This document shows positions 1 through 64,000 of a stretch of 64,000 bases of DNA, piece after piece. The position numbers and the translations under genes were made by a program. The stretch is from the NCBI GenBank assembly GCA_049999805.1, contig JBNGIO010006370.1, positions 249,212-313,211 of the forward strand. The letters are read 5' to 3'. Numbering within the stretch: position 1 is the first letter of the stretch; each line of letters begins with the position of its first letter. The notes below the pieces were generated by a model. That model was not told the DNA's origin, searched no databases, and worked only from the letters and a program-made list of their open reading frames with translations. Origin of the DNA: Folioceros fuciformis (lineage: Eukaryota).

Positions 1-3000
1 CGAGTCCTTGTTTAGTCATTACAGGCCTGCTGTAGCCACCAACAAGGCGTTGTTAGGAGATGAGGTTACACGCACAGGACTGAGCATTCAAGGTTCCGGT
101 ACCTGTCGTTTTCGTCTTGTAGATGGCTCCATCCTTCATTTAGATGACGTTCTGCATGTTCCCCAGATGGCTAAGAATTTGGTATCTGTTAGCCAGCTCA
201 TGTCTCTTTGCCAGTACGACCTGCTGTTCACTTCGTCTGGCTATATGCTAACAAAATGAGGAGGAGATAAGCAGGTCGTAGCACATGGCATTCTGGTCCA
301 TGACTTGTATCTGCGAAGTGAAGCCTAGGAATAGTCTAGCGTCAGCTAGTCAACAATTAGGTTAAACTAAATGAGTTTTAGCTAGGGCTAGATAGCCTAA
401 TGTGAAAAGATACATAAACACAAAAAATACCTAACCGCCATGGCGTATGGCACAAGACACAAGACCTTGCTTTGTTATTACTACTACTACACACGATCAT
501 TCTCAATGCAAAAAAGATGGCTCTGATTTTTGTAGTATCAACTTGATTTTGTCAGCTTACCTGTCGACACAGCACATGTGGCCAAGTTGTCTAAGGCAGC
601 AGAGGCTAGTCTTTGGCATGCTAGACTTGGTCATGCTAATCGTGACAAGTTGATAAAGATGTCTCAACTTTCCTACTATAGAGAGCCCCTGCCAAAATGC
701 TTTAAGGATCTTCCTTCGTGTGACGCCTGTGTTATAGCCAAGCAAAAGGAGATTCCTTTTCCTAGGGCACCTGCACATCGTGCGTCCAACATTCTAAAAT
801 TAGTTCATGCAGACATATCTGGCAAGATACATATACCTAGTCTGGGAGGTGCACAGTATTATTTAACCCTCACAGATGACTACAGCCGTTACTCCTGGAC
901 TTACCCTATTGTTTTGAAGTCCGAGACTTTTACTGTGTTCCAGGAGTGTCTTGCTATGGTGCAGAGGCAAACAGGGTGCTTGCTCAAATGTCTCCGCACT
1001 GACAACGGCACAGAATTTGTGAATGCTCACTTTGACCAGTTTCTGCTTGACAGTGGTGTCATCAGGCAGTTGATTGTGCCATACACCAAGCAACAAAATG
1101 GAGTTGCTGAGCGGCGCCATCAGACCCTATTGGGCATGACAAGAAGCATGTTAGAATGGTCTGGCTTGAGCAAGACTTTCTGGGCGGAAGTAGTGGTAAC
1201 TGCTACTTACATTCTGAATCGTCTCTTGACAAGTGCAATGCCTGGGCAGACTCCCTTTGAAGTCATATGGAGGAGAAAACCCAGTCTTCTTCATCTCAGG
1301 GTGTTTGGGTCTCCAGCTTACGTTTATATCCTGCGGAGAAACGCAAGAAACTCGAAGACAAGGCAAAGCCTATGCTTTTCGTAGGATATGGCGAAGAAGC
1401 AAAGGCATACAAATTATATGACACACTTACAAAGACAGCAGTATTTGCTCGCAGTGTGACGTTCAAGGAGCTTCTTTGCCCAGCCAAGCCCTATTTTGAT
1501 TCTCTGCCACATCACCAGGAGTCCGTTACTCACATTGATCTGACGAACATGGATGATTCTTCAGGTTTTCCACAAGATGATGTTCCTTCAGAACCTGGAC
1601 AGTCCTTGGCATCCGTTCCGTCAGTTCCACCTCCAGATCAGCAGCCAGCTCATGTTCTACCTCCTGTAGCCAGACAGAACCCTGTAGCAGTTCCTGTCCC
1701 TGCTGATCTTCCCCCTCAAGATGCTTTGCCGACTGATCCTCACCCTGAAGATGCTGCAGACCATGCTGATTTTGCAGATGATGTTTCACATACGTCTCTA
1801 TCAGACTCTGCTAGTGACATCTCTGTTGTTGCTGAGGACCCCGCCATCCCTCTTGTTTTTCTTCCAGACCATGAGCCACCTCCTCGTTATCCTACTCGCC
1901 AGCGTCTGCCTCCTTCTCAGTGGGCAGAGCCTCCCTATGCCTCCATAGATTTTCGTAGACCTAGAGCCGGTGTTTCCCTTCCACAATCTTCACCCTCTCC
2001 CTTAGATGCTGGTTCCTCTGTCAAGCCAGAGCCTCGGTCTTACACAGAAGCTATCGAGGGCCCTGACAAGGATTTTTGGATTCCCTCTATTCAGGACGAG
2101 TATCAATCTCTCGTGAAAAATGATACAGGGAACTCTGTCCCCTGCCAGCAGGAAGAAAGGTGGTTAGCTGCAAATGGGTTTTCAAGCACAAATTGAACGC
2201 AGATGGTGAGATACCTAGATATAAATCTCGCCTGTGGGTTGTGGGTCTACACAAGTGCCTGGCGTGGACTTCACCGACACTTTTAGCCCTGTGGTTAAGA
2301 CTTAGTCCATCCGCATGATACTAGCCCTCGCTGCTGCCAATGCTTGGGATCTTCAGCAGATGGATGTCTGCACAACATTTTTATATGGCGAATTAGAAGA
2401 GGATATTTATATGGCTCAACCCGAGGGTTTCGCTGATCTTGACCACCCTGATTGGGTCTGTCGCCTAAAGAAAACGATCTACGGCCTTAAACAATCAGCT
2501 AGAGAGTGGTATAAAACAATTGATGCATACCTCAAGTCTATTGGTTTTCTTCAGAATCCTGTGGATGCCAATGTTTACCTCTATGCTTCAGGTGGCCGGA
2601 TTGTTATTCTGGCCTTGTATGTAGATGATGCTATATTAGCATCCAATGATCCTGGTTTGTTAGCTTGGGTCAAGCAAATGCTACATCAGAAATTTGATAT
2701 GAAGGATATCGGTTCTCTTACCTTTGTTCTTGGTGTTCAACTTGTTCGTGATTTGCCTTCCCGTACTATCATGCTCCACCAAGCCAAGTACATTCGTGAG
2801 ACCCTTCATCGTTCTCAGCTAGAGTCTGCTCATGCTGTTTCCACTCCTGGGGTCCCTGGCGCTAAACTCTCAGTTGCTCAGAGTCCTCAGACTGATGTTG
2901 ACAAACAGGATATGGCCCTTGTTCCTTATCGTCATGCTGTCGGTTGCTTGAATTATATCAGCTGTTGGACTCGTTCAGACATTTAATATGCCGTCAGTGC

Positions 3001-3920
3001 CGTCTCCCAGTTTCTTGATAACCTTGGTAGAGAGCACTGGGGAGCTGTTAAACGCATTCTGCGGTATTTGAAGGGTACTTTGCATTACGGCTTATGCTTC
3101 AGGGGGCGAAATACCGAGACTGAGCTTACCATTGCTGGTTTTGCTGATGCCGACTAGGCCACTGATCCCGATGCTCAGAGAAGCATATCCGCTTACTGCT
3201 TTACCCTGTCAAATGCAGCCATCCACTGGTGTTTAAAGAAGCAATTTTCAGTAGCACTCTCCTCCACGGAGGCTGAGTACAAAGCTTTAACTGAAGCAGC
3301 TAAGGAAGCAATCTGGGAACGCTGTTTCATGAAAGGCCTTGGTTTCCAGCACTCACAGTCGACATCTATCTTCTGTGATAACAGATTAACCATTGCCATG
3401 ACGGCTAACCCAAGATTCCATGCCCGTACAAAGCACATAGAAGTGCATCACCACTTTATTCTCCATTCTGTGGAAGAGAAGGAAGTCAAGATTCAGCACA
3501 TTTCCACATACTACAACCCAGATTCGCAATCTGCCATGTTTGCTCTGTCGCGAGCTCCCTCCATTTGTTGTGACCGCGCTGGTTTGCCCTAACCCTCGTG
3601 CGCCTTCTCCTTTTCTCTGCTCCTCACATACATGGTGATACAAGAGGAATACCGCGATCACGAAGGCACAGAGTGTTAGCAGTGTGTTCACAGTCTCCGC
3701 CATCCGCGTGTCACTCCATTATCAACAGCGTGCTCCGTTTACGGGGGCGTGTTGAGAATGAACCCCCGTTAGGGTTCATGGTCATATAAACTAACTGTCA
3801 TATAACTATAAGCTGTTAATAATAGTTAATTAGGTTATATGAACAGATGTGAATATACACAAGTTTTGTATAAGAGATATTGTGTGATTAACTAAAATCA
3901 TTAGTCTAAGTCTCTATATA
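1..3920 (+). mobile_element. Degenerate Ty1/copia LTR retrotransposon (pol region, PPT and start of 3' LTR); 5' part lies outside the window
   Basis: Copia domain order: protease/pre-integrase (LHVPQMAKNLVSVS; LWHARLGH...CDACVIAK), integrase (VHADISG, LRTDNGTEF, QQNGVAER), FVGY motif, RT (QMDV...FLYGELEEDIYMAQPEGF, LYVDD), RNase H (GFADAD*A, STEAEY, RTKHIEV). Several stops and frameshifts. PPT-like ACGGGGGCG at 3741-3749 is followed by TGTTGAGA at 3750. The LTR end was not resolved, so the end coordinate is approximate. Confidence 0.93.
312..534. mobile_element. 223-bp solo-LTR-like insertion nested in the copia pol gene
   Basis: Flanked by the 5-bp direct repeat GTATC (307-311 and 535-539). 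Starts TGCGAA and ends TTTGTA (a decayed TTCGCA). Removing it plus one repeat joins the frames of ORF 8..259 and ORF 578..1384 (..HDLYQLDFVSLPVDTAHVAK..). Confidence 0.8.
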
Positions 3921-3993
3921 TTCTCCTTTGAATTGGGCAATGACTTTTCAAGGTTGAACAATGACTCCAAAAAGGTTTATAAGAGTTATAGAA

Positions 3994-4116
3994 ATGATGT
4001 GCTTTCTCCTTCCTCTATAGCGGACTTCTTTCGACAACAAAGAGTAGTGGCCAATGATGATGTGCTTTCTCCTTCCTCTATAGCGGACTTCTTTCGACAA
4101 CAAAGAGTAGTGGCCA
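3994..4116. repeat. Two-copy tandem duplication, 63-bp period
   Basis: atgatgtgctttctccttcctctatagcggacttctttcgacaacaaagagtagtggcca occurs at 3994 and 4057. Confidence 0.9.
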
Positions 4117-4619
4117 TTGCGGTTTTTTAGAACAGCAATGAGCACATGTTAAGCGGGTTCTTCGGCCCCTAAGCTAGATGGTAGGTAGCTCTTTTATAAT
4201 TCCACATCATGACATTTTGGGAACAATAGGTAGTTTTTGAGAATCATGTTTGAAGCGGCTAGCACCCCTTTTGGCCTTTGAGCCTTGTCGGCTTCCTCTA
4301 TCTTTGGAATAGATGAGACTATTCATTTTTTTCATTAATAAAAAATAATAAATAAAATAATATGCTAAAAAGAGATTTATTCAACCTATATGTTTTCTAC
4401 ATATTTTATATATAAATAGAAAAATAATGTAGAAATTTATCTTCCCTTAAAGAGGCGAGACAAAGTTGATAGGGGTATTAGAAGCTCATCCCTTAGAAGC
4501 TCATCCATGAAGCCACTGATCTTGAAAAATACCCTTAAATATCATGGTCTAAAAGAAGAAAGGGTTTACCTCATCCATGAAGCCACAAATCCTGAAAAAT
4601 ACCCTAGAATATTATGTTC

Positions 4620-5240
4620 CAAAAGGAGAGAAAGGGTTTACCTACCATTGGAACCACGGTCATTACCTCTAATGCCATTGTTGTTATTATTTCTTCCTAT
4701 GTGCCGCATTATCCAACTCTCACTTTAGGTCATTACCTCTAATGCCATTGTTGTTATTATTTCTTCCTATGTGCCGCATTATCCAACTCTCACTTTAGTG
4801 CAATGGAAACTCTCGACCGGAATAATGCTACTATATATAAAAGAGGAAGATTAAGCCCCTTTTCTTATTGTGAACCGCCTTGGCAGAGGTCTTTAGAACT
4901 TTAGAACTTCGAAAATACCTTAGCCAGTATGGTCAATATGGGTCTCAATGGCAAAGGGGATAAAGGTGTCTCCAACATGCAAAGGAGTGTACTTGTGAAT
5001 CTTAACCAATGCGCTCCGCTCTACCCCCAACCTAGGGAGGTTAGGACAATATACTTGCAAACCATCGCGGGATCCATTACCACTATATCAACAAAGAAAC
5101 CTATTCTACCTAGATGGGAAAAAGGTCGGGCCCACAGAGAAATGCCATCAACCAGAGTGTATGAGCGCTACCTAAACGGAAGGAAACCGGCCTCATTGGC
5201 CAATGAAAACATGACATCACACTTGCATTGTGTGAAACAA
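4620..5240 (-). mobile_element. Degenerate 3' fragment of an RLE-type (CRE-like) non-LTR retrotransposon
   Basis: Colinear nucleotide similarity to the 40790-41350 region (e.g. aagaggaagattaag..., gtgtacttgtgaatctt.acc.atg.gctcc) and in reverse to 39690-40250. Boundaries are approximate. Confidence 0.7.
4658..4798. repeat. Two-copy tandem duplication, 70-bp period
   Basis: ggtcattacctctaatgccattgttgttattatttcttcc...cactttag occurs at 4658 and 4728. Confidence 0.9.
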
Positions 5241-6100
5241 TACATTTGTCTTCCAACCGATAAGTACCACACATGTAGGAAACATGTGAAAGAAGATTTA
5301 GAGATCTACCTAAATCTAAGTGTGAAAGAAAGATTTACTTAACCTTAATAAATATAGTTTATATATTTATTATTTTAAATTTTTTTAAAAAAACTATTTA
5401 AGATCACAAAAGCTTTAATTCTTCTCATTGTGTGTTTTTTTTTAGTTTGGATGTTTAAAAACCGAATTAGAAAGCAAAAGAAAAAAATCTTATCAATATT
5501 TAATCTAAGTTTTTTTATTTAAATATTTTAATTTTATATTAAAAAATAGATTAAAACAAGCTACTACGAAAGACTTTGTGCTCATGCCACATGCATAGTT
5601 ATGTTCAAGAGCAAGAAAAGGTGGTAATCAGCTATATTTGGTTTCTCTCGTCATTTGGCTTCTCGCTTCTTGCACAACTCCAATGCTAATCACTATCACC
5701 ATATAATAATCACCTCTAATCGAAAGGCTTGTTGATTCTTTGGAATGTGTGAATCTCAAGAGTACTTTTACTACTAGAATGGTCATGTTGAGATCATTCG
5801 TTCTAGGAGACTAGAGTTAAACATTGCCTTCATCTTTACACTTTGTTTCATCCTCCAGTTCTTTCAAGCATCTAAGTTTTCATACAAAAGATGAGTTTTC
5901 ATAAAGCAATTTGAGAATAAAGTAGTATAATTATAAGTAGAACTACCCAGTATCTACATGTTATCTAATTCATTACTAATCTATCACTTGACCCGTAAAG
6001 AAACCAGTGGAGCCACCTTTGTTTCATTTTTTTTTGGTAAATCTATAGAATAAACTTTATAATAATAAAATTATAATTATTGAAAGGTTTCCAAGAGGTA

Positions 6101-6181
6101 TTCTAAGCTAGATTTAAGATTCTATGGACATCCTTGTCTTCTAAGTTAGATTTAAGATTCTATGGACATCCTTGTCTTCTA
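6101..6181. repeat. Two-copy tandem duplication, 38-bp period
   Basis: ttctaag(c/t)tagatttaagattctatggacatccttgtc occurs twice. Confidence 0.85.
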
Positions 6182-6498
6182 GTCTTTGTGGAAGACATGA
6201 CACCTCTTTTGAGAGTTATATAATTTTTAATATATTCTAGCACTTAAAAGTAAATCCAAAGTAAAGGAAACAGATGTACATACGAAGAACCGAAAAAAGA
6301 TACCCCGTGCATCGCCAGGTGTAGAGCTTTTTGTGCACGGTGAGAGGAGTAGGGTTACCCCATATATCCACACGCTTTCCAACATTAATGTTGCGTGGGG
6401 AATGCTTCTTCTCCATCCTAGTTGCCACAGTCATTGGCATCAGGGCTAATTCTACTGATACAATATGGTACACGGAAGGGGACGTGTTCACGAGATGT

Positions 6499-8630
6499 TC
6501 ACTGCGAATCGAAGCTAGTGCTACTGGCATAGAAGTCAAATGAGATGCCCTGGAATGCGGGTGACCTATCTACAGACAGTCCCTTGTGACGGCCCTGGCA
6601 GCTGGCAACACACAAGTCCAGCATTTTCTTCAACTTTCCTTTGCCAACTAAAGGTTGTGCATACATCTCTTCAATAGGCATCCACTGCACCACAAATGCG
6701 CATCATAGGTTAGATGAGGCAGGGTGGGGAAAGTAGCAACACACAAGGGTTTAACGCCTTCTACCTGGGCAGCGGTTATTTCAGACTCCTGCTTCACAAT
6801 TTTCGACGAGAGGGGTCGCAGAACGCACAAGAAGAACAAGTCTGACTTGTCAAACGCAACTTGGTGTCCCTGCCTGGTTCACCAACAATGTATTTGTGTC
6901 AGACCTGCCAGCATGTGCATGCCAATGCTCGGCCACAGTGTACAAGGTATTTCTGAGGTATGTCCTCTCACCTAAATCCCACCACCTCTACAAATTCAGT
7001 ATCAATCTGCAAGCATGAGGACCAGCACAGCATCAGCATCTTCTGGTTGATTTTAATCACGTGCATGCTGCAACCAGGACACCAGGATAGGGAACACTAC
7101 CCCAGTCTCTTCCTTCACTTCCCTCACTGCCCCCGACCAAATGTCCTCACCCTATACAGCACAAACCGCAGAACCGTCATGAAGTCTGCTTCAACTCATC
7201 CTCCAGCTCCCTGGCTAGGAAGGACGCTCTCATGTAAACAACCTTTTACATCACTCATCATCCATGGACTAAACTCAAAAGCCAAAACGAGTGCGCCGCA
7301 GCAATCGGAATGGACACATCAGGAAACAACCTTACCACACAAGTTCCAACCATAGCCAGGTGAACAGGGTGCAGTGCACTGCTTGGGAGAGGGACGGTAC
7401 CTGGTTAATCAAGCCGGTTGGCATCTTCCAGAACCCACTATTTTTTAGTATCCCATTCTTCTCTTGGACCGCTAAAACCTGTCAAGCTGACACTTCCTAG
7501 TTACAAAGAGCACGCACAGACGAAATTGCATCCCAAACGCTGCTGCCCAATGGCAAGTACCTCTCCTTTGTCATTCATCACAAACGCCCCGATTCCAACT
7601 TGGTGTGAGGCATTCGCAGGAAGTGTTGAAGGGGTGTCCGGAAGCCAGTAAGTCAACATCACATAGGCAGGTTCTGCATGGTGATAGCCGAACCCTGCCT
7701 ACACCCACAAACACGACTACAGTAAAAAAAATGAATCAGCTACCCTCAGACCCTATCCCTTTGGCCCTCTTCGGCTTGTTCCTCCTCATTTTCTGGGTAG
7801 ATGGAATCTGCTGTTTCTTTTCCAATAAAATATATGACTCTCTCAGACCTACAACCTAAGCACGTGGGTACGAGGAAAACCTCGATAGCAGGAGCGACCA
7901 GGTTAGCATTCTCTGTGGGCAATTTAAGCCAAATTCCCTTTCTCCGCTGAAACAACCGAAAAAGGAGTCAAAACCCGCAAGAACCAAAGTGCATGGACAA
8001 TCCTGCCTGGCTTGCTAGCTGCATATTCCTACCTGAACCCTCCAGACAGCCAGGGACGCTTGTAACATTCGTTGGAAAGTGGAGGCGTCGGCGGGCAAGC
8101 ATGCGGGATCTACAATAATCCCGTCGTAGTGGTCATGCTCCACCCTGAGAATCTCTGTTTCACCCACATCGTTCAGCTGCCCTGTGGGCCACTCCATGGA
8201 CTCAAACGGCTGCAGACCCACGTCGGAATCCGGTGGAAACGGGGCTACCCCCAGTGTCCGCTGCTGCGGGAGCGGCAGACTGCGGCCTTCCCAGCAGCAG
8301 CGCACCTGAGTCTGCGTGCTCCGCTGCTGGTTGCACTGCCAGCAATGCTGACAGAGGACGCAGAGAGCTCCGGCTACTGTGCCTGCAAGCGGTTAAAAAG
8401 TCAACAAATTTCATTCCGACATCGTCGTTCAAGGCCTGATTCCAACCCCAAATTCGGAAATCAGCGCAACCAAGCAAGGAACGCCATACGGCAAGAGGCG
8501 AAAGAAAAAAAAACCATGCCATTCAAGGTAAACACAGCAAGGGCGGACCTGCCGACGTGAAACACCGCGATTGCGCCTGCGATGCATCGACACGGTATGT
8601 CAAAGCGGCCAGCCGCACTGCAGCCAACAT
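6499..8630 (-). CDS. NUDX8: Nudix hydrolase, NUDX8/NUDX2-like, multi-exon, with a possible organellar targeting N-terminus
   Basis: Exons encode DHYDGIIVD...LQASLAVWRVQ, KGIWLKLP, GFGYHHAEPAYVMLTYWLP...NASHQVGIGAFVMN, WKMPTGLINQ, the Nudix box GEDIWSGAVREVKEETG, KSDLFFLCVLRPLS and WMPIEE. Introns are GT-AG. The start ATG at 8630 (MLAAVRLAAL) is inferred from a phase-compatible splice. Confidence 0.85.
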
Positions 8631-9133
8631 TTGCGAGCAAGGCGACGGGGCACTGATTGGTCACCACCAGCCGTTTCTTATACGTCGCATTGATAGGAAG
8701 CTCCAATTCAGGGCCGGACCGCTTCTTGTGATGGTCGCCATGGCCCCACGTGGTCCTGCAACCCAACGTTGGTCTTCACGTGTAGCATGCTACCACAACA
8801 CCATTGAGGTGTTCTATACATGTGTACATACATTCTGTGCTAAGTGCGCCTTCGAAAATAGAAAAGAAATGTCAATAATGATAGACAGAATGTTGTCCAC
8901 AAGAGAATATGTATGTACCTCGAACGTTACGTGTAGTTCACTTGCTATGCGAAAGACCAATGCAGATTTGCGTGGGTAGCCCGCATCAGTGATGTTGTTG
9001 ACTGATTTTGGTACCCGTTACCGAACTTTGCGAAGGAACGATACGTCCTCAGTCCACGCTTGAATTGGAGGCGGCAAGGTAGATCGACGTTGAAACAAAT
9101 GGAGAATAAGTATTTAAGGTGACATAAGAATAT

Positions 9134-12100
9134 TTATCTTAACGGCTGCTTACACGAGTTGATGACTTTCTCCACAGACGCTTGTGTCTCGGGAGATATC
9201 ATATTTAATGAGAGATGGAAGGCCTGCCATGTTACCATGTTACAAAGGGAAGACATGGAATGAGCTCCACGTAAGTGGTCCACACAACATGCGCAGCAAG
9301 AGACACATACGAGATTAAAGAGCGCACACTCACCAGGAACCTCTCCAGCACTGGCACTAGCACTTTCAACCCGGCTTTGGGGAGGCGTTCGGCAATTGCT
9401 GAACGTGTATTCTCACTGCAACATAGCATACATAAAAGCGTTAAAACAGCCACAAAACTTGAGAACCAAGGACCTCCAGGGTGCTGGGTTCCATTCACCG
9501 CATAGAGTTGTGAAGGTAGTTCAGTCGGTACTGGCACCCTGGGCTGACCTGCCAGTAGACAAGAATGCGAGAAGTAGCGCGGCATATGCCTCGACGATCA
9601 TATCCTCAGCTTCCCGCTTCAACTTTGCCTCGTTGTGCACCTGCAGCCAAGGTTTTCTTGAGTTTTATGGAGTGGTGTTCATCGCTGCGCATATTAAGGC
9701 CATCCCAATGACGCATACTGTGCGACCATCAAAACTAAGATCTACCGCAGCCGGCCAACAACAAGATGGTGACCTCAGAAGGAACGTTATCTTCTCTCAC
9801 TTCGCCAGCCCCGTACTTGCTTAGGAACACGAGACATAATAAAGATATCATATCCATGTTCTCCCAACATGAATCATTTGTAACCGAAGGTTGCACAATA
9901 TCCATCTTTGCGAGTCGTGCCCTGCATAAAAAGTGCTGTCACAACCCCGTATTTTATCGTACAAAGCAACATGCCCAGGCACAAGAGAGAACTGTACCTG
10001 TTTCCATCATCTTTCTCCACAAGGTTGACAAGGACCCCCAATACTGTAACTAACAAGTCTAAGTCCTCCTCAGCGAGCTTTGGTCTCGATGCCAAATCTG
10101 CTGCCTCAATGCCAACCTGTGCCCTCACCAGCCCTTCACATTGAGGAAGTGAATATGGAACAGCATAATGTTGAACTATCAGTGATGCCATGGTGTCAAG
10201 GCCATTAAATGAAGCGACCTGCCGACACCCAACAGGGTTATCATTGGTCAAATTCATGAGAACCTGCAGACAGCAAGAGATAGATTAGTCAACATACATT
10301 TGGGAAGAAAAGTGAGCACGTGATGAGGAATAGCACAAGTCTGTTATCAGCCACTCTGCACTACAGGTGGTAAGGCGCTAAAATAACCTTCACAGCTGAC
10401 AACAGGCACTCATCAAACAAAGCAGAATCCAGTTGACCAGGGTCTCCGCCAGCATCCACGGCTATGGGTTGCCAGGAGCTTGAGTCACCAGCAAGATTCA
10501 TCTCAGAACTTCTTGCTATTTCATCCATAGAGCACAAACTAAATCGATCAAGAGACAGACTGGAGGACTCTGTCTGGTCCTGAATAGTGTCACGAGCATG
10601 CACGGACTCCCTTATCTCTGATTTCCCATCTACTCTCCATAGCCTACGTCCTTCCTTCTGCTGTGCAATCGCAAGGTCATTGCAAGACCCAGCAGCTACT
10701 GGTTCCTTGGCACTAAATTTCCTACCAACTTCCATGCTCACTAGTTCTAGACACTCCTGGTCGACTTCTTGAGAACCTGATGCGGGAAATTCTGGACCAC
10801 ATAAGTCCTTGTTGCTCTGTCCCCTTTGATGATCTCCAATCTCAGACATTGCAGCTTTAACAACTGCCCGCCGTTTGTAAGACAACCCTCTGGAACTAGA
10901 CGAGACCTGAGATTCTTGAGAAAGTTGGAAGTCAAGCGACTTCGTGCCTACAAGTACAGCTAGGTCATCAGTCTTCCATAGAGGGCAACCACGTCTAGAT
11001 TAAAACTTCAGAGCTGAAAAGAAGAAATTGCATGTACACAAGTACCCTCTTCCTTAGAAGCTGCATGAACTGCCATAGTCACAGGCTCTTCTACAGGTTT
11101 CCGGAAGGAGTCCAGACATGCGGCATTCTCTGCGTCCACGGACGTCCTGTGTGGACTCTTCCGTCTCTTGACTAGTTCTGCCCACAAAGGCACACAACAA
11201 AGCCCTATCAAATGAGTCATGCATTAGGCCACAACAGCAGACATAAGCAGAAAAAGGCAGCCAAAAATAATATTCCATTGAGAAAAAGTCTGAGGCTCCA
11301 AACAAAGTGAAACTAGCTGGCAATTTCACGGGAGTTTAGTCGAACTCCACCTACTCTTCATAGAAACTTAACTAACCTGACAGAACCTTGCTGGCATCCA
11401 GTAACAGCTCAACAAATGAGCTAGGCGCTCTGTTGTCCTTCTTCCGCAGTCTCAATTCCAACAGGTGCTTCTGGAAGAAAACTAAACCTAAATCAATTGA
11501 GCTCAGATGTTTTCAAACCTTCGATGACATCAAGATGATGGTATGATATTGATAACATTAAGATGATGAAAGGCCCTTGCTGACATCACAATGATGACAG
11601 CTTCTTCATTAATCCGAGAAGAGTCCAAATAGATTGACTTTGCTACGCACATATCGAATGTGAGTACTTGGCTGACATGACGTACCCGGTTCGGCTCGCT
11701 AAGAAATGTAACATTTTCCATCACCCGAAAGCATCTCAGGAGCATTCCAGCTCCCCCACATGCCTCTTGACGATCTAATCCAACGTCTCCCTCTTTGAGA
11801 TCAACAGATTTCAACGAAGCCTACCAGCGCTCATGCGTATCAATTAGTACACAAGTCATTCCATTCTAGCATGAAGTCCAAAGAGTCACTACATAAGAAA
11901 TACCAGTTTCTAATCACAAAGCTTACCCTAAGATTGGATACACAACTTGCAGCAATACACGAGACAGTGTCCAGGCCACCAAGTTCACGCAGCCTTTCTT
12001 TAAAGCTCCCGCCAACTTTTTTCACACTACCAGAGACATCTGCATGCGACAAAGCTCCTGTCAAATCTAAGCTCATTGCCAACTCAGCACATAGGAGCAG

Positions 12101-13759
12101 CATGCCACTTTCCACATCAGCACGTCTGTGCATACAACCAAAACCAGCGAGACAGCTAAAATCCCCACTACGACCACAGGGATTGTTTGTCTATGGAAAC
12201 GCCTACAGAAGTAGGCCATGTAGCAATGAGAGGACACATCGCACATGCTTCGTTGAATATTGCACAGAATTAGGCTTAGTTTCCCTGGGAACCTCAAAAA
12301 AACCAGCCCAGATTTGAGAGCTTCCACACTGCAGGTACGAAGACAATGAAGGGGATATACTCAGATGCTGACGAACAACCCAGGGGTAATTCCGTATCAG
12401 ATTACGGCTAATAGAAATACAGCCAAACACTGCAAGACCATGTTGCAACGCAAGTAGCCAAAGAAGCCCTAATTTAGTGAGCCTTTACCCTCCAGAACAA
12501 CAGTCGAGATGCAGGCCTTCTCGAGAGTCAGCAAGGCAAGCCATTTGGAGCTGACCTCCTCCCCGTGCAACCATCCTCTGTCATCCCCTTGTTTGCTCCC
12601 TCCAAATTTCCCATGGTTGTTGCTTCCAAAAAGCTCCCGAACTTTTGCCAAAACTGAGGATGCCCCCGCATCAGGTCCCTGAGATCCAAAATTGCCAGCT
12701 TTCTTCAGGGACGAACCCGAGCTCAGCTTCAGCAGCTTTGCGCCGACAGAAGACAGGCCCCTGCTTCTCTCAGCCCGTTGAGAAACGCCCGCACCAAGTA
12801 GTCTCATCAGGAACTGGATGCACGCGGCCGAATCGAGCAAGTCCTCATCGTGAGTCTGCGCCAGCACAATTCATTCAGCCAGCATGCCACGGCACGAACA
12901 GCACGGTACTCCTCCAGAGCTACAGCTTACATCAATAGCCAACAAATAGAGAACCGCAGCTGCACCCAGCGCGATTGGAGGGTCCTCTGCCGGTAAGGCA
13001 ACAACGGCATCAAGCAAAGGCTTACACATTCTGCAACAAACACCACAAAGCTGCATTAATGTGGCGTGCCAGCAAGATCCGACTGCAAACCGCCACTACA
13101 CACATCTTCAAAAATCCCATCCTTCAAAAACGAGCCATCACCACGCTTCCCAGCGTTAAATCGAACATTTACCCTTGAATTCTCAGAATCCTCCGCTTCT
13201 GCAGCGATCCGCAAAGGGACAAAATGGAAGCGAGGCTAGCCCGCTGCACAAACACCGGCTGGTCATGCCTGAGTCCGTCCATCGCAAAATTAGCTTCATC
13301 CACATGCTCCAGCAGCTCCCCAGACTCCTTCGTCTCCATCAGGCTCGCAGCAGCAGAAGTCCCCCACGCCAGACTACTCCTGGCCGGCTCCGCCACAGGA
13401 GCCACCTTCTGCGACTCCACCTGCGAGCTCTGCAGCAGAACCCGAGCTTGGATGCCTAAGCTGGTGCGCTGTTTGTTCCCATCCTCCACTTTAGACCGCT
13501 TCGCACTCGGGTGACGGTCCGGCAGCCTACGATCCTTCCGAGACCCGGGCTTCTTGAGCCTGCTACTGGAATGCGACAATTCCGGAATCTCCAAGGCCCT
13601 CACCACATCATCGCCACAGTTCCGGAGCTCGTCCAGCGCCGACAAGGAGGACGTGAAGGACTCCTGCGAGCTACTCCACACGGAGTTGGCACCGATCCCT
13701 GGATCTGACAGGCTGCTGCGCGCGCCGCGCTGCCGCCGCTGGTATGTGCGGACAATCAT
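9134..13759 (-). CDS. WAPL: Wings apart-like cohesin release factor, multi-exon
   Basis: Start MIVRTYQRR; motifs LMETKESGELLEHVDEANFAMDGL, KWLALLTLEKAC, FKERLRELGGLD, LLRCFRVMENVTFLS, VLMNLTNDNPVGCRQVA, DLLVTVLGVLVNLVEKD, EAEDMIVEAYAALLLAFLS, LVPVLERFL, AFHLSLNMISPET. Stop at 9134-9136. Confidence 0.92.
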
Positions 13760-13794
13760 CTGGCCAGCAGAATGAGCCTGTGCGTCGCTCCCCC

Positions 13795-14194
13795 NNNNNN
13801 NNNNNNNNNNNNNNNNNNNNNNNNNNNNNNNNNNNNNNNNNNNNNNNNNNNNNNNNNNNNNNNNNNNNNNNNNNNNNNNNNNNNNNNNNNNNNNNNNNNN
13901 NNNNNNNNNNNNNNNNNNNNNNNNNNNNNNNNNNNNNNNNNNNNNNNNNNNNNNNNNNNNNNNNNNNNNNNNNNNNNNNNNNNNNNNNNNNNNNNNNNNN
14001 NNNNNNNNNNNNNNNNNNNNNNNNNNNNNNNNNNNNNNNNNNNNNNNNNNNNNNNNNNNNNNNNNNNNNNNNNNNNNNNNNNNNNNNNNNNNNNNNNNNN
14101 NNNNNNNNNNNNNNNNNNNNNNNNNNNNNNNNNNNNNNNNNNNNNNNNNNNNNNNNNNNNNNNNNNNNNNNNNNNNNNNNNNNNNNNNNNNNNN
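13795..14194. other. Assembly gap (400 N)
   Basis: Run of N beginning after a C-run, upstream of the WAPL ATG. Confidence 1.
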
Positions 14195-14385
14195 CAGCAC
14201 GGCACGGCCTGCCTGCCGTGGATGCATGGGGATGTGCTCCACCGCGCACCAGCAACGACAGGCGACGAAGTAGAAAGCTTAAAGGTCGGCACGCATCAAC
14301 TGCGTCCCTCCAGTCATGCGTCGAGGAAAAAGGGATAACAACGGGCCCAACGAATTTGAAGTCGACGACAACACAGCATATACAG

Positions 14386-14510
14386 ATGTATGTATGTATG
14401 TATGTACGTACATACTTACTCAACGGGTCCCGGGCCGGGGTCCACTACCCGATTCCATTTCGACCCGGCCCGGGCGGGGCGAGACGGGGCCGGGCCGGGC
14501 CGGGCCGGCA
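14386..14510. promoter_or_regulatory. Putative divergent promoter region of WAPL and CCT3 with a (TATG)n microsatellite and GGGCC-rich repeats
   Basis: Lies between the divergent ATGs at 13759 (-) and 14665 (+). Contains atgtatgtatgtatgtatgt and ggggccgggccgggccgggccgg. Function is inferred from position only. Confidence 0.4.
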
Positions 14511-14664
14511 ATACGACATTTTGATGCACGCTGCCTCCAAGCTTGTAGGCCTCTGCGTTTTGTTCAGAAGTCGAATTTCGGCTGGCTCGTACTTGGGCTG
14601 AACGTCCTGTTCCCGCGCAGCAGCAAAGAGACGCGGCTGGATCGGAATCTTCGACGCGGGCAAG

Positions 14665-17600
14665 ATGAATTCGCCAATGGTTGTCCTCAGTACGTGTGTT
14701 ATGCACAGGCCTGTGGAGACCTGCTGGATCCTGCGTGCCCTCATCTGCTGCATTCCAATCTTGCTCGCCTCCCTTCCCCGCTTTTTCCTCCTCCTTTGAA
14801 CTAACTGGGCGTTAGGTCGGGAGGAGCTGGTTTATGTGGATTGACCTAGTGTGCTTCTTGATTGGGTGGTGTCAGATGAGTCGACGAAGCGGGAGACTGG
14901 AAATCGGGTGTTCCATGCGAATATCAGTGCTGCCAAGGTGAGATCGATGTTGAGCATTTGGCAGGGCAGGGGTTAGAGGTTGGAGCTGACGAGGGCTGCT
15001 CTGTAGCAATGTGGCTGAATGAATGGAAATTGCAGGCGGTGGCGGACATTATCCGCACCACTCTGGGCCCGAGGTCCATGCTCAAGATGCTGCTGGATGC
15101 TGGGGGAGGTAGGTTCGAGGGAAGCACTGTTGGATTGGTAGACTTAGCCTCCAGGGCCTTCTGAGTGGTTGAGCTCATTCTGCTGGTGGGTTGGTGGACA
15201 GGCATAGTGTTATCGAACGATGGACATGCTATTCTTCGGGAGTTAGACGTGTCACATCCTGCAGCGAAGGTATCATTTGCAGCCTCATGTTTCTCTTTCT
15301 GACGGCTGTTTCTTGGGCGGACGGGGTCTGCAGTTGGCTTGATGCAGTGAAGGACAGTGTATGACTGGCGGAATCCCCTTCCTTTCTGTGTTCGTAGCAG
15401 ATCATGATTGAGCTCAGTCGCACTCAGGATGAAGAAGTTGGGGATGGAACGACCTCTGTGATCATTTTAGGTTTAAATCAGATGCGCCTCCCTTGATATA
15501 TTTGGCATTGTCCTGCGTTTTTCAGCAAATTGAAGTTGAGGAGTTGCTGTCTTTCTGAATATTTTGGAATTTGTGGTCTGGTCTCCAGCTGGAGAGATGC
15601 TGCATGTTGCAGGGCCATTCTTGGAGAGGGCTGTCCATCCGACAGTTGTTTGCCAAGGTATCAGGGCGTTTTGAAGCACAAGTTGTCTGCATCTTAATGT
15701 CGATTCCTTTTACCATTGTGGGTCTGGGTTCTTACCCTGTTTGCTGTGCGTGAATCAGCGTACACGAAAGCTCTTGAAGACGCAATTGCAGCACTGAAGG
15801 ATGTGAGCTTTGAAATCGATGTGAATGACCGTAAGTGTATTCTACAGAAGAAATTGTTTGTATCAGTATATGATACTTGGGCAGTGTCAGGCCATCAAGA
15901 CCGTCTGGTAGAGCTTCATACGGAGATTCTGTCGTATCCTGTACAGGTGAAAAGATGCTTCAAATTGTGCAGAGCTGTGTGGAGACCAAATTTACGAGCC
16001 GCTTTGGCACACTGATTGCGGTGAGTGGCTTGCCTTTTACAGCCAGGGTGCATGTTGTGGCATTTTCCCTAACTTGTCACAGGGTTCCCTGATGTGATAA
16101 TCAGGACGTAACTGTATGGTTTTCCCATGTTGGATCGTTTTTCTTGCAGGATCTTGCAGTTACCTCGGTTTCGCTGGTCGCGGATGACATAGGCACTGGC
16201 TTACGAGAAGCGGACATCAAGAAATATGTCAAGGTTGAGAAGATTGCTGGAGGCCAATTCGAGGATTCCAGGGTTCTCTCTGGGGTAATGTTCAACAAGG
16301 ATGTGGTGTTACCAGGCAAGATGAGACGCCGTATTTCGAATCCTCGGATCATTTTGCTTGATTGCCCGCTGGAGTACAAGAAGGGGGAGAACATGACGAA
16401 TGCCGAGTTGGTGAATGAAGAAGACTGGTGAGCAAGCGCAAGAGTGAACGGCTGGTTTGGATGGTGAAAGCAAACGATGCTTCTCTAATGCAGTTGTGGC
16501 TTTGTGTGGCTGCAGGGCTGCCCTGTTGGAGATGGAAGAAGAGTACATTGAAAATATGTGCAATCAAATTATTAACTTCAAGCCTGATGTTGTGATCACA
16601 GAGAAGGGCTTGAGTGACCTTGCCAGCCATTATCTGAGCAGGGCTGGAGTGAGTGCCATTAGGAGAGTCCGCAAAACAGACAACAACAGAATAGCTCGTG
16701 CTTGTGGTGCCACTATCGTAAACAGACCAGATGAGCTGGTTGAGAGCGATGTCGGGACATGCGCAGGGTTATTTGAAGTCAAAAAGCTGGGAGATGAGTT
16801 TTTCACATTCATTGTTGATTGCAAGGATCCAAAAGCGTGTACCATTCTGTTGAGAGGTGGTAGTAAAGATGTGCTGAACGAAATGGAGAGGAACTTACAG
16901 GTAGCTGTTAGTCATATTGGTATCGGCTGGATCTGTACTTCAATCCTGTTGCGCCTTCAGTATCTGATGGGCCCTGTTTCTGGCCCGCGTTTCTTTCTAG
17001 GATGCTATGGGAGTTGCACGGAACATCATCAAGGATGCAAGGCTTGTTCCAGGAGGGGGTGCGGCAGAGATGGCAGTTTCCGTTGCCCTCAAGAGGAAAA
17101 GTGCTTCTGTGGAGGGCGTGGAGCAGGTAGAACGGTTGGAAAGCTAGGGTAGCTCTAGTTTTTGGTGTCTCGGTATTCAGATGACACTAAAACCTGGTCT
17201 CTGTTGCAGCTGCCCTACAGAGCCGTGGCTCAAGCTCTTGAGGTTATTCCTCGAACAATAGCCCAAAACTGTGGTGTCAATGTGATTCGGACTATGACTG
17301 CGTTGCAAGCAAAGGTTAGCCTGACCAGTGCCTGACGACCATCTTCGTTCTGCTTCATGGTGCCGTCTCTTTGCCTTTCGGTTCCAACCAACTCAAGTGG
17401 GTCGTCTTCTGCTCTGCACAGCATGCGAGCAGCAAGAATGCTCTGTTCGGGGTTGACGGAAACACTGGTGAAATCCGAGACATGAAAGAGCTTGGGGTAA
17501 GCTGATTCCGCTGGTTGGTGGCTTGTGTGCCGTGTTGTGTAGGCAATGGGTGTTTGACGTGAATGATATTCCGCTCGTGACAGGTCTGGGATTCATTTGG

Positions 17601-17769
17601 GGTGAAAGTGCAAACTTTCAAGACGGCAATCGAAGCCGCTTGTCTTCTTCTGAGAATCGACAACATCGTAAGCGGCATCAAGAAGAAGGAAAAGAATGCA
17701 CCTTCGGGGCCGACCACGAAGGTTGACGACGAAAAAGATGCGGACGGGGAGCACATCATCCCGGAGTAG
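14665..17769 (+). CDS. CCT3: T-complex protein 1 subunit gamma (chaperonin CCT3), multi-exon
   Basis: MNSPMVVL, AVADIIRTTLGPRSMLKMLLDAGG, QDEEVGDGTTSV, KKYVKVEKIAGG, LDCPLEYKKGE, RRVRKTDNNRIARACGATIVNRPDEL, LVPGGGAAEM, KTAIEAACLLLRIDNIVSGIKKK. GT-AG introns throughout. Confidence 0.97.
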
Positions 17770-18180
17770 AGCCCCACACTTGGACCATGCCAAACCCTGG
17801 TGGAACTGGATGCTGAAGAGCGGACGGATGTTGGAACCCAAACAATTTTGTACTTGGTCAAACCTCTGACCCCTAGTTTTCTCTGAATTTCAACTATGCA
17901 GCTTGTGATGCTTGGAGTCGCAGGTAGCTCTACAGAGCCGAGAAAAAGGTTCCCACGGTTCGTCGTGTGCCAAACACGGAGTTAAGGCCTGGCCTACACA
18001 GCACGTTTTGACCAAAGTCCGATGCCTGATTGGATGTTAAGCCTATGTCAGATCCGGGTTCCTCAGGTCAGGTGATCAGCAAGTAAGATAAACCAGTTGG
18101 CCCGTGCTTAGCCTTGCAGCATACTAATGGCGCCAGCAGTGCTTGGAGAGTCGCCTATAGCTGACATCGTCATGGAGCCC

Positions 18181-18290
18181 AGCGTTGCCCTTACACCGAA
18201 CTTCAAGGCGGAAACAGAAACCACGGCCAACAGATCAGCGCTGCCCTTACACCGAACTTCAAGGCGGAAACAGAAGCCAAGGCCAACAGA
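18181..18290. repeat. Two-copy tandem duplication, 56-bp period
   Basis: agcg(t/c)tgcccttacaccgaacttcaaggcggaaacagaa(a/g)cca(c/a)ggccaacaga occurs twice. Confidence 0.85.
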
Positions 18291-18586
18291 AAGCCGGCAT
18301 GGTTGGGACGTCCTTTGATGACACCGGCGAATGAAACCCTAAAGCCGGTTCACATTCATGTTCAAAACAACGTCTGGTCTTTCATACCGGCATAGAATTT
18401 ATTTATACTTCTTCAGCCCTTTAGTTACTCCTGCGTTCGCACAGGCTTTTGGGCTTACACAAAATAGTGACATAATCTACTAGGGGTCATATTCCTTGAG
18501 GTCGACAACATGAATTGTGGCTTTGCTCAGACAACTAGGCGGACTTGGATAACATAGATGGGAATCGTTCTATAGACAAAGTAGAT

Positions 18587-19252
18587 ATGGTGGATGTTAA
18601 TGCCCCAACTGAAGGAGCCAATGTTGATGTCCCAATTGAAGGAACAAATGTTGATGCCTCAGCTGAAGGAACAAATGTTGATGCTGCAACTAAAGGAACA
18701 AATGCAAATGTCCCAATTGAAAGAACAAATGCAAGTGCTCCAAGTGAAGAAGCAAAAGTTGCAACAACAACCCAGCTCAAGCTCAAGCTCGATAGTGATG
18801 AGATTGAGTATTGCACTATTTGCACAGAAACAATTACAATGGATGAAGATTTCATGCAAGTTTTCGATTGTGACCACATTTTTCACAAGGAATGTCTGAT
18901 GCCATGGTTGGATGGAAATCGCCCATCATGTCCAAATTGTAGAGCTACTATGTTTGATGACTTCGAGGAATTTGAAAAGGTAGTTAACAACTTTTTATCT
19001 AGAAGAGCTGATTTAGCTACTAGAATTAAAAGTTTTCTTGTACAAGCTAAATCGAAACAACGACAGAAAAAACACTCAAAATCTTTGAAGCAGGAAGTGT
19101 TCAATATGCTGATGTTGAAGACTCCAAAAGATGGAGGAAGATTGCATGATTTGTATGTGGAATTTTTGCCTGAATTACTTTCTTTGGAAGATGAAGAAAA
19201 TGGCATGTCACTTCTCATGGAGCTTCTCGAGGAAATAACACATAGTCTTTAA
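18587..19252 (+). CDS. Intronless RING-H2 finger protein with N-terminal 9-aa repeats
   Basis: CTIC...CDHIFHKEC...W...CPNC fits the C3H2C3 pattern. Six 27-bp repeats encode VDVPIEGTN-like units. First in-frame ATG is at 18587. Confidence 0.75.
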   Translation: MVDVNAPTEGANVDVPIEGTNVDASAEGTNVDAATKGTNANVPIERTNASAPSEEAKVATTTQLKLKLDSDEIEYCTICTETITMDEDFMQVFDCDHIFHKECLMPWLDGNRPSCPNCRATMFDDFEEFEKVVNNFLSRRADLATRIKSFLVQAKSKQRQKKHSKSLKQEVFNMLMLKTPKDGGRLHDLYVEFLPELLSLEDEENGMSLLMELLEEITHSL

Positions 19253-19365
19253 TGGCTATTCAGCCATGAGAACCTCAAAAGAGTGTGACATAGAGAAGAA
19301 TCACATGTGTTTCAAGTAATTCATGTGAGCAATCATACATAGCTAATGTATGGGGAAAATGTTAT

Positions 19366-20130
19366 GTAAGACCCCCCCACGCGTACCGGCTTCCTTTAGC
19401 TAGTTTCTACTTTAGCTAACTTTTTCTTAAAGTGATATGTAATTAGTTAATTAATGAGTTAAATTTAAATTTAAGCTTATTTTCATAAAGTATGAACTTG
19501 TTAAACCCTAAACTCTAAACCCTAATTCCATGTTAGAATTAAAGCTCTTGCTTCTAGGGTTGTGATGAAAACCCTAAAAGCACCCTCTAGTAATACACTC
19601 TAGTGATTGGAGTATCTAGGAGCTAATGATCACACTTATTCCACTATGCCATGGCATAGGAGTGATTGGAGTCTCTAGGAGATGAGCTAGGTTTTCAAAG
19701 TGTTCTTCGAGATGCTCTCCCTATGGAAGGGTGGTTTGGTTAAGGTTTGTTTAAGATAAGTGGCTCTATCTTTAGAGTTTGCAAATTACAAGTCTATGCT
19801 AGTAGGGGAGTCCTTTTGGTTGAGCTAGATGTAAGGGACTTTGCTTTCACGACATCTGACCACATAGTAAGAACCTTGGAACTAGGTAGATATTGAGAAA
19901 TGGAAGAGTGTGGATATGAGATTTCGGAGAGAACTGAATTGAAGAATATGGAGTCTGGGGGTAGCTAGGGAATAATTAGAGGAAGAGATCAACATATCTG
20001 GTGGACAAGAGAAGGAGAAGTGTGAGAATGGAGTATGGTGTTGGAAGAAGGTCCAAGTGAGAGCCTAAGGGGGAGAAGCCCCCAGATCTACAACTTTCAA
20101 GACTTGGGAAGTGCCAAGGTCTTCGGGTTG
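19366..20130 (+). mobile_element. Possible decayed LTR-retrotransposon fragment
   Basis: Begins TGTAAG after a purine-rich tract. AT-rich and CpG-poor, followed by a purine-rich degenerate stretch. No diagnostic domain was recognised. Confidence 0.25.
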
Positions 20131-20534
20131 AGATAGATGAACCTACTTTCATCTCGCAACGGGCAACGCTTTAACAGGCTTTTCATCTAAAGTCAGCAGT
20201 TAGCTGTTTATACAGCCCCTCCCCTAACAGTATTTTCAGTTGGGCAAGCCAAGTTTGTTCGACCTTCACGGATTCCTCATATCTCTGTCCCTGCTGGTAT
20301 TCATACATGGTTACCGAGGCCATACGGGTGCCTCTAGCAACTGTGACCACCTCAAGCACTCGCCCAATTTCGGACATCGTGTATCGTTCCACTTGATCAG
20401 CCCGTGGACTCCTCCCCTGCGGGCCTGTTGTACTGTAAGGTTTGCTAAATTCACCAATGCAAAAATCATGTCCTGAGTGCTTCACCACCTTCGACGGGCA
20501 TCTTCACCCGAAAGAGGCCAACCAGTATCCGAAC

Positions 20535-23500
20535 CTAAGAAAGTGGGCCTGGACCTTCATCGTCTTCCTCGTGCTTCCCTTTGTCCAGACTAAGAGGCCA
20601 GAAGGGGGACCATGTCCAGCAGACAACAGTGGCAATGACCAGTCCCAACACAAAAAAGACGAGCGAAGGTCCTGCAAAGCCATGACAAAACGTACTGTCA
20701 AACTGAGCCCATGCTGGCACCAAACACCAATTCCGGATAGACTGGACAGCTTCAGACTGACGGGAGCCTTCACCGTACCCGGGAGGAAATCAGAATTTCG
20801 ACTCAGAGCCCAAGAGAACCTGCCCCAAGAAACACGAGATCACGAAATTACGAGCCGAACACATGCTTCCATAGCACTTTGTCACAAGTCTGTAATCAAG
20901 AACAACGTACAGTAGCCCTCCAGTCTCTGGGGCGATGGTAGTCGTCAAGGCCATCGTACTGACTGCTAGACCGTTTGCTGCACCTCTTTCACTCGGTTTC
21001 TGAAAGCAGGAAGGGCCCCAAGGGGTGAGTTCAGGATGCAAGCGCTACAGAAGCCGCACGGCGTGTAAATGGATGGTCAGGTCGAGATGAGATACCACGG
21101 CATTGTTGACCAGTAGAAATGCTCCGTCCATGGTTGAAGTCTGTCACAGAGGAGGGCAAGGAAAGGGATGACACAGGATAAGGGTGACATGCTCTGTTCC
21201 ATATAACAGACATGCTCCTAGGAATGCACACTCTGCTGTGTAGGAGGGTCCTCACCGATGCGATGTTCTTGTAAAGTGATATCAAAAGAATGAGCAGGAA
21301 CGTAGGCGCGCCCACAAGTTGGCCTGCCAGCGGAAATAAAACCATGGTGGGCAATGCTAGAATCTGCATCCATTGGGCAACGTTGCAAGTCAGGATTTTA
21401 ACGGCAGAACATAAATGTAGTAGCGCTTGCTACGTTGGATAAGATACTACAACAAGCAAGGAACTGACATGCCACCGTATACAACGACGGACGAGCAGTA
21501 ACATGAGCAACAGGGAGTCTTACAGCAGATAGCCGGATGACTTTACTGGGTCCAAGGTAATTGGTTACAGGAGGGAAGACAAAAAGCTGCCAAAATAGCA
21601 ACCCAAAACCTGGCACAGGTGCATCGAACAACGGCGTTGGATGAGGACCAGGCATAGTTGAAAAACAACATCGCAGCAGAGAGATGGGTTGAGTGTACCT
21701 GAGACGGTTAGAATGTTTCCAACTTGAACTGAAGTAAAACCCAGCCCTCCAATGCTTTTGGGACTCAGTGCCCAGAAAGAAAAACACTGGAGAGCAAGGT
21801 AGTTCAACCCTGAGTATGCCGAGTGCACAGCAGGCAGACAATGCGGCTGCGCGGGAGTGGGGTCAACGTACTTCTGTGAAGGACACCTCGAACAATGCCC
21901 ATATGGAGAAGACATAGATCGAAGCCAGCAACGGGTAGTTCTTGAACATAGCCCATGGCGATTTCTTCGCTTTGGGTGGTGACTGTTCCACGATCGTCTG
22001 GGCGTCTGAAACCGGGACAATGTCCTCGTCATTCAACCCTGCGTCTGCCCTCTTTCCTTCGTCATCGTAGGTAACGGCAAGCTTGGGTGCATTTTCATGG
22101 AAATGAAGGGTCTCCTGCACAGTTCACTCACTTCAGCACGAGCTTGCATCGATTTGATTTCAGTCTGGAAGACAGAACGGAATCTGGACAACAACGTAAC
22201 TGGAAGCTGCGTTGTAATGAGAGCTCCCACGGTAGCAGTGGCAGCGGCGACAACAGAGGGCAGCAGATATGGGTACCTGCACGTCACGACAGACCGTGGT
22301 GAGATCCACTCCCTAGCAAAGCTGGCTGGCAGGCCTTGGATCAGTGTGACTTACCGATCGAAGAAGGAGCCAGGAGGGAACAGGTCAGGATAGCTCAAAG
22401 ATGGCTGCACAAGCGTCCAATGCGAGATGTCTTACATACAAATGGGCGGAATGACTACCAGAGACGGGAGTGAGCAGCAACCATCGACCCACCCATCAGC
22501 TTAGCTCACCCGTGCAAGATATCCCCCAATCGCAGGGCCAATGATTAAGCCTAGACCCCATGACGTCCCTACCTGCACAGACAAACGAGGAGGGACTGAC
22601 GGTCTCTTATCTGGAGGGATCAGTTCTGCAGCCAATGAAACTAAGAACTCTGATAGGGAGACAAGCAAACCCAGCATACGAAGCACTGCTTTGGATGGGT
22701 TTACTCACAACTGAAACACTCAGGGCTTGCTGCCGTTCATTGCAAACCTCCGATGCAAAAACCTGCGCAATTGGCACCCTCCGTTGAAAAATCTGCTGAT
22801 TTAAGGAAACGTACAAAATCGAAGCGACGACTTCACAACATTCTCCCACCTTCGCGGGCCCAAACGAGCCATTCAGGAGACCGAGAAGCAGACGGCAGGT
22901 GAGGGCCATCCAGTAATTGTAGCTTGCTCCAAACAGCAAGTTGAAAATAGCTCTGCAAACCAGTACTTACCGTCGGTCACGTTCCGCTCTGGCGCAAATC
23001 CGGAACGAATACAGGAATACAGCTGGGCTACTGCACTCACATGGAAGCGAGACCTATGAGGATGATTGGCCTCCTGCCATACTTGTCAGACCAGATGCCC
23101 CACTGCCAGGCGCTCAAGAACCTCCCGAACATGAACGACGAGCCTGGAGACCATCCAGCATCGCCTTCTCAGCACGTCCCAGCACAGTACAGAACAGTAA
23201 AAAAAAACGCTAGCAGCTCGAAACCAACGGACTGGGACGGCATACCTAACAATCCAGCATAGATACCAATATCTTCGTCTCTTGCAGCAATGTTGAAGTC
23301 CTTGACCTGCATCAACCAATTCATCAAACGCTGACAGCAATGTGCGCAAGACTAGCTCCACGTGAGCGGCAGGAGACTGTACCATGAAGTAGACATAAGG
23401 GAACAGGGAGGTGGTGGGCATTGCTGCAGAAAACCACGATATCGGCACGGATCAGCATGACCTTCATGGCATCGACCGCCGGATCCCACAAATTTTGCAG

Positions 23501-23659
23501 ATAGAGGTGCTCACCATTGCAGAAGACGATGAGGGCCACAAATAGCAGCTGCGCATACGGGGGAGATTTGCTGGCGGCTGCTCGTTGGGCAACTTTGCAT
23601 CCGGGGCAGTCAGGATACACCTTTCTGTTACGCAGAAGCGGCTGCTCCAAATCCGCCAT
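20535..23659 (-). CDS. ZIFL1: Zinc-induced facilitator-like MFS transporter, multi-exon
   Basis: MADLEQPLL...YPDCPGC, MPTTSLFPYVYFMV, WGIWSDKYGRRP, LLGLLNGSFGPAK, WGLGLIIGPAIGGYLA, YPYLLPS, QETLHFH, ERGAANGLA, FLPGPSLVFFVL. Confidence 0.9.
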
Positions 23660-24450
23660 CGCCCGAGCGCGCACTCCGCTGGAGTGCTGAATAAAAGGAA
23701 CTTGACAGTGTAGAATGCTTGAATAAGTATCACGTCATACCCGCCAGACGAGCGGATGTACCAATAATTGTCGGAAGACTCGCACGTTCTGCAAGTCTGA
23801 AATTACAGACCCATAATCACTATGCTTAAGGACAGGAGTCCTGACAGGCCACTCGGTGGTTGCGTACGAAAAAAGTCTTGCTACTTCATATAAGCCTGTG
23901 AATAGGCCTCGTGGCGCGAGTACTGCCCCTCATCGGGTAGGGAACACTGCCAGCATGACTGGCCAGGTAGTAACCGTCTGAAAGAGGCAAACAAATAAGG
24001 CCTCCACTCTTCAAAGCTGGAGGGAAGCACCTCGTGTACAGCGGCTGACCAACTTTTCCGAACAGGTTCTTGTGGACAACTTTATTCCATGCAGTGGCTA
24101 CTGCATTCTTTTTTATTTCGTAGTCCACCAACGTCCGTTCTAGAGCAGTGGTTGCAATGCTAATCCAGATAACGAAGTAAGAACGTATACACTGCAGATC
24201 ACTAAGCCCACCCACTCTGGTCTGTGACGCCACGATGTCCCAAGGGTCGGCACGTCGCCCTGAAACAAGCCTGTATGTACCAAGCATGCCATATTACCCT
24301 GGACTCGAGACATTCCAGGAAAAGAATTTGTGTACACCCGATGTGGACGTGGGGATCCAATCCCACAGTTCACACAAAATACTGGGCCTCAACCCATCCT
24401 TTCCCTTGCACAAACAAGGGGGTGAGAAGAGAGGTGGGTCTTGTCATACG

Positions 24451-25157
24451 TCAGGAGCTTCGTCCCTGTAGAAGGTTGCTAAAGGACGGGGCTGGCCTGT
24501 TCCGCAACTCCTCCTGTACTCTCTTCATCTCCTCTGGATCTGAACACACAACGAAAGAGCGAGAGTGAGATCCGTCACTAGGGTTTGTGGCACGCACCCA
24601 ATCCAGGCACCATCGAAAGCCTAGCAATACCCACCCACGCTGTCCATGAGCTTCGGCAAAACGATTACTGCCAACCCCATGAAGCCAACCATGAGCCCCA
24701 TGGGACTCTTGAGCAGAGCCAGCACAGAAAAAGGCTCTCGCTTCTCGTAGTACTGCTCAACCTGAGCCGGAGCTAGCTGCAGAGGGTCCGGCAGTATCCG
24801 CCGAGTCTCGGTGTAAATGGCATGCACATCTCCCCGAAGCCGATCGCTCACATCCAGCCGCACCGGGGCGAAGGAGTACCCCGGCGCCGCCACCTCCAGG
24901 AGATGCGTTCCCGGAGGCACGCCATGGAAGGCGAAGTAGCCGTCTGGTTGAAGAAATGTCACCCGCTGGCCCCCGTTCAGCAGAAGCTTGACCGAAGCCG
25001 CTACCTTGTCGGCGAAGGCAACCACCTGCACCCGGCCCTCCACCAGGTAGCCGCCCCCCTCCGGCTGCCGCTGCTGCCTAGAATCCGCGCAATCCGCACC
25101 GGAAGCCAGCAGGAGTAGGAGGAGAAACGCGGCAGCAGCCGCCGAGGCCGCCACCAT
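24451..25157 (-). CDS. EMC7: ER membrane protein complex subunit 7, two exons
   Basis: Signal peptide [95 protein letters not shown]...PKLMDSV|DPEEMKRVQEE. Confidence 0.93.
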
Positions 25158-27069
25158 GGTCACAGAGCGGTGGGGCACCACTGTGTCTCGCCTCGCGCTC
25201 GAACGATATCGATCCCTGCCGACAAAGGGCAAACCGCAGGGCAAGGAAATCACCGTCCTGGCCGCCTTCCTTCTCTCCCGCGACCCCGATTACTCCCACG
25301 ACTCGAGCGTCTCCAACCCTGACCACCCCAGGACCCCCGGCAGCGTCTCCGACAACGACGCCGCTAAGGCAACAATCGGACAGGAGTGTAGACAGGGCAA
25401 CAACGCCTCCAACCGCGACTCCCACGACTCATCAAACGTCTCCAACCTGGGCCCCAACAGTGTCTTCAACCACACCTCCAACTACATCTCAAACCACGAC
25501 TCGCACGTCTCAGGCTCGGTGGAGGTGGTGGCTCTGGGAACCGGAACCAAGTGCCTCGGGAGGTCGCGGCTGACCGAGCTTGGAGACGTGGTTAATGACT
25601 CACACGCGGAAGTGATAGCCCGCCGAGCTCTGCTGCGGTGGGAATTTTCTTCCGCTGATCCTCGCTGATGTTGTAGGAGGGAAAGGAGTCGGGAATCTAA
25701 ATTCCTTGTTGGTGCGGCGGCAGGTATCTGTATTCGGAGATCGACCGCCTATGCCACGGCGATGACGGATCCATTTTCGAGCGTGTGGAAACTGCGGAGC
25801 CAGGACGGAGGAGCGTATGTAGGCTGCGGGGAGGACTGCGCTTCCATCTCTACATCAGCCAGTTGCCGTGCGGAGATGCTTGCATATTTCCCTGCTCTGG
25901 ATGCCTCGGGTATGGTGCAGCGTCGGCATCTGCGTGCCAGGAGACAGGAGTGGTGCGCAGGAAGCCGGGGCGTGGAGACGCCACTCTGTGCATGAGCTGC
26001 AGTGATAAGATTGCCCGCTGGAACGTGCTTGGCCTGCAAGGTTGGCTCCTTGATTTTGCGATCCGTTTGCGTCTGTATTTCGTGCTCTTCTGCGTGCTGT
26101 GGTTGTTGTTTTGTTGTTTGACTTGCTCCGTGAAGAAGAAGAGTACGTGGAATTGGTGTGGACAGGAGCTCTTCTCATGCACTTCGTCGCTGAGCCTATA
26201 TATCTTTCGTCCATATCGGTGGCTGTGGATGAGAGCTCTGGCCATGGCCTGCTCGGTGCGGACGCCCAGTGTAGCCGGCTTGCATTTGAAGCTTTGGAGC
26301 GCGCTGTGCATGGCCGGCTTGTTCCTGTTGCCGACACCTTTCTCCCTCCTTTCAAGCTGATTCAGCCGACTACCTTCAAGGCTCCCCTTGCTCCCAGCGA
26401 ATTCCGGCAGCCTGTCGATAACTGCTTGGTTCCAACCTGCGGGTCGGGTCCAGCCTGTACCCAACCTTGGATTGTGCTGTTATGCGTGTACCTGTTGACT
26501 GGCGATTCATGTATTTTCCCTTGTTTGACGCCTAGGTTGCTTGGTTCAGGTACTCCATAAGCTGGAACAAAGCGGGTTTGCATGATGTGATTCTGGGAAC
26601 TACCGGGCGGAAGCAAGGAACATCGTCTAAGGGTGCACTGTCTCCTGCTACTCAATCGAAGATTTGCAAGTAAACTCTCATCACCTTGCTTAATGGAATG
26701 CCGGGGAAGTGGATGCAAGTTTTTGTCACAAGGGCTCCTGGAATTGTCAAGAACATTGAACTCACACGGTGCTTACTGTGCAGGAGACATTTGTTTTCCT
26801 ATTTCGTTTATCTCTTGCCGCACTTTTTACCTCCTGCAGACTTCTACGATTCTGCATACCAAGAGATGAAGGTTGCTTTTGATTTCACAACTGGGTTTGC
26901 CTACACTTTATACTGCGTTTTTCCCAGCTCCGTAATCCGTTGAACCTGACTGTTAGGACAGGACTCCGCTCAACTGTACGCATCTTGCCGACGAGCTCTT
27001 CTCTGCAAACCGTCACCTTTTGGAGAGTGGTTAGTGAAGCCTACTTCGCAGCAGTCATTCAAACGCTAA
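25156..27069 (+). CDS. TAD1: tRNA-specific adenosine deaminase 1 (ADAT1/TAD1), multi-exon
   Basis: N-terminus [107 protein letters not shown]-terminal WLVKP, stop at 27067-27069. Confidence 0.93.
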
Positions 27070-27370
27070 CCCTGGAGTCCTGGTTAGCGACTGAACTTCT
27101 TGATGAATCTGGTGAACGGCCTTTGCCGATGCTTGGCTAGTTCTGTTGCGGAGTTAAAATTCAAGCTTAGTTTGAAGTTTAGGCTGATGACTTCACTTGG
27201 TTTGGGTTTGTCTTTAATGATGGCAGAGTCCCAAATTGAGTTCAATTCAAACATCTCCAACCCCAAGAATGGATGCACAATTTCTGTCCCACACTACTGG
27301 GGAAATTTGGGTACAACATTGGAGCGCTGTGTCACCAAATTGCGTCCTTCGAACAACACCGCCTTTCACT

Positions 27371-29321
27371 TCACAGTAAAGCACGCCCCTGTTTGGCTTT
27401 TAGTTGCTGATCAACCCACGTCTCAATCATAACCCGGGATGACTGCGGCTGGTCGTGTGGAACCTGCGGTCACGAAGAACAAGGCGAAAGGACTGTCAAA
27501 CTAGGGACACTTCCATGATCAGTACCCTAAATACCTGACAGCGCACAGAAGTCTACAATGAGTACGTTGAGTGGAGCGCCTTTATACCTGATGGCCGGCC
27601 CCTCTGAAGACAACATGTGTAAGGTTCTGGCTTTGTCTCCAATAACCAGCATGTGTACCATTCACCCTCCAAATTTCTCTTGTTTGTGACCAGAACCGTT
27701 CACCATGCTGCCAATTAAGCATCCTCATCCATGCTTCGGACCCATATGGGCCATCCTTGGCATCATACTGTCCCTGAAATAGCAGAACCGGATACCCTGC
27801 TTCCAAAATGTCTTCCACTAACTGTTTCGTAGATTTCATGGTATCCTGGAAAAGAAGACGTCTGGAGTGTTAGTATTCACCCGTCGAAATATACAGCCCA
27901 GAGAACTGGCATGATGAAAGGAAGACTAACCTCAGCCATCAAGCTACGAATGGATTGTTTGCAGCTGACCCACGTTACTCCTGGATCAGCTTTCAAGAGG
28001 GTCTTCACATGGGCTTCATTTAGAAACTTAGCCAAGTACTCGCTGCCATCCTGTGATAAGGACAACAACAGCAAGCAGTTATTCAACAAAACTTCACCCC
28101 CGATATGACAACTGGGAAGAACAGAATATCGTTGTATATCGAACTTACCGTCAAGTGATGGTATTTTGTTAGCCGACGGACATCCAGCAGTGTTGCTATC
28201 CCACTTGTTTCCTCTATCCACTGAACGAGTGCGGTTCTGGCTTCATGGGCTTTCAGCCACTCTCCCCTGGAAAAGGTAAAAACAGGCACGTAATCAACAC
28301 GAGGTTATGTGCGGGTCCCCCACATTCGCGCAAGAGTGAAGAGCTACGGGAAGATTTATCTACCTGTCAATTAGGGCTACAACTTCTTCAGCCATATTTT
28401 GGCATTGTGCTTTTTGTGGCTGATCAAGTAGACCGAAACAGTAAGCAACGTCTGAATGGGATTGCACCTGCAATCCGAGTCATTTACATGAACACTTCCA
28501 CTAGGGTGACAAAAGAAGAAACGAAGACGGCCATTCAGAGGGCCACTTAGTAGAAGAGAGGACATCACAATCACCTGACTCCGTGGATGGGTCAACCCAT
28601 TTCCCACCGCTATTCCCATAAGTTGGGTCCCAACATTGTGCCGATTGTGAGGCTGTGGATGGTTTATCAGATAATGAGCAAGAGACGGAACATACTTCCC
28701 GGCGTAGCTTTCTCCGGCCAAGAAAAGGGGTCTCAGCTCAAATGAGGGATTTTCAGCGATGAAAGACGACAGCGCATGGTGGAGATGGGCTGCTACAGTA
28801 TGCTGATCCTTTGGGACATCATCATCAGAAGATGCAATGCTGAAACCTGTCCCAACAGGACTATCGACAAATAGCACTCCATACCTGCAACGCGTGCAAA
28901 TGTGATGGAGCAGTCAGTAACAAACCACTTGGCCAGCATATCAACTATGAAGTCGTAGAGGGATGGCCAGGCAAACACAAAAAATCACTCTCGACAGGCA
29001 GACACACCTATTATTCCAGGCCCATTCATTGTGGTGCAAACTTCCGGTTCTACTAAACCGCCACGGCCCAAGTTCATAGAAGCAACCAATAAGGCTTGAA
29101 CACCCAGGGCCTCCATTAAGCCAGAGTAAGAGAGGGGCATCCACAAGAGAGGTCCGGGGATCTGTTGCTTCATAGAAAACGTAGAAAAGTTGGGACCTGC
29201 TGGAGTCGCTAACAGGAAGGTAACCTGAAATTGTTGGCACAGCCTCCAAAGGAAAAGTTACCGTTACTGCCTTGGCCGCTTCTTGCACTGGAACGGCTTG
29301 ACAAATCTGTGTTATCAACAC
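27371..29321 (-). CDS. Serine carboxypeptidase-like protein (SCPL50-like), multi-exon; N-terminus uncertain
   Basis: WLNGGPGCSS, FVDSPVGTGFS, GESYAGKYVP (Ser), GNGLTHP, GQYDAKDG (Asp), GAGHQVPHDQP (His). The start codon is unresolved and is probably in an upstream exon. Confidence 0.88.
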
Positions 29322-31059
29322 ACTGTGTCAGAGATGGGATCAATGATCGAAACGACTCACCTCCTACTGCTCCATGGTGAACATGACTCTTCAAAATTCA
29401 GTAGACAGCTGTGAAGAGCAAATTGTTGTGGGTGAATTTAACAAGCTTAGACTAGATGGCCAGTGAGACGACAAGTGGTTCAGATTCCTAGCATGAAGTA
29501 CTGTGTGCACGGACACCAGTCAGCGGCTATGCCCCTGTGCTTTTGCAGAACAACCTCAGAGTGCTCGAGAGCTCCTTCTGTCCCATCTGTCATTCTTGAT
29601 CAAGGCTCATGGGTCTGACCCCGGTTCTGCTGTAAGTTCTCTGAATAAAGATGGAGTCATTGTGAGCAAACAACTTCAATGCCCTCCCAGAACTTCATAA
29701 TGAGCTCGACGATGGATCTATTACCCAAAAACTATCGTTGTGACCACAAACAAGTGACAAGGACTCCGACATTATAGAAGCTTAACTCTGAACCTGACAA
29801 TTTGAAGGCAGAAGAACACGTACAAAGCGGGAGGAGCCTTGCCGTCTCGCGTGTGCTGCTGTCCCCCAGATATGTTCTTCAAATGAGTTTCTACGACGGC
29901 CCACTTTGCATATGTTTCCTGTATGTTTCGTGACAAAAGGTATCCCTACTTCAGTGGCAGCTGGAATAACATAAGTCCTGCACCGAGGGAGCTGAGCCCG
30001 AGAAATTCCCCTCAGCTCCATTGCTTGGTACGAAAGAGCCAGCCACCAAGAAACCGAATCAAATACCAAGGCCTACCTACCTCACCAGTTGCTAAGGAAA
30101 CATAATTTCAGACATGCACGCACGAAAAATCCCTCTCTGACCGAATCAGGACAACAATTAGCGTCTACCACCGGAATCGCAGGCGACGACTCGACCGTCA
30201 GTACACCACAGTCCCTGAGCTACCACCCCGCATCTCTCACCACAAAAAAATTCCGAGGAATCACTTAAAACAGACAGGCCACAGAGACAATCAGTACTGC
30301 ACTCTTTCAACTTTCGAATGACTTATGAGGTGAGGATGTGGGATCAGAGCGGAAACCACACCGTGGAGCACAGACATTTAATGACTGAGAACACATGGAA
30401 ACCAAAAACCTAGCCCGGTAGCGTAATGCCTGTCCGAGCATTCCACCACACCGCTCCTGCAACAGTAACTGTCCGTAACCAAGTTCTTGGCAAAAAGGCA
30501 GGCCGACAGAACAGGCGGCATCCAATTCCCTGCACCTCCGACAAATCCTGAGCTTGTCCAAGATACTTGCAGGGGCAAGAGCTGAGAATCGTGAGCTACA
30601 CCCTCCCTCCTCTGTCGGAGGAGCAAGGAACATTCACCTAACACGATCGAGCTGCTTGCGCGTTCCAGCAGTGGACAGCAAGAGCCGCACACGTGAAGCG
30701 TCGCCAGCGGTCGTCACAATCGAGCCGCGAGCCTCCTTGGCTCACATTGCTCCTGCTGACATTGTAGAGCGTCGCCAGGGAGGAGACAACCGACGCGACG
30801 GTCTCGTGTCCGGCTGACACACGACTCGTCGAATAGTCCCAGGTACTAAAATAATTCCGTTTTTCAACCTTGTTTGAATTCTGCCCCCTCCGAAAGCACG
30901 GGGCATACAATCGAGCGGGGAGGGAGAAAAAAGAAACAAAACAAAACAGAGGACAAAACGACACTGCAGCTGGTTCAACGAAACTAGACAAGCCCCGTGG
31001 CCCTGGACACAGGAGCCGGATCCTTTCTACGACTGTCTGGTTGTGGGTAGAGGTCACAC

Positions 31060-32040
31060 GTCGTCAATTCACGAGAAAGAAATGCACAGGCTCATGAACA
31101 TGAACATGGAGAAGACCTCGCACTGTCATCTCACGTTTCTCTACCCGAGACATCATCCTGCTTCCACCGTGACAGTCAAAACACATTCAAAGATTCCTTC
31201 AGTGGCGATCCAAGGTGTGCCATCTGGAATGTCCAGCAGCCCAGATCGCAAAGCATCGTTTGTGGGACCATGGCGCCTCCATCCTTTACAACTGTAAATT
31301 CACACTCTTCAGTCCCAGAGACGAAATCACTTGCAGGCTTATTCCCTGGATCGAAAAGTTGCTTGGTCCGCTACAATTCACCAACGCTCGGACACATGCT
31401 CTCAAACGGGACGAGAAAGTGAACTTCGTGGCGGCAATGGCGCCCTCATCTTGCATGCCGTCATGAAGAACAAGAGCTTCCTGACCAAGTCAATGTTGGG
31501 TGTACCCAGAGATCATTGCAATCCACATCACCACATCCCTCCCTCGTGGGCAAAGCTATCAAAAGCAAGGGGAGCATCAACGGGCTTCCCCATTTCGAAT
31601 ACACACGCTGCCACACAGTTGGAGAAGAAAGCATGCGGCTTCCTCCCAATATTCCCTGGCACATGCTAACTTGTGGAACATCTGCATCGCCGCCTGCGAC
31701 CTCGCATGAGAGGAATGAAGTGGTTGGCCAGAAGTGTGCTGGACTCATGTCCTCATTCAGGAGACATCGCATGGACGTGCCAGCCGGACCACCACATTAT
31801 TCCTTGCGGTGTACCACCTGGACCTGTCAACGTCCTTGCAAAAGAGAGATGCTGGAACAAACAACACCCGGTGCACCAGGAGGTCCAATGCATCAACTGC
31901 CTCCATCAGATGCACCCTGCTCACAGAGCTTGGTACAGCTCCCGCGCTCTAGAGGAGCCTCACACCATGCCAACCTGCGAGATTTGAGGCCATGGTCATT
32001 GAAACCTCACCCACCATGGTGTCAGGCACCTTCATCATCA
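31060..32040 (-). pseudogene. Internally deleted pseudogene copy of the neighbouring PPR-DYW gene
   Basis: Colinear DNA similarity to 34230-36100 (e.g. gcagttgatgcattggacctc, gcaatgatctctgggtacaccca, gactgtcac.gtggaa). Frameshifts, stops and at least two large deletions. A DYW remnant reads DCHGGSRMMSRVEKRE. Confidence 0.85.
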
Positions 32041-33127
32041 GCACCACATGTAGAAAGCGGATGGGAAAGTGGGACACCTTGCAGAATCCTGAAATCCCAG
32101 TAGAAAATCATCCCTACAAAATGCACCAGAAATGACGCGTCGTGGAGGATATTTCCCAAGAACACACAACAAACCCAGTACTCCATGATAAGCATCAACT
32201 AAGCAAAGCTCAGAGAACCTTGCATCATCGATGCACTAAACTCCGTAAACAATTTGCAATGTTTTCTAAACTTTGAATTGACTCCGTTTAGTTGACCGTC
32301 AAGACTGTCCAGCTCATGCAATGAGCTGCCATCAGTGGATGCCTTCCATACCATACCTGCAGAGTCCCTCCTGGACCAGGATATCAATCTCCACCCAAGC
32401 CACCAAAGACACCACCCAAAACAGACGAGTGAAGTGGCAAAGCTGTGTCGGACTCACTCACCCCTGCACACTTATCAGAGCCTCCACCTCTGGACCAGAA
32501 AAAGATATTACGCACTCCCATACAACGCATACAGCACACAATCTGGTTCAAGATCGGTGCACCGGAAGGCGGTGTGCTGATAACCTTCACACACCAGAAA
32601 TGGGTTGCTTGTCAAGAGTTACACGGCTAAAAGCAGAAATAACTTGGTCTGGCCGGGGCAGTTAATATTTACACCTTGTGCTTGACCTAGTTGTGAGGCC
32701 CTGGCACACACTGGCGTGAAGCTGTTACCTCGAAGTCCCCACACGTCCTCAGACGACCTGGCCAGCAATCAAGGTTCATGCAAATGCGGAACCTGGCACA
32801 TGTACATTCGTGTCACCACAATCATGAAGCGGACATGCAACCAAAGGGGAGGTTCTTCTGATGAGGGCTAGAATGCATCTGCCTAGGTGTGTCGCAGGCT
32901 TCTGATGACCGAGCAACACAACCTGAAGGCCACTGCAAACGCAAAGCACGTCATCAGACTATGAGCAACCACGTTAAGCAGACATAGGCATGGGGCTGAA
33001 GCAGAAACCATTCAGTTACTTCCACAGGCCGTTACTTTCTTCCCAGAATCAGGGTATCTTGTCCAACACAACTCACAACATGATAACGACGACAAAGACA
33101 AAGGCAATCATCTGCCCCCGTTATAAG

Positions 33128-33193
33128 TTACAGGCCCTTTCCTCTCATCTTACAGGTCCTTTTCCTCTCATCTTACAGGTCCTTTCCTCTCAT
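33128..33193. repeat. Three-copy 22-23 bp tandem repeat
   Basis: ttacagg(c/t)ccttt(t)cctctcatc occurs three times. Confidence 0.85.
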
Positions 33194-34229
33194 GTTTGGG
33201 CTGGACAAGAAAAGCTTCTGAGGTAGCCACATAATTGCCCGACTCTTACGCCCGACCCTTCCCACTGTTCTTTCCTTCGATTACATGGAATTACTTTCAT
33301 CTCCGTTTTGTGATAGATTCTTCATTTGCCATGATCGATTATCAGCTGGATATCTCCTTTCAAACCCAAAACGGCCAAGCATCAACACACAGAAGCAGCC
33401 AGACAGCGGGACCAAGACGGCGGGCCCTCTTTGGACCAGATGTCGGAGAGTCCCACGGAGCTTCCAGCTTATTCCAACTTATTCTCTCTCTTCATTGGCC
33501 TTCACCATAAACCCTAAGCCCTAAACTTTCTTTGTCTTTTTTAAAAGTCATGTCCCACATTGTATAGCTGCCCAATCAATCGTCTTCCCCTTTACAATGT
33601 TGGCTACAAACTCAGCCAAGCATGTATTTAAAAAGATGCTTCGTCGTTTTGCATAAAACATAAGTATCCTCCTCATGGTGATCTGGACATGAGAGTTGAG
33701 GTTGCTAAGTTTCCAACCACTATGGGCTCTAGCAATGTCCGTTGCGCACAAACTTCCCTTCTTGTACAACAAAATCTTAATGCAATCCTCTACTCATACC
33801 CAAAAGCAATCCCAACATTCTAGTCAAGGTGACGGAGAGATCTGAGGCGAGGTGATGAACACCTCGCCTCAGTCTCTCATAGAGATCTTTAACTTTTCGT
33901 AGCACTGAAATGATGCCACTCCTTCCTTGCTTGAAAACTCACAGCCCCAGTCGGCTACACATGGCCTTACCAAGTGTTGGTCGAAAGACCAGATTTGCAC
34001 TTCGGACAGAGTGCGAGAACATTGCAGAGCGGGTTCTTAAAGCTCTGTAGTGAGTGCTAGTTAAAGCACTTTATAGTACAACTACGAGCCTAGGATTACC
34101 AAAACTGTCGACCATATACCGATTGATGCTGGTCCTTGTCTTTACTACACCTTCCACATTTGCAAAGTTACTTGCAAGCTCAACAGCGTTTTGAAGGTCC
34201 AGGGAAGGGCCAGGGAAGTAAGAGCAAGT

Positions 34230-36146
34230 CTAGTGGCCATCGCCACAGGAACAGCATCCTTCTACAAAACGATGAACACGGTGGGCATCTCGCACTATGA
34301 TCTCACGCTTCTCCACACGAGACATGATCTTGGTTCCACTGTGACAGTCATCACACATTCGAAGATTCTTCGTCACCAGAAGAGGTGTGCCATCAGCAGT
34401 GTTGAGCAGTCCAAATGCCAAAGCAAGCTTCTCGGCATGTCCACACAGGGCATCTTCCTTCTCCTGCTCGGGCACAGGCCTGAGCACGAGGTCTGTATGT
34501 GGGACATGGCCCCCCTCCTCTTTCAGCTGCAGATTTGCACTCTTCAGTCTGGAGGAGAGGTCCTCCCTCTCCTCGCCCACCACGAATGCATGGACCTTGC
34601 TTCCCACCTCGATCCAGGCCCTAGCAGGCTTCTTGCAGGCACCTGTGAGCTTTCTCAGGTTCTCAATGCTGTCCACGTCCTGCCACCTGCCAGCATCAGC
34701 ATAGATGTTCGACATGAGGACGTAAGCACCTGCGTACTGAGGTTCCAGTAGGATGAGGCGGTCGAAGCACCGTCTGCCACGAGCCACGTCCCCGTGGCTT
34801 CTGCACGCAGTTAGCAAGGATGTCCAACCTGCTACGGTCGTTTCGAATGGGACACCCAGCAGCAGCTTTTCGGCCTCGTCCAGGTGGCCTGCCCGTGCAA
34901 GAACATCCACCAGGCAGTTGTAGTGACAGGCGGCAGGAGTGATGCCATGGTCTTCCACCATCATCCGGAAATACTGCTGACCCTGTGTCACCAGCCCCTG
35001 GTGACTGCACGCCACCAGCAGACAGATGAATGTCGCATCGTCAGGCCCCACCCCATGCTGTTGCATTTCGCTGAAACACTTGACTGCCATTTGGCCTGCG
35101 TTGTGTTGGCCGTAGCCATTCAGCAAAGCATTCCATGTAACCACATCCTTTCTGGGCAGTCTGTCGAACACTCTTCGAGCATCGTCCAGGCTTCCGCACT
35201 TGGAGTACATGTCCACCAGGCTGTTGCCCACCACCACATCCCCTTCCAGGCCCCTTTCCTGGATTTGGAAATGAAGCTGCTTCCCCTGCTGCAATGCACC
35301 AACGCTCGCACATGCTTTCAGAAGGCACGAGTAAGTGAAATTCGTGGGGGCGGTGACACCCTGATCTTGCATGCTGGCATAAAGAGCAAGGGCTTCCTGT
35401 CCAAGTCCATGCTGGGTGTACCCAGAGATCATTGCATTCCATGTCACCACATCTCTCGAGGACAAGCTATCAAACACGCGCCGAGCATCCACTAAGCTGC
35501 CACATTTTGCATACATGTCCACCAGACAGTTGGAGACGAAAACATTCGCCTCTGTCCCGTTCCCTAGAACATCAGCGTGAACGAGCTTGCCAGCCGCCAG
35601 ATCCGCAGCACCTACACATGCCTTCAGGACTGCCGAGAATACATGGTTGTCCGGCTTCAAGCTCGTCGTCTGCATCATCAGATGATACAGCTCTATGGCT
35701 CGACCAGGCTGCCCATGCTCTGCATGGGCCAAGATGACAAAGGACCATGTGAAAGTGTTCGGTGCCGCCAGCTTGTGAAACACCTCCATCGCCTCCTGCA
35801 ACCTCCCATGAGACGAATACATGCGGATGAAGTGGTTGGCCAAAAATGTGTTGGACTCATGTCCACATTTAAGAGACAGTGCATGTACGTGCCTGCCGGA
35901 TACCAGATCCTTCCTTGCAATGCACCCCTTGACCACATGGTAGAAGAGAGATGCAGGAACGAACGACACCCGTTGCACCAAGAGGTCCAATGCATCAACT
36001 GCCACCCTCGGATGCCCCTGCTCGAAGAGCTTGGTCCAGCTTTCGAGCTCCAGAGGTGCCTCACACCATGCCACCCTGCAAGATTTGAGGACGTGATCAT
36101 CGAAAGGAAAGAAATGTAACCTCACACACTTAAGCAGCCACACCAT
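34230..36146 (-). CDS. PLS-class PPR protein with a variant DYW domain (KP type: KKPA, HAEK, terminal DGH)
   Basis: Uninterrupted ORF with PLS repeats (LVDMYAKCGSL, DVVTWNAMISGY) and an E domain, then KKPARAWIEV, HAEKLALAFGL, KNLRMCDDCH and CSCGDGH*. First ATG is at 36146; upstream exons are possible. Confidence 0.93.
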   Translation of the reverse strand: MVWLLKCVRLHFFPFDDHVLKSCRVAWCEAPLELESWTKLFEQGHPRVAVDALDLLVQRVSFVPASLFYHVVKGCIARKDLVSGRHVHALSLKCGHESNTFLANHFIRMYSSHGRLQEAMEVFHKLAAPNTFTWSFVILAHAEHGQPGRAIELYHLMMQTTSLKPDNHVFSAVLKACVGAADLAAGKLVHADVLGNGTEANVFVSNCLVDMYAKCGSLVDARRVFDSLSSRDVVTWNAMISGYTQHGLGQEALALYASMQDQGVTAPTNFTYSCLLKACASVGALQQGKQLHFQIQERGLEGDVVVGNSLVDMYSKCGSLDDARRVFDRLPRKDVVTWNALLNGYGQHNAGQMAVKCFSEMQQHGVGPDDATFICLLVACSHQGLVTQGQQYFRMMVEDHGITPAACHYNCLVDVLARAGHLDEAEKLLLGVPFETTVAGWTSLLTACRSHGDVARGRRCFDRLILLEPQYAGAYVLMSNIYADAGRWQDVDSIENLRKLTGACKKPARAWIEVGSKVHAFVVGEEREDLSSRLKSANLQLKEEGGHVPHTDLVLRPVPEQEKEDALCGHAEKLALAFGLLNTADGTPLLVTKNLRMCDDCHSGTKIMSRVEKREIIVRDAHRVHRFVEGCCSCGDGH

Positions 36147-36774
36147 GCTGCCAGCCACGTTGACCCATCACCAAAACATGCAGAAAGCAGATGGGAAAGT
36201 CTTTCACCTTTCAGACACCTCAGAGCCAACAAATCCAGCTTGGTCGGACAAAATCTTTGCTGATCGAACCTCCTCCACCCACGCAGGTTGGGAATCCACC
36301 CACAAGGCCTCTCTGGTTGCGCTGTGCACGAAGTCAGGATACCTGCGGCTGCTCTGCAAGGGTGGCAACAAATCAGGCCCACTGCTGCCAAGCCCATCTC
36401 TTCCACCAGATGGCACGGCAAGCTCTACGTACCTTATTCAACCTGGTGTCCCACCACAACGCAGGGTTGGACACGAATTTCCTCCACAGCGCGTCCCGCT
36501 GACTCGGATACACTGCAAAGCAGCGTCCTCCCCATCAGATTACGAGACAAGAAAAACGACTGCAAAGAACGAAGCACTCAGCACAAGGTAGCACACTCAC
36601 CGCCTATTGTGCGTTGCTCGGCCACCGGAGCCCGCAGCGATGAGAAATATCTGGGTCTGCGGGGAAGCAGCCTTGACACGATCTTCCGGCCTCCGCCACG
36701 CTTGATCATTGTTCTGGTCTCCTGCATGCAGGAATTCCAGCCCCGACACCACCGCCTGGCATTCTGCTTCAAGT

Positions 36775-38133
36775 ATGCTGCAGACTCCGATTCCCAGCAG
36801 CCCAAAAGCCGGTGGCGCTGGGCTCCGGATGGAGGAGGTGAGCAAGGCTTTTGGCGACAGAATCGTAGTGGATCGTGTCTCTATTGCGGTGAAGCAAGGT
36901 GAAGTGGTAAGTGAAGCCCGCTGTCACGATTCCTCACGGTCCCGTTGCCCGTTGCATTACCAGTTCCCTTGCCATGGCCATACGCTTCGATTGCTAGCAG
37001 CTCGACTAGCAGCCGACTGGAATTGTGTGTATCAGGTAGGGCTCGTAGGCCCGAATGGAGCTGGCAAGAGCACTACCTTCAACCTGCTGGTGGGCAACGA
37101 GCGACCCACCAGGGGTAGAGTGTTCTGGGAGGCTCAGGACATCACGGAGCTCTCTTTGCAGCGACGAGCCAAGCTGGGAATAGGGTACATGCCACAGGTA
37201 TGGCATGCCATCCCCACCAGCAGGTTTGCTATGCGCCCATCATCTCTGCCGGTAAAGATGACCCAGATGAAGACGAACCTGTGCTGTGTTCCCACAGGAA
37301 TGCAGCGTGTTCAAGGGGCTCTCGGTCCGTGACAACATCCTGCTCATTCTGCAAGAAACCGGTGTGCCTCCAGACGAGCATGAGCAACGGCTGCAGGTGA
37401 GTTGCCTTGTCGTGTGTGTCAGCTATCACACCACCCCCTGTGGGTTTGCTCGACATGATGATGTATATTCTGCTCATGGGCCTGGCCTCTAACAGGATTT
37501 GTTGGCAGAATGCTGCCTCCAGCACGTTCACAAGACCCATGGAAGAAGCCTATCTGGAGGAGAACGTCGTAGGGCAGTAAGTTGCAGGTACTCTTTCACC
37601 CACTGCCACCGAGCTATCCTGATGCCCATGCTGACCACCGGTACCCTCACCGCCACAACTGTGCAGGAGCTAGCTCGGGTGTTGGCATCCAACTGTGCAG
37701 GAGGCCCCCCCAAGATACTCCTGCTGGACGAGCCATTTGCTGGGGTAACCATTGTCATCTGAAGAGCCTGCAGCATCGTGGCCCTGCTTTCTGCCCAACT
37801 TCTCACTCATGCTTGCAGGTTGATCCCATCGGTGTCAGCGAGATGCAGCAGCAACTACAGCGGCTCCGTGATGTCAAGGGAATGGGGATTCTCATCACCG
37901 ACCACAATGTAGGCCAGCTCCTGGTTTTGTTGTTTTTCTCCGGCTGGACGGCGGTTGTGCTCCTTGTGAGCCCACTCTCATGTGTTGTACAGGTGACTGA
38001 GACGTTGAGAATCTGCAATCGTGCCTACATGGTGCACCAAGGCCAGGTTATGGCATCTGGGGAACCACATGTGCTGTACGAGAACACCGACGTCAAGAAG
38101 TTTTACTTGGGTGACAGGTCCAACCCAACGTGA
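36775..38133 (+). CDS. lptB: LptB/YhbG-like ABC ATPase (LPS-export type) with six spliceosomal introns
   Basis: Exons ..36906, 37036-37197, 37298-37396, 37496-37576, 37667-37744, 37819-37908 and 37993-38133 join in frame. Product has GPNGAGKSTTF, LGIGYMPQECSVFKGLSVRDN, LSGGERRRAELAR, LLLDEPFAGVDPI, GMGILITDHNVTETL and VKKFYLG. The start may lie further upstream (36145). Confidence 0.88.
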
Positions 38134-39196
38134 CTAGTTCACCCACAGGCTAGGAGAGCTTTTTTTCTAAGAGACCTCAAATTCTAACAACGTTTTTGAG
38201 AACCAAGAGACCTGTAACAAAGCTATGTGTACTACGTGCACACTTGGAAGTCCAGCGTCATGTTCGATGCGTAATGAGCTGGGCTTGTGCTGCTTGCGTG
38301 CCTATGCATCACTGAGCATGTGATTAAGAGGCATAAGTAATGACCATCTCCTCACACTTCAATCATGGTAAGACATGCTCACAAGGAAAGACCAGCCATC
38401 ATACACCAGACATGGAACTACACATCTAAGTACCCATGTACTTGAATAGCTCAAGACTATCGCTTCCAAGTACCTCCTTCTCTTTCATATGAGTCTTAAA
38501 AGAACTCGAATTGGAGCTTCCTCACAATGACCAACTACTAACAAGAGAGATGAAGATGAAAGTGCTACTACCCATCTCTACACCTTACTAAACCCCCCCC
38601 TCACAATCCTCTCCTCCCAAGCTTTCAACACAAGGCCCTTGTCTTTCAAGAAGGACTTCCACAACACAAGAAGAGGATTATTAGCAGTTGAGAATCATTC
38701 TCCTTTCCTCTCTTAATTAATTAATCCCCACCCTAGTTAGCCTCTCTTTGAAGGACAAGCATAGACCAACCCTTTTAGATCAGACCCACACACACCTTGG
38801 TTGGCTATCTATGAAGGTCTCAAAGTCAATAAACAATTAGCTCTTTAGGACAACTACAAAATAGGTCTTTACCACTTACATTTATCCTAAGGACTTACAT
38901 CTATACTAGTTCTCAATACAAGGCAAAAGTTCCTTAGATTAGATTTCAACACAGAAAAACTTCCTTACACTAGCTTTTAAAAGCCTAAGGCCAAGGCTGG
39001 ATCCAATTATCCCACTTTGCATTCCCTAGCCTCTTTGGTTACCACATTGCACGCAAATGAAATATGAAGATCTATGTGTCTCTAACGATTCCCTTCCCTC
39101 CTTTTTGTATAAACACTCAAACCCAACCCTAAGCAAGTTTTACTAACTTTACTTTGACTACGTATAGAGTATCTTTTGTTTTCAATCATTAACTTT

Positions 39197-40390
39197 CTCC
39201 ATTTGCAGGTGTCCCAGATTCAAAAAGGATGTCTCAAAGCTCACAAATATTTGTTCGCATGCGGGGTGAGGCTTGGATCAGCTTCAGCAGGGAAGGAAGC
39301 TGCGTACCCAGATTCAGGAAGGAGGGTTAGAAATGCTCTTTCTTCTGCGACTAGGATTGTTATGCCTCATGTCTTCTTGCGGTGGGAATTCAGGGGCTCC
39401 AAGCTTCTATTGTTGAGAAGGAATACAAGCATATGCAGCTTAATATTCTTCATGATTCTTCTAACCCTAGGCCCATTCGGGCATGGCTTCATTCGTGCTC
39501 AGGAAAGGGCACAAGCTTTTGGCCTAGCATCCAGGCTTTCCGAATCGCACCAACCACTTTCTCTACTGCGATGAGGTTTTGCCTTGGTTTGGTTCAACCT
39601 TTGGCCTGCTCTCTCTCCTCTTCCAACTCCAAGGCGTCTCGAGACAACTCTAGTACCCAACTTGCCCGTTATTCGGGTGGGGTCACCTGATTGCTACACA
39701 TGACGTCATGCGAGATGTCATGTTTTCATTGCCCAAGGAGGCTAGCTTTCAGCCCTTCAGGGAGTGCTTGTGTGTACACTCTACTAAATGGTGTTTCTCT
39801 TCGGGTTGATCTTTTCCTCATCCAAGGAGGTCAACAAGTTTTTATTGCTGACGTGGTCGTAATTGACCTCGCGCAGGTCATAGTTCGCGAGCATGTTATC
39901 CTCAACCCTCTAGGTTGGGCGACAGAAGTGAGTGCATCGGCCAAGGTTCATAAGTACACCCTTCTACAGGCTGGACATACCTTTATCCCCCTTGCCATTA
40001 AGACTCATAAGATCATGTGCAAGGCATATACAAGTTTTTGAAGTCTTGTGCTAAGGTAGTTCATAATAGGAAAAACGGGCTTGGTCTTCCTCGTTCATAT
40101 ATTGTAGCATTTTTTCGGCATAGGGTTTCTATTACTTTATAGTGAGTGTTGGCTAATGCCAAATATAGGATGACTACGTTGGTATGAGAGGTGGATGACT
40201 ATGTTGGTATGAGAGGCAATGTTAGCAATCCTAGTGGTAAGTAGACCCTTTCTCCTCTAGACCATGATATTTCAGGTGCTATTGGTAGTTATTAGGCTTT
40301 AGGGTTAGCCCCTAGTATTCCTATCATGGTTTATCTCCTACTCTATGGCAAGATGGATTTTTCCATCTTGTTTTTCTAAAATAAATAAAC
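39197..40390 (+). mobile_element. 5'-truncated, decayed RLE-type (CRE-like) non-LTR retrotransposon
   Basis: Remnant translation THDVMRDV...RVDLFL...IADVVV...AKVHKY...FIPLAI...FFRHRVSITL resembles the zinc-knuckle/restriction-like endonuclease C-terminus. A-rich 3' end. Flanked by near-identical ttttca(a)tcattaacttt at 39179-39196 and 40391-40407. Confidence 0.7.
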
Positions 40391-40789
40391 TTTTCATCAT
40401 TAACTTTACAAACTTTACTTTGACTACACATATAGAGTATCTTTTGTTTTCAATCTTTTAACTTTACTATCACTGAGAAATTTAGAAAGTTATAAAATAA
40501 TTTTACAGTTATATCATAATAAATATATCAAATATTAATTCATCTACACAAAATATTATAGATATCTTATATCTTTAAGGGATGAAAATATTTATTTAAT
40601 TTTAGAAAAACAAGATGGAAAACCCATTTACCCCTTAAAGACATGAGACAAATCACGAAATATACATGATCAAGACTTCGGGATAAATCACTAAACATGA
40701 CCAAGACTATGGGGGCTAGACCCCTAAAGCCGCAAAACCTAATAACTACCAATAATACCTAAGGTATCATAGTCCAAAAAGGCCGAAGG

Positions 40790-41700
40790 GTCTACCTACC
40801 ACTAAAGTGGATGATGCCAGAGTGGATGATGCTAGCTCTATTGCTATTGTCGTCGTCCTATATATGGTATTAGCCTATGTCTATGGTAATGCTTTGCTGA
40901 AATCTTTGGTGAAAGAATGCAACAATATACAAAAGAGGAAGATTAAGTCTATTTTTCTAATGTGAACCACTTTAGCATAAGGCTTCAAAAACTTGGAAAG
41001 TGCCTTGCAAATAGCCTAGTGGGTCTCAAAGGGCAAGTGTAATAAAGGAGTGTCTAGCTTGTAGAGGGGTGTACTTGTGAATCTTGACCGATGTGCTCCC
41101 CTAACCTACCCAACCTAAAGAGTTGAGGACAACAAGTTCATAGACCGAGACTCGTGTGGCATTTATTACGACCACATCAGAGACAAAAACCTATTGTTCT
41201 CCCCTGATGAAAAAAAGGCTAGTATGAAGAGAAACGCCCTTAAGTAGACTATATGGACACTCTCTAAAGGGCAAAAAACCAACTTCCTTGACCAAAGAAA
41301 ACATAACATTACACAAAATGTTGTGTGTAGCAATACATTGACCCCTAATTAGACAACATACAAAAATGTGTACCAAAGCTGTCTAGTGGCACCCCAGTAG
41401 CACAAGGAGATAGAACAAGACAAAGGTTGGACCAACCCTCGGTAGAATCTCATTGTAGTAGAGAATGTGCCGGTGCAAATCAAAAAGCTTGAATGTTGGG
41501 TAAAACCAAGAGGCAAGAACTTGTGCTCTTTCCTAAGCATGAATGAAGCTGTGCCCAAAGGGACCGATGGATAGAAGAATCATGAAGAAGATTGAGTTGC
41601 ACTTGCTTGTATTCCTTCTCGAGAAAAGAAGCTTGGAACCCTTAAATCCCCACCACAAGAAAAGATGAAAATTGAGACATATCAATCTTAGCCGTAGAAG
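40790..41700 (-). mobile_element. Second decayed copy of the same non-LTR family, inverted
   Basis: The reverse complement of 41520-41655 aligns with 39381-39515. ORF remnants include IATHNILCNVMFSLVKEVGFLPFRECPYSLLKGVSL. Confidence 0.7.
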
Positions 41701-42556
41701 AACATATCAACCGTAGCTGTAGAAGAAAGAGAGTCTCTAAGAGTCCCTTATAGACCCTAGGGACACCTACAAAGGGGAGGCACCTAGATGAAAAGTTATA
41801 TAGATTATTAACTGAATAGATAAAGAGTTAACAAACTTTACAAAAACAATGGCTCTCTTATGTAGAAGTTTGTGATATAGTGCTTCACTAAATCAAAACA
41901 ACCATTTCTTTCCAAAGCAAGCTCATTGGAGAGCTAAAGAAGAGCTGGAGTTGATATATATGAATGTATATATGAATGTGGTGTTGTAGCAAGCTCATTA
42001 ATGCCAAGCATGATTGCGTACTGTTGCTTCGATGCATGTAAATAATATTTAGTTAATAATTAAGTTATGCTAATAAAATGATATTAGCTGTAATTAATAA
42101 CTATTAAGTGAAGATAGTTAAAAAATGTAATATAATATAAGTTAACTAGATAGATACATAATTTGATGCGTGGATGTGGCAGCAGGTCTCAAGTAGCAGG
42201 CATAAAAGCCTAGCTCAACGGTGTTCGCTGTAGTTGTAAGCTTGTATTCTCTTACTTTCCGAGAATAGGCTTTCTCTTGAGGGAACATTCTCTTGTTGGA
42301 AATCCAATTGAGGTGTTCGTATGTGCAGTGTGCAAGATCATGCAATACAATCAAGGATTTAAGAAGCCAAGTTACAGCTTTGAGAAGTGTGAATGTAGGT
42401 GGGGGAGATTTTGTGGTGTTTAAAGGAAGCAAATGCTTCACTCTTGTAGAGTTGCAGCACCATCATGTAGTGTTTAATGTGTGTGTAATGTGGCTTGGTG
42501 TGAGTATTGTTAACTAATGAAACAGGCATGAATGCGATGTTTAACGGCACATCACG

Positions 42557-42825
42557 ACATTAAAGAGCTAAAGAAGAGCTAAAGTCGATACACATTAAAG
42601 AGCTAAAGTTGATACACATTAAAGGTCTAGAAGAGAGCTAAAATCAATACACATTGAAGAGCTACAGAAGAGCTGAAGTCGATACACATTAAAGAGCTAC
42701 AAAAGAGCTAAAGTCGATACACATTAAGAGCTACATAAGAGCTAAAGTCGATACACATTAAAGAGCTAAAGAAGAGCTAAAGTTGATACACATTAAAGAA
42801 CTAAAGAAGAGCTAAAGTCGATACA
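42557..42825. repeat. Minisatellite, about 8 copies of a 35-bp unit
   Basis: Unit acattaaagagctaaagaagagctaaagtcgatac, head-to-tail with no spacers; one copy is shortened. Confidence 0.92.
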
Positions 42826-42893
42826 AAAAGAGGGCAAACTATCCAAAATGGTGATTGGGCACTGAAAAGAGTACCCCGAAGCCATTGACCATG

Positions 42894-43328
42894 CTAATAA
42901 CCCCTTTGATAATGTTTTTGGCCATTTGTTTGTGTTGCTCTTTTTTTAGGGCGGCTATCAGGAGGTGGGTTTTGCATTATAGGATCTAGTACCTTAGCGT
43001 CGCATATAACAAGTTTCACAGATCCATCCACCTGCACATCCCTCTTGCCTTCTGTGTGAAGCACCACTTGCTTTAAAACGAAGCACCACAAGCTTTCACA
43101 ATATCGGTAGCTATCTACGTGACCTTTCAAAGTCATCTTGGAATGAACTATGTTCTTTAGGGCCTCCATTAGAGACTTGTTAAATTGCATCAAAACCTTG
43201 ACAGCAAGAATAGGTGGGATGGAGCCTTTCTCCACATGCGCACTTAGTGATTCAATCAGGCATTTTCCAATTGTGCTACCCCCATAGATCTCCAAGGGTT
43301 CTAGAACATCACTCCTCATCATGTTCAT
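42894..43328 (-). CDS. Intronless, divergent transcription initiation factor IIA gamma (small subunit) paralogue
   Basis: EIYGGSTIGKCLIESL...LAVKVLMQFNKSLMEAL...LKGHVDSYRYCESLWCFVL...VKLVICDAK parallels canonical ELYRRSTIGMCL...QFDKSMTEAL...KGHLHTYRFCDNVWTFIL...VKIVACDSK. Confidence 0.85.
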   Translation of the reverse strand: MNMMRSDVLEPLEIYGGSTIGKCLIESLSAHVEKGSIPPILAVKVLMQFNKSLMEALKNIVHSKMTLKGHVDSYRYCESLWCFVLKQVVLHTEGKRDVQVDGSVKLVICDAKVLDPIMQNPPPDSRPKKRATQTNGQKHYQRGY

Positions 43329-43424
43329 CTAAAATGATCGAAAATTAGTTAGGTATCTCATACATCTATAGGCTTTAGGCGTCAAAAGTTTCTTGGAAAT
43401 CTTGTTGAACTCCGAGAAAAGATC

Positions 43425-43450
43425 TGGTTGCTTATGATCATAAGCAACCA
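43425..43450. repeat. Perfect 26-bp palindrome
   Basis: tggttgcttatgatcataagcaacca equals its own reverse complement. Confidence 0.95.
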
Positions 43451-43523
43451 ATTGGGTTTAGGCACCTAAGTACCAGGCTACCAGCCCCAGGTATTGGCAG
43501 CTGAAGCCAGTTGGAAGGGATCT

Positions 43524-46500
43524 ATGGATAGTTCTAGCCTTATGTGCACACTACGGGGCGGGTCGTCGTGGTTCTCGGCCCGGAGGCCCCTCTGGGAGAT
43601 AGCCGGTCATGGCTGCGCCAGTCTCACCCGCCTGCACGACCGAGCGGTAACACATTCCCAGTTCTTGCCCCAACTCCTGGCGCAGCACCTCCGTTACCAC
43701 GGTCCTCTGCGCTTGCCTTCGTCGCGCGGCACAATGTCGGGGCGCACGGTGCAGGACATGCTGATGCAGGCCGCACGGGCGCAGGCCAGAGCAGGCCGCC
43801 CTCCGGTCTCGCACAACAAGGGCCAAGACAAGGAAAAGGACAAGGACAAGGAGGCGGAAGAAAGCAAGCAGGTGGGGGACAATCAGCAATCCACGGCTGA
43901 CGCCGCTGCGGAGGAGCTGCTGAAGAAGCACCACAACTTCGATCCCGCCGCAGCGGTTTTCTGGAAGCAGGGGGATCGAGTGCCGTTTCTCTTCCTTGCC
44001 AAGGCGTTCGAATGTACGTTGCTGGCCCCAGGACCGGATTTTGAACAATTTGTTTGCTGGCCGACATGTTTGTGACTGGTGTGTTGCGTGGCAGTGATCG
44101 CCAATGAGTCGGGTAGGCTGGCGATGACGGACATCTTGAGCAATGTCTTTCGCACGGTCATTGCCTGTCAGCCGAGCGATCTGTTGGCGGTGGTTTATCT
44201 CGCGGCGAATAGAATTGCGCCTGCGCACGAGGGCTTAGAGCTCGGGATAGGGGATGCTGCCATCATCAAATGTTTGGCGGAGACGTTCGGGAAGAAGGAT
44301 GAGCATATCAAGTCGCAGCTGAAGGTGGAGGCGACGTCCTCTTTGCTGTCTGAAGAACTGCGGTGAAGTGGAAGTCGTATTCATGACTTAATTTTGGATA
44401 TTCGCAGGGCCTCGGAGATCTTGGTCTCGTGGCAAAAGCCAACCGGTCCATGCAGCGCTTGATGTCCAGGCCTGCTCCTCTGACCTGTGTGAAGGTTTTG
44501 GAGGTATTCCGGGTCATTGCCAAGGCAAGCCGCTGACACTGCACCATGAACTCAGGTCCTTCAAGCCCTTCATGCAAGCTTTGAGTTATTTGGAACCATC
44601 TCAGAACATTTGTGTCCGAGCTGTGAAGTTTCGTATTCCCACTTGCAGTTCTGAAATGTCTTCAGGAAAGTGGGAAAGATAGCCAGGATAAGAAGCGAGC
44701 TAAAATCAAATCTCTTATTGTGGCAGCCACTGACTGCGAACCTCAGTATGTGATCCGCCTACTTCAGGTTGGTGTTCCGTTCCCACGAGCCTTTGCTAGG
44801 TTCTGTTAGGTACTTCAAGTCTAGTGAGCATATTCCTTAAGAACAGCCTAGTGTCGTGGTTGCGACTCCAGGGAAAGACAAGAATCGGGTTGGCAGAGAA
44901 GACGGTGTTAGCTGCGTTGGCTCAATCGGCTGTCCTGTCGGAGCAGCCTCGAGTTCCGACTGCACAATTACCCAGCCGGATCGAGGAGGTTAGTTTCCCT
45001 GATCCGTAGCTCATCAAACAGTTTCGCCTGCTTGACCAGTGCGTTAAACCCTGCTATGGAGTAACTGCTCAAATTATCTTCAGAGTCCCCTAATTTTTTT
45101 TCAGTTTCTGTGCTACTCCAGACTTTAAATATTTCCTTTGTGTTGTCTGCAGGCGCTTCAAATAATGAAGCGAACCTACTCTGTCCTGCCGATATACGAC
45201 AAGATTGTTCCTGCCCTTTTGAAGGATGGAATCCGAAAGCTACCTGATGTCTGCAGATTCACTCTGGGAGTACCGATCGGGCCAATGCTGGCCAAACCTA
45301 CGAAGGGTGTGTCTGAAATATTGGATAAATTTCAGGGAACCTTGTTCACTTGCGAGTACAAGTACGATGGAGAACGGGCACAGGTATTTGTTGCCACATG
45401 CATGTGACTCAAGCGCCAAGAGGAACTAAAGTGCAAAGCCTACTTCAGCAGATGGCATATGGACCAAAGTTCCTCTTACTCCTGGAGCTAACCCCTTTGT
45501 ATTGTTGCATGATCTGCAGATCCACTACCTAGAAGACGGTTCAGTGGAAATATACAGCAGAAATGCAGAACGAAACACTGGGAAGTTTCCTGATATAGTG
45601 GCGTCTGTAAACAGGTGCTTAAATTTGCTGCCTTGTCCCTTCCCCGGTCACCACGCTTCTCTGGCCATGTGTTGCTATCAATTCATCCTGTATTGCTCGT
45701 TACAGCTTCAAGAAACCTGAGGTGACATCCTTTGTGCTGGACTGTGAAGTAGTGGCATATGATCGAGATAACAACAAGATTCTACCATTCCAGGTTTTGC
45801 CATGTGAACATTTGGCCTGACTCAGCTATATTTTTTGCTACTCGTGTGATCAGAAACTTACCTCCGCTTTTATTGAACGCAGGTTAGCATGTTCGTAGTC
45901 GACACCTCGTGGCGTTGCATGTGAAGCCCTTGGTCCAAGGTTTGGATGTAAAGCATTGGTGTCTGCTGCAGGTTCTGAGCACCAGAGCTAGAAAAGGAGT
46001 TATTGTTGAGGACATCAAAGTCCAAATATGCCTGTTTGCCTTTGACTTGTTATACCTCAATGGCAGGGAGCTCCTGCAAGAACAGCTTAGTGTCCGACGA
46101 GAGGTATTGGGCTACATTGTATAGCACTTTTTTATTTATCTTGTTAAAATGCTGTGACCTCCATCCAACCACAGATTTTTGACTTGAGTGCTGTGTAGTT
46201 ACTTTACAACTCATTTCAAGAGACACCAGGGAGATTTCAATTTGCAGTGGCAACATCTAGTAATGAGCTTGATGAAATACAACTGTTCCTTGACGATGCA
46301 GTTAATCACTGGTAAGTGTCTCAACCTGGAGTATGTGATTAAAGCTTTTTTTTGGGTCCCTTTACTCTCTCCTTATAAGAACTGTTCTGGTCCGGCATCT
46401 AGCTGTGAAGGACTGATTGTGAAGACTTTGGATAAAGATGCTACTTATGAACCATCTAAGCGCTCGCAGAAGTGGCTGAAGTTGAAGAAGGATTACATGG

Positions 46501-47681
46501 ACAGGTATGTGTGCAGGTTGCTGCCTGTTGCGTGATGCTAGTTACATGGAGACTCACCCTCCAGTGGCAACTCTTGGACTATGCTGTAGCATTGGCGATT
46601 CCCTGGATCTTGTGCCTATCGGAGCCTTCCATGGACGAGGGAAAAGAGCCGGTACGCAGTTCTTCTTCCATAATGACTTGATGGTTGGAACTTACATTCT
46701 AGCCGTTGCTTTTCTGTGACCCTTCTTATCTGCTTCATGATTGCTCTAGCTCAAGTCATCCGGTAACTGTCTTGTGGAGTCTGATGTTACGGTCTGCCTT
46801 AGGATTCTATGGAGCATTTCTGCTGGCCTGTTATTGTGAAGAGACGGAAGAGTTTCAGAGCATCTGCAAGATAGGTCAGTGGCCTCTGGAATGGTGTTTG
46901 TTCATTCGTCCAGTTACAATCACGCAACTCTGATGGCTGTTTTCTAGCATTAGATGTGCCCATTTCATGTACTCCCTTATCCACGATTTTTCTTGTTGGG
47001 CCTTAGGAACTGGCTTCAGCGAAGCTGTACTCCAAGAGCGATCTGCAAGCCTGGAAAAGCAAGTGATCCCTAAAGCAAAAGTGAGTGTAAAAGATTGAGG
47101 CATATCCATAAAGTTTAGAGTTCTGTTATTTCCTTATGTTCAAGCATTTTCTCCCCTTCTGCAGTCTTACTTTCGCTATGGGGAGACTCTGCCTGCCGAT
47201 GTTTGGTTTGAACCGTCAGAGGTGTGTAACCGATCAATCATGCATCCAGCTGCAAAAGTCTTTTCCTGAAATTATGTAGCAGCATATGTTTGTCATTGCA
47301 GGTGTGGGAAGTGAAGGCAGCAGATTTAAGTATCAGCCCAGTTCATCAAGCAGCGGCAGGCATCGTCGATCCTAATAAGGTAGTGCACCCTAAACAAGTG
47401 TGGCATGTTATGTCAAGCACTTTTGCTTCTTTCATGACTGTTGACACCCGCAGTTTTGATTTTACAGGGGATCTCGTTGCGATTTCCACGGCTGCTGCGA
47501 GTTCGTGAAGATAAAAATCCAGATCAAGCAACAACTGCTGAGCAGGTATGGAACTGTGCTTGTTTTGGTCTGTCTTGTGGTAAATCTTTTACATTTTGGA
47601 TCATCGTGTTTACAGGTGGCTGATATGTATCGAGCTCAAAAAATAAATCAAGTTGTTCCTCAAAATGAGGACGATGACTGA
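43524..47681 (+). CDS. LIG1: DNA ligase 1, multi-exon
   Basis: [44 protein letters not shown] (adenylation Lys), [56 protein letters not shown]. In-frame ATGs at 43524, 43542 and 43734. Confidence 0.97.
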
Positions 47682-49121
47682 CAAGTTGCAACATTCAGGA
47701 ACTCCGCCGCCGTATGGCTGGAAGGTATGCTGCTGCGGCTCCAGTGTGTGTGTGGTTGTTTTACAACGGTGTATCTCACATCTCTAAGGCCTTATGATGT
47801 GTCCAGATGGGACGTTGGGTGCGTGAACAGCAAGCTGCTCATCTGTCTCTGCGGGCTACTCGTAAAGAGATGAGCATCAGCTGTTGATCATCGCCCGTAC
47901 ATGATGTCATGACCGGGCTTGAATAATTCTGATTCAGCTCAGCATGGAAGACGGGTGTGAGACCAACAAGAACGTATTCATTTGCTAGACATGACATCAC
48001 AGCTTCATAGCTACGCAGGTGCAAGATGGGCGACGCAGTATATATCTGATAGCTTGTCGAAAAGTGTGGGTCTCGCTTGCATCTCTAAAGCATCGTGTTG
48101 CCGCGTTGTACTCTCTGAACATTTCCTAAGGCGAGGGTCGGCTACCATTGTCAGGGCTGGTTTCTGATGCGGAGGCGTCTGGCTTGTTCATGTTTTACGT
48201 CCCGCGAGCCGCAGCATTCTTTTCTCGTGAAAATCTGTGTTTCCGATGTGCTCTCGGAATGCGAGACAAAGTTGGATCGGTGTGTAGATGTTGCAAGTGT
48301 CGAATTAAAGATGACATTCCTTTTGCACTGGTTGGCATGATACACTAGACGATCCTCGTTCAGTTTCAGCAGTACGAGTAAAATCTGGAGTCACAGCGCC
48401 TATTGAACCTCATCCTGCAGCTGCTATTGTATCCTCTCCCATATTGTTACGTCGATTTCGTTGGAAATGCTCAGAATGCTGCATGAGCTGCATCAGGACG
48501 ACACCTCAGGAAACGTTAGGCGATTGGATTGCCTTGTCCGATACGACAAAAATTGCTCCTCAGGAGCAGGTGTTCTTCATGTGGCCCGTCAGTTTTGCTA
48601 TCGGACCACACTGCATCAAGGTTTCATTCGTCTATCAAGACTGAAGCTCAGGAATGCTCCATGGCAGCCAGAAGATTCCCAACAACTTTGAAAGCAAACG
48701 GATTTTCACTGAAACAATTGCAGCTGAGGGTAGGATTTGGCAGAGGCTTACCTTCTGTTTGTGGTGTACAGCTTGTGCCTTGCTTACTGAATCCATGGCT
48801 GTTGGTTGTGGTGGCTTGCAGGTGCGTTCAAGCATATGGACGTCATGTGTCAGGAATACTTGTGGGATCCTTTTCAGCAGGTGGACAAGGGCTCTAGCAA
48901 GGTACAGGGCTGCCCTAGTTTTCTGAAAGGCTTCGATTGATGTCTCTTGGCTCTATGGGTTTGATCCGTATCTGTCCAGCATGATCCCAGGTATCCAGAC
49001 TTCAAGCACGAGCAGTCAAAGGAGGGGCTGCAAGCAACGCTAGATGCAATGACGCAGCCAAGTGGATGTGAATATAGTTCGTCACAGGGTTACCGGAGGT
49101 TAGTATGCATGTTAGTGGTCA

Positions 49122-51965
49122 ATGCTGTTACAGTTGTGTTGTCTGAAATGCTCATCACGTTGCCGTACCTTGATCTGGCAGCGGGTTGTTACTTACCGCA
49201 GGTACCCAGAGGACGTGAGCCAACTTTGTAAAGGTGGTCATTTGAAGGAAGCATTGATCCGTCTGGATAGCCTTGGTGAACTGGGAATTAGGGTATCCAC
49301 CAATAGTTACGTTTGTGTTTTGCAGGAATGCATTAAAAGGAAAGCCTTGCGACAAGGCAGGCACGTGCATGCTCAAATGATCAAAAGTGGGTTGGATTTG
49401 AATATTCCTCTGGGAAGAAGCCTTGTAAGACTCTATGCCACATGTGGACAACCTGCACTGGCACATGAGGTTTTCTGCCAGATGCCCGAGGAGGATTTGT
49501 TTGCATTGACTGGACTTCTAAAGGGGTATGTCGATAACGGTCGAGCTGCTGAGGCTTTGAAGGTATTCTATGGAGTACAAAGGAGCTGTAAGGTAGACAA
49601 GTTCGTGTATGCCATCATAATCAATGCATGCGCAAGTTTGTCCAGTTTGGTTGAGGGCAGGCGAGCTCATGCTCGGATGTTTGAAGATGGGGTCAAGGCG
49701 GATGTTCTGGTGGATAACCTACTCCTTGCCATGTATGTCAAGTGCGGTAGCATCCTGGACGCACAGAAGCACTTCGAGAGGATGGCACAGCGTGATGTAA
49801 TATCATGGAATACGATGATCAGCGGGCACATCCAACATGGGGGCGGTGTTGATGCATTGTGCTTGTTTCAAGAAATGCTGCGGATTGGCCAGCCCCCTGA
49901 CGTGGTCACCTTCATTTGTGCAGCAAATGCATGCTCCACTATAAGAGATCTGGGAAAGAGCAAGCTTGTCCATGAGTATATACGGAAGGCTGGCACAATC
50001 CACTGTGCGTCTTTAAGCAATGCTCTGGTGCACATGTATGCAAGATGTGGAAGCCTGCAAGATGCTCTGGAAGTGTTCAATGGCATGTCACAGAGAGATG
50101 TAGTTTCCTGGAATGCCATTATACAAGGACATGCTGAGCAAGGGCTCGTAGAAGAAAGTTTTCAACTTCTGAAGCAGATGTGTAGCTGTGGATTGAAGCC
50201 TAATGTGGTCACCTTTCTATCTATGTTGCGAGTGTGTACAAACAGGGCAGTACTGGAAGAATGTAAACAGCTCCATGATCTTGTCATCAGGAGCGGCCTT
50301 GAATCAGATGTCTTTGTTGGCAACTCAATTCTGGACATGTATTCAAAGTGCGGAAGCCTACAAGATGCACGTCAAGCGTTTGATGGGATGTCTGCCAAAA
50401 ATGTAGTTTCATGGACAACTATGGTTGGAGCATATGCTCATGCTGGGCTTGGTGAAGAGGCCCTTGATCTGTATGAATTGATGCAACTGAAGTCAGTGGA
50501 GCCAAACAAGGTCACCTTCGTTTGTGCCCTGAAAGCATGTGCCACAGCTAGGGCACTGGACATGGGAAGGAGGATCCACAAGGACATTATTAACTGTAGA
50601 GTTGCTTTTGATGTTGTGTTGGAAACAGCCCTGGTGGATATGTATGGTAAATGTGGGGTTATTGATGAAGCCCATCTGATTTTCGACAACATGTCCTGCA
50701 GAAGTGTGGCGACGTGGAATGCAATGATAGCGTCGTGTGCTCAGAGTGGACATGAGGAAACTGCTCTTAATATTTTCCAGAAAATGCAACGGGAAGCCGT
50801 TAAACCAGACGTGGTCACCTTTGTTTCAGTGCTGAATGCATGCTCTGGACTAGCAGCACTAAAGGATGGCCAACAAGTCCACGCTTACATGATTCGTTGT
50901 GGGGAAGAATTAGACAACATTGTGCAAAATGCACTGGTGGACATGTATACTAAGTGCGGGAGTCTAGATTCTGCTCAGCAAGTTTTTGACAACATGCACG
51001 TTCGAGATGTTGTCTCATGGAATGCTCTTATCAAAGGATATGCCCAACATGGGTATGGTGATCGAGCTATGAATCTCTTCAAGCAGATGCAGCAAGAGGG
51101 GGTGAAACCTGACTTAGTTACATTTGCAGCGGTTCTAAATGGATGTGCAAGCATGGGAGCTTTGGCACAAGGCAGGTGGATCCACACCCTCATAACCAGA
51201 AGTGGACTGAGTGGTGAGACCTTTGTTGAGAATGCGCTTATAGACATGTATTCGAAGTGTGGGAGCATAGATGATGCTCGTGAAGTGTTTTGCAGAATGA
51301 CCAAACGTGATCCAGTCTCATGGAGTACAATGATTGCTGGCTATGCTCAGCATGGTTGTAGCAACCACTCTCTGATCCTTTTTGAAGAACTACTGCAAGA
51401 AGGTGTACCAGTTGACCACATAACGTTTGTTGGAGTGCTGTCAGCTTGCAGCCGTGTTGGACTTATTGAACGAGGAGTTAAGTACTTCAAATCTATGTAC
51501 ACCGATCATGGCATCACCCCCACGGATGCGCACTATGCGTGCCTCGTAGACCTTCTAGGCCGAGCAGGTCAGCTTGATGAAGCTTTTGAGGCTGTGAAAG
51601 GAATGCGATTCCAGCCGAGTGTGATGGTGTGGACATCACTGCTGGCAGCCTGTAGAATTCATAGGGATATAGAGCTTGCAGAAGAAGCCGCCAAACAGAT
51701 AATTGCGCTGGAACCCCAAAATGCTGCTGCTTTTGTTTTGCTAGCAAACACTTACGCAGCAGCGGGTAGAAGAGACGACCAACTGAGAGTACGGCAGATG
51801 ATGAGAGACAGCGGTGTGAAGAAACAACCTGGGCGAAGTTGGATCAGCGTCGAGAACCATGTGCATTTGTTCAATGCAGAAGACCTGTCACACCCACAAC
51901 GTGATGAGATTTATGCCATGGTGCAACAGTTAAACATACAAATTTCAGAGCACGGCTGTGCTTAG
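49122..51965 (+). CDS. Long PLS-class PPR protein, E+ type with canonical PG box
   Basis: 947-aa ORF of PLS triplets (DVVSWNA, VTFVSVLNAC, LVDMYTKCGSL). Ends VKKQPGRSWISV...DLSHPQRDEIY... and stops before any HxE/CxxC motif. The true start may be in upstream exons. Confidence 0.93.
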   Translation: MLLQLCCLKCSSRCRTLIWQRVVTYRRYPEDVSQLCKGGHLKEALIRLDSLGELGIRVSTNSYVCVLQECIKRKALRQGRHVHAQMIKSGLDLNIPLGRSLVRLYATCGQPALAHEVFCQMPEEDLFALTGLLKGYVDNGRAAEALKVFYGVQRSCKVDKFVYAIIINACASLSSLVEGRRAHARMFEDGVKADVLVDNLLLAMYVKCGSILDAQKHFERMAQRDVISWNTMISGHIQHGGGVDALCLFQEMLRIGQPPDVVTFICAANACSTIRDLGKSKLVHEYIRKAGTIHCASLSNALVHMYARCGSLQDALEVFNGMSQRDVVSWNAIIQGHAEQGLVEESFQLLKQMCSCGLKPNVVTFLSMLRVCTNRAVLEECKQLHDLVIRSGLESDVFVGNSILDMYSKCGSLQDARQAFDGMSAKNVVSWTTMVGAYAHAGLGEEALDLYELMQLKSVEPNKVTFVCALKACATARALDMGRRIHKDIINCRVAFDVVLETALVDMYGKCGVIDEAHLIFDNMSCRSVATWNAMIASCAQSGHEETALNIFQKMQREAVKPDVVTFVSVLNACSGLAALKDGQQVHAYMIRCGEELDNIVQNALVDMYTKCGSLDSAQQVFDNMHVRDVVSWNALIKGYAQHGYGDRAMNLFKQMQQEGVKPDLVTFAAVLNGCASMGALAQGRWIHTLITRSGLSGETFVENALIDMYSKCGSIDDAREVFCRMTKRDPVSWSTMIAGYAQHGCSNHSLILFEELLQEGVPVDHITFVGVLSACSRVGLIERGVKYFKSMYTDHGITPTDAHYACLVDLLGRAGQLDEAFEAVKGMRFQPSVMVWTSLLAACRIHRDIELAEEAAKQIIALEPQNAAAFVLLANTYAAAGRRDDQLRVRQMMRDSGVKKQPGRSWISVENHVHLFNAEDLSHPQRDEIYAMVQQLNIQISEHGCA

Positions 51966-53317
51966 ATTTGGTGTTCACATTGGCTACTATCTACGAGGGG
52001 CATCGGACGCCTGGACGACAAAGATACAGTTTCTGCCGACCGTGGGCAGGGGCCGAGAGGATGGCGCGCTCCGACGACGTTGAAAATCCTGGCGATCATG
52101 AAGACAGAAGTACCTCATCCATCTGAAGGATATTCGATTTGCTGAATCCCTTGAATAGAACGTGTCGTCCAAAAGTTTGAAAACTTGTCAATTCTTGTGA
52201 CTGGGGTGGCATGGCGATATGCGAAGGCTTGACTTCTTCGGTTGAAAGCAACATTGTAGGTTTGGTGATATGAGCCACGAGGAAAACCACAAGGTATTCG
52301 CAATACGGGTCAAGCTTGCAGACCATGCACAGCATCAAGTGAAAACGGTCTGGACCTGGCAATACCCAGGTAGGAGAAAACAACAATGATCCCAACATTT
52401 CATCGGGTTGCCATATTCATCCTGTGGGAATGGAGATGACATCTTACCCTTTAAGAAAGGCAACGCTATCTGCAGTTTGCCAGGTGTCGGCGTCTTCTGG
52501 ATGAGGGGCCTGAGCCTATCTCTTATGGCCATCGACCCTGAAATCAGTTCGTCGGTCGTCAGTCAAGTAGCTGACCCACCCACGGTCATCTCATGTGGAG
52601 CTACAATCTGTGGCATTCTTCTTCCGAGTACATAACATGACATTGTGGGGAGAAAGTTACAGTTCAGCTTCCCATATGGAATGTGCTCCTCTTCGTTGTG
52701 ATCACAGTAAAAAATGTGACCATACAATTTGATCAGTTCATCACGCTTCCTCCAAACAGCCAACGCCGCTGCCATGGCTTGAAAGGGACCCAAGGCCAGG
52801 GCGCTCCTCTTCGTAGCAAATAACAGGACCTTGGCGAAAGCAAGTTCTGAGTTTCCTGGCTATGAGTTTCCAGAGCATGGTTGTAATCAGCTTCAAGATG
52901 AAGAGAACTGTCATCAACCTTTAATACGTAAGGTCGCCAAAGTGCTGAACCAATTGAACGTATTTCCGTGCCCAAACAGTTGCGTATGCAACCTCACAAT
53001 TGTCCATGCTGTGCCAAGGAGCGTGGTCGCACAGGGCCGGCGTTCGATACCACAGCGGGTTGACGGCTAGCGGTTTGGGGACATGAGATTGAGAAACCTT
53101 CGACTTTGACACATTTGCGATTTCCATCCTATTTCTGGGAACTTCACATACCCTGGGTAGTCGAGGTTGCAGGCTACGACAACCTGGGGACTACAGGCAT
53201 CTTGACGTAAAATCCCGCATTTCGACGCGAAAGCCTGCATCTGGACTTTTCCCTTTCACGATATAATTTGCAGAAAGACCAGTTGCTTCGCATGTTGGAC
53301 TAAAACATAAACCAGAA

Positions 53318-55630
53318 TCATCCTGCAGATGCGCAAAATCGATCCTCGGAATCACTACCAACCTCTGCATCTATCTGCATTTGCAGCTCGTGGCAATCGG
53401 AAGGTGACTGACTACACAAGGTCTTGTTTGAAATGCCTTTAAAAACAGCAAAAGCATCAGGATGACAACTCAGAAATCGCGTAGCAAACGCGTCCTCTGA
53501 CACAACAAAGATTGTCCCCCAGGCGTAGTCCTTCTTCACGCACCCTGTCTGTTTGAGCAATTGAATCACCCTCCAGCGAGGCTTCATTCTCTGTTCAAGA
53601 CTGTAGCTCAGCAAAGCTGGAGTGCGGACTATGGCAGCCAAAGGAAGCCCAATATCCCTGAAAAAATTCATCTTCTCTGTCATGTAATCCTCCTTCACAT
53701 GGAAAATGGAAGGCTGCCGCATAACTAAGGACGTAACATCAGACCCAGAAAATCCAAAACTCAAAAGATGCTGATATCGAGCTCTCACTGTAGTGGCACC
53801 AATGCTGAAACAAAATGCTACACCATTGGCCATGGCAAGTGATCCCTCCTCGAACCCTAAATCCACTAGGAGTTTGACCAATACTGCAAGGCTTCCATCC
53901 ACAGCATGTGTAAGGACACGAGGCCGGCTGGCCACTAGTCTGCACAGCTTATCCCTCTGCAGCCCTATCCCTTGAAGAAAGGCCAAAGTCGGCTTCATCG
54001 ATCCTTCCACACTTCTTAACATCAGAGTTGGGCATGATGAAATCACCCTGCCAATCACTTGTTTCTTGATCCCAATGGACAACAGGAATTCAACCTTAGG
54101 AACCATAGAGCTTTGAACGCTCAAATCCATAATGCCTGGTGCTTTTTCGAATACCCTTTTGATGTTTACACCTAGGCTCTCTAGGTACGCAATTTTAGGC
54201 ATCAAGTTCTTTTCGATGCTATAATACAGAAGTTGTGGACAACGATCGATGATAGAACCAATGCTACTTTCAGCCACCCCTCTGTCACGCAAGAACTGGA
54301 GCTTAGGTAGCATAGTCTTTGCCATACTGAGACCAAGAATCTGGGGGCAACGCTGGAATATTGAAGGTAGTCTATTCCTTGGGACACCAATTTTCTCCAG
54401 GAACTCTATCTTAGGCTGAAGATTCTTCTCAGGACTCCTGTCAAGCAAGGATGGGTTAGAGGCAACAAAACTTTTGATATCACTGCCAACCGTCTGCAGA
54501 TACTCCATCTTGGATGCCAGATTACTCATCACTACCAACTGTGGGTGGCTTTGTATTGTCCTTGAGATCAGCAACGTGGACACCCCCAAGTCCCAGAGAA
54601 CTTGGATATTGTCAGATGCTTTGCTCCCATTGTCTCGAATCACTTCCTCAGGATTATACCTCAGGAGGAACCCAACAATCTCTTGCTTCAGTCCAATTCT
54701 TTCTACACATTGCAGCAAAGGTTGCAGCTCTTCTTCCAAATTGGTACTCAGAATCTTAGGGCAAACTTGCAACACGTCAACCAAATGACGGGTCGGAACT
54801 CCCAGCCTCTGCAGGGACAGAATCCTCTCTCGCATATCACTCGGACTACACTTCAGAAGTGTCATGCCGTCTTTCTCTACCAGTTTCCACAACCTGGTCA
54901 TGGGTAATCCATGTCTTTCCAATTCAGCTGCCAGGGCCAGTAGGCCACAATCCCCCTCCAGCTCAAAGGATGTTGAAGCCAACGTGTCAGCAATTCGCCC
55001 GGGATCTAGGCCAATGCTCTCTAGGAAAGGTTCTAACTCATTCACGTCATGTCTACTGAGGTAATCTTCAGCACAAAGGCGTAGCAAATCAGTCTTGCTG
55101 TCCTTCCCCTTACAATCCAATAGCAATTCCTGAAACACCTGATCATGCTTTACAGCCAGCACTAGCTTTCTAACAAAACTTGGGGAGTTCCTGCTTATGA
55201 AAGCAGTATACGCTGGGTTGATGTGCTTGCAATATTCCAGGTAGCTTTGCAGACAGTCAGCACCTGCTTTTATCTCATGTGTCCAGATCTTCATCCCTTT
55301 GGGTGCCTTGGCATCCAGCACAGTATTAGGCTGTGCCTTGGTTCCCACATGCCGTCGTCCTAGAAACCTGTGACAGGGACCCCACTTCGACAAAGCCTTC
55401 CCACCATTCCAAGGCAGTGACAGTTGAGATGAACATTTCAGCAAATCTACTTCCCTCTTCAGCACACTGGCAGCGTTGGGGCACATCAAGGTATCATATT
55501 GCTTCGACATCCAGACCGGAGCCAACATAAGAGGCAAGTCAGCTGACCCACCGTCATTCTGCTGCTGGCTAGCCCTGAGCTTGCCTAGCAGTCTGCCTGC
55601 TGCTCGCCTGCAGTGCGCATTGCACCACAT
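53318..55630 (-). CDS. mTERF family protein, intronless
   Basis: Repeated LxPKIxFLxxIG...PQILGLS / PQLLYYSIEKNLMPK units and terminal PALLSYSLEQRMKPR. N-terminus resembles an organellar targeting peptide. Confidence 0.92.
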   Translation of the reverse strand: MWCNAHCRRAAGRLLGKLRASQQQNDGGSADLPLMLAPVWMSKQYDTLMCPNAASVLKREVDLLKCSSQLSLPWNGGKALSKWGPCHRFLGRRHVGTKAQPNTVLDAKAPKGMKIWTHEIKAGADCLQSYLEYCKHINPAYTAFISRNSPSFVRKLVLAVKHDQVFQELLLDCKGKDSKTDLLRLCAEDYLSRHDVNELEPFLESIGLDPGRIADTLASTSFELEGDCGLLALAAELERHGLPMTRLWKLVEKDGMTLLKCSPSDMRERILSLQRLGVPTRHLVDVLQVCPKILSTNLEEELQPLLQCVERIGLKQEIVGFLLRYNPEEVIRDNGSKASDNIQVLWDLGVSTLLISRTIQSHPQLVVMSNLASKMEYLQTVGSDIKSFVASNPSLLDRSPEKNLQPKIEFLEKIGVPRNRLPSIFQRCPQILGLSMAKTMLPKLQFLRDRGVAESSIGSIIDRCPQLLYYSIEKNLMPKIAYLESLGVNIKRVFEKAPGIMDLSVQSSMVPKVEFLLSIGIKKQVIGRVISSCPTLMLRSVEGSMKPTLAFLQGIGLQRDKLCRLVASRPRVLTHAVDGSLAVLVKLLVDLGFEEGSLAMANGVAFCFSIGATTVRARYQHLLSFGFSGSDVTSLVMRQPSIFHVKEDYMTEKMNFFRDIGLPLAAIVRTPALLSYSLEQRMKPRWRVIQLLKQTGCVKKDYAWGTIFVVSEDAFATRFLSCHPDAFAVFKGISNKTLCSQSPSDCHELQMQIDAEVGSDSEDRFCASAG

Positions 55631-56127
55631 GACAAGCTTTTTCAACGGGGACTATCGCGAATCATCCCTCCTGTACCATGTTCACAAAGCGTGAGCTTTC
55701 GCGGGGCGAACCGACCCGCTTATCCTCCCTCACCCCTCAAGCAAACCTCCGAACCCTTAACTTCATCGCACCGTTCGTACCAGTAGCGTTGGAAGTTAAG
55801 GGAACCGGGGAGGAATTGGATCCCGGGAGGGATTGGCCAAATATAGTGAAGTGACACGAGCGGAATGGGACGGCGCGGGAGGCCCGAGCAACTTCCGGCG
55901 ATACTGTAGTTGGTTTTATTCTTAAGGGTTTTAGGGTTTAAGGGAGAGAAAAAAAACCGGAAGAGGCGTAAAAACCTGAAGAGTAGGAAAAGAAACCCGA
56001 AGACAGCCGAAGGCCAAAAAAGGGACAGGCTGGTAAACAAGCATGTCTATGTTCAAGTCAGTAACTGAAACATCCCATTCGATTAGAAGGCAGCATTCCA
56101 GCATGCCAAGCCCACTACTGGACCGAT

Positions 56128-57290
56128 TCAGACAAAGCCACCAACATCTGCCATGGCACGCTCTGCATCTCGTCCGGACTTGTCCAAGCTAGCTACATGA
56201 TCAAGCTGGCGGAGTGCTTCGTAGACTCCAATCCCCACAGACACTGAAAGGTTCAAGCATCTGACGTAGGTCTCGCAGATGGGAATGCGAGCAGCACCGC
56301 CCGCATGCACTCCATCTGTGCTCTCTCGAATGGCTGCACTGGGAAGGCCATCAACCTCCGACCCAAACAATAACCAGTCCCCAGGCCTGTACGTGACATC
56401 CTGGCCAGTCCAACAAACGCACAGTATCACCACAGCCCACCTTACAGAATGTGAAGAGCAGACAAGAGCAACACCAGTGTACCGTATACAAGGTAGTGCC
56501 TCTCTTGGTGAACGCCACCAATCTCTTTTCACCTTCCTGCTTCAGGAAGTACTGGAAGAATTCGTCCCAACTCGGGTGAATCCGAACTACAACGTATCTG
56601 TGGCAGGTTAGGTCAAGCTAGTCCGGAACGGAATGGGCAAGAGATGAAGAAGAAAGGCAGGCCCTAGCCTGGGGTTAGGATACGGCCAGTAATCTAAGCC
56701 AGCTCGCTTGAGCTTCGCGTCAGAAATCTGGTACCCTAGTGGCTGGAACACAGACACGGAAGACAGGTTTATGCCAAGCAACCGCAGGTGCAGGATGCAG
56801 TTCAGCTGCTTCCAAGACACTGGCAGTACCTCGACTAAGTGTAACGCGACTTCAGCAGCGGCACATGTCCTGGCAATGCTGCCTGTGTTGCCGGGGATCT
56901 GAGAGCAGGCTGGTCATGATCAGCAGGCAGTAGAAGAACGAGTGGAGAAAGCTTGAATGGAGCTACATACCTGAGGTGATACCAAGACAACATTGAGGAG
57001 CTTGAGACCCGACTGAACCGTCTCGTGTGGCCTCTTACTCACGTCCGTGACGAGCTCCGTGCTTCCATTCTGCACAGCTGCCATGCAGACACTACAGGAA
57101 AAAGATGAGCATACATGGCTCGCGGGAGCTCGCCATCCGATTCCGATGAGGAAACATGCACTTCGGACCTGCGATCAATGCGACCTTTGGTGCACCCGCG
57201 AATCGCCGCAGGTGCATGGCTCCGCCGGGCGTAGGATGACCTCCAGGAGCAGAGAGGGGAGGGCGCCATCGCCCTTCTCGCCGCCATCAT
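56128..57290 (-). CDS. trmL: tRNA (cytidine/uridine-34 2'-O)-methyltransferase, TrmL/SpoU family, multi-exon
   Basis: NVVLVSPQ|IPGNTGSIARTCAA, PLGYQISDAKLKRAGLDYWP, WLLFGSEVDGLP, VRCLNLSVSVGIGVYEALRQL. Arg/Ser/Ala-rich N-terminus. Confidence 0.9.
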
Positions 57291-58867
57291 CTCTTCTGGT
57301 CGCTTCAAGCCTTTGCCTCCGTGTAACGGCGGATTGCAGAATTGCGTTCACCGAATGCATCTCGTTTTTCTCTCTTCCTTCGAGTAAATTCGTTACTGCA
57401 TAATCGGAGCTGGACTTTTCGCTGCTATTCCGGCCCTTTTGCTTTCAACCTCCGAGTCAGGCTTCCACGCATTCCAGACGGATGCGAGGAATCAGAGTCA
57501 CGCCATCGGCAGAAATCGTCCGGCATTGCCAAAAGCCAGGAAGGAACAGGCTGAAGAAGCACAAGTACAGCGTTCTCACATGCGAACTAGGCCTCTTCTA
57601 GGACTAACCTGCCGGGAGCTATGGAGGGATGGTCTGCCTCACCGCACCCATCTGTAATCAGGAATGATTGACGTAGCTGAAAATCACGAACTTAAAGACT
57701 TCATTGAAATAGAAGACAGAAAGTCCATCAACCAAGACACAAAGAGAAGAACGACCTAAGGACGGGCACGAAGCCGGAAGCACTGCAGATAGGCCAAACT
57801 CCCATTGTGCATTCATGGGCCATGTGTGAAGGAAATCTGTCTTCTGTCAGCTTCAATGAAATTCTTCCTCTGTGGCAGAGGCCTGTAAAGAAGAGTAATG
57901 TATTCACGGAAGCCCAGCATCAGGGCTTGAGGTGCTTGTAAGGTGCGAAGGTTCGCAGCGAAGACCCCAATCCTTTTGCTTGGATTCTTGCTTTGTCTGC
58001 CAGTCCCTTCACCTTCCACAGAAAGGTGTACACTCCTTTTGGCCACCACGAGTAGCCTTGTTCTTCACCTCCTGCGGAATGATTACGTCTGTTCATCTAC
58101 TAGTTTAAGAGTAGAATTGATGTTTGTTATGCAAATGCACAAGCGGTTCATCAGCATCTTTTGTGCTAGAGATGGAAAAGGGTTTACCGACCACTCCTTG
58201 TCAAGGTTTATGAAGGAGATGCGAGTAGGAAGCGTAATTAAATCCATGTTCCTGGCGCGGCATTACCAATGTGACGATCCAGGTCGCATGTCCGGGTGAG
58301 CGACAACCCGAGGCGAACTCACCTATCTGGGGACGTAACTGCGCCGGCTGTTGACGATGTGATCAAGCAGCTAACGGAACGTTCATTTCGTGTGGAACGA
58401 AGATCCATTCTATATCAAGTTCATGGATCCTTGGAATCTCTGAACATCCCTGGAATCCTTCAAATGGAGGATTCTTTGCTTCTAGCTGTGACGGTTAAGC
58501 AGTTATAAGTTCAGGTGCAGAATTCCATCGGCCTCGGAACACGTTCTCGGCGCGACCTGATTGGAGACGAGCTCACCACCACTTCTTGTGAGGCACTTGA
58601 CAGACGTCCCTGTAGTCCTGAAATCTGGGATACTTTCAATTGCCGCCGGGTGTGCGAGAACTACATAGCTGTCTAGAGCTCGGTCCAGGTCATAGTCTGG
58701 GTGCCAACTTCGTCATTAGAAACCAGACATGAAACGTTCTTGTCCTGGCCTCGACCGCTTTGGAGAGGTGTCTGCATCGCTGCACAGTAACAATTGTCGA
58801 ATCCGAGACAGTTGAACAACGTTGTTTCTGCTGTTTGCATGCGTCTGTCATGTTAGGGTTGCGTGAT

Positions 58868-59690
58868 CTGATGTGTCCGGAAGACATCACCCGTTGCTTG
58901 CCCCTCCTCATTGGCTAAGTGGCAGATGCCGCAGTACGTAGAAGCGATGTGTCTGAAGGAAATCAATCTCTGCCCGCCTCTCTGCGTAGACTAAGTAGCT
59001 GCACATGGCACTATAGCAGTGATGTGTCAGAAGGACATCAGACTCTGCTTGCCTCTCTGTGTAGGCTCAGTAACTGATGTAGCAGTGCAGTTGTGATGTG
59101 TCTGAGAGACGTCAGTCTCTGCCTGCTTCGCTGCATGATTGAGATTGATTTGGAAGAGGCATCAACCTCTGCTGGCCTCTGTGCAAACGCATTAGGAGTG
59201 GTGGACATCACTGAACGTATCTGAAAGACATCACTCTCTGCTTGCCCTCAAGCTCTGCGTGGGGTTTAGAAGTAATGGAGTTCTGGCAGATGTAGATACT
59301 TCGTTTGCTTCTGTGTCTGAAAGACATACAGCCGTTGTGTGCCTCCCTACTTACGCTAGTCGCCATTCGGGCATGTCTGAGTGTTGCTTGCCTCTATGCC
59401 TAGGGTTGTAGTTCTGGTGTGTGTGATAGTGATCAAATCGCTCGTTGTTTGCCTCTGTGCCTAGAATTGTAGCACTGGTGTTTGAAAGAATGATCGATGT
59501 CGCTCTTTGCTTGCCTCTGCGCCTAGGATTGCAGTACTGGTGTTCGAAAGAATGATCAATGTCGCTCTTTTCTTGCCCTGTGCCCAGGATTGTAGTGCTG
59601 ATGTTTGAAATGATCATCAATGTCGCTGTTTGCTTGCCTCCGTGCCTAGGACTGTAAGACTGATTGTTGTTGGAACGACATCACCTGTTT
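58868..59690. repeat. Degenerate tandem array: about 75-bp units grading into about 62-bp units
   Basis: Recurrent core tgtgtctgaaagacatca...tgcttgcctct(g/c)tg. The 3' block has the unit tgtttgaaagaatgatcaatgtcgctctttgcttgcctctgtgcctaggattgtagtactgg in about 5 copies. Confidence 0.8.
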
Positions 59691-59721
59691 GCGTCCAGGG
59701 TTTATCAAGGAGGAACTAGTC

Positions 59722-60507
59722 ATGGATTTCAGAGGCGCATTTTTCCTGCTGTTGGTTGTGCTACGCACTTGCAGGGCCGACGGGCCATCGCTGTCCGACC
59801 CGACACTGAAGGAGATCGCGCAGGAGCTGGTGTCGAGCGCAGAGAACTCGTCGCTGGATTGGCAAGCTCAGTACGGGTACATCGAGGACATCGGCGACGG
59901 GAGAGGCTACACGGCGGGGATCGTAGGCTTCTGCTCCGGCACGGGGGACATGGTGCAGGTGGTGGAGCTCTACGCGCAGCGGAAGCCCGACGACAACGTG
60001 CTTGCCAAGTACCTGCCGGCCCTGCGGAAGCTGGCCGCGGAAGGGAGCCCGTCTCACAAAGGGCTGGACCCCTCCTACCCTCACGACTGGCGGAAGGCGG
60101 CCAAGGACCCCGCCTTCCAGGAGGCACAGGACGACATGCGCGACAGCATTTACTTCAACCCCTCAGTCCAGCAAGGACAACAGGACGGGCTCCGTCCACT
60201 GGGACAGTTCGCGTACTACGACGCGGCTGTGATGCATGGAACCGACGGCATGGAGGCTATTCGGGGCCGCGCGCTCAGGCGAGCGGATCCGCCGGCTGCA
60301 GGTGGCGACGAGTCCGCCTGGTTGAGAGTGTATCTGGACGAGCGCAAGAAGGAGATGCGTAAGGAGGCCGCGCACGAGGACACCAGCCGCGTCGATACCG
60401 AGCAGCTCGTCTTCCTCCGCCAGAAGAACTTCGATCTCAACCTGCCGCTTCACTGGAAGGTCTACGGCGACTCGTACCATATTACGCACATTCCACATCG
60501 TCCTTGA
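59722..60507 (+). CDS. csn: Secreted chitosanase, glycoside hydrolase family 46, actinobacterial type, intronless
   Basis: Signal peptide MDFRGAFFLLLVVLRTCRA, then KEIAQELVSSAENSSLDWQAQYGYIEDIGDGRGYTAGIVGFCSGTGDM (GH46 signature with catalytic Glu and Asp), LAKYLPAL, LGQFAYYDAAVMHG, EAAHEDTSRVDTEQ and PLHWKVYGD. Confidence 0.96.
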   Translation: MDFRGAFFLLLVVLRTCRADGPSLSDPTLKEIAQELVSSAENSSLDWQAQYGYIEDIGDGRGYTAGIVGFCSGTGDMVQVVELYAQRKPDDNVLAKYLPALRKLAAEGSPSHKGLDPSYPHDWRKAAKDPAFQEAQDDMRDSIYFNPSVQQGQQDGLRPLGQFAYYDAAVMHGTDGMEAIRGRALRRADPPAAGGDESAWLRVYLDERKKEMRKEAAHEDTSRVDTEQLVFLRQKNFDLNLPLHWKVYGDSYHITHIPHRP

Positions 60508-60815
60508 CGGGTAACTTATCAGAGCTCTGATCGGCGGACGCTTGAGGACCCCACCCGGACGCGGTATCAGTAAGACAATTAACATAGAGATGTTGCTCAC
60601 TAAACCACACTACCTATAAAGGCGGAACATCATAAATACGCAGATACATGGGAAGTTACAATAAAGTATGAGAAAGGCGTCGTATACTGCAATACTATAA
60701 TTCCAAAAATGTTAAAAGTATTTTAAAAAAGAAATAAATTATATATAATATATTAGAGTCCATTGTGTCACAGTGGATACGATGTTAGTGAGTTGTGTTC
60801 AGTTTCCTTGTTTAG

Positions 60816-62815
60816 CTACCCTTTGTGTCTAATGGTGGCAGCTAGGATGCTTACACCATCAGATCTGTCCTGAAGTCCAGCTGATTCCAGGTGCGGAACA
60901 TACCCTTGATTCTTGATTCTGGGTACAAGGTGTTGCAGAAGTGCATATATTGCGTCACTCTCGTCGTGGGTTTTATCACCGACCAGAAAGGTGTGCACCT
61001 GTCCATGGATGTCTGTCCACCAGCTCTGGCCTGGCTCCTTCCATGCCCCAATGCCTATTCTCCTGGCCTGCATCTCCACTGCCTGCTCCCACATGTGAAC
61101 ACTGGTGTACAAGTTTGACATCAATACGTATGGAGAAGCATCTGTTTCATCTAGCTTTACTGCTTCATCAAATGCATGGCGTCCCACCACCACGTTGCCC
61201 CACTTCCGGAAGGCGCTTAACAGAGTGTGCCAAACTGCAGCATGGGGGTCTACAGGCATGGTCCTCACAACTGCCAGTGCTTCGTCCAGATGGCCAGCAC
61301 GACCCAGAAGATCCACCATGCAGACGTAATGCTTTGTGGTGCGAGGGATGGAGTAGTGTGTGCTCATTGCCTCAAAGTACTCCTGCCCCTGTGTTACAAG
61401 GCCCACGTGACTGCATACTGTGAGAACACTGAGGAACGTGATGCCATTTGGCTGCAACCCATCCTCTCTCATTCTGTGGACCAGGTCCAAGACCATGGCA
61501 CTGTTTCCCTGACGAGCGTATCCGGCAATCAGTGCATTCCAGGCGACATCGTCTCTTTTGGGCAAGGCATCGAACACCACCTGTGCATCAAGCAAGCTGC
61601 CAGACTTTGCATACATGTTTATCAAACTGATGGCCACAAACGCATCAGCCTGGAGCCCTTGTTGCACAATCTCAGCATGGAGCTGCTTACCTGGATTCAA
61701 AGCTGCCACATTTGCACATGCTTGCAGGAGGCACACAAATGTAACCGAATTAGGTGACGCACCTCCTCCTTGCTGCATAGCACTGTGAAGGCGGAGAGCT
61801 TCCTGAACCATGCCTTGCTGGGCATATCCCGCGATCATGGCATTCCAAGTCACCACGTCCTTCCGACCCAGTTCATCAAACAGGCTCTGAGCCTCCTCGA
61901 GGCTGCCACATTTTGCATACATGTTGACCAAACTGTTGGCTACAAACATGTTATTATGAAACCCTTGCTCTCTAATCTGTGCATGAAGACGCTTCCCCTT
62001 CTCCAGAGCAGTGAAATCCACACTTGCACATGCTTGCAGGAGGCAGACATATGTCACAGAATTGGGTGCAGCTATGCCTTCATGTCGCATTTCACTGTAA
62101 AAATGAAAGGCTTCCTGACCCATGCCCTGCTGGGAATAGCCTAATATCAAAGAGGTCCAGGTCACCACATTCTTCTCATGAAGCCTGTCAAACACGCTCC
62201 TCGCTTGCTCCAGGCTCCCGCACTTTGCATACATGTCCACCAAACAACTGCAAACAAACACATCTGGGTCACCACCAGCGGCCAGCAAGTCAGCATGGAC
62301 CAACTGCCCAGATCGCAGGTCTGCTGCTCTCGCGCAAGCCTGTAGCGCTGCAACAAACACATGCCCGTCTGGATTCATCCTCGACCTGCGCATCCTGTGA
62401 TACAGCTCTATGGCCTGCACAACCTGCCCATGTCTAACATGGGCAGAAATGATGGACGACCACATGAAGGCATCTGGAGTGGCAACCGAGGTGAACACCG
62501 CCATCGCTTCCTGCAAGGTGGCGTGAGAAGCATACATCCGCAAAATGTGATTGCACAAGAACGTGTCCAAATGATACCCACTTTTCACCATCAGAGCATG
62601 CACACGGCGGCCCAGAACGACATCCTTCCTGAACGAACACTTTTTGAGGACGGTGAAGAGGAGGAGGGATTTGGAAACAGGACGGCCAGCCTGACCTGCA
62701 GCAAACCTTCCAGAGTGTCCAAGGCATCATGGAGCTGTCCCTGCTGACACAGATTGCGCACTGTTGCATCGCTCACTTCGAACTCGTGTCCCGGGCCTCA
62801 GAGTCTCCGTGCCAT
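60816..62815 (-). pseudogene. PLS-class PPR with WW-type C-terminus and truncated DYW; 5' end disrupted
   Basis: The 595-aa ORF 60816..62603 has PLS repeats and KEPGQSWWTDIHGQVHTF. The upstream part (ATG 62815, LCQQGQLHDALDTL) contains TGA at 62798-62800 and a frameshift near 62690-62698. Confidence 0.7.
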
Positions 62816-63469
62816 CCGGCCAGCTAGTCGACGACGAGTAATTCGCCACACGTTGCCAGTGTCCGTATCCCACAAACGACTATGGCAACCCACGCTCTTG
62901 TGGGATCCGAGTACAAAGAAATGCCCTCCACAGGAGCCCTCTTACAAGCTCTACACCACGCATGACACCAGCCAGTCATGTGTGCCCTCTCGAGGGCTTC
63001 ACTCGTTGGATGTGCCCTCCACAATCGGTAACCTGAATCCTCTGCTAAAGAGGACAAGCACTTGCAGTCTCCAGGGGCCAGCAAAATACTAGCAACTGCC
63101 CAAAATCATGCACGCCATTCGTCATGAGGAATCGAAACTTGGATGCAGGTTTCCTGTGGACATGTGAAGAAACACACACGGCAGATGGCAAAACTGCCAC
63201 CTGAGTAGCACAAAGATGACAATATCACAGTTTCAAGAGAAGCCGAGGGAGAATGGTGCGACATGCTCCTGGAGCCACACCCAAGGGACGCGACTGTCCC
63301 AGCAGGAGTCAGGGTGATATACACGTACTTGCAAAAGTGCGTAAATCTGGAGCTCTGGCACAAGAAAGGCTCACATCAACTGTGACACATCCACGATCAC
63401 GACTACCAGGGTTTGCACCTGTAGTGAAATAATCTCTAGGAAGGAAGGGAAAGGAAAGGGCAGAGGAAG

Positions 63470-64000
63470 ATGGTGGATGCCGAAAACCTTGCACCATCAG
63501 CATCAGTATCAGCACCTGCACCTGCACAGACTCCTCCTGACCCGACTCCCGCTCCTCCTATCGATTCCTCGCCTCAGCCTTCAAGAAGCTCAACGCTGCA
63601 CCGGGTGGTGTCCTTCTCCCAAGCCCCGAAACCATCCGACGGAAGCCAGGATGAGGTAGTGCGACTGAGACGAGAACTTGCTTCCTTGAAGCAGGAGACT
63701 TCAAAAGCGCAAGAGCATGTGGCCGGGTTGCAGCAGAAAATAGACGACAGGATCAAGCAGGCGGCGAGCTTAGAACAAAAGATTCGAGATGGCCAAAAGG
63801 AAGTCGACAAGGTGATCCATCAGGTAAAAGAGAAGGACAAGGAGATCGAGAAACTGAAGCTGAAGTTGCGCAAACTCGAAGAGAAAGAGGCCACAGCAGT
63901 CAAGACCAAGGAGGGGTGGGAAACGCGTTCCTTCTTCTCCTCGGACCCGAATCGTCAAAAATGCATGGAATGCGGGAGGCCGAGGGTGTATACGGAGGGA
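63470..64000 (+). CDS. Partial gene: Pro/Ser-rich N-terminus, coiled coil and CxxC motif; runs off the window
   Basis: Open frame from ATG 63470 to the end: MVDAENLAPSASVSAPAPAQTPP...EVVRLRRELASLKQE...KEKDKEIEKLKLKLRKLEEKE...KCMECGRP. Confidence 0.7.
   Translation, partial: MVDAENLAPSASVSAPAPAQTPPDPTPAPPIDSSPQPSRSSTLHRVVSFSQAPKPSDGSQDEVVRLRRELASLKQETSKAQEHVAGLQQKIDDRIKQAASLEQKIRDGQKEVDKVIHQVKEKDKEIEKLKLKLRKLEEKEATAVKTKEGWETRSFFSSDPNRQKCMECGRPRVYTEG

Follow-up and report, generated by a model that had tools for sequence, protein, structure and literature searches.

Head-to-head EMC7 and TAD1 genes of a land plant with predicted start codons interlocked in one CATG palindrome

Coding genes that overlap head to head are well documented in both plants and animals (PMC4463847, PMC9917990). 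Among the TAIR10 genes of Arabidopsis, 192 divergent cis-NAT pairs have been described (PMC4463847). They resemble the pair presented below in that the partners lie on opposite strands, overlap at the 5' ends of their transcripts and are mostly protein coding. Overlap is defined there at the transcript level; at our locus it extends to the coding sequences, which lie -2 nt apart, and the excerpt reports no case of abutting or overlapping start codons among the Arabidopsis divergent pairs (PMC4463847). In humans, the DLG4 leader extends 62 bp into the coding sequence of VLCAD (ACADVL): the 5' UTR crosses the whole 5' UTR of the partner before entering its coding sequence, and the two genes are co-expressed (PMC9917990). 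That coding overlap is one-sided and the starts lie apart, whereas at our locus each leader would lie wholly within an exon of the partner and the starts are interlocked. The human INO80E/HIRIP3 locus is also a head-to-head overlapping coding pair, studied mechanistically and with expression reportedly dependent on sense/antisense interplay, but it is an animal locus and its abstract states no shared start palindrome (PMC11890862). Classical bidirectional promoters of plants have in common with our locus the divergent orientation and the probable sharing of regulatory DNA (PMC3834115, PMC2772851, PMC4035068). However, such pairs do not overlap and are driven from a promoter located between the genes (1258 bp in PMC3834115; PMC2772851, PMC4035068), of which there is none here, the two coding sequences being overlapped. 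Hornworts have a high gene density, and the excerpt on the Anthoceros genomes does not mention overlapping genes (PMC8075897). A phrase search found no published example of start codons that interlock across opposite strands, which does not prove that none exists. The EMC7/TAD1 locus described here is a new, extreme member of the class of head-to-head overlapping coding pairs.

We analyzed a 64-kb stretch of DNA (termed the window), in which the two genes have their predicted starts in the same CATG. The plus strand reads GCCGCCACCATGG at positions 25147-25159, and positions 25154-25163 read as GTGACCATGG on the minus strand. Direct reading and the list of open reading frames (ORFs) placed both start codons within the 8-nt palindrome ACCATGGT (25153-25160, identical on the two strands): the TAD1 start is the ATG at 25156-25158 of the plus strand, and the EMC7 start is the CAT at 25155-25157, an ATG on the minus strand. 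The corresponding entries of the ORF list are 25156-25668 on the plus strand (170 aa, TAD1) and 24621-25157 on the minus strand (178 aa, EMC7), and the letters AT belong to both coding sequences, for a distance of -2 nt between the genes. Each of the two starts has an A at -3 and a G at +4. The palindrome maps these positions onto one another, as the A at -3 of one gene is the T at +5 of the other and the G at +4 is the C at -2. Owing to this symmetry of ACCATGGT, the initiation context is favourable on both strands at once and a GTN (Val) codon follows the start in each gene, so that both proteins begin with Met-Val. CATG occurs 428 times in the 64-kb window and ACCATGGT 3 times; because both recur, the letters themselves are not remarkable. 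The remarkable point is that two family-confirmed genes start in one CATG, which is a matter of gene structure and not of motif statistics.

We then looked into the identity of the two genes. Judged by its sequence, the minus-strand gene is EMC7, a predicted subunit of the ER membrane protein complex. Exon 1 (24635-25157, minus strand) encodes a hydrophobic, signal-like N-terminal segment, a beta-sandwich domain and a membrane segment, as delineated by Pfam, tblastn, alignment and an RNA joint; its end was set by the RNA joint 24539/24635 together with the GT..AG borders on the minus strand. Exon 2 (24451-24539, minus strand) contains the conserved C-terminal tail and the stop codon (tblastn, RNA joint and splice check). 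The spliced coding sequence is open over 203 aa, and the RNA contig continues through the 3' UTR to 23880. The Pfam family EMC7_beta-sandw (PF09430) matched the minus-strand ORF at residues 54 to 156, with an E value of 3.3e-23 and 82.6 bits (cut-off, 26.6). Of the 1099 candidates in a protein search, 316 matched at E<=0.001, and the named relatives among the best 120 of these 316 matches are land-plant EMC7 proteins. The top identity among the matches listed is 65%, to a lycophyte protein and a partial Selaginella protein, and liverwort proteins reach 62%. Exon 2 showed 79 to 96% identity to the tails of homologues for five of six tblastn queries and 54% for the sixth (P0046, from Arabidopsis lyrata). 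In an alignment with 15 plant homologues, the signal-like N-terminal segment, as judged from the alignment, the membrane segment after the domain and the conserved C-terminal tail were all present.

The plus-strand gene is identified as TAD1/ADAT1, a predicted tRNA adenosine-37 deaminase (A37 of tRNA-Ala). Exon 1 (25156-25637), supported by Pfam, tblastn, RNA joints and splicing, contains a conserved block (aa 1 to 41), an insert and the start of the deaminase domain with H-A-E. The remaining plus-strand exons, all defined by RNA joints and by splicing and translation, are exon 2 (25724-26040), exon 3 (26166-26442), exon 4 (26550-26669), exon 5 (26784-26871) and exon 6 (26962-27069), which includes the stop codon (27067-27069). 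Every intron has GT..AG borders, and the spliced coding sequence is open over 463 aa. The Pfam family A_deamin (PF02137) matched the plus-strand ORF of exon 1 with an E value of 4.3e-14 and 53.2 bits, and further exon ORFs with 92.6 bits (25701-26357) and 35.2 bits (26054-26557), against a cut-off of 27. The spliced translation contains H-A-E, P-C-G and S-C-S-D-K, which we take to be the zinc-binding/catalytic motifs of TAD1/ADAT1. A double-stranded-RNA-binding domain, which separates ADARs from ADAT1, is absent from TAD1, A_deamin being the sole Pfam family found on the exon ORFs. With the TAD1 exon as query, 360 of 2155 candidate proteins matched at E<=0.001, and plant TAD1/A-to-I editase proteins account for the named relatives among the best 120 of the 360 matches. 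Taken together, the relatives of EMC7 and TAD1 indicate that the DNA comes from a land plant without a close relative among annotated proteins.

Between its two conserved blocks, TAD1 exon 1 has a lineage-specific insert of 77 aa rich in Ser, Asn, Asp and His (25279-25509, plus strand), delimited by tblastn, third-position GC content (GC3) and the RNA contig. Homologues from Citrus and a fern have almost nothing at this position, and in another relative (P0155) an intron is read through there. The insert is coding-like (GC3 of 0.84 versus an intron GC of 0.44 to 0.54) and is kept in the RNA contig described below. We rejected an unspliced intron as its explanation on the grounds of this GC3 value and the absence of a joint there, and we also rejected an origin from repeats, as the only array found was a weak one (12 nt, 2.6 copies, 25467-25497).

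We next evaluated whether the two ATGs of the palindrome are the true starts. Reading from stop to stop, we found that the TAD1 frame has a plus-strand stop codon at 25048-25050, upstream of its ATG by 35 codons, and that the EMC7 frame has a minus-strand stop codon at 25290-25292, upstream of its ATG by 44 codons. Neither interval contains another ATG. The conserved LP.KGKP block starts at aa 21 of TAD1. It was found in 115 of the 120 relatives listed, at aa 18 to 199 (the other 5 are devoid of it), starting exactly at aa 21 in 8 of them and nearer the N terminus in 2. By tblastn, the own Met (residue 1) of a Citrus protein (P0139) aligned to 25156, and residue 2 of a fern protein (P0223) to 25165. 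For EMC7, the hydrophobic N-terminal segment aligned with 14 of 15 homologues, the remaining one being a partial protein. The next Met of either spliced protein comes after essential conserved parts, so no other colinear AUG is expected to give a functional product. Within colinear sequence, the ATGs borne by the CATG are therefore the sole predicted starts that retain the conserved N-terminal blocks. These results bear out several points of the preliminary description of this DNA, namely, that the CAT of EMC7 and the ATG of TAD1 lie inside one palindrome (sequence and ORF list), that each strand offers a strong initiation context (A at -3 and G at +4), that there is no intergenic DNA (two letters being common to both coding sequences), that neither open frame has an upstream ATG (stop-to-stop reading) and that both N termini are typical of their families (alignments with plant homologues).

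Evidence at the RNA level came from a public run, X1, recorded as "RNA?" (a guess); its nature as RNA rests on removed introns, as canonical introns of the two strands are skipped in its contigs. X1 contains 0.84 of the sampled words of the stretch, and all 8 of its contigs on 23000-28500 were >=99% alike to the window, with zero differing letters. Two other runs from the same study, X2 and X3, are from other organisms and gave no matching contig, even at 80% likeness. When aligned to the window, a spliced X1 contig of 2586 nt ran uninterrupted across the two genes and the CATG (23880-27081), in blocks at 23880-24539, 24635-25636, 25723-26038 and 26164-26441 and onward to 27081. It is devoid of both the minus-strand intron of EMC7 (a CT..AC joint) and the plus-strand introns of TAD1 (GT..AG). 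Since a single RNA cannot be spliced on both strands, the contig must merge two overlapping antisense transcripts; EMC7 and TAD1 are thus both expressed as spliced RNAs that overlap each other. By the continuity of the contig over the CATG, this is the 5'-end overlap of opposite-strand transcripts that defines a divergent cis-NAT. As the contig contains the same junction, it also confirms the genomic CATG junction independently of the assembly. No joint inside the first exon of EMC7 or TAD1 was listed among the X1 contigs, and the 11 further X1 contig records beyond those listed have no listed joint in either first exon.

The contigs carry no transcript ends, strand or level, and the lower limit that they set is for the two leaders taken together. 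From the unbroken path of 31-letter words, which we take to be the assembly setting of the X1 contigs, we infer a summed leader length of no less than ~28 nt for EMC7 and TAD1; this ~28 nt of cover across the CATG could also stem from rare read-through or antisense RNA. The preliminary description had the mRNAs overlapping antisense over both start codons. An antisense overlap as such was upheld by the X1 contig, which sets a bound on the sum of the leaders; both leaders may cross the start codon of the partner. The transcriptional interference or dsRNA-based co-regulation that the description raised would be possible consequences of the overlap. It had also named a silent gene and a different spliced first exon as outcomes that would count against it. 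Neither turned up, as EMC7 and TAD1 are both spliced in X1 and no joint ends near either ATG among the contigs listed. Finally, it had located each promoter and 5' UTR inside the coding sequence of the other gene. Given these starts, the lack of a spacer between the coding sequences does place each leader and core promoter in the first coding exon of the partner, so the claim stands as a structural consequence of the starts, and the positions themselves we only infer.

Scanning upstream from each start, we found that TAD1 could have an ATG-free leader of at most 197 nt and EMC7 one of at most 272 nt. We compared these stretches with 5,000 synonymous shuffles of each host exon, in which a stretch as long arose in 83% of cases on the TAD1 side and in 25% on the EMC7 side. 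Upstream ATGs are thus no scarcer than in synonymous shuffles, with no sign of selection on the overlap, and we rejected selection against them for both the TAD1 (P=0.83) and the EMC7 (P=0.25) leader sides. Neither a TATA-like motif nor a telo-box was found in 24600-25700, and the same scan gave a single TGGGCC, at 25448, no more than expected by chance.

To see how general the pairing is, we looked at 58 EMC7 loci from metagenome contigs, which are partly redundant and whose taxa are not identified. None had TAD1 nearby (0/58), whether TAD1 was sought by tblastn with 5 plant TAD1 proteins or with an HMM built from 35 TAD1 proteins, which as a positive control matched 4 exon ORFs of the window. 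The sequence upstream of the projected EMC7 start reached at least 500 nt in 39 of the 58 loci and at least 1,500 nt in 30. This indicates that the EMC7-TAD1 pairing is not general among the sampled eukaryotes, and nothing beyond that; as the pairing was not found elsewhere, conservation is unusable as support.

We propose that EMC7 and TAD1 are a real head-to-head overlapping nuclear pair, translated from starts interlocked in the CATG and with promoters in the exons of the partner, and we put the probability of this reading at roughly 0.76. Transcription of either gene by RNA polymerase II would begin within the first coding exon of its partner, in a region without a TATA box, and the two mRNAs would be antisense to one another across their 5' ends. 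Scanning ribosomes would then arrive at each ATG through a leader without upstream ATGs, and both ATGs would owe their good context, with A at -3 and G at +4, to the palindrome. We favor leaders of ordinary length, with promoters embedded in the exon of the partner, and we regard the arrangement as probably a side effect of local compaction and drifting start codons that is tolerated, rather than a dedicated regulatory device.

The length of the leaders is where a different view is conceivable. Both mRNAs could be near-leaderless (~10 to 20 nt each), like mammalian short-5'UTR initiator mRNAs, in which case the antisense overlap would cover only ~30 to 40 nt and the CATG region would be an initiator both ways. 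Several points favor this view: the summed ~28 nt that contig continuity appears to require would be enough for such leaders, no TATA box is present in the region, each strand offers a strong context and the layout would restrict polymerase collision and duplex formation. We nevertheless hold short leaders to be rather unlikely, since RNA-seq cover normally fades at 5' ends and the unbroken path suggests more than the minimum length. To our knowledge, moreover, no short-leader initiator element is established in plants, and the EMC7 context is presumably only a partial match to the consensus of the mammalian element; both points count against this view. Another possibility, which we judge quite unlikely, is that one of the genes uses another first exon or start (an upstream spliced leader exon, a non-AUG start or a minor isoform), so that the CATG coincidence would involve just one functional start. 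Introns in 5' UTRs are common in plants, which counts in favor of it, as do the X1 contig records beyond those listed (11) and the loss of rare variants in contig assembly. However, no joint ends near either ATG among the listed X1 contigs, the sequence just upstream of the ATGs is, by eye, purine- or GC-rich and not acceptor-like, both N termini match their homologues from the Met on and in-frame stops lie upstream of both ATGs. A spliced leader would in any case keep the start codons, and merely the location of the promoter would shift.

An assembly artefact, by which a spacer between the genes was collapsed or deleted at the CATG, is highly improbable. The assembly is not finished, as a gap of 400 N elsewhere in the window (13795-14194) attests, but the X1 RNA contig has the identical junction with no differing letter, and the two reading frames, each intact, adjoin exactly. 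A further view accepts the overlapping pair and regards it as selected: EMC7 and TAD1 would form a self-contained bidirectional unit, in which the palindrome is a two-way initiator of both transcription and translation, the low-complexity TAD1 insert owes its existence to housing the EMC7 promoter in a tolerant loop of the protein and the loosely constrained signal-peptide/linker region of EMC7 houses the TAD1 promoter. We consider such a unit unlikely. If it were real, promoters would shape protein sequence and the antisense 5' overlap would couple both outputs. The idea of such a unit builds on the speculation that, given an EMC7 leader of ordinary length, the proximal promoter of EMC7 would fall in the TAD1 insert.

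The locus by itself is not evidence of a new mechanism. With the start sites mapped, it would be a natural test bed, with two conserved housekeeping genes whose promoters and leaders are mutually embedded. It could show to what extent polymerase II promoters and protein-coding constraints can coexist in one sequence, whether an antisense 5' overlap couples or disturbs expression in plants and how start codons drift up to the collision of two coding sequences.

We also noted several features in the surroundings of the pair. A GT..AG joint lies in the 3' UTR of TAD1 (27083-27226), and the 3' end of TAD1 meets that of a minus-strand serine carboxypeptidase S10 gene at 27053-27615 (exons to ~29327). 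As RNA contigs overlap at 27053-27615, TAD1 and the S10 gene probably overlap tail to tail as well. Fragments of a copia-type retroelement (integrase and RVT_2), broken across three frames, are located at 536-2983 on the plus strand. A single intronless ORF of 285 aa at 59650-60504 (plus strand; GC3, 0.78) matched glycosyl hydrolase family 46 (chitosanase; 8.6e-93). This family is mainly bacterial, and the ORF may have been horizontally acquired in a land plant. Three long intronless PPR genes, of the DYW, E and E+ types, are found within 30 kb (34230-36146, minus strand; 49116-51962, plus strand; 60819-62726, minus strand), in keeping with a plant lineage in which organellar RNA is extensively edited. 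The window further contains an mTERF-family gene with a single ORF of 777 aa (53321-55651, minus strand; 3.1e-90), adjoined by a SpoU-methylase-like exon (56131-56541), and other candidate divergent pairs at 35900-36700 and 43000-44300.

Follow-up and report, generated by a model that had tools for sequence, protein, structure and literature searches.

The stretch of DNA analysed here, which we call the window, comprises 64,000 nucleotides of Folioceros fuciformis. On its forward strand, at positions 36775-38133, lies a gene for an LptB-like ABC ATPase, whose coding sequence of 783 nt is divided among seven exons and consists of 260 codons and a single terminal stop. The six introns are between 74 and 129 nt long; every one of them begins with GT, ends with AG and falls in phase 0. 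The features of the gene and its surroundings are collected in Table 1. The gene lies on gap-free sequence, the window containing just one run of N, and it is contiguous with a PPR-DYW gene on the opposite strand. The promoter and 5' UTR presumably lie in the intergenic stretch that separates the two. The further neighbours are copia, Cpn60, RING, EMC7, mTERF and more PPR genes.

Table 1. Features in and around the LptB-like gene, in window coordinates
Feature	Coordinates	Strand	Description
N run	13795..14194		only N run in the window
PPR-DYW gene	34230..36167	-	contiguous neighbour
Intergenic stretch	36168..36774		between the LptB-like gene and the divergently oriented PPR-DYW gene
Start codon	36775..36777	+	ATG
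Exon 1	36775..36906	+	44 codons: start, ~14 residues before the conserved core, first NBD beta strands
Intron 1	36907..37035	+	129 nt, GT..AG, phase 0; counterpart absent from every aligned homologue
Exon 2	37036..37197	+	54 codons: Walker A (its lysine corresponds to E. coli K42) to Q-loop glutamine
Intron 2	37198..37297	+	100 nt, GT..AG, phase 0
Exon 3	37298..37396	+	33 codons: groove region after the Q-loop, with the phenylalanine equivalent to E. coli F90
Intron 3	37397..37495	+	99 nt, GT..AG, phase 0
Exon 4	37496..37576	+	27 codons: helical subdomain and ABC signature motif; best family TIGR04406
Intron 4	37577..37666	+	90 nt, GT..AG, phase 0
Exon 5	37667..37744	+	26 codons: cyanobacterial/streptophyte insertion, then Walker B with catalytic glutamate
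Intron 5	37745..37818	+	74 nt, GT..AG, phase 0
Exon 6	37819..37908	+	30 codons: D-loop through H-switch histidine
Intron 6	37909..37992	+	84 nt, GT..AG, phase 0
Exon 7	37993..38133	+	46 codons and stop: LptB-type C-terminal domain, YLG at the end; TIGR04406 positions 194-236
Stop codon	38131..38133	+	TGA

An exon-by-exon alignment with E. coli, cyanobacterial and streptophyte LptB shows that all six splice junctions are seamless; that is, zero residues are lost or added at any of them. Three motifs straddle a junction, namely the Q-loop (exons 2/3), the Walker B/D-loop region (exons 5/6) and the H-switch (exons 6/7). Six seamless junctions are not expected by chance, and we regard the gene model as genuine. 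The motifs that had been quoted in a sequence-only reading of this DNA are present in the protein, including the YLG at its C-terminus. The position of intron 4 is also the site at which two Closterium gene models carry an insert of 69-70 residues.

Since the protein is bacterial-type by sequence, the gene might be thought to represent bacterial contamination or an artefact of assembly. We give this idea practically no credence, given that the six GT-AG introns have seamless junctions, that the gene is flanked by plant genes without gaps between them, and that its GC3 of 0.64 is close to the 0.62 of the adjacent PPR-DYW gene. A scan for bacterial signals found no sigma-70-like promoter around the gene, and the two terminator-like sites that it did find are the same number as in shuffled sequences. 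The earlier claim of a spliced nuclear gene, free of contamination, is thus borne out by the introns and by the gap-free position among plant nuclear genes.

The window gene encodes an LptB-type ABC ATPase, whose identity and intactness are shown by gene structure, family searches, profile scores, conserved columns and trees. When the window protein was run against NCBIfam, as five exon pieces rather than as a spliced whole, the LptB family TIGR04406 was the top family for three of the five (74.1, 21.2 and 69.7 bits, the first of these for a best stretch in exon 2 that covers family positions 30-83). The remaining two pieces, of 26-33 residues, matched either no family or a heme-transporter family weakly, and the LivG, LivF and MlaF families scored far below LptB on the pieces. 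Five full-length streptophyte relatives scored 275-302 bits against TIGR04406, whose curated cut-off is 240 bits, with the next family at 130-165. A profile of our own, built from 50 bacterial LptB sequences, gives the spliced model 321 bits, between Sphagnum at 316 and Klebsormidium at 338, two proteins that pass the TIGR04406 cut-off; the corresponding scores for outsiders are 177 (LivG), 173 (LivF) and 148 (MlaF).

The individual residues tell the same story. Of the 66 near-invariant columns of LptB, defined as those at least 95% identical across the 50 bacterial sequences, 62 are unchanged in the model and the other four carry conservative or mild substitutions; the same test gives 36 of 65 for LivF and 41 of 65 for LivG. 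The equivalent of E. coli R91 is a lysine in the model, and one conserved C-terminal phenylalanine has become a serine. The alignment shows a complete catalytic set (Walker A lysine, Q-loop glutamine, signature, Walker B glutamate, D-loop and H-switch histidine), and the LptB-type C-terminal domain aligns through to its end. The model also conserves the equivalent of E. coli F90, which we take to be the groove phenylalanine specific to LptB.

The characterised plant ABCI class of TGD3/MlaF type, and the LivF/LivG-type ATPases, are likewise bacterial-type single-domain ABC ATPases, and one could imagine that the window gene belongs with them. This is extremely improbable in light of the gap between 321 bits for the model and 148-177 bits for MlaF, LivF and LivG, and of the much weaker matches of those families to the exon pieces. 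The trees lead to the same view: in a careful tree, E. coli LivF and LivG are separated from all LptB at 100/99, and in a quick tree MlaF groups with LivF and LivG as outgroup, outside LptB. The sequence-only reading, which had preferred LptB to LivF/G or a characterised plant ABCI subfamily, therefore agrees with each of these lines of evidence.

The Sphagnum relative extends the comparison to structures. By sequence, LptB and close but unnamed relatives of it fill the first 15 places among its PDB matches, at 205-235 bits, and the next match is ABCA3 at 153 bits. The predicted structure of this relative, which is not that of the window protein itself, has a pLDDT of 88.4, and its fold retrieves LptB or LptB-like chains at PDB ranks 1-23, with TM scores of 0.86-0.95.

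The careful tree contains 62 rows, 10 of which are eukaryote, the window model included. All of the eukaryote rows fall into one clade at 100/100, which includes Klebsormidium, Mesostigma, Mesotaenium, Spirogloea, Chara, Sphagnum, Diphasiastrum and the window model; the sister of the window model is Sphagnum plus Diphasiastrum (99/65). Closterium joins the clade in a FastTree analysis. Together with 13 named cyanobacteria and one unnamed protein, the eukaryote rows form a group at 97/96, and neither the careful tree nor the FastTree settles whether the eukaryote clade attaches inside the cyanobacteria or beside them. Among the matches listed for the Sphagnum protein, all 25 organism-named bacterial ones are cyanobacterial, as are all 14 for the Closterium protein. 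The window gene thus has a cyanobacterial affinity, and it has this affinity in common with the other streptophytes.

The bacterial rows of these trees come in part from a scan of bacterial genomes with peptide patterns from Klebsormidium, which yielded at least 600 stretches, at least 548 of them confirmed. The 80 loci that were kept are a biased sample and do not rank the genomes by similarity; they come mostly from Bacteroidota and Verrucomicrobiota, with two contigs labelled as cyanobacteria, and 30 of the 80 entered the trees. Alphaproteobacteria were left out, and the careful tree also omits L036 and E. coli MlaF (very long branch). One of the two cyanobacteria-labelled loci, assigned to Synechococcus (L016), is placed amid Bacteroidota and Ignavibacteriota in the careful tree. 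The other, from Prochlorococcus (L070), has a long branch, flagged by a long-branch warning, at the base of LptB and outside the cyanobacterial group in that tree; in the FastTree it adjoins the group of cyanobacteria plus eukaryotes.

The residues immediately ahead of Walker B carry a further mark of ancestry. In photosynthetic cyanobacteria, including Prochlorococcus, LptB has 3-4 additional residues at this place, and every streptophyte row has these residues and two more, for an insertion of six. The insertion is absent from E. coli, Bacteroidota, Verrucomicrobiota, Elusimicrobiota, Myxococcota and Melainabacteria. The sequence-only reading had likened the insertion to that of cyanobacterial LptB. 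This is correct in part: it holds for the 3-4 residues of photosynthetic cyanobacteria, but the streptophyte proteins have two residues beyond these and Melainabacteria have none. A one-residue deletion after the groove region is common to the model and cyanobacterial LptB.

Given that the closest bacteria, among the matches listed and in the careful tree, are cyanobacteria, the gene could in principle have come to the Folioceros lineage by recent horizontal transfer from a Nostoc-type symbiont; transfer from a cyanobacterial symbiont had been suggested from the sequence. We consider such a transfer very improbable, and the suggestion does not survive the trees. The window model clusters at 100/100 with the sequences of streptophyte algae, a moss and a clubmoss, and no cyanobacterium falls inside that clade. 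When the model is forced into a clade with the rows of Nostocales type, namely Aulosira and an unnamed sequence sister to it, a group that we chose after the tree was seen, the log-likelihood worsens by 79.8 and the arrangement is rejected (p-AU 4.1e-5). Moreover, six introns interrupt the gene, of which one seems to share its position with Closterium, and the two additional residues of the insertion occur in every streptophyte row. The inclusion of Mesostigma and Klebsormidium in the clade, along with the Closterium insert at the position of intron 4, points to an old age of the gene.

The distribution among eukaryotes is correspondingly of interest. We searched 1.84 billion representatives with a profile and examined the best 150, which added to the eukaryote clade only Closterium (two rows) and one unnamed protein of 270 residues; many other top matches, of 300-600 residues and with no origin given, fall amid bacterial groups in the FastTree. 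LptB is not known from the standard angiosperm ABC inventory, as the sequence-only reading noted, and no seed-plant homologue appears among the matches listed in the protein searches. Nor does any homologue from chlorophytes, red algae or glaucophytes appear among the best 120-150 matches listed, so that a presence across Archaeplastida was not found.

Taking these results as a whole, the explanation that we somewhat favour is a predicted functional LptB of cyanobacterial origin that entered before the streptophytes diversified, descended vertically and works by the mechanism proposed below. The gene would descend from a cyanobacterial lptB, in the simplest case the one that the plastid endosymbiont carried, which would have moved to the nucleus before the streptophyte algae diverged, acquired spliceosomal introns there and been inherited vertically ever since. 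It would then have persisted in streptophyte algae, Sphagnum, the clubmoss and Folioceros fuciformis, and apparently been lost in seed plants.

Because no chlorophyte, red-algal or glaucophyte homologue is among the matches listed, descent from the primary plastid requires losses elsewhere. A single transfer from a free-living cyanobacterium to the streptophyte ancestor, independent of the plastid endosymbiont, would account for eukaryote-labelled matches that are streptophyte only among those listed, for the little that the best 150 representatives add to the clade, and for an attachment to cyanobacteria that the trees leave unsettled. Against this, weaker algal homologues may rank below the best 120-150 matches, behind thousands of cyanobacterial sequences, and the loss of envelope genes has been frequent during plastid evolution. 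We therefore hold the free-living donor to be a credible possibility, short of probable.

The ~14 residues ahead of the core in the window model are not of transit-peptide length; the extension is 17 residues in Mesotaenium and 0-34 in the Closterium models, some of them acidic. In four homologues the extension is 48-104 residues, and it is long and rich in Ser, Thr, Ala and Arg in Mesostigma (59), Sphagnum (52) and a EukProt transcript (104). An in-frame stop upstream of exon 1 ends at 36705, so that there is no unspliced upstream extension. Enumerating upstream exons in the intergenic stretch gives 99 formal ATG/GT/AG combinations, none of the 99 with a consensus donor and none otherwise supported. 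Judged by length and composition, the N-termini of Mesotaenium, Closterium and the window model appear too short, or of the wrong character, for a transit peptide, and plastid targeting of the window protein is putative.

In bacteria, LptB is the ATP motor that drives lipopolysaccharide out of the inner membrane, and the plastid envelope is itself derived from a Gram-negative envelope. By analogy, two copies of the window protein would form a closed dimer that binds and hydrolyses ATP, and the groove, with its F90-equivalent phenylalanine, would drive the coupling helices of a putative LptF/LptG-type membrane pair, most likely in the inner envelope of the plastid. A bulky glycolipid would be extracted by this pair and handed on towards the outer envelope, in which the LptD-derived barrels TGD4 and LPTD1 persist. 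Two reports place TGD4 and LPTD1 in the chloroplast outer envelope, as barrels of the LptD family (PMC12096540; bioRxiv 10.64898/2026.07.15.738633). The cyanobacterial ancestry of LptB and these LptD-related barrels would fit the retained organellar export system of Lpt type that the sequence-only reading had proposed. The tie between plant LptB and the plant lipid A genes is weak, since the Arabidopsis pathway is described, in PMC3355754, as mitochondrial, and since lipid A genes occur in seed plants, for which no LptB is among the matches listed.

One may go further and suppose that an Lpt machine of cyanobacterial style is still at work in the plastid envelope of streptophyte algae and of certain non-seed land plants, Folioceros fuciformis among them, in which an LptB2FG extractor in the inner envelope would feed a periplasm-like bridge and then TGD4/LPTD1, the cargo being lipid A-like or another bulky glycolipid, and that in seed plants the motor disappeared and the barrel came to serve the Mla-type TGD transporter. 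We regard this full scheme as unlikely. No LptF or LptG gene is found within the 64-kb window among open reading frames of at least 110 aa, no LptC or LptA was seen, and no lptF/G stands beside lptB in the flanks of the Prochlorococcus locus.

It is also conceivable, and in our view rather doubtful, that the ATPase has left LptF/LptG behind and now drives a different membrane partner, or works in the cytosol or the mitochondrion instead of the plastid. The short or acidic N-terminal extensions of the window model, Mesotaenium and Closterium would suit such a re-use, as would the lack of an LptF/LptG partner in the window, the mitochondrial description of the plant lipid A genes and the finding, in PMC12096540, that the LptD-like TGD4 of seed plants partners the Mla-type TGD1-3 transporter and not an Lpt motor. 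The preservation of 62 of 66 LptB-invariant columns, of the groove phenylalanine and of the C-terminal domain across nearly the whole depth of the streptophytes speaks against re-use, as it argues for an unchanged docking surface.

The window gene is a further member of the known LptB family. Our literature searches found no published study of plant or streptophyte LptB and, to our knowledge, the Lpt pathway of plants has so far been known only by an outer-membrane relic, the LptD-like TGD4/LPTD1. An intact and deeply conserved LptB motor in streptophyte algae, a moss, a clubmoss and Folioceros, with none from seed plants among the matches listed, suggests that the inner-membrane half of the Lpt machine long survived in the plant lineage. 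The gene is a concrete target for knockout or localisation, and it bears on whether a lipid A-like molecule is made and exported in the plastids of non-seed plants, and on how the traffic of envelope lipids was rerouted along the lineage leading to seed plants. Should the partners prove absent, the gene would instead exemplify a bacterial transporter motor put to another use.

Among known systems, E. coli LptB (the motor of LptB2FGC, PDB 4p31, 6mhu and others) is 48% identical to the model over 242 residues. The model keeps the groove phenylalanine and every catalytic residue, and the Sphagnum relative, in its predicted fold, superposes on E. coli LptB with TM 0.93-0.95. Unlike the model, the E. 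coli protein lacks the insertion, is encoded in an lptC-lptA-lptB operon, and has a known partner and cargo. Cyanobacterial LptB (TIGR04406; for example from Geitlerinema sp. PCC 7407, Aulosira and Nodosilinea) is closer, at 56-59% identity over ~237 residues. It resembles the model in core length, motifs, the insertion before Walker B and the one-residue deletion after the groove, and it is sister to, or inclusive of, the eukaryote clade (97/96). The window gene differs in being nuclear, with six introns, a short N-terminal extension and no operon context, and the model's insertion is longer by two residues, with one additional residue following the D-loop helix.

Within plants, the Mla-type TGD1-2-3 transporter and TGD4/LPTD1 are likewise instances of bacterial-type envelope lipid transport kept in plastids, and TGD4/LPTD1 derive, as does LptB, from the Lpt pathway (PMC12096540). 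TGD3, by contrast, is of MlaF type: E. coli MlaF scores 148 bits with our LptB profile, compared with 321 for the model, and falls outside LptB in the quick tree. Closest of all are the streptophyte orthologues (the Klebsormidium nitens 'lipopolysaccharide export system ATP-binding protein', Sphagnum fallax BDL97_05G062000, Diphasiastrum complanatum O6H91_09G074200 and Closterium spp.), which are 63-66% identical to the model, form the 100/100 clade with it and have the same six-residue insertion, and whose N-terminal extensions measure 0-104 residues, against ~14 in the model.

Reading the sequence from 36000 to 39000 and splicing it by coordinates, we recover a gene of seven exons and 260 codons on the forward strand, which confirms to the nucleotide the position of the spliced LptB gene proposed by the sequence-only reading; the motifs quoted there were found as well, three of them interrupted by introns. 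The six introns measure 74-129 nt, and every one is bounded by GT..AG and lies in phase 0; the length of each exon is divisible by three. Introns 1, 3 and 6 keep the frame open and contain no in-frame stop, and intron 4 likewise has a length that is a multiple of three. When the exons are aligned one by one with E. coli LptB, three cyanobacterial LptB and four streptophyte proteins, all six junctions are seamless, with no residue lost or added.

Coordinates of features in the window
Feature	Position	Strand	Remark
Ty1/copia-type retroelement	536-2986	+	integrase and RVT_2, split across several frames
Assembly gap	13795-14194		sole gap of the window
PPR gene with DYW deaminase domain	34230-36167	-	directly upstream of LptB gene, divergent; intronless
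LptB gene	36775-38133	+	spliced
LptB gene, ATG	36775	+	read and spliced sequence
LptB gene, stop TGA	38131-38133	+	read and spliced sequence
Glyco_hydro_46 frame	59650-60507	+	intronless, 285 residues

Bacterial contamination as the source of this gene is ruled out, in agreement with the sequence-only reading: the gene carries six GT-AG introns, its surroundings are those of a plant nuclear genome, and its GC3 (0.64) is like that of the neighbouring PPR gene (0.62). Those surroundings comprise a copia-type retroelement, WAPL, Cpn60/TCP-1, RING, EMC7, adenosine deaminase, serine carboxypeptidase, three PPR genes, mTERF and pieces of ATG16. A scan for bacterial signals found no sigma-70-like promoter around the LptB gene, and terminator-like sites near it are no commoner than in shuffled sequence. 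The divergent PPR neighbour has an E motif and a DYW deaminase domain, and the protein ends in residues other than the canonical D-Y-W triplet.

A separate observation concerns the far end of the window, where an open frame covers the whole Pfam Glyco_hydro_46 (chitosanase) profile (E 8.6e-93). Its GC (0.61) and GC3 (0.78) lie above those of its plant neighbours. Since GH46 is a family of bacteria and chloroviruses, this gene looks horizontally acquired; our literature search found nothing on GH46 chitosanase in bryophytes or ferns.

By its sequence, the window gene encodes an LptB. The protein was scanned against curated families as five pieces rather than as the whole spliced product, and TIGR04406, the LptB family, is the top family for three of the five; the remaining pieces, 26 and 33 residues long, give a weak heme-transporter match or none. 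On TIGR04406, whose cut-off is 240 bits, five full-length streptophyte relatives reach 275-302 bits, against 130-165 for the next family; a cyanobacterial control scores 339. By blastp against 238 fetched proteins, the nearest are eukaryotic: Sphagnum fallax (66.5% identity over 239 residues), Klebsormidium nitens (63% over 253 residues), entries labelled Mesen1 (65%) and SM000026S08998 (a fused gene model, 62%), and a EukProt transcript (57%). From the entry names we take Mesen1 to be Mesotaenium, SM... to be Spirogloea and Mesvir1 to be Mesostigma. Cyanobacterial LptB rank next, at 56-59%. Compared with PDB sequences, the Sphagnum protein has LptB or unnamed close relatives as its first 15 matches (205-235 bits), followed by ABCA3 (153); when its predicted structure (pLDDT 88.4) is compared, LptB chains take ranks 1-23 (TM 0.86-0.95).

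The tree sample consisted of the window model and nine eukaryote rows, 13 of at least 25 organism-named cyanobacterial matches, seven other database proteins, 30 of 80 fetched bacterial loci, and E. coli LptB, LivF, LivG and MlaF; alphaproteobacteria are absent from it. In the careful tree (62 rows, 256 columns, leaving out MlaF as a very long row and one bacterial locus with a faulty ORF) all ten eukaryote rows unite in a single clade (100/100), which joins the 13 cyanobacterial rows and an unnamed protein (97/96). The sister of the window model is Sphagnum plus Diphasiastrum (99/65). Melainabacteria stand apart from cyanobacteria. Two placements count against a clean picture: Prochlorococcus falls at the LptB base, with a long-branch warning, and a Synechococcus-labelled contig falls among Bacteroidota. 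The LptB of the latter (L016, from the Synechococcus sp. UW140 MAG) sits within a Bacteroidota/Ignavibacteriota clade (100/100), and the contig is probably mis-binned.

An indel lends independent support to the cyanobacterial affinity. Between the signature helix and Walker B, photosynthetic cyanobacteria, Prochlorococcus included, are longer by three to four residues, and these are missing from E. coli, Bacteroidota, Verrucomicrobiota, Elusimicrobiota, Myxococcota and Melainabacteria. The resemblance to cyanobacteria noted earlier from this insertion is partly borne out: all streptophyte rows carry those residues and a further two. Moreover, among the matches listed, all organism-named bacterial ones are cyanobacterial (25 of 25 for the Sphagnum query, 14 of 14 for Closterium). 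The sequence-only reading had also offered transfer from a cyanobacterial symbiont. By the AU test, uniting the window model with Nostocales-type rows, a group chosen after the tree had been seen, is rejected (lnL difference 79.8, p 4.1e-5), and symbiont transfer is therefore unsupported. The gene may descend from the plastid endosymbiont or may have reached the streptophyte stem by an early transfer.

A profile of the streptophyte proteins and window exons was searched over 1.84 billion representatives, and 80 of the 146 new ones (ranks 1-81, minus one exceeding 700 residues) entered a FastTree of 142 rows, where the eukaryote clade gained two Closterium proteins and one unnamed. Two gene models of Closterium sp. 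Naga37s-1 (P0242, P0387) bear a 69-70-residue insert exactly where the window gene has intron 4, and a third (P0240) is without it. Because the window introns are in phase 0 and three are stop-free, unspliced gene models would resemble insertions; the Closterium insert is probably an unspliced or retained intron at a shared position. Two further entries, one Spirogloea-type with LptB fused to a D123-domain protein (P0003) and one from Chara braunii with LptB fused to retrotransposon domains (P0004), look like gene-model fusions rather than genuine domain architectures. Across three protein searches, eukaryote-labelled matches among those listed (the best 120 of 8000 scored candidates per search) are exclusively streptophyte, and they include neither seed plants nor chlorophytes, red algae or glaucophytes. 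Absence from these four groups is supported for close orthologues only.

The window gene adds an LptB to a known family. Automatic annotation already gives the name LptB to the protein of Klebsormidium and to several from metagenomes. Our literature search turned up no work on LptB from plants or algae, and the main text of two streptophyte ABC inventories (PMC9164057, PMC10513242) mentions neither Lpt nor lipopolysaccharide. The protein may sit unnamed within one of their ABCI groups. The gene is chiefly of interest as an entry point for studying envelope lipid transport in non-seed plants.

In the alignment no catalytic residue is lost and the groove phenylalanine is retained, a degree of conservation that speaks against a pseudogene; the ATPase machinery and LptB-specific surface are intact. 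We propose that an ATP-driven LptB dimer would dock on a membrane pair of LptF/LptG type, whose most likely site is the inner envelope of the plastid, and would extract a bulky lipid in the direction of the outer envelope. TGD4 and LPTD1 are described as barrels of the LptD family that lie in the outer envelope of the chloroplast (PMC12096540; bioRxiv 10.64898/2026.07.15.738633), so plants are known to have kept part of the Lpt pathway. Against a plastid location, however, counts the short stretch of about 14 residues preceding the core in the window model. That stretch has 17 residues in Mesotaenium, 0-34 (some acidic) in Closterium, and 48-104 in Mesostigma, Sphagnum, Klebsormidium and the EukProt transcript; an upstream exon lengthening the window N-terminus is possible. 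As for a link between LptB and lipid A, the genes for lipid A in Arabidopsis are assigned to a mitochondrial pathway (PMC3355754, citing Li et al. 2011), and lipid A genes are present in a plant group without LptB among the matches listed; both points tell against it.

Comparison with known ATPases agrees with LptB identity rather than LivF or LivG. The window model is 48% identical to E. coli LptB. On a profile built from 50 bacterial LptB it scores 321 bits (Sphagnum 316, Klebsormidium 338), whereas LivG, LivF and MlaF score 177, 173 and 148. In the careful tree LivF and LivG fall outside every LptB (100/99). Finally, the window model keeps 62 of 66 near-invariant columns (at least 95% identity among the 50 bacterial LptB), in contrast to 41 of 65 for LivG and 36 of 65 for LivF.

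Follow-up and report, generated by a model that had tools for sequence, protein, structure and literature searches.

The window, that is, the whole 64-kb stretch of DNA that was analysed, carries on its plus strand, at positions 59722..60507, an intronless GH46 chitosanase coding sequence of 261 codons followed by a TGA stop (protein P0001). An intact ORF without introns had been claimed here in the original prediction, and the frame indeed runs uninterrupted through all 261 residues. It opens after a stop codon at 59647-59649 and its first ATG is the one at 59722; there is no in-frame ATG between the two. A tblastn search across the 64-kb window revealed no second GH46 copy and no GH46 fragments.

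A tandem repeat with a 61-bp unit present in 4.4 copies occupies positions 59384..59656, presumably within the promoter or 5′ UTR region. It stops 66 bp 5′ of the GH46 start codon and has no other occurrence in the window. No TATA-like motif was found between positions 59201 and 59721. On the other side of the gene, an AT-rich spacer of 308 bp (60508..60815, GC content 0.373) lies between the GH46 gene and a PPR gene, whose 3′ ends converge on it, and contains AATAAA at 60660 and 60733, which are candidate polyadenylation sites.

Genomic Setting and Base Composition

The downstream neighbour, located 308 bp from the GH46 gene on the minus strand (60816..62603), is, according to Pfam, a PLS-class PPR gene that has E and E+ motifs but lacks a DYW domain. 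Its best named relatives come from land plants (Diphasiastrum, Calypogeia, Sphagnum, ferns and gymnosperms; 37-44% identity). The upstream neighbour, at a distance of 2.8 kb and also on the minus strand (56131..56913), is a split SpoU/TrmL-type methyltransferase gene made of at least two exon-like pieces. Positions 10-34 of the SpoU_methylase profile are matched within 56611-56913 and positions 90-142 within 56131-56541. Each piece alone scores under the gathering cut-off; since the two are collinear on the minus strand and cover the beginning and end of the profile, they form the pattern expected of a spliced gene. The window also carries, as judged by Pfam, a Ty1/copia element, an EMC7 exon and three genes for PLS-class PPR proteins, of which one has a DYW deaminase domain; it is plant nuclear DNA. 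Its sole run of Ns is located at 13795-14194, and there is none within 45 kb of the GH46 gene. Thus, the placement of the ORF between plant genes (a spliced TrmL and a PPR), which had been proposed from the sequence, is confirmed for the assembled window, with no gap nearby. A long mTERF gene was also observed in the window; its ORF has 769 residues and three matches at E ≤ 1e-20, the best of which shows 26% identity. Going by the density of genes and the abundance of PPR genes, the host may be a hornwort or some other non-seed plant with a small genome.

The GC content of the GH46 ORF is 0.627 and its GC3 is 0.798, in agreement with the GC richness and G/C third-position bias noted for it earlier. 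GC3 values of the eight host ORFs measured in the window (0.29-0.735) are all below that of the GH46 ORF, and those of the actinobacterial homologues (21 out of 21; 0.83-0.98) are all above it. Such an intermediate value would be expected from partial adjustment to the host. The ORF ends coincide with the borders of a distinct GC island (0.61-0.69), against values of 0.46-0.49 upstream and 0.28-0.47 downstream.

Twenty-one actinobacterial loci, each taken with at most 1.5 kb of flanking sequence, were compared with the 55-64 kb part of the window. Nucleotide similarity detected by blastn (66.9-71.1% identity over long matches) is confined to positions 59776..60482 of the plus strand, which is its full extent and corresponds to the mature catalytic domain. 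When 830 bacterial ORF pieces were used as tblastn queries, 146 of the 147 matches fell inside 59600-60600, the exception being a marginal one (E 6e-4) at 56819-56944. Apart from this single match, no co-transferred bacterial DNA was revealed by the 830 queries. The linkage to the host that is expected of a horizontally transferred gene is therefore found in the assembled window: there are PPR and TrmL-like neighbours and no donor flanks.

Family, Fold and Key Residues

P0001 matches the Pfam family PF01374 (Glyco_hydro_46) over profile positions 1-210 of 210 (E 6.5e-93; 310.6 bits, with a cut-off of 27). The best matches among all PDB sequences are 4ILY (E 2.6e-95), 1CHK (E 3.8e-90) and 4OLT (E 4.1e-74), each aligned across practically the entire mature chain. 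These entries are the Streptomyces sp. SirexAA-E chitosanase SACTE_5457, the Streptomyces sp. N174 chitosanase CsnN174 and the OU01 chitosanase, respectively. The identity of P0001 to the cluster-A Streptomyces structures is 61-63% over the whole mature domain, and Bacillus-type chitosanase structures are much weaker matches, with 18-35% identity. The best solved relatives of P0001 are thus three structures of GH46 cluster A, as this cluster is described in the available part of PMC4663542.

A structural model of P0001 was built with AlphaFold2 from a 29-sequence alignment (mean pLDDT 92.2, pTM 0.88). All 13 matches retrieved with this model by Foldseek at E ≤ 0.001 are chitosanases; for the nine nearest (entries of 4ILY, 1CHK, 4OLT, 4QWP, 7C6C, 6LWU and 7C6D) TMq is 0.82-0.87 and TMt is 0.86-0.96, and for the other four TMq is 0.58-0.65. 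In the model, P0001 is predicted to adopt the two-lobed, mostly α-helical, lysozyme-like fold of GH46 enzymes and to possess a C-terminal pair of β strands, as in cluster A.

Key residues were assigned manually by comparing the printed 1CHK alignment with Table 1 of PMC4663542 (available part). P0001 contains the motifs S39-A40-E41-N42 and G58-D59-G60-R61-G62, with E41 aligned on E22 and D59 on D40 of 1CHK. The assignment of the catalytic Glu to SAEN and of the catalytic Asp to GDGRG in the original prediction was, therefore, correct, and the long blocks resembling the Streptomyces N174 chitosanase that it had pointed to turn out, by Pfam, 1CHK alignment and fold, to be part of a complete N174-type GH46 domain. 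By the same Table 1, the E41 codon (59842..59844, plus strand) corresponds to the general acid E22 of CsnN174 and the D59 codon (59896..59898, plus strand) to the general base D40, and these are followed by R61, the equivalent of the Arg partner R42, and T64, the equivalent of the water-positioning Thr T45. The cleft-stabilising Arg-Asp-Arg network of D145, R190 and R205 is represented by D167, R208 and R223, all three located in columns with a conservation of at least 95%.

Eleven of the 12 general-function residues of CsnN174 are identical in P0001 (L24, E41, W47, D59, R61, T64, W123, D167, R208, R223 and W245), and the remaining one is a conservative change from F97 in CsnN174 to Y119 in P0001. 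Substrate-contact residues are identical at 17 of 22 CsnN174 positions. V68, T174 and E219 are mildly different, while G52 and A65 have the state seen in SACTE_5457, where the residues at these sites have been linked to the acceptance of the acetyl group of GlcNAc at subsite +1 (PMC4663542, partial text); this suggests that P0001 may tolerate a partly acetylated substrate. The lone N-glycosylation sequon, N42-S43-S44, adjoins the catalytic E41, and glycosylation there might lower activity. P0001 possesses all that a cluster-A GH46 enzyme requires, and chitosanase activity is predicted for it.

Putative Signal Peptide and C-Terminal Tail

The N-terminus of P0001, inspected by eye, begins with M-D-F-R and continues with a hydrophobic run of nine residues (A6-L14) and with C17-R18-A19 ahead of D20; that is, it has a charged n-region and small residues at positions -3 and -1 before D20, the residue where mature bacterial enzymes begin. 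In the AlphaFold2 model, residues 1-20 (pLDDT 56-58) are placed outside the folded domain. Codons 1-19 (59722..59778, plus strand) presumably encode a eukaryote-type signal peptide and are without counterpart in bacterial genes. The leaders of the bacterial homologues are much longer (ca. 35-50 residues) and Arg-rich, many of them with paired arginines. At its other end, P0001 extends past the bacterial C-terminal end by a short extra tail, T-H-I-P-H-R-P. Comparison of these sequences suggests that a long bacterial leader was presumably swapped for a 19-residue eukaryote-style signal peptide.

Source of the Gene

All 21 of the GH46 loci found in a bacterial/archaeal genome collection belong to Actinomycetota, including Streptomyces, Streptantibioticus, Amycolatopsis, Actinoallomurus and Rugosimonospora. 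Among the best 120 of 5997 protein matches, every one of the 64 rows that carry an organism label (as counted by hand) is likewise from Actinomycetota, with 66-70% identity to P0001; the genera are Streptomyces, Actinoplanes/Amorphoplanes, Planosporangium, Krasilnikovia and Nonomuraea. No plant-labelled GH46 is present among these best 120 matches, 64 of which are labelled. The actinobacterial relatives that a protein search had been expected to bring up were thus found in both sets (21 of 21 loci and 64 of 64 labelled rows).

The closest match is P0002, a protein of 262 amino acids from a 2475-bp contig, which is 87% identical to P0001; the next best matches are ca. 70% identical. P0002 has the same N-terminus (MDFRGA..LLLLVVLRTC) and shares the short C-terminal tail past the bacterial end. 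P0002 is a second copy, present elsewhere, with the same non-bacterial ends, and may come from a plant.

For phylogenetic analysis, a set of 292 GH46 domains was assembled from 121 proteins (P0001-P0121), 150 representatives (the best 150 of 1377) and the 21 locus translations. At least 205 profile positions are covered by 244 of the 292 domains, or by 242 when P0001 and P0002 are excluded. A quick maximum likelihood tree (LG+G4) was calculated for 139 rows left from the 244 after near-duplicates with more than 85% identity had been dropped. In this tree, P0001 and P0002 form a pair with a support of 100 inside a 26-row clade (SH-aLRT 97) that holds Streptomyces, Amycolatopsis and Amorphoplanes, with other Actinomycetota lineages outside. 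A mixture-model tree was calculated for 61 chosen rows: the pair, 18 of the 21 loci (without L005, L019 and L020), nine named matches and 32 others. Here, the pair has a support of 100/100, with a bootstrap that did not converge, and is separated from the rest by a stem of 0.71 changes per column; the backbone is a polytomy, and the pair lies outside a 14-row Streptomyces clade (100/99). In both trees, cluster B-E reference members are not labelled and chlorovirus sequences are not included.

The nesting within Actinomycetota that had been anticipated for the gene is accordingly seen in the quick tree (SH-aLRT 97) but dissolves into the backbone polytomy of the mixture-model tree. Because of this polytomy, the donor genus cannot be named, and the long stem of the P0001 and P0002 pair points to either an old event or fast change afterwards. 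An actinobacterial source of the plant GH46 gene is well supported. Two possible carriers were considered and rejected. GH46 proteins of Streptomyces phages are 34.6-39.1% identical to P0001 in the 10 listed of 30 matching records, and all 30 are below 60%. Plasmid matches (60-67%) are on very large replicons of Streptomyces, Embleya and Nonomuraea and are no closer than chromosomal genes.

We consider it quite likely that the GH46 ORF is a genuine single-copy gene in the nuclear genome of a land plant, that it descends, through an old transfer, from an actinobacterial GH46 chitosanase gene of cluster A (Streptomyces N174-type) and that its product is now secreted and maintained by purifying selection.

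Proposed Function and Alternative Explanations

Mucoromycota contain chitosan in their cell walls. We propose that, after transfer, nothing but the coding region of the mature enzyme was kept and that a short signal peptide of eukaryotic type took the place of the bacterial export leader. Such a peptide should direct the protein through the secretory pathway to the apoplast, where it would act as an inverting endo-chitosanase (EC 3.2.1.132). E41 would serve as the general acid and D59, tuned by R61, as the general base; T64 would keep the attacking water in place, and the cleft would be braced by the D167-R208-R223 network. The inverting mechanism is described for the GH46 family, whose key residues are known from mutagenesis and crystallography (PMC4663542, partial text). 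The likely substrates would be chitosan of Mucoromycota-type walls or chitin deacetylated by invading fungi; deacetylation by pathogens of their own chitin is part of the account given for rice blast in the available portion of PMC4663542. The expected outcome would be wall damage together with the freeing of chitosan oligomers that plants sense; such oligomers elicit antifungal responses in plants (same partial source). Secretion and activity of P0001, its fungal target and its role in the plant are all inferred. A secreted enzyme directed against chitosan-rich fungal walls, in defence or in symbiosis, as suggested originally, is a reasonable reading, while sequence cannot separate defence from symbiotic signalling.

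A functional secreted enzyme could also serve mainly in mutualism signalling by trimming the chitosan or partly acetylated chitin of Mucoromycota/Glomeromycota, or it could act on some other GlcN-containing polymer. It is established that non-seed plants form symbioses with Mucoromycota/Glomeromycota fungi. The match of G52 and A65 to the SACTE_5457 residues tied to the acetyl group at +1 and the elicitor activity of chitosan oligomers would both suit such a role (PMC4663542, partial text). However, the sequence offers nothing to tell signalling from lysis, and the transgenic precedents described in the same partial source report disease resistance. We regard a mainly signalling role, or action on another such polymer, as unlikely.

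It is improbable that the gene is integrated but silent, or is a decaying relic without function. The lack of a TATA-like motif in 59201-59721 and the minisatellite directly upstream would agree with a relic, but the reading frame is unbroken through all 261 codons, and comparison with P0002 argues against decay. Despite 13% divergence, both proteins keep all 31 near-invariant columns, that is, those at least 95% conserved in the 242 other GH46 domains, and the same applies to all 69 columns that reach this level of conservation among the 59 ingroup rows of the 61-row tree. At a 90% threshold, 48 of 49 columns are kept relative to the 242 rows and 97 of 105 relative to the 59 ingroup rows (96 of 105 for P0002). 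At the catalytic positions, the E41 column has E in 238 of the 242 other GH46 rows, and the columns of D59, R61 and T64 have the same residue as P0001 in 229, 232 and 239 of them, respectively. The 33 aligned positions at which P0001 and P0002 differ are on columns that are also variable among bacteria: mean column entropy is 2.38 at differing positions and 1.36 at identical ones (Mann-Whitney p 8e-11). The start codon and the signal peptide are conserved in P0002 as well. We read P0001 and P0002 as two diverged orthologues whose substitution pattern is typical of purifying selection. Their conserved ends and the concentration of differences on variable columns are hard to reconcile with either contamination or a dead gene.

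An assembly artefact, in which a read or contig of an endophytic or soil bacterium was misjoined into a plant scaffold, is very improbable. One could invoke it because the ORF is a GC island and because the best named relatives of P0001 are common soil Streptomyces. However, a bacterial flank is absent: similarity ends at 59776 and 60482, with the one marginal match among the 830 queries. The non-bacterial, eukaryote-like leader recurs in the independent record P0002, the nearest bacterial protein among the matches listed is only ca. 70% identical, the GC3 of the ORF is under that of all 21 bacterial homologues and no run of Ns occurs within 45 kb.

Finally, an ancient plant or algal gene that was inherited vertically, or one acquired via a virus of the chlorovirus type, is scarcely credible: chloroviruses do carry cluster C GH46 genes, Pythium seems to have gained its GH46 in this way (PMC7720654, partial text) and our view of plant GH46 covers the 120 top-ranking of 5997 matches and the 150 top-ranking of 1377 representatives, so that further eukaryotic copies may exist, but P0001 is 61-63% identical to cluster-A Streptomyces structures and ca. 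70% to Streptomyces proteins, Streptomyces phage GH46 proteins are as distant as given above, no other plant-named GH46 is among those best 120 matches, and, as of 2015, GH46 was described in neither plants nor animals according to the available part of PMC4663542.

Significance

A further-reaching interpretation, which we put forward tentatively and with slightly less than even confidence, is that P0001 is the first GH46 chitosanase to be found naturally in a land plant: a non-seed lineage would have captured an actinobacterial enzyme, added a plant secretion signal and kept the gene under selection as an apoplastic weapon against, or sensor for, chitosan. Horizontal transfer from soil bacteria to early-diverging land plants is known, but examples that combine a clear biochemical function with an obvious ecological target are far fewer. 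Pathogens make chitosan to hide from chitin receptors, and ordinary plant chitinases handle chitosan poorly. A plant-encoded GH46 would enlarge the immune or symbiotic repertoire of plants by a new enzyme family and would constitute a natural test of chitin deacetylation as a fungal evasion that hosts can counter. If this is true, evolution reached the same solution as the engineering of transgenic rice and tobacco. Since the gene is small, intronless and close to well-studied enzymes, its activity, specificity, localisation and knockout phenotypes are directly testable.

Comparison with Known Systems

The P0001 gene can be placed in two established groups: it encodes a cluster-A GH46 enzyme, and it belongs with the bacterial genes that non-seed plants have domesticated. 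With CsnN174 (1CHK) and SACTE_5457 (4ILY), P0001 shares the family, the fold, the E/D/R/T set, the Arg-Asp-Arg network and a single-domain organisation. Unlike them, it is plant-encoded, has a 19-residue leader in place of a Sec/Tat leader of 35-50 residues and ends with the T-H-I-P-H-R-P tail. Relative to 1CHK, it has two small deletions and one insertion, and the GC3 of its gene is lower than that of bacterial homologues.

Among bacterial genes of non-seed plants, those acquired by Anthoceros angustus include a glycosyl hydrolase, AANG004297, a glucuronyl hydrolase and three Actinobacteria-derived families (PMC7027989, partial text). AANG004297 resembles the present case in the bacterium-to-non-seed-plant direction of transfer, in being a secreted-type glycoside hydrolase and in a GC content above the host average. 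Its family is unnamed in the available main text of PMC7027989, and it could be GH46 or another. Our literature search found no report of a plant GH46; the supplementary lists of PMC7027989 and of the 2022 Molecular Plant HGT survey may include the gene. In the Anthoceros genomes paper (PMC8075897), HGT and chitosan are both absent from the main text.

GH46 genes are also found in other eukaryotes. Two Lichtheimia sequences are called the first eukaryotic GH46 in the available part of PMC4663542. The Lichtheimia ramosa enzyme, like P0001, is encoded in a eukaryotic genome, but, by its description there, it is fungal and cysteine-rich and falls into clusters C/D rather than A. The GH46 genes of Pythium oligandrum and P. 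periplocum are closer to the present case in that they reside in a eukaryote among conserved host genes, were gained horizontally and have been proposed to take part in an attack on fungal walls (PMC7720654, partial text). According to the same partial source, they belong to cluster C together with chlorovirus enzymes, a viral donor has been inferred for them and their host is a mycoparasite. P0001, unlike them, is cluster-A-like, with an actinobacterial donor and a photosynthetic land plant as host.

Rice expressing the bacterial MH-K1 GH46 chitosanase had raised blast resistance, which was attributed to deacetylation of fungal chitin and to elicitor-active oligomers, and the Streptomyces N174 chitosanase was active in transgenic tobacco, a result cited in PMC4663542 (both from its available part). 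In these transgenic plants, as here, a bacterial chitosanase is made by a plant; there, however, the combination was engineered, whereas the gene studied here would be natural and evolutionarily retained.

Features of the Window around the Chitosanase Gene

Two minisatellites lie shortly 5′ of the start codon of the GH46 chitosanase gene: one with a 61-bp unit present in 4.4 copies (window positions 59384-59656) and another with a 75-bp unit present in 2.5 copies (58946-59134). No further copy of either the 61-bp or the 75-bp minisatellite was found within the 64-kb window.

Three PLS-class PPR genes, as defined by Pfam, are located inside 30 kb of the window. The gene at 34233-36167 (minus strand) carries a full DYW deaminase domain that terminates in GDGH, not DYW; the gene at 49116-51965 (plus strand) stops after the E motif, and the one at 60816-62603 (minus strand) contains E and E+ without DYW. 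An intronless ORF of 777 codons at 53318-55651 (minus strand) codes for an mTERF-domain protein (Pfam E-value of 1.1e-102). Close relatives of this ORF are nearly absent from a set of 5.8 billion proteins, where only three matches at E ≤ 1e-20 were retrieved, the best of them 26% identical.

A Ty1/copia retroelement with gag-pre-integrase, integrase core and RVT_2 domains (Pfam) occupies positions 536-3592 on the plus strand. The domains are spread over several shifted reading frames, and the element is probably degenerate. A run of 400 N bases, an assembly gap, is present at 13795-14194, within an apparent multi-exon gene of the minus strand (ca. 9.9-14.3 kb).

GH46 Relatives Outside the Window

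In two of the 21 actinomycetotal GH46 loci compared with the 55-64 kb part of the window, both from Streptomyces, an additional GH46-like stretch is found immediately 5′ of the matched gene (L011, 624-1298; L015, 488-1189). These extra stretches are tandem paralogues. Among the best 150 of 1377 representatives retrieved with the GH46 query, single chains with several GH46-like stretches were also seen: four in P0242 (1159 amino acids) and three in P0247 (2422 amino acids). In a quick maximum-likelihood tree, P0242 belongs to a clade with good support whose members are for the most part very long proteins; this clade lies far from the actinobacterial group.

A GH46-like "chitosanase/glycoside hydrolase" is also encoded by 30 Streptomyces phage genomes. 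All 30 phage proteins are less than 60% identical to the query, and the ten records listed (H1-H10) show 34.6-39.1% identity.
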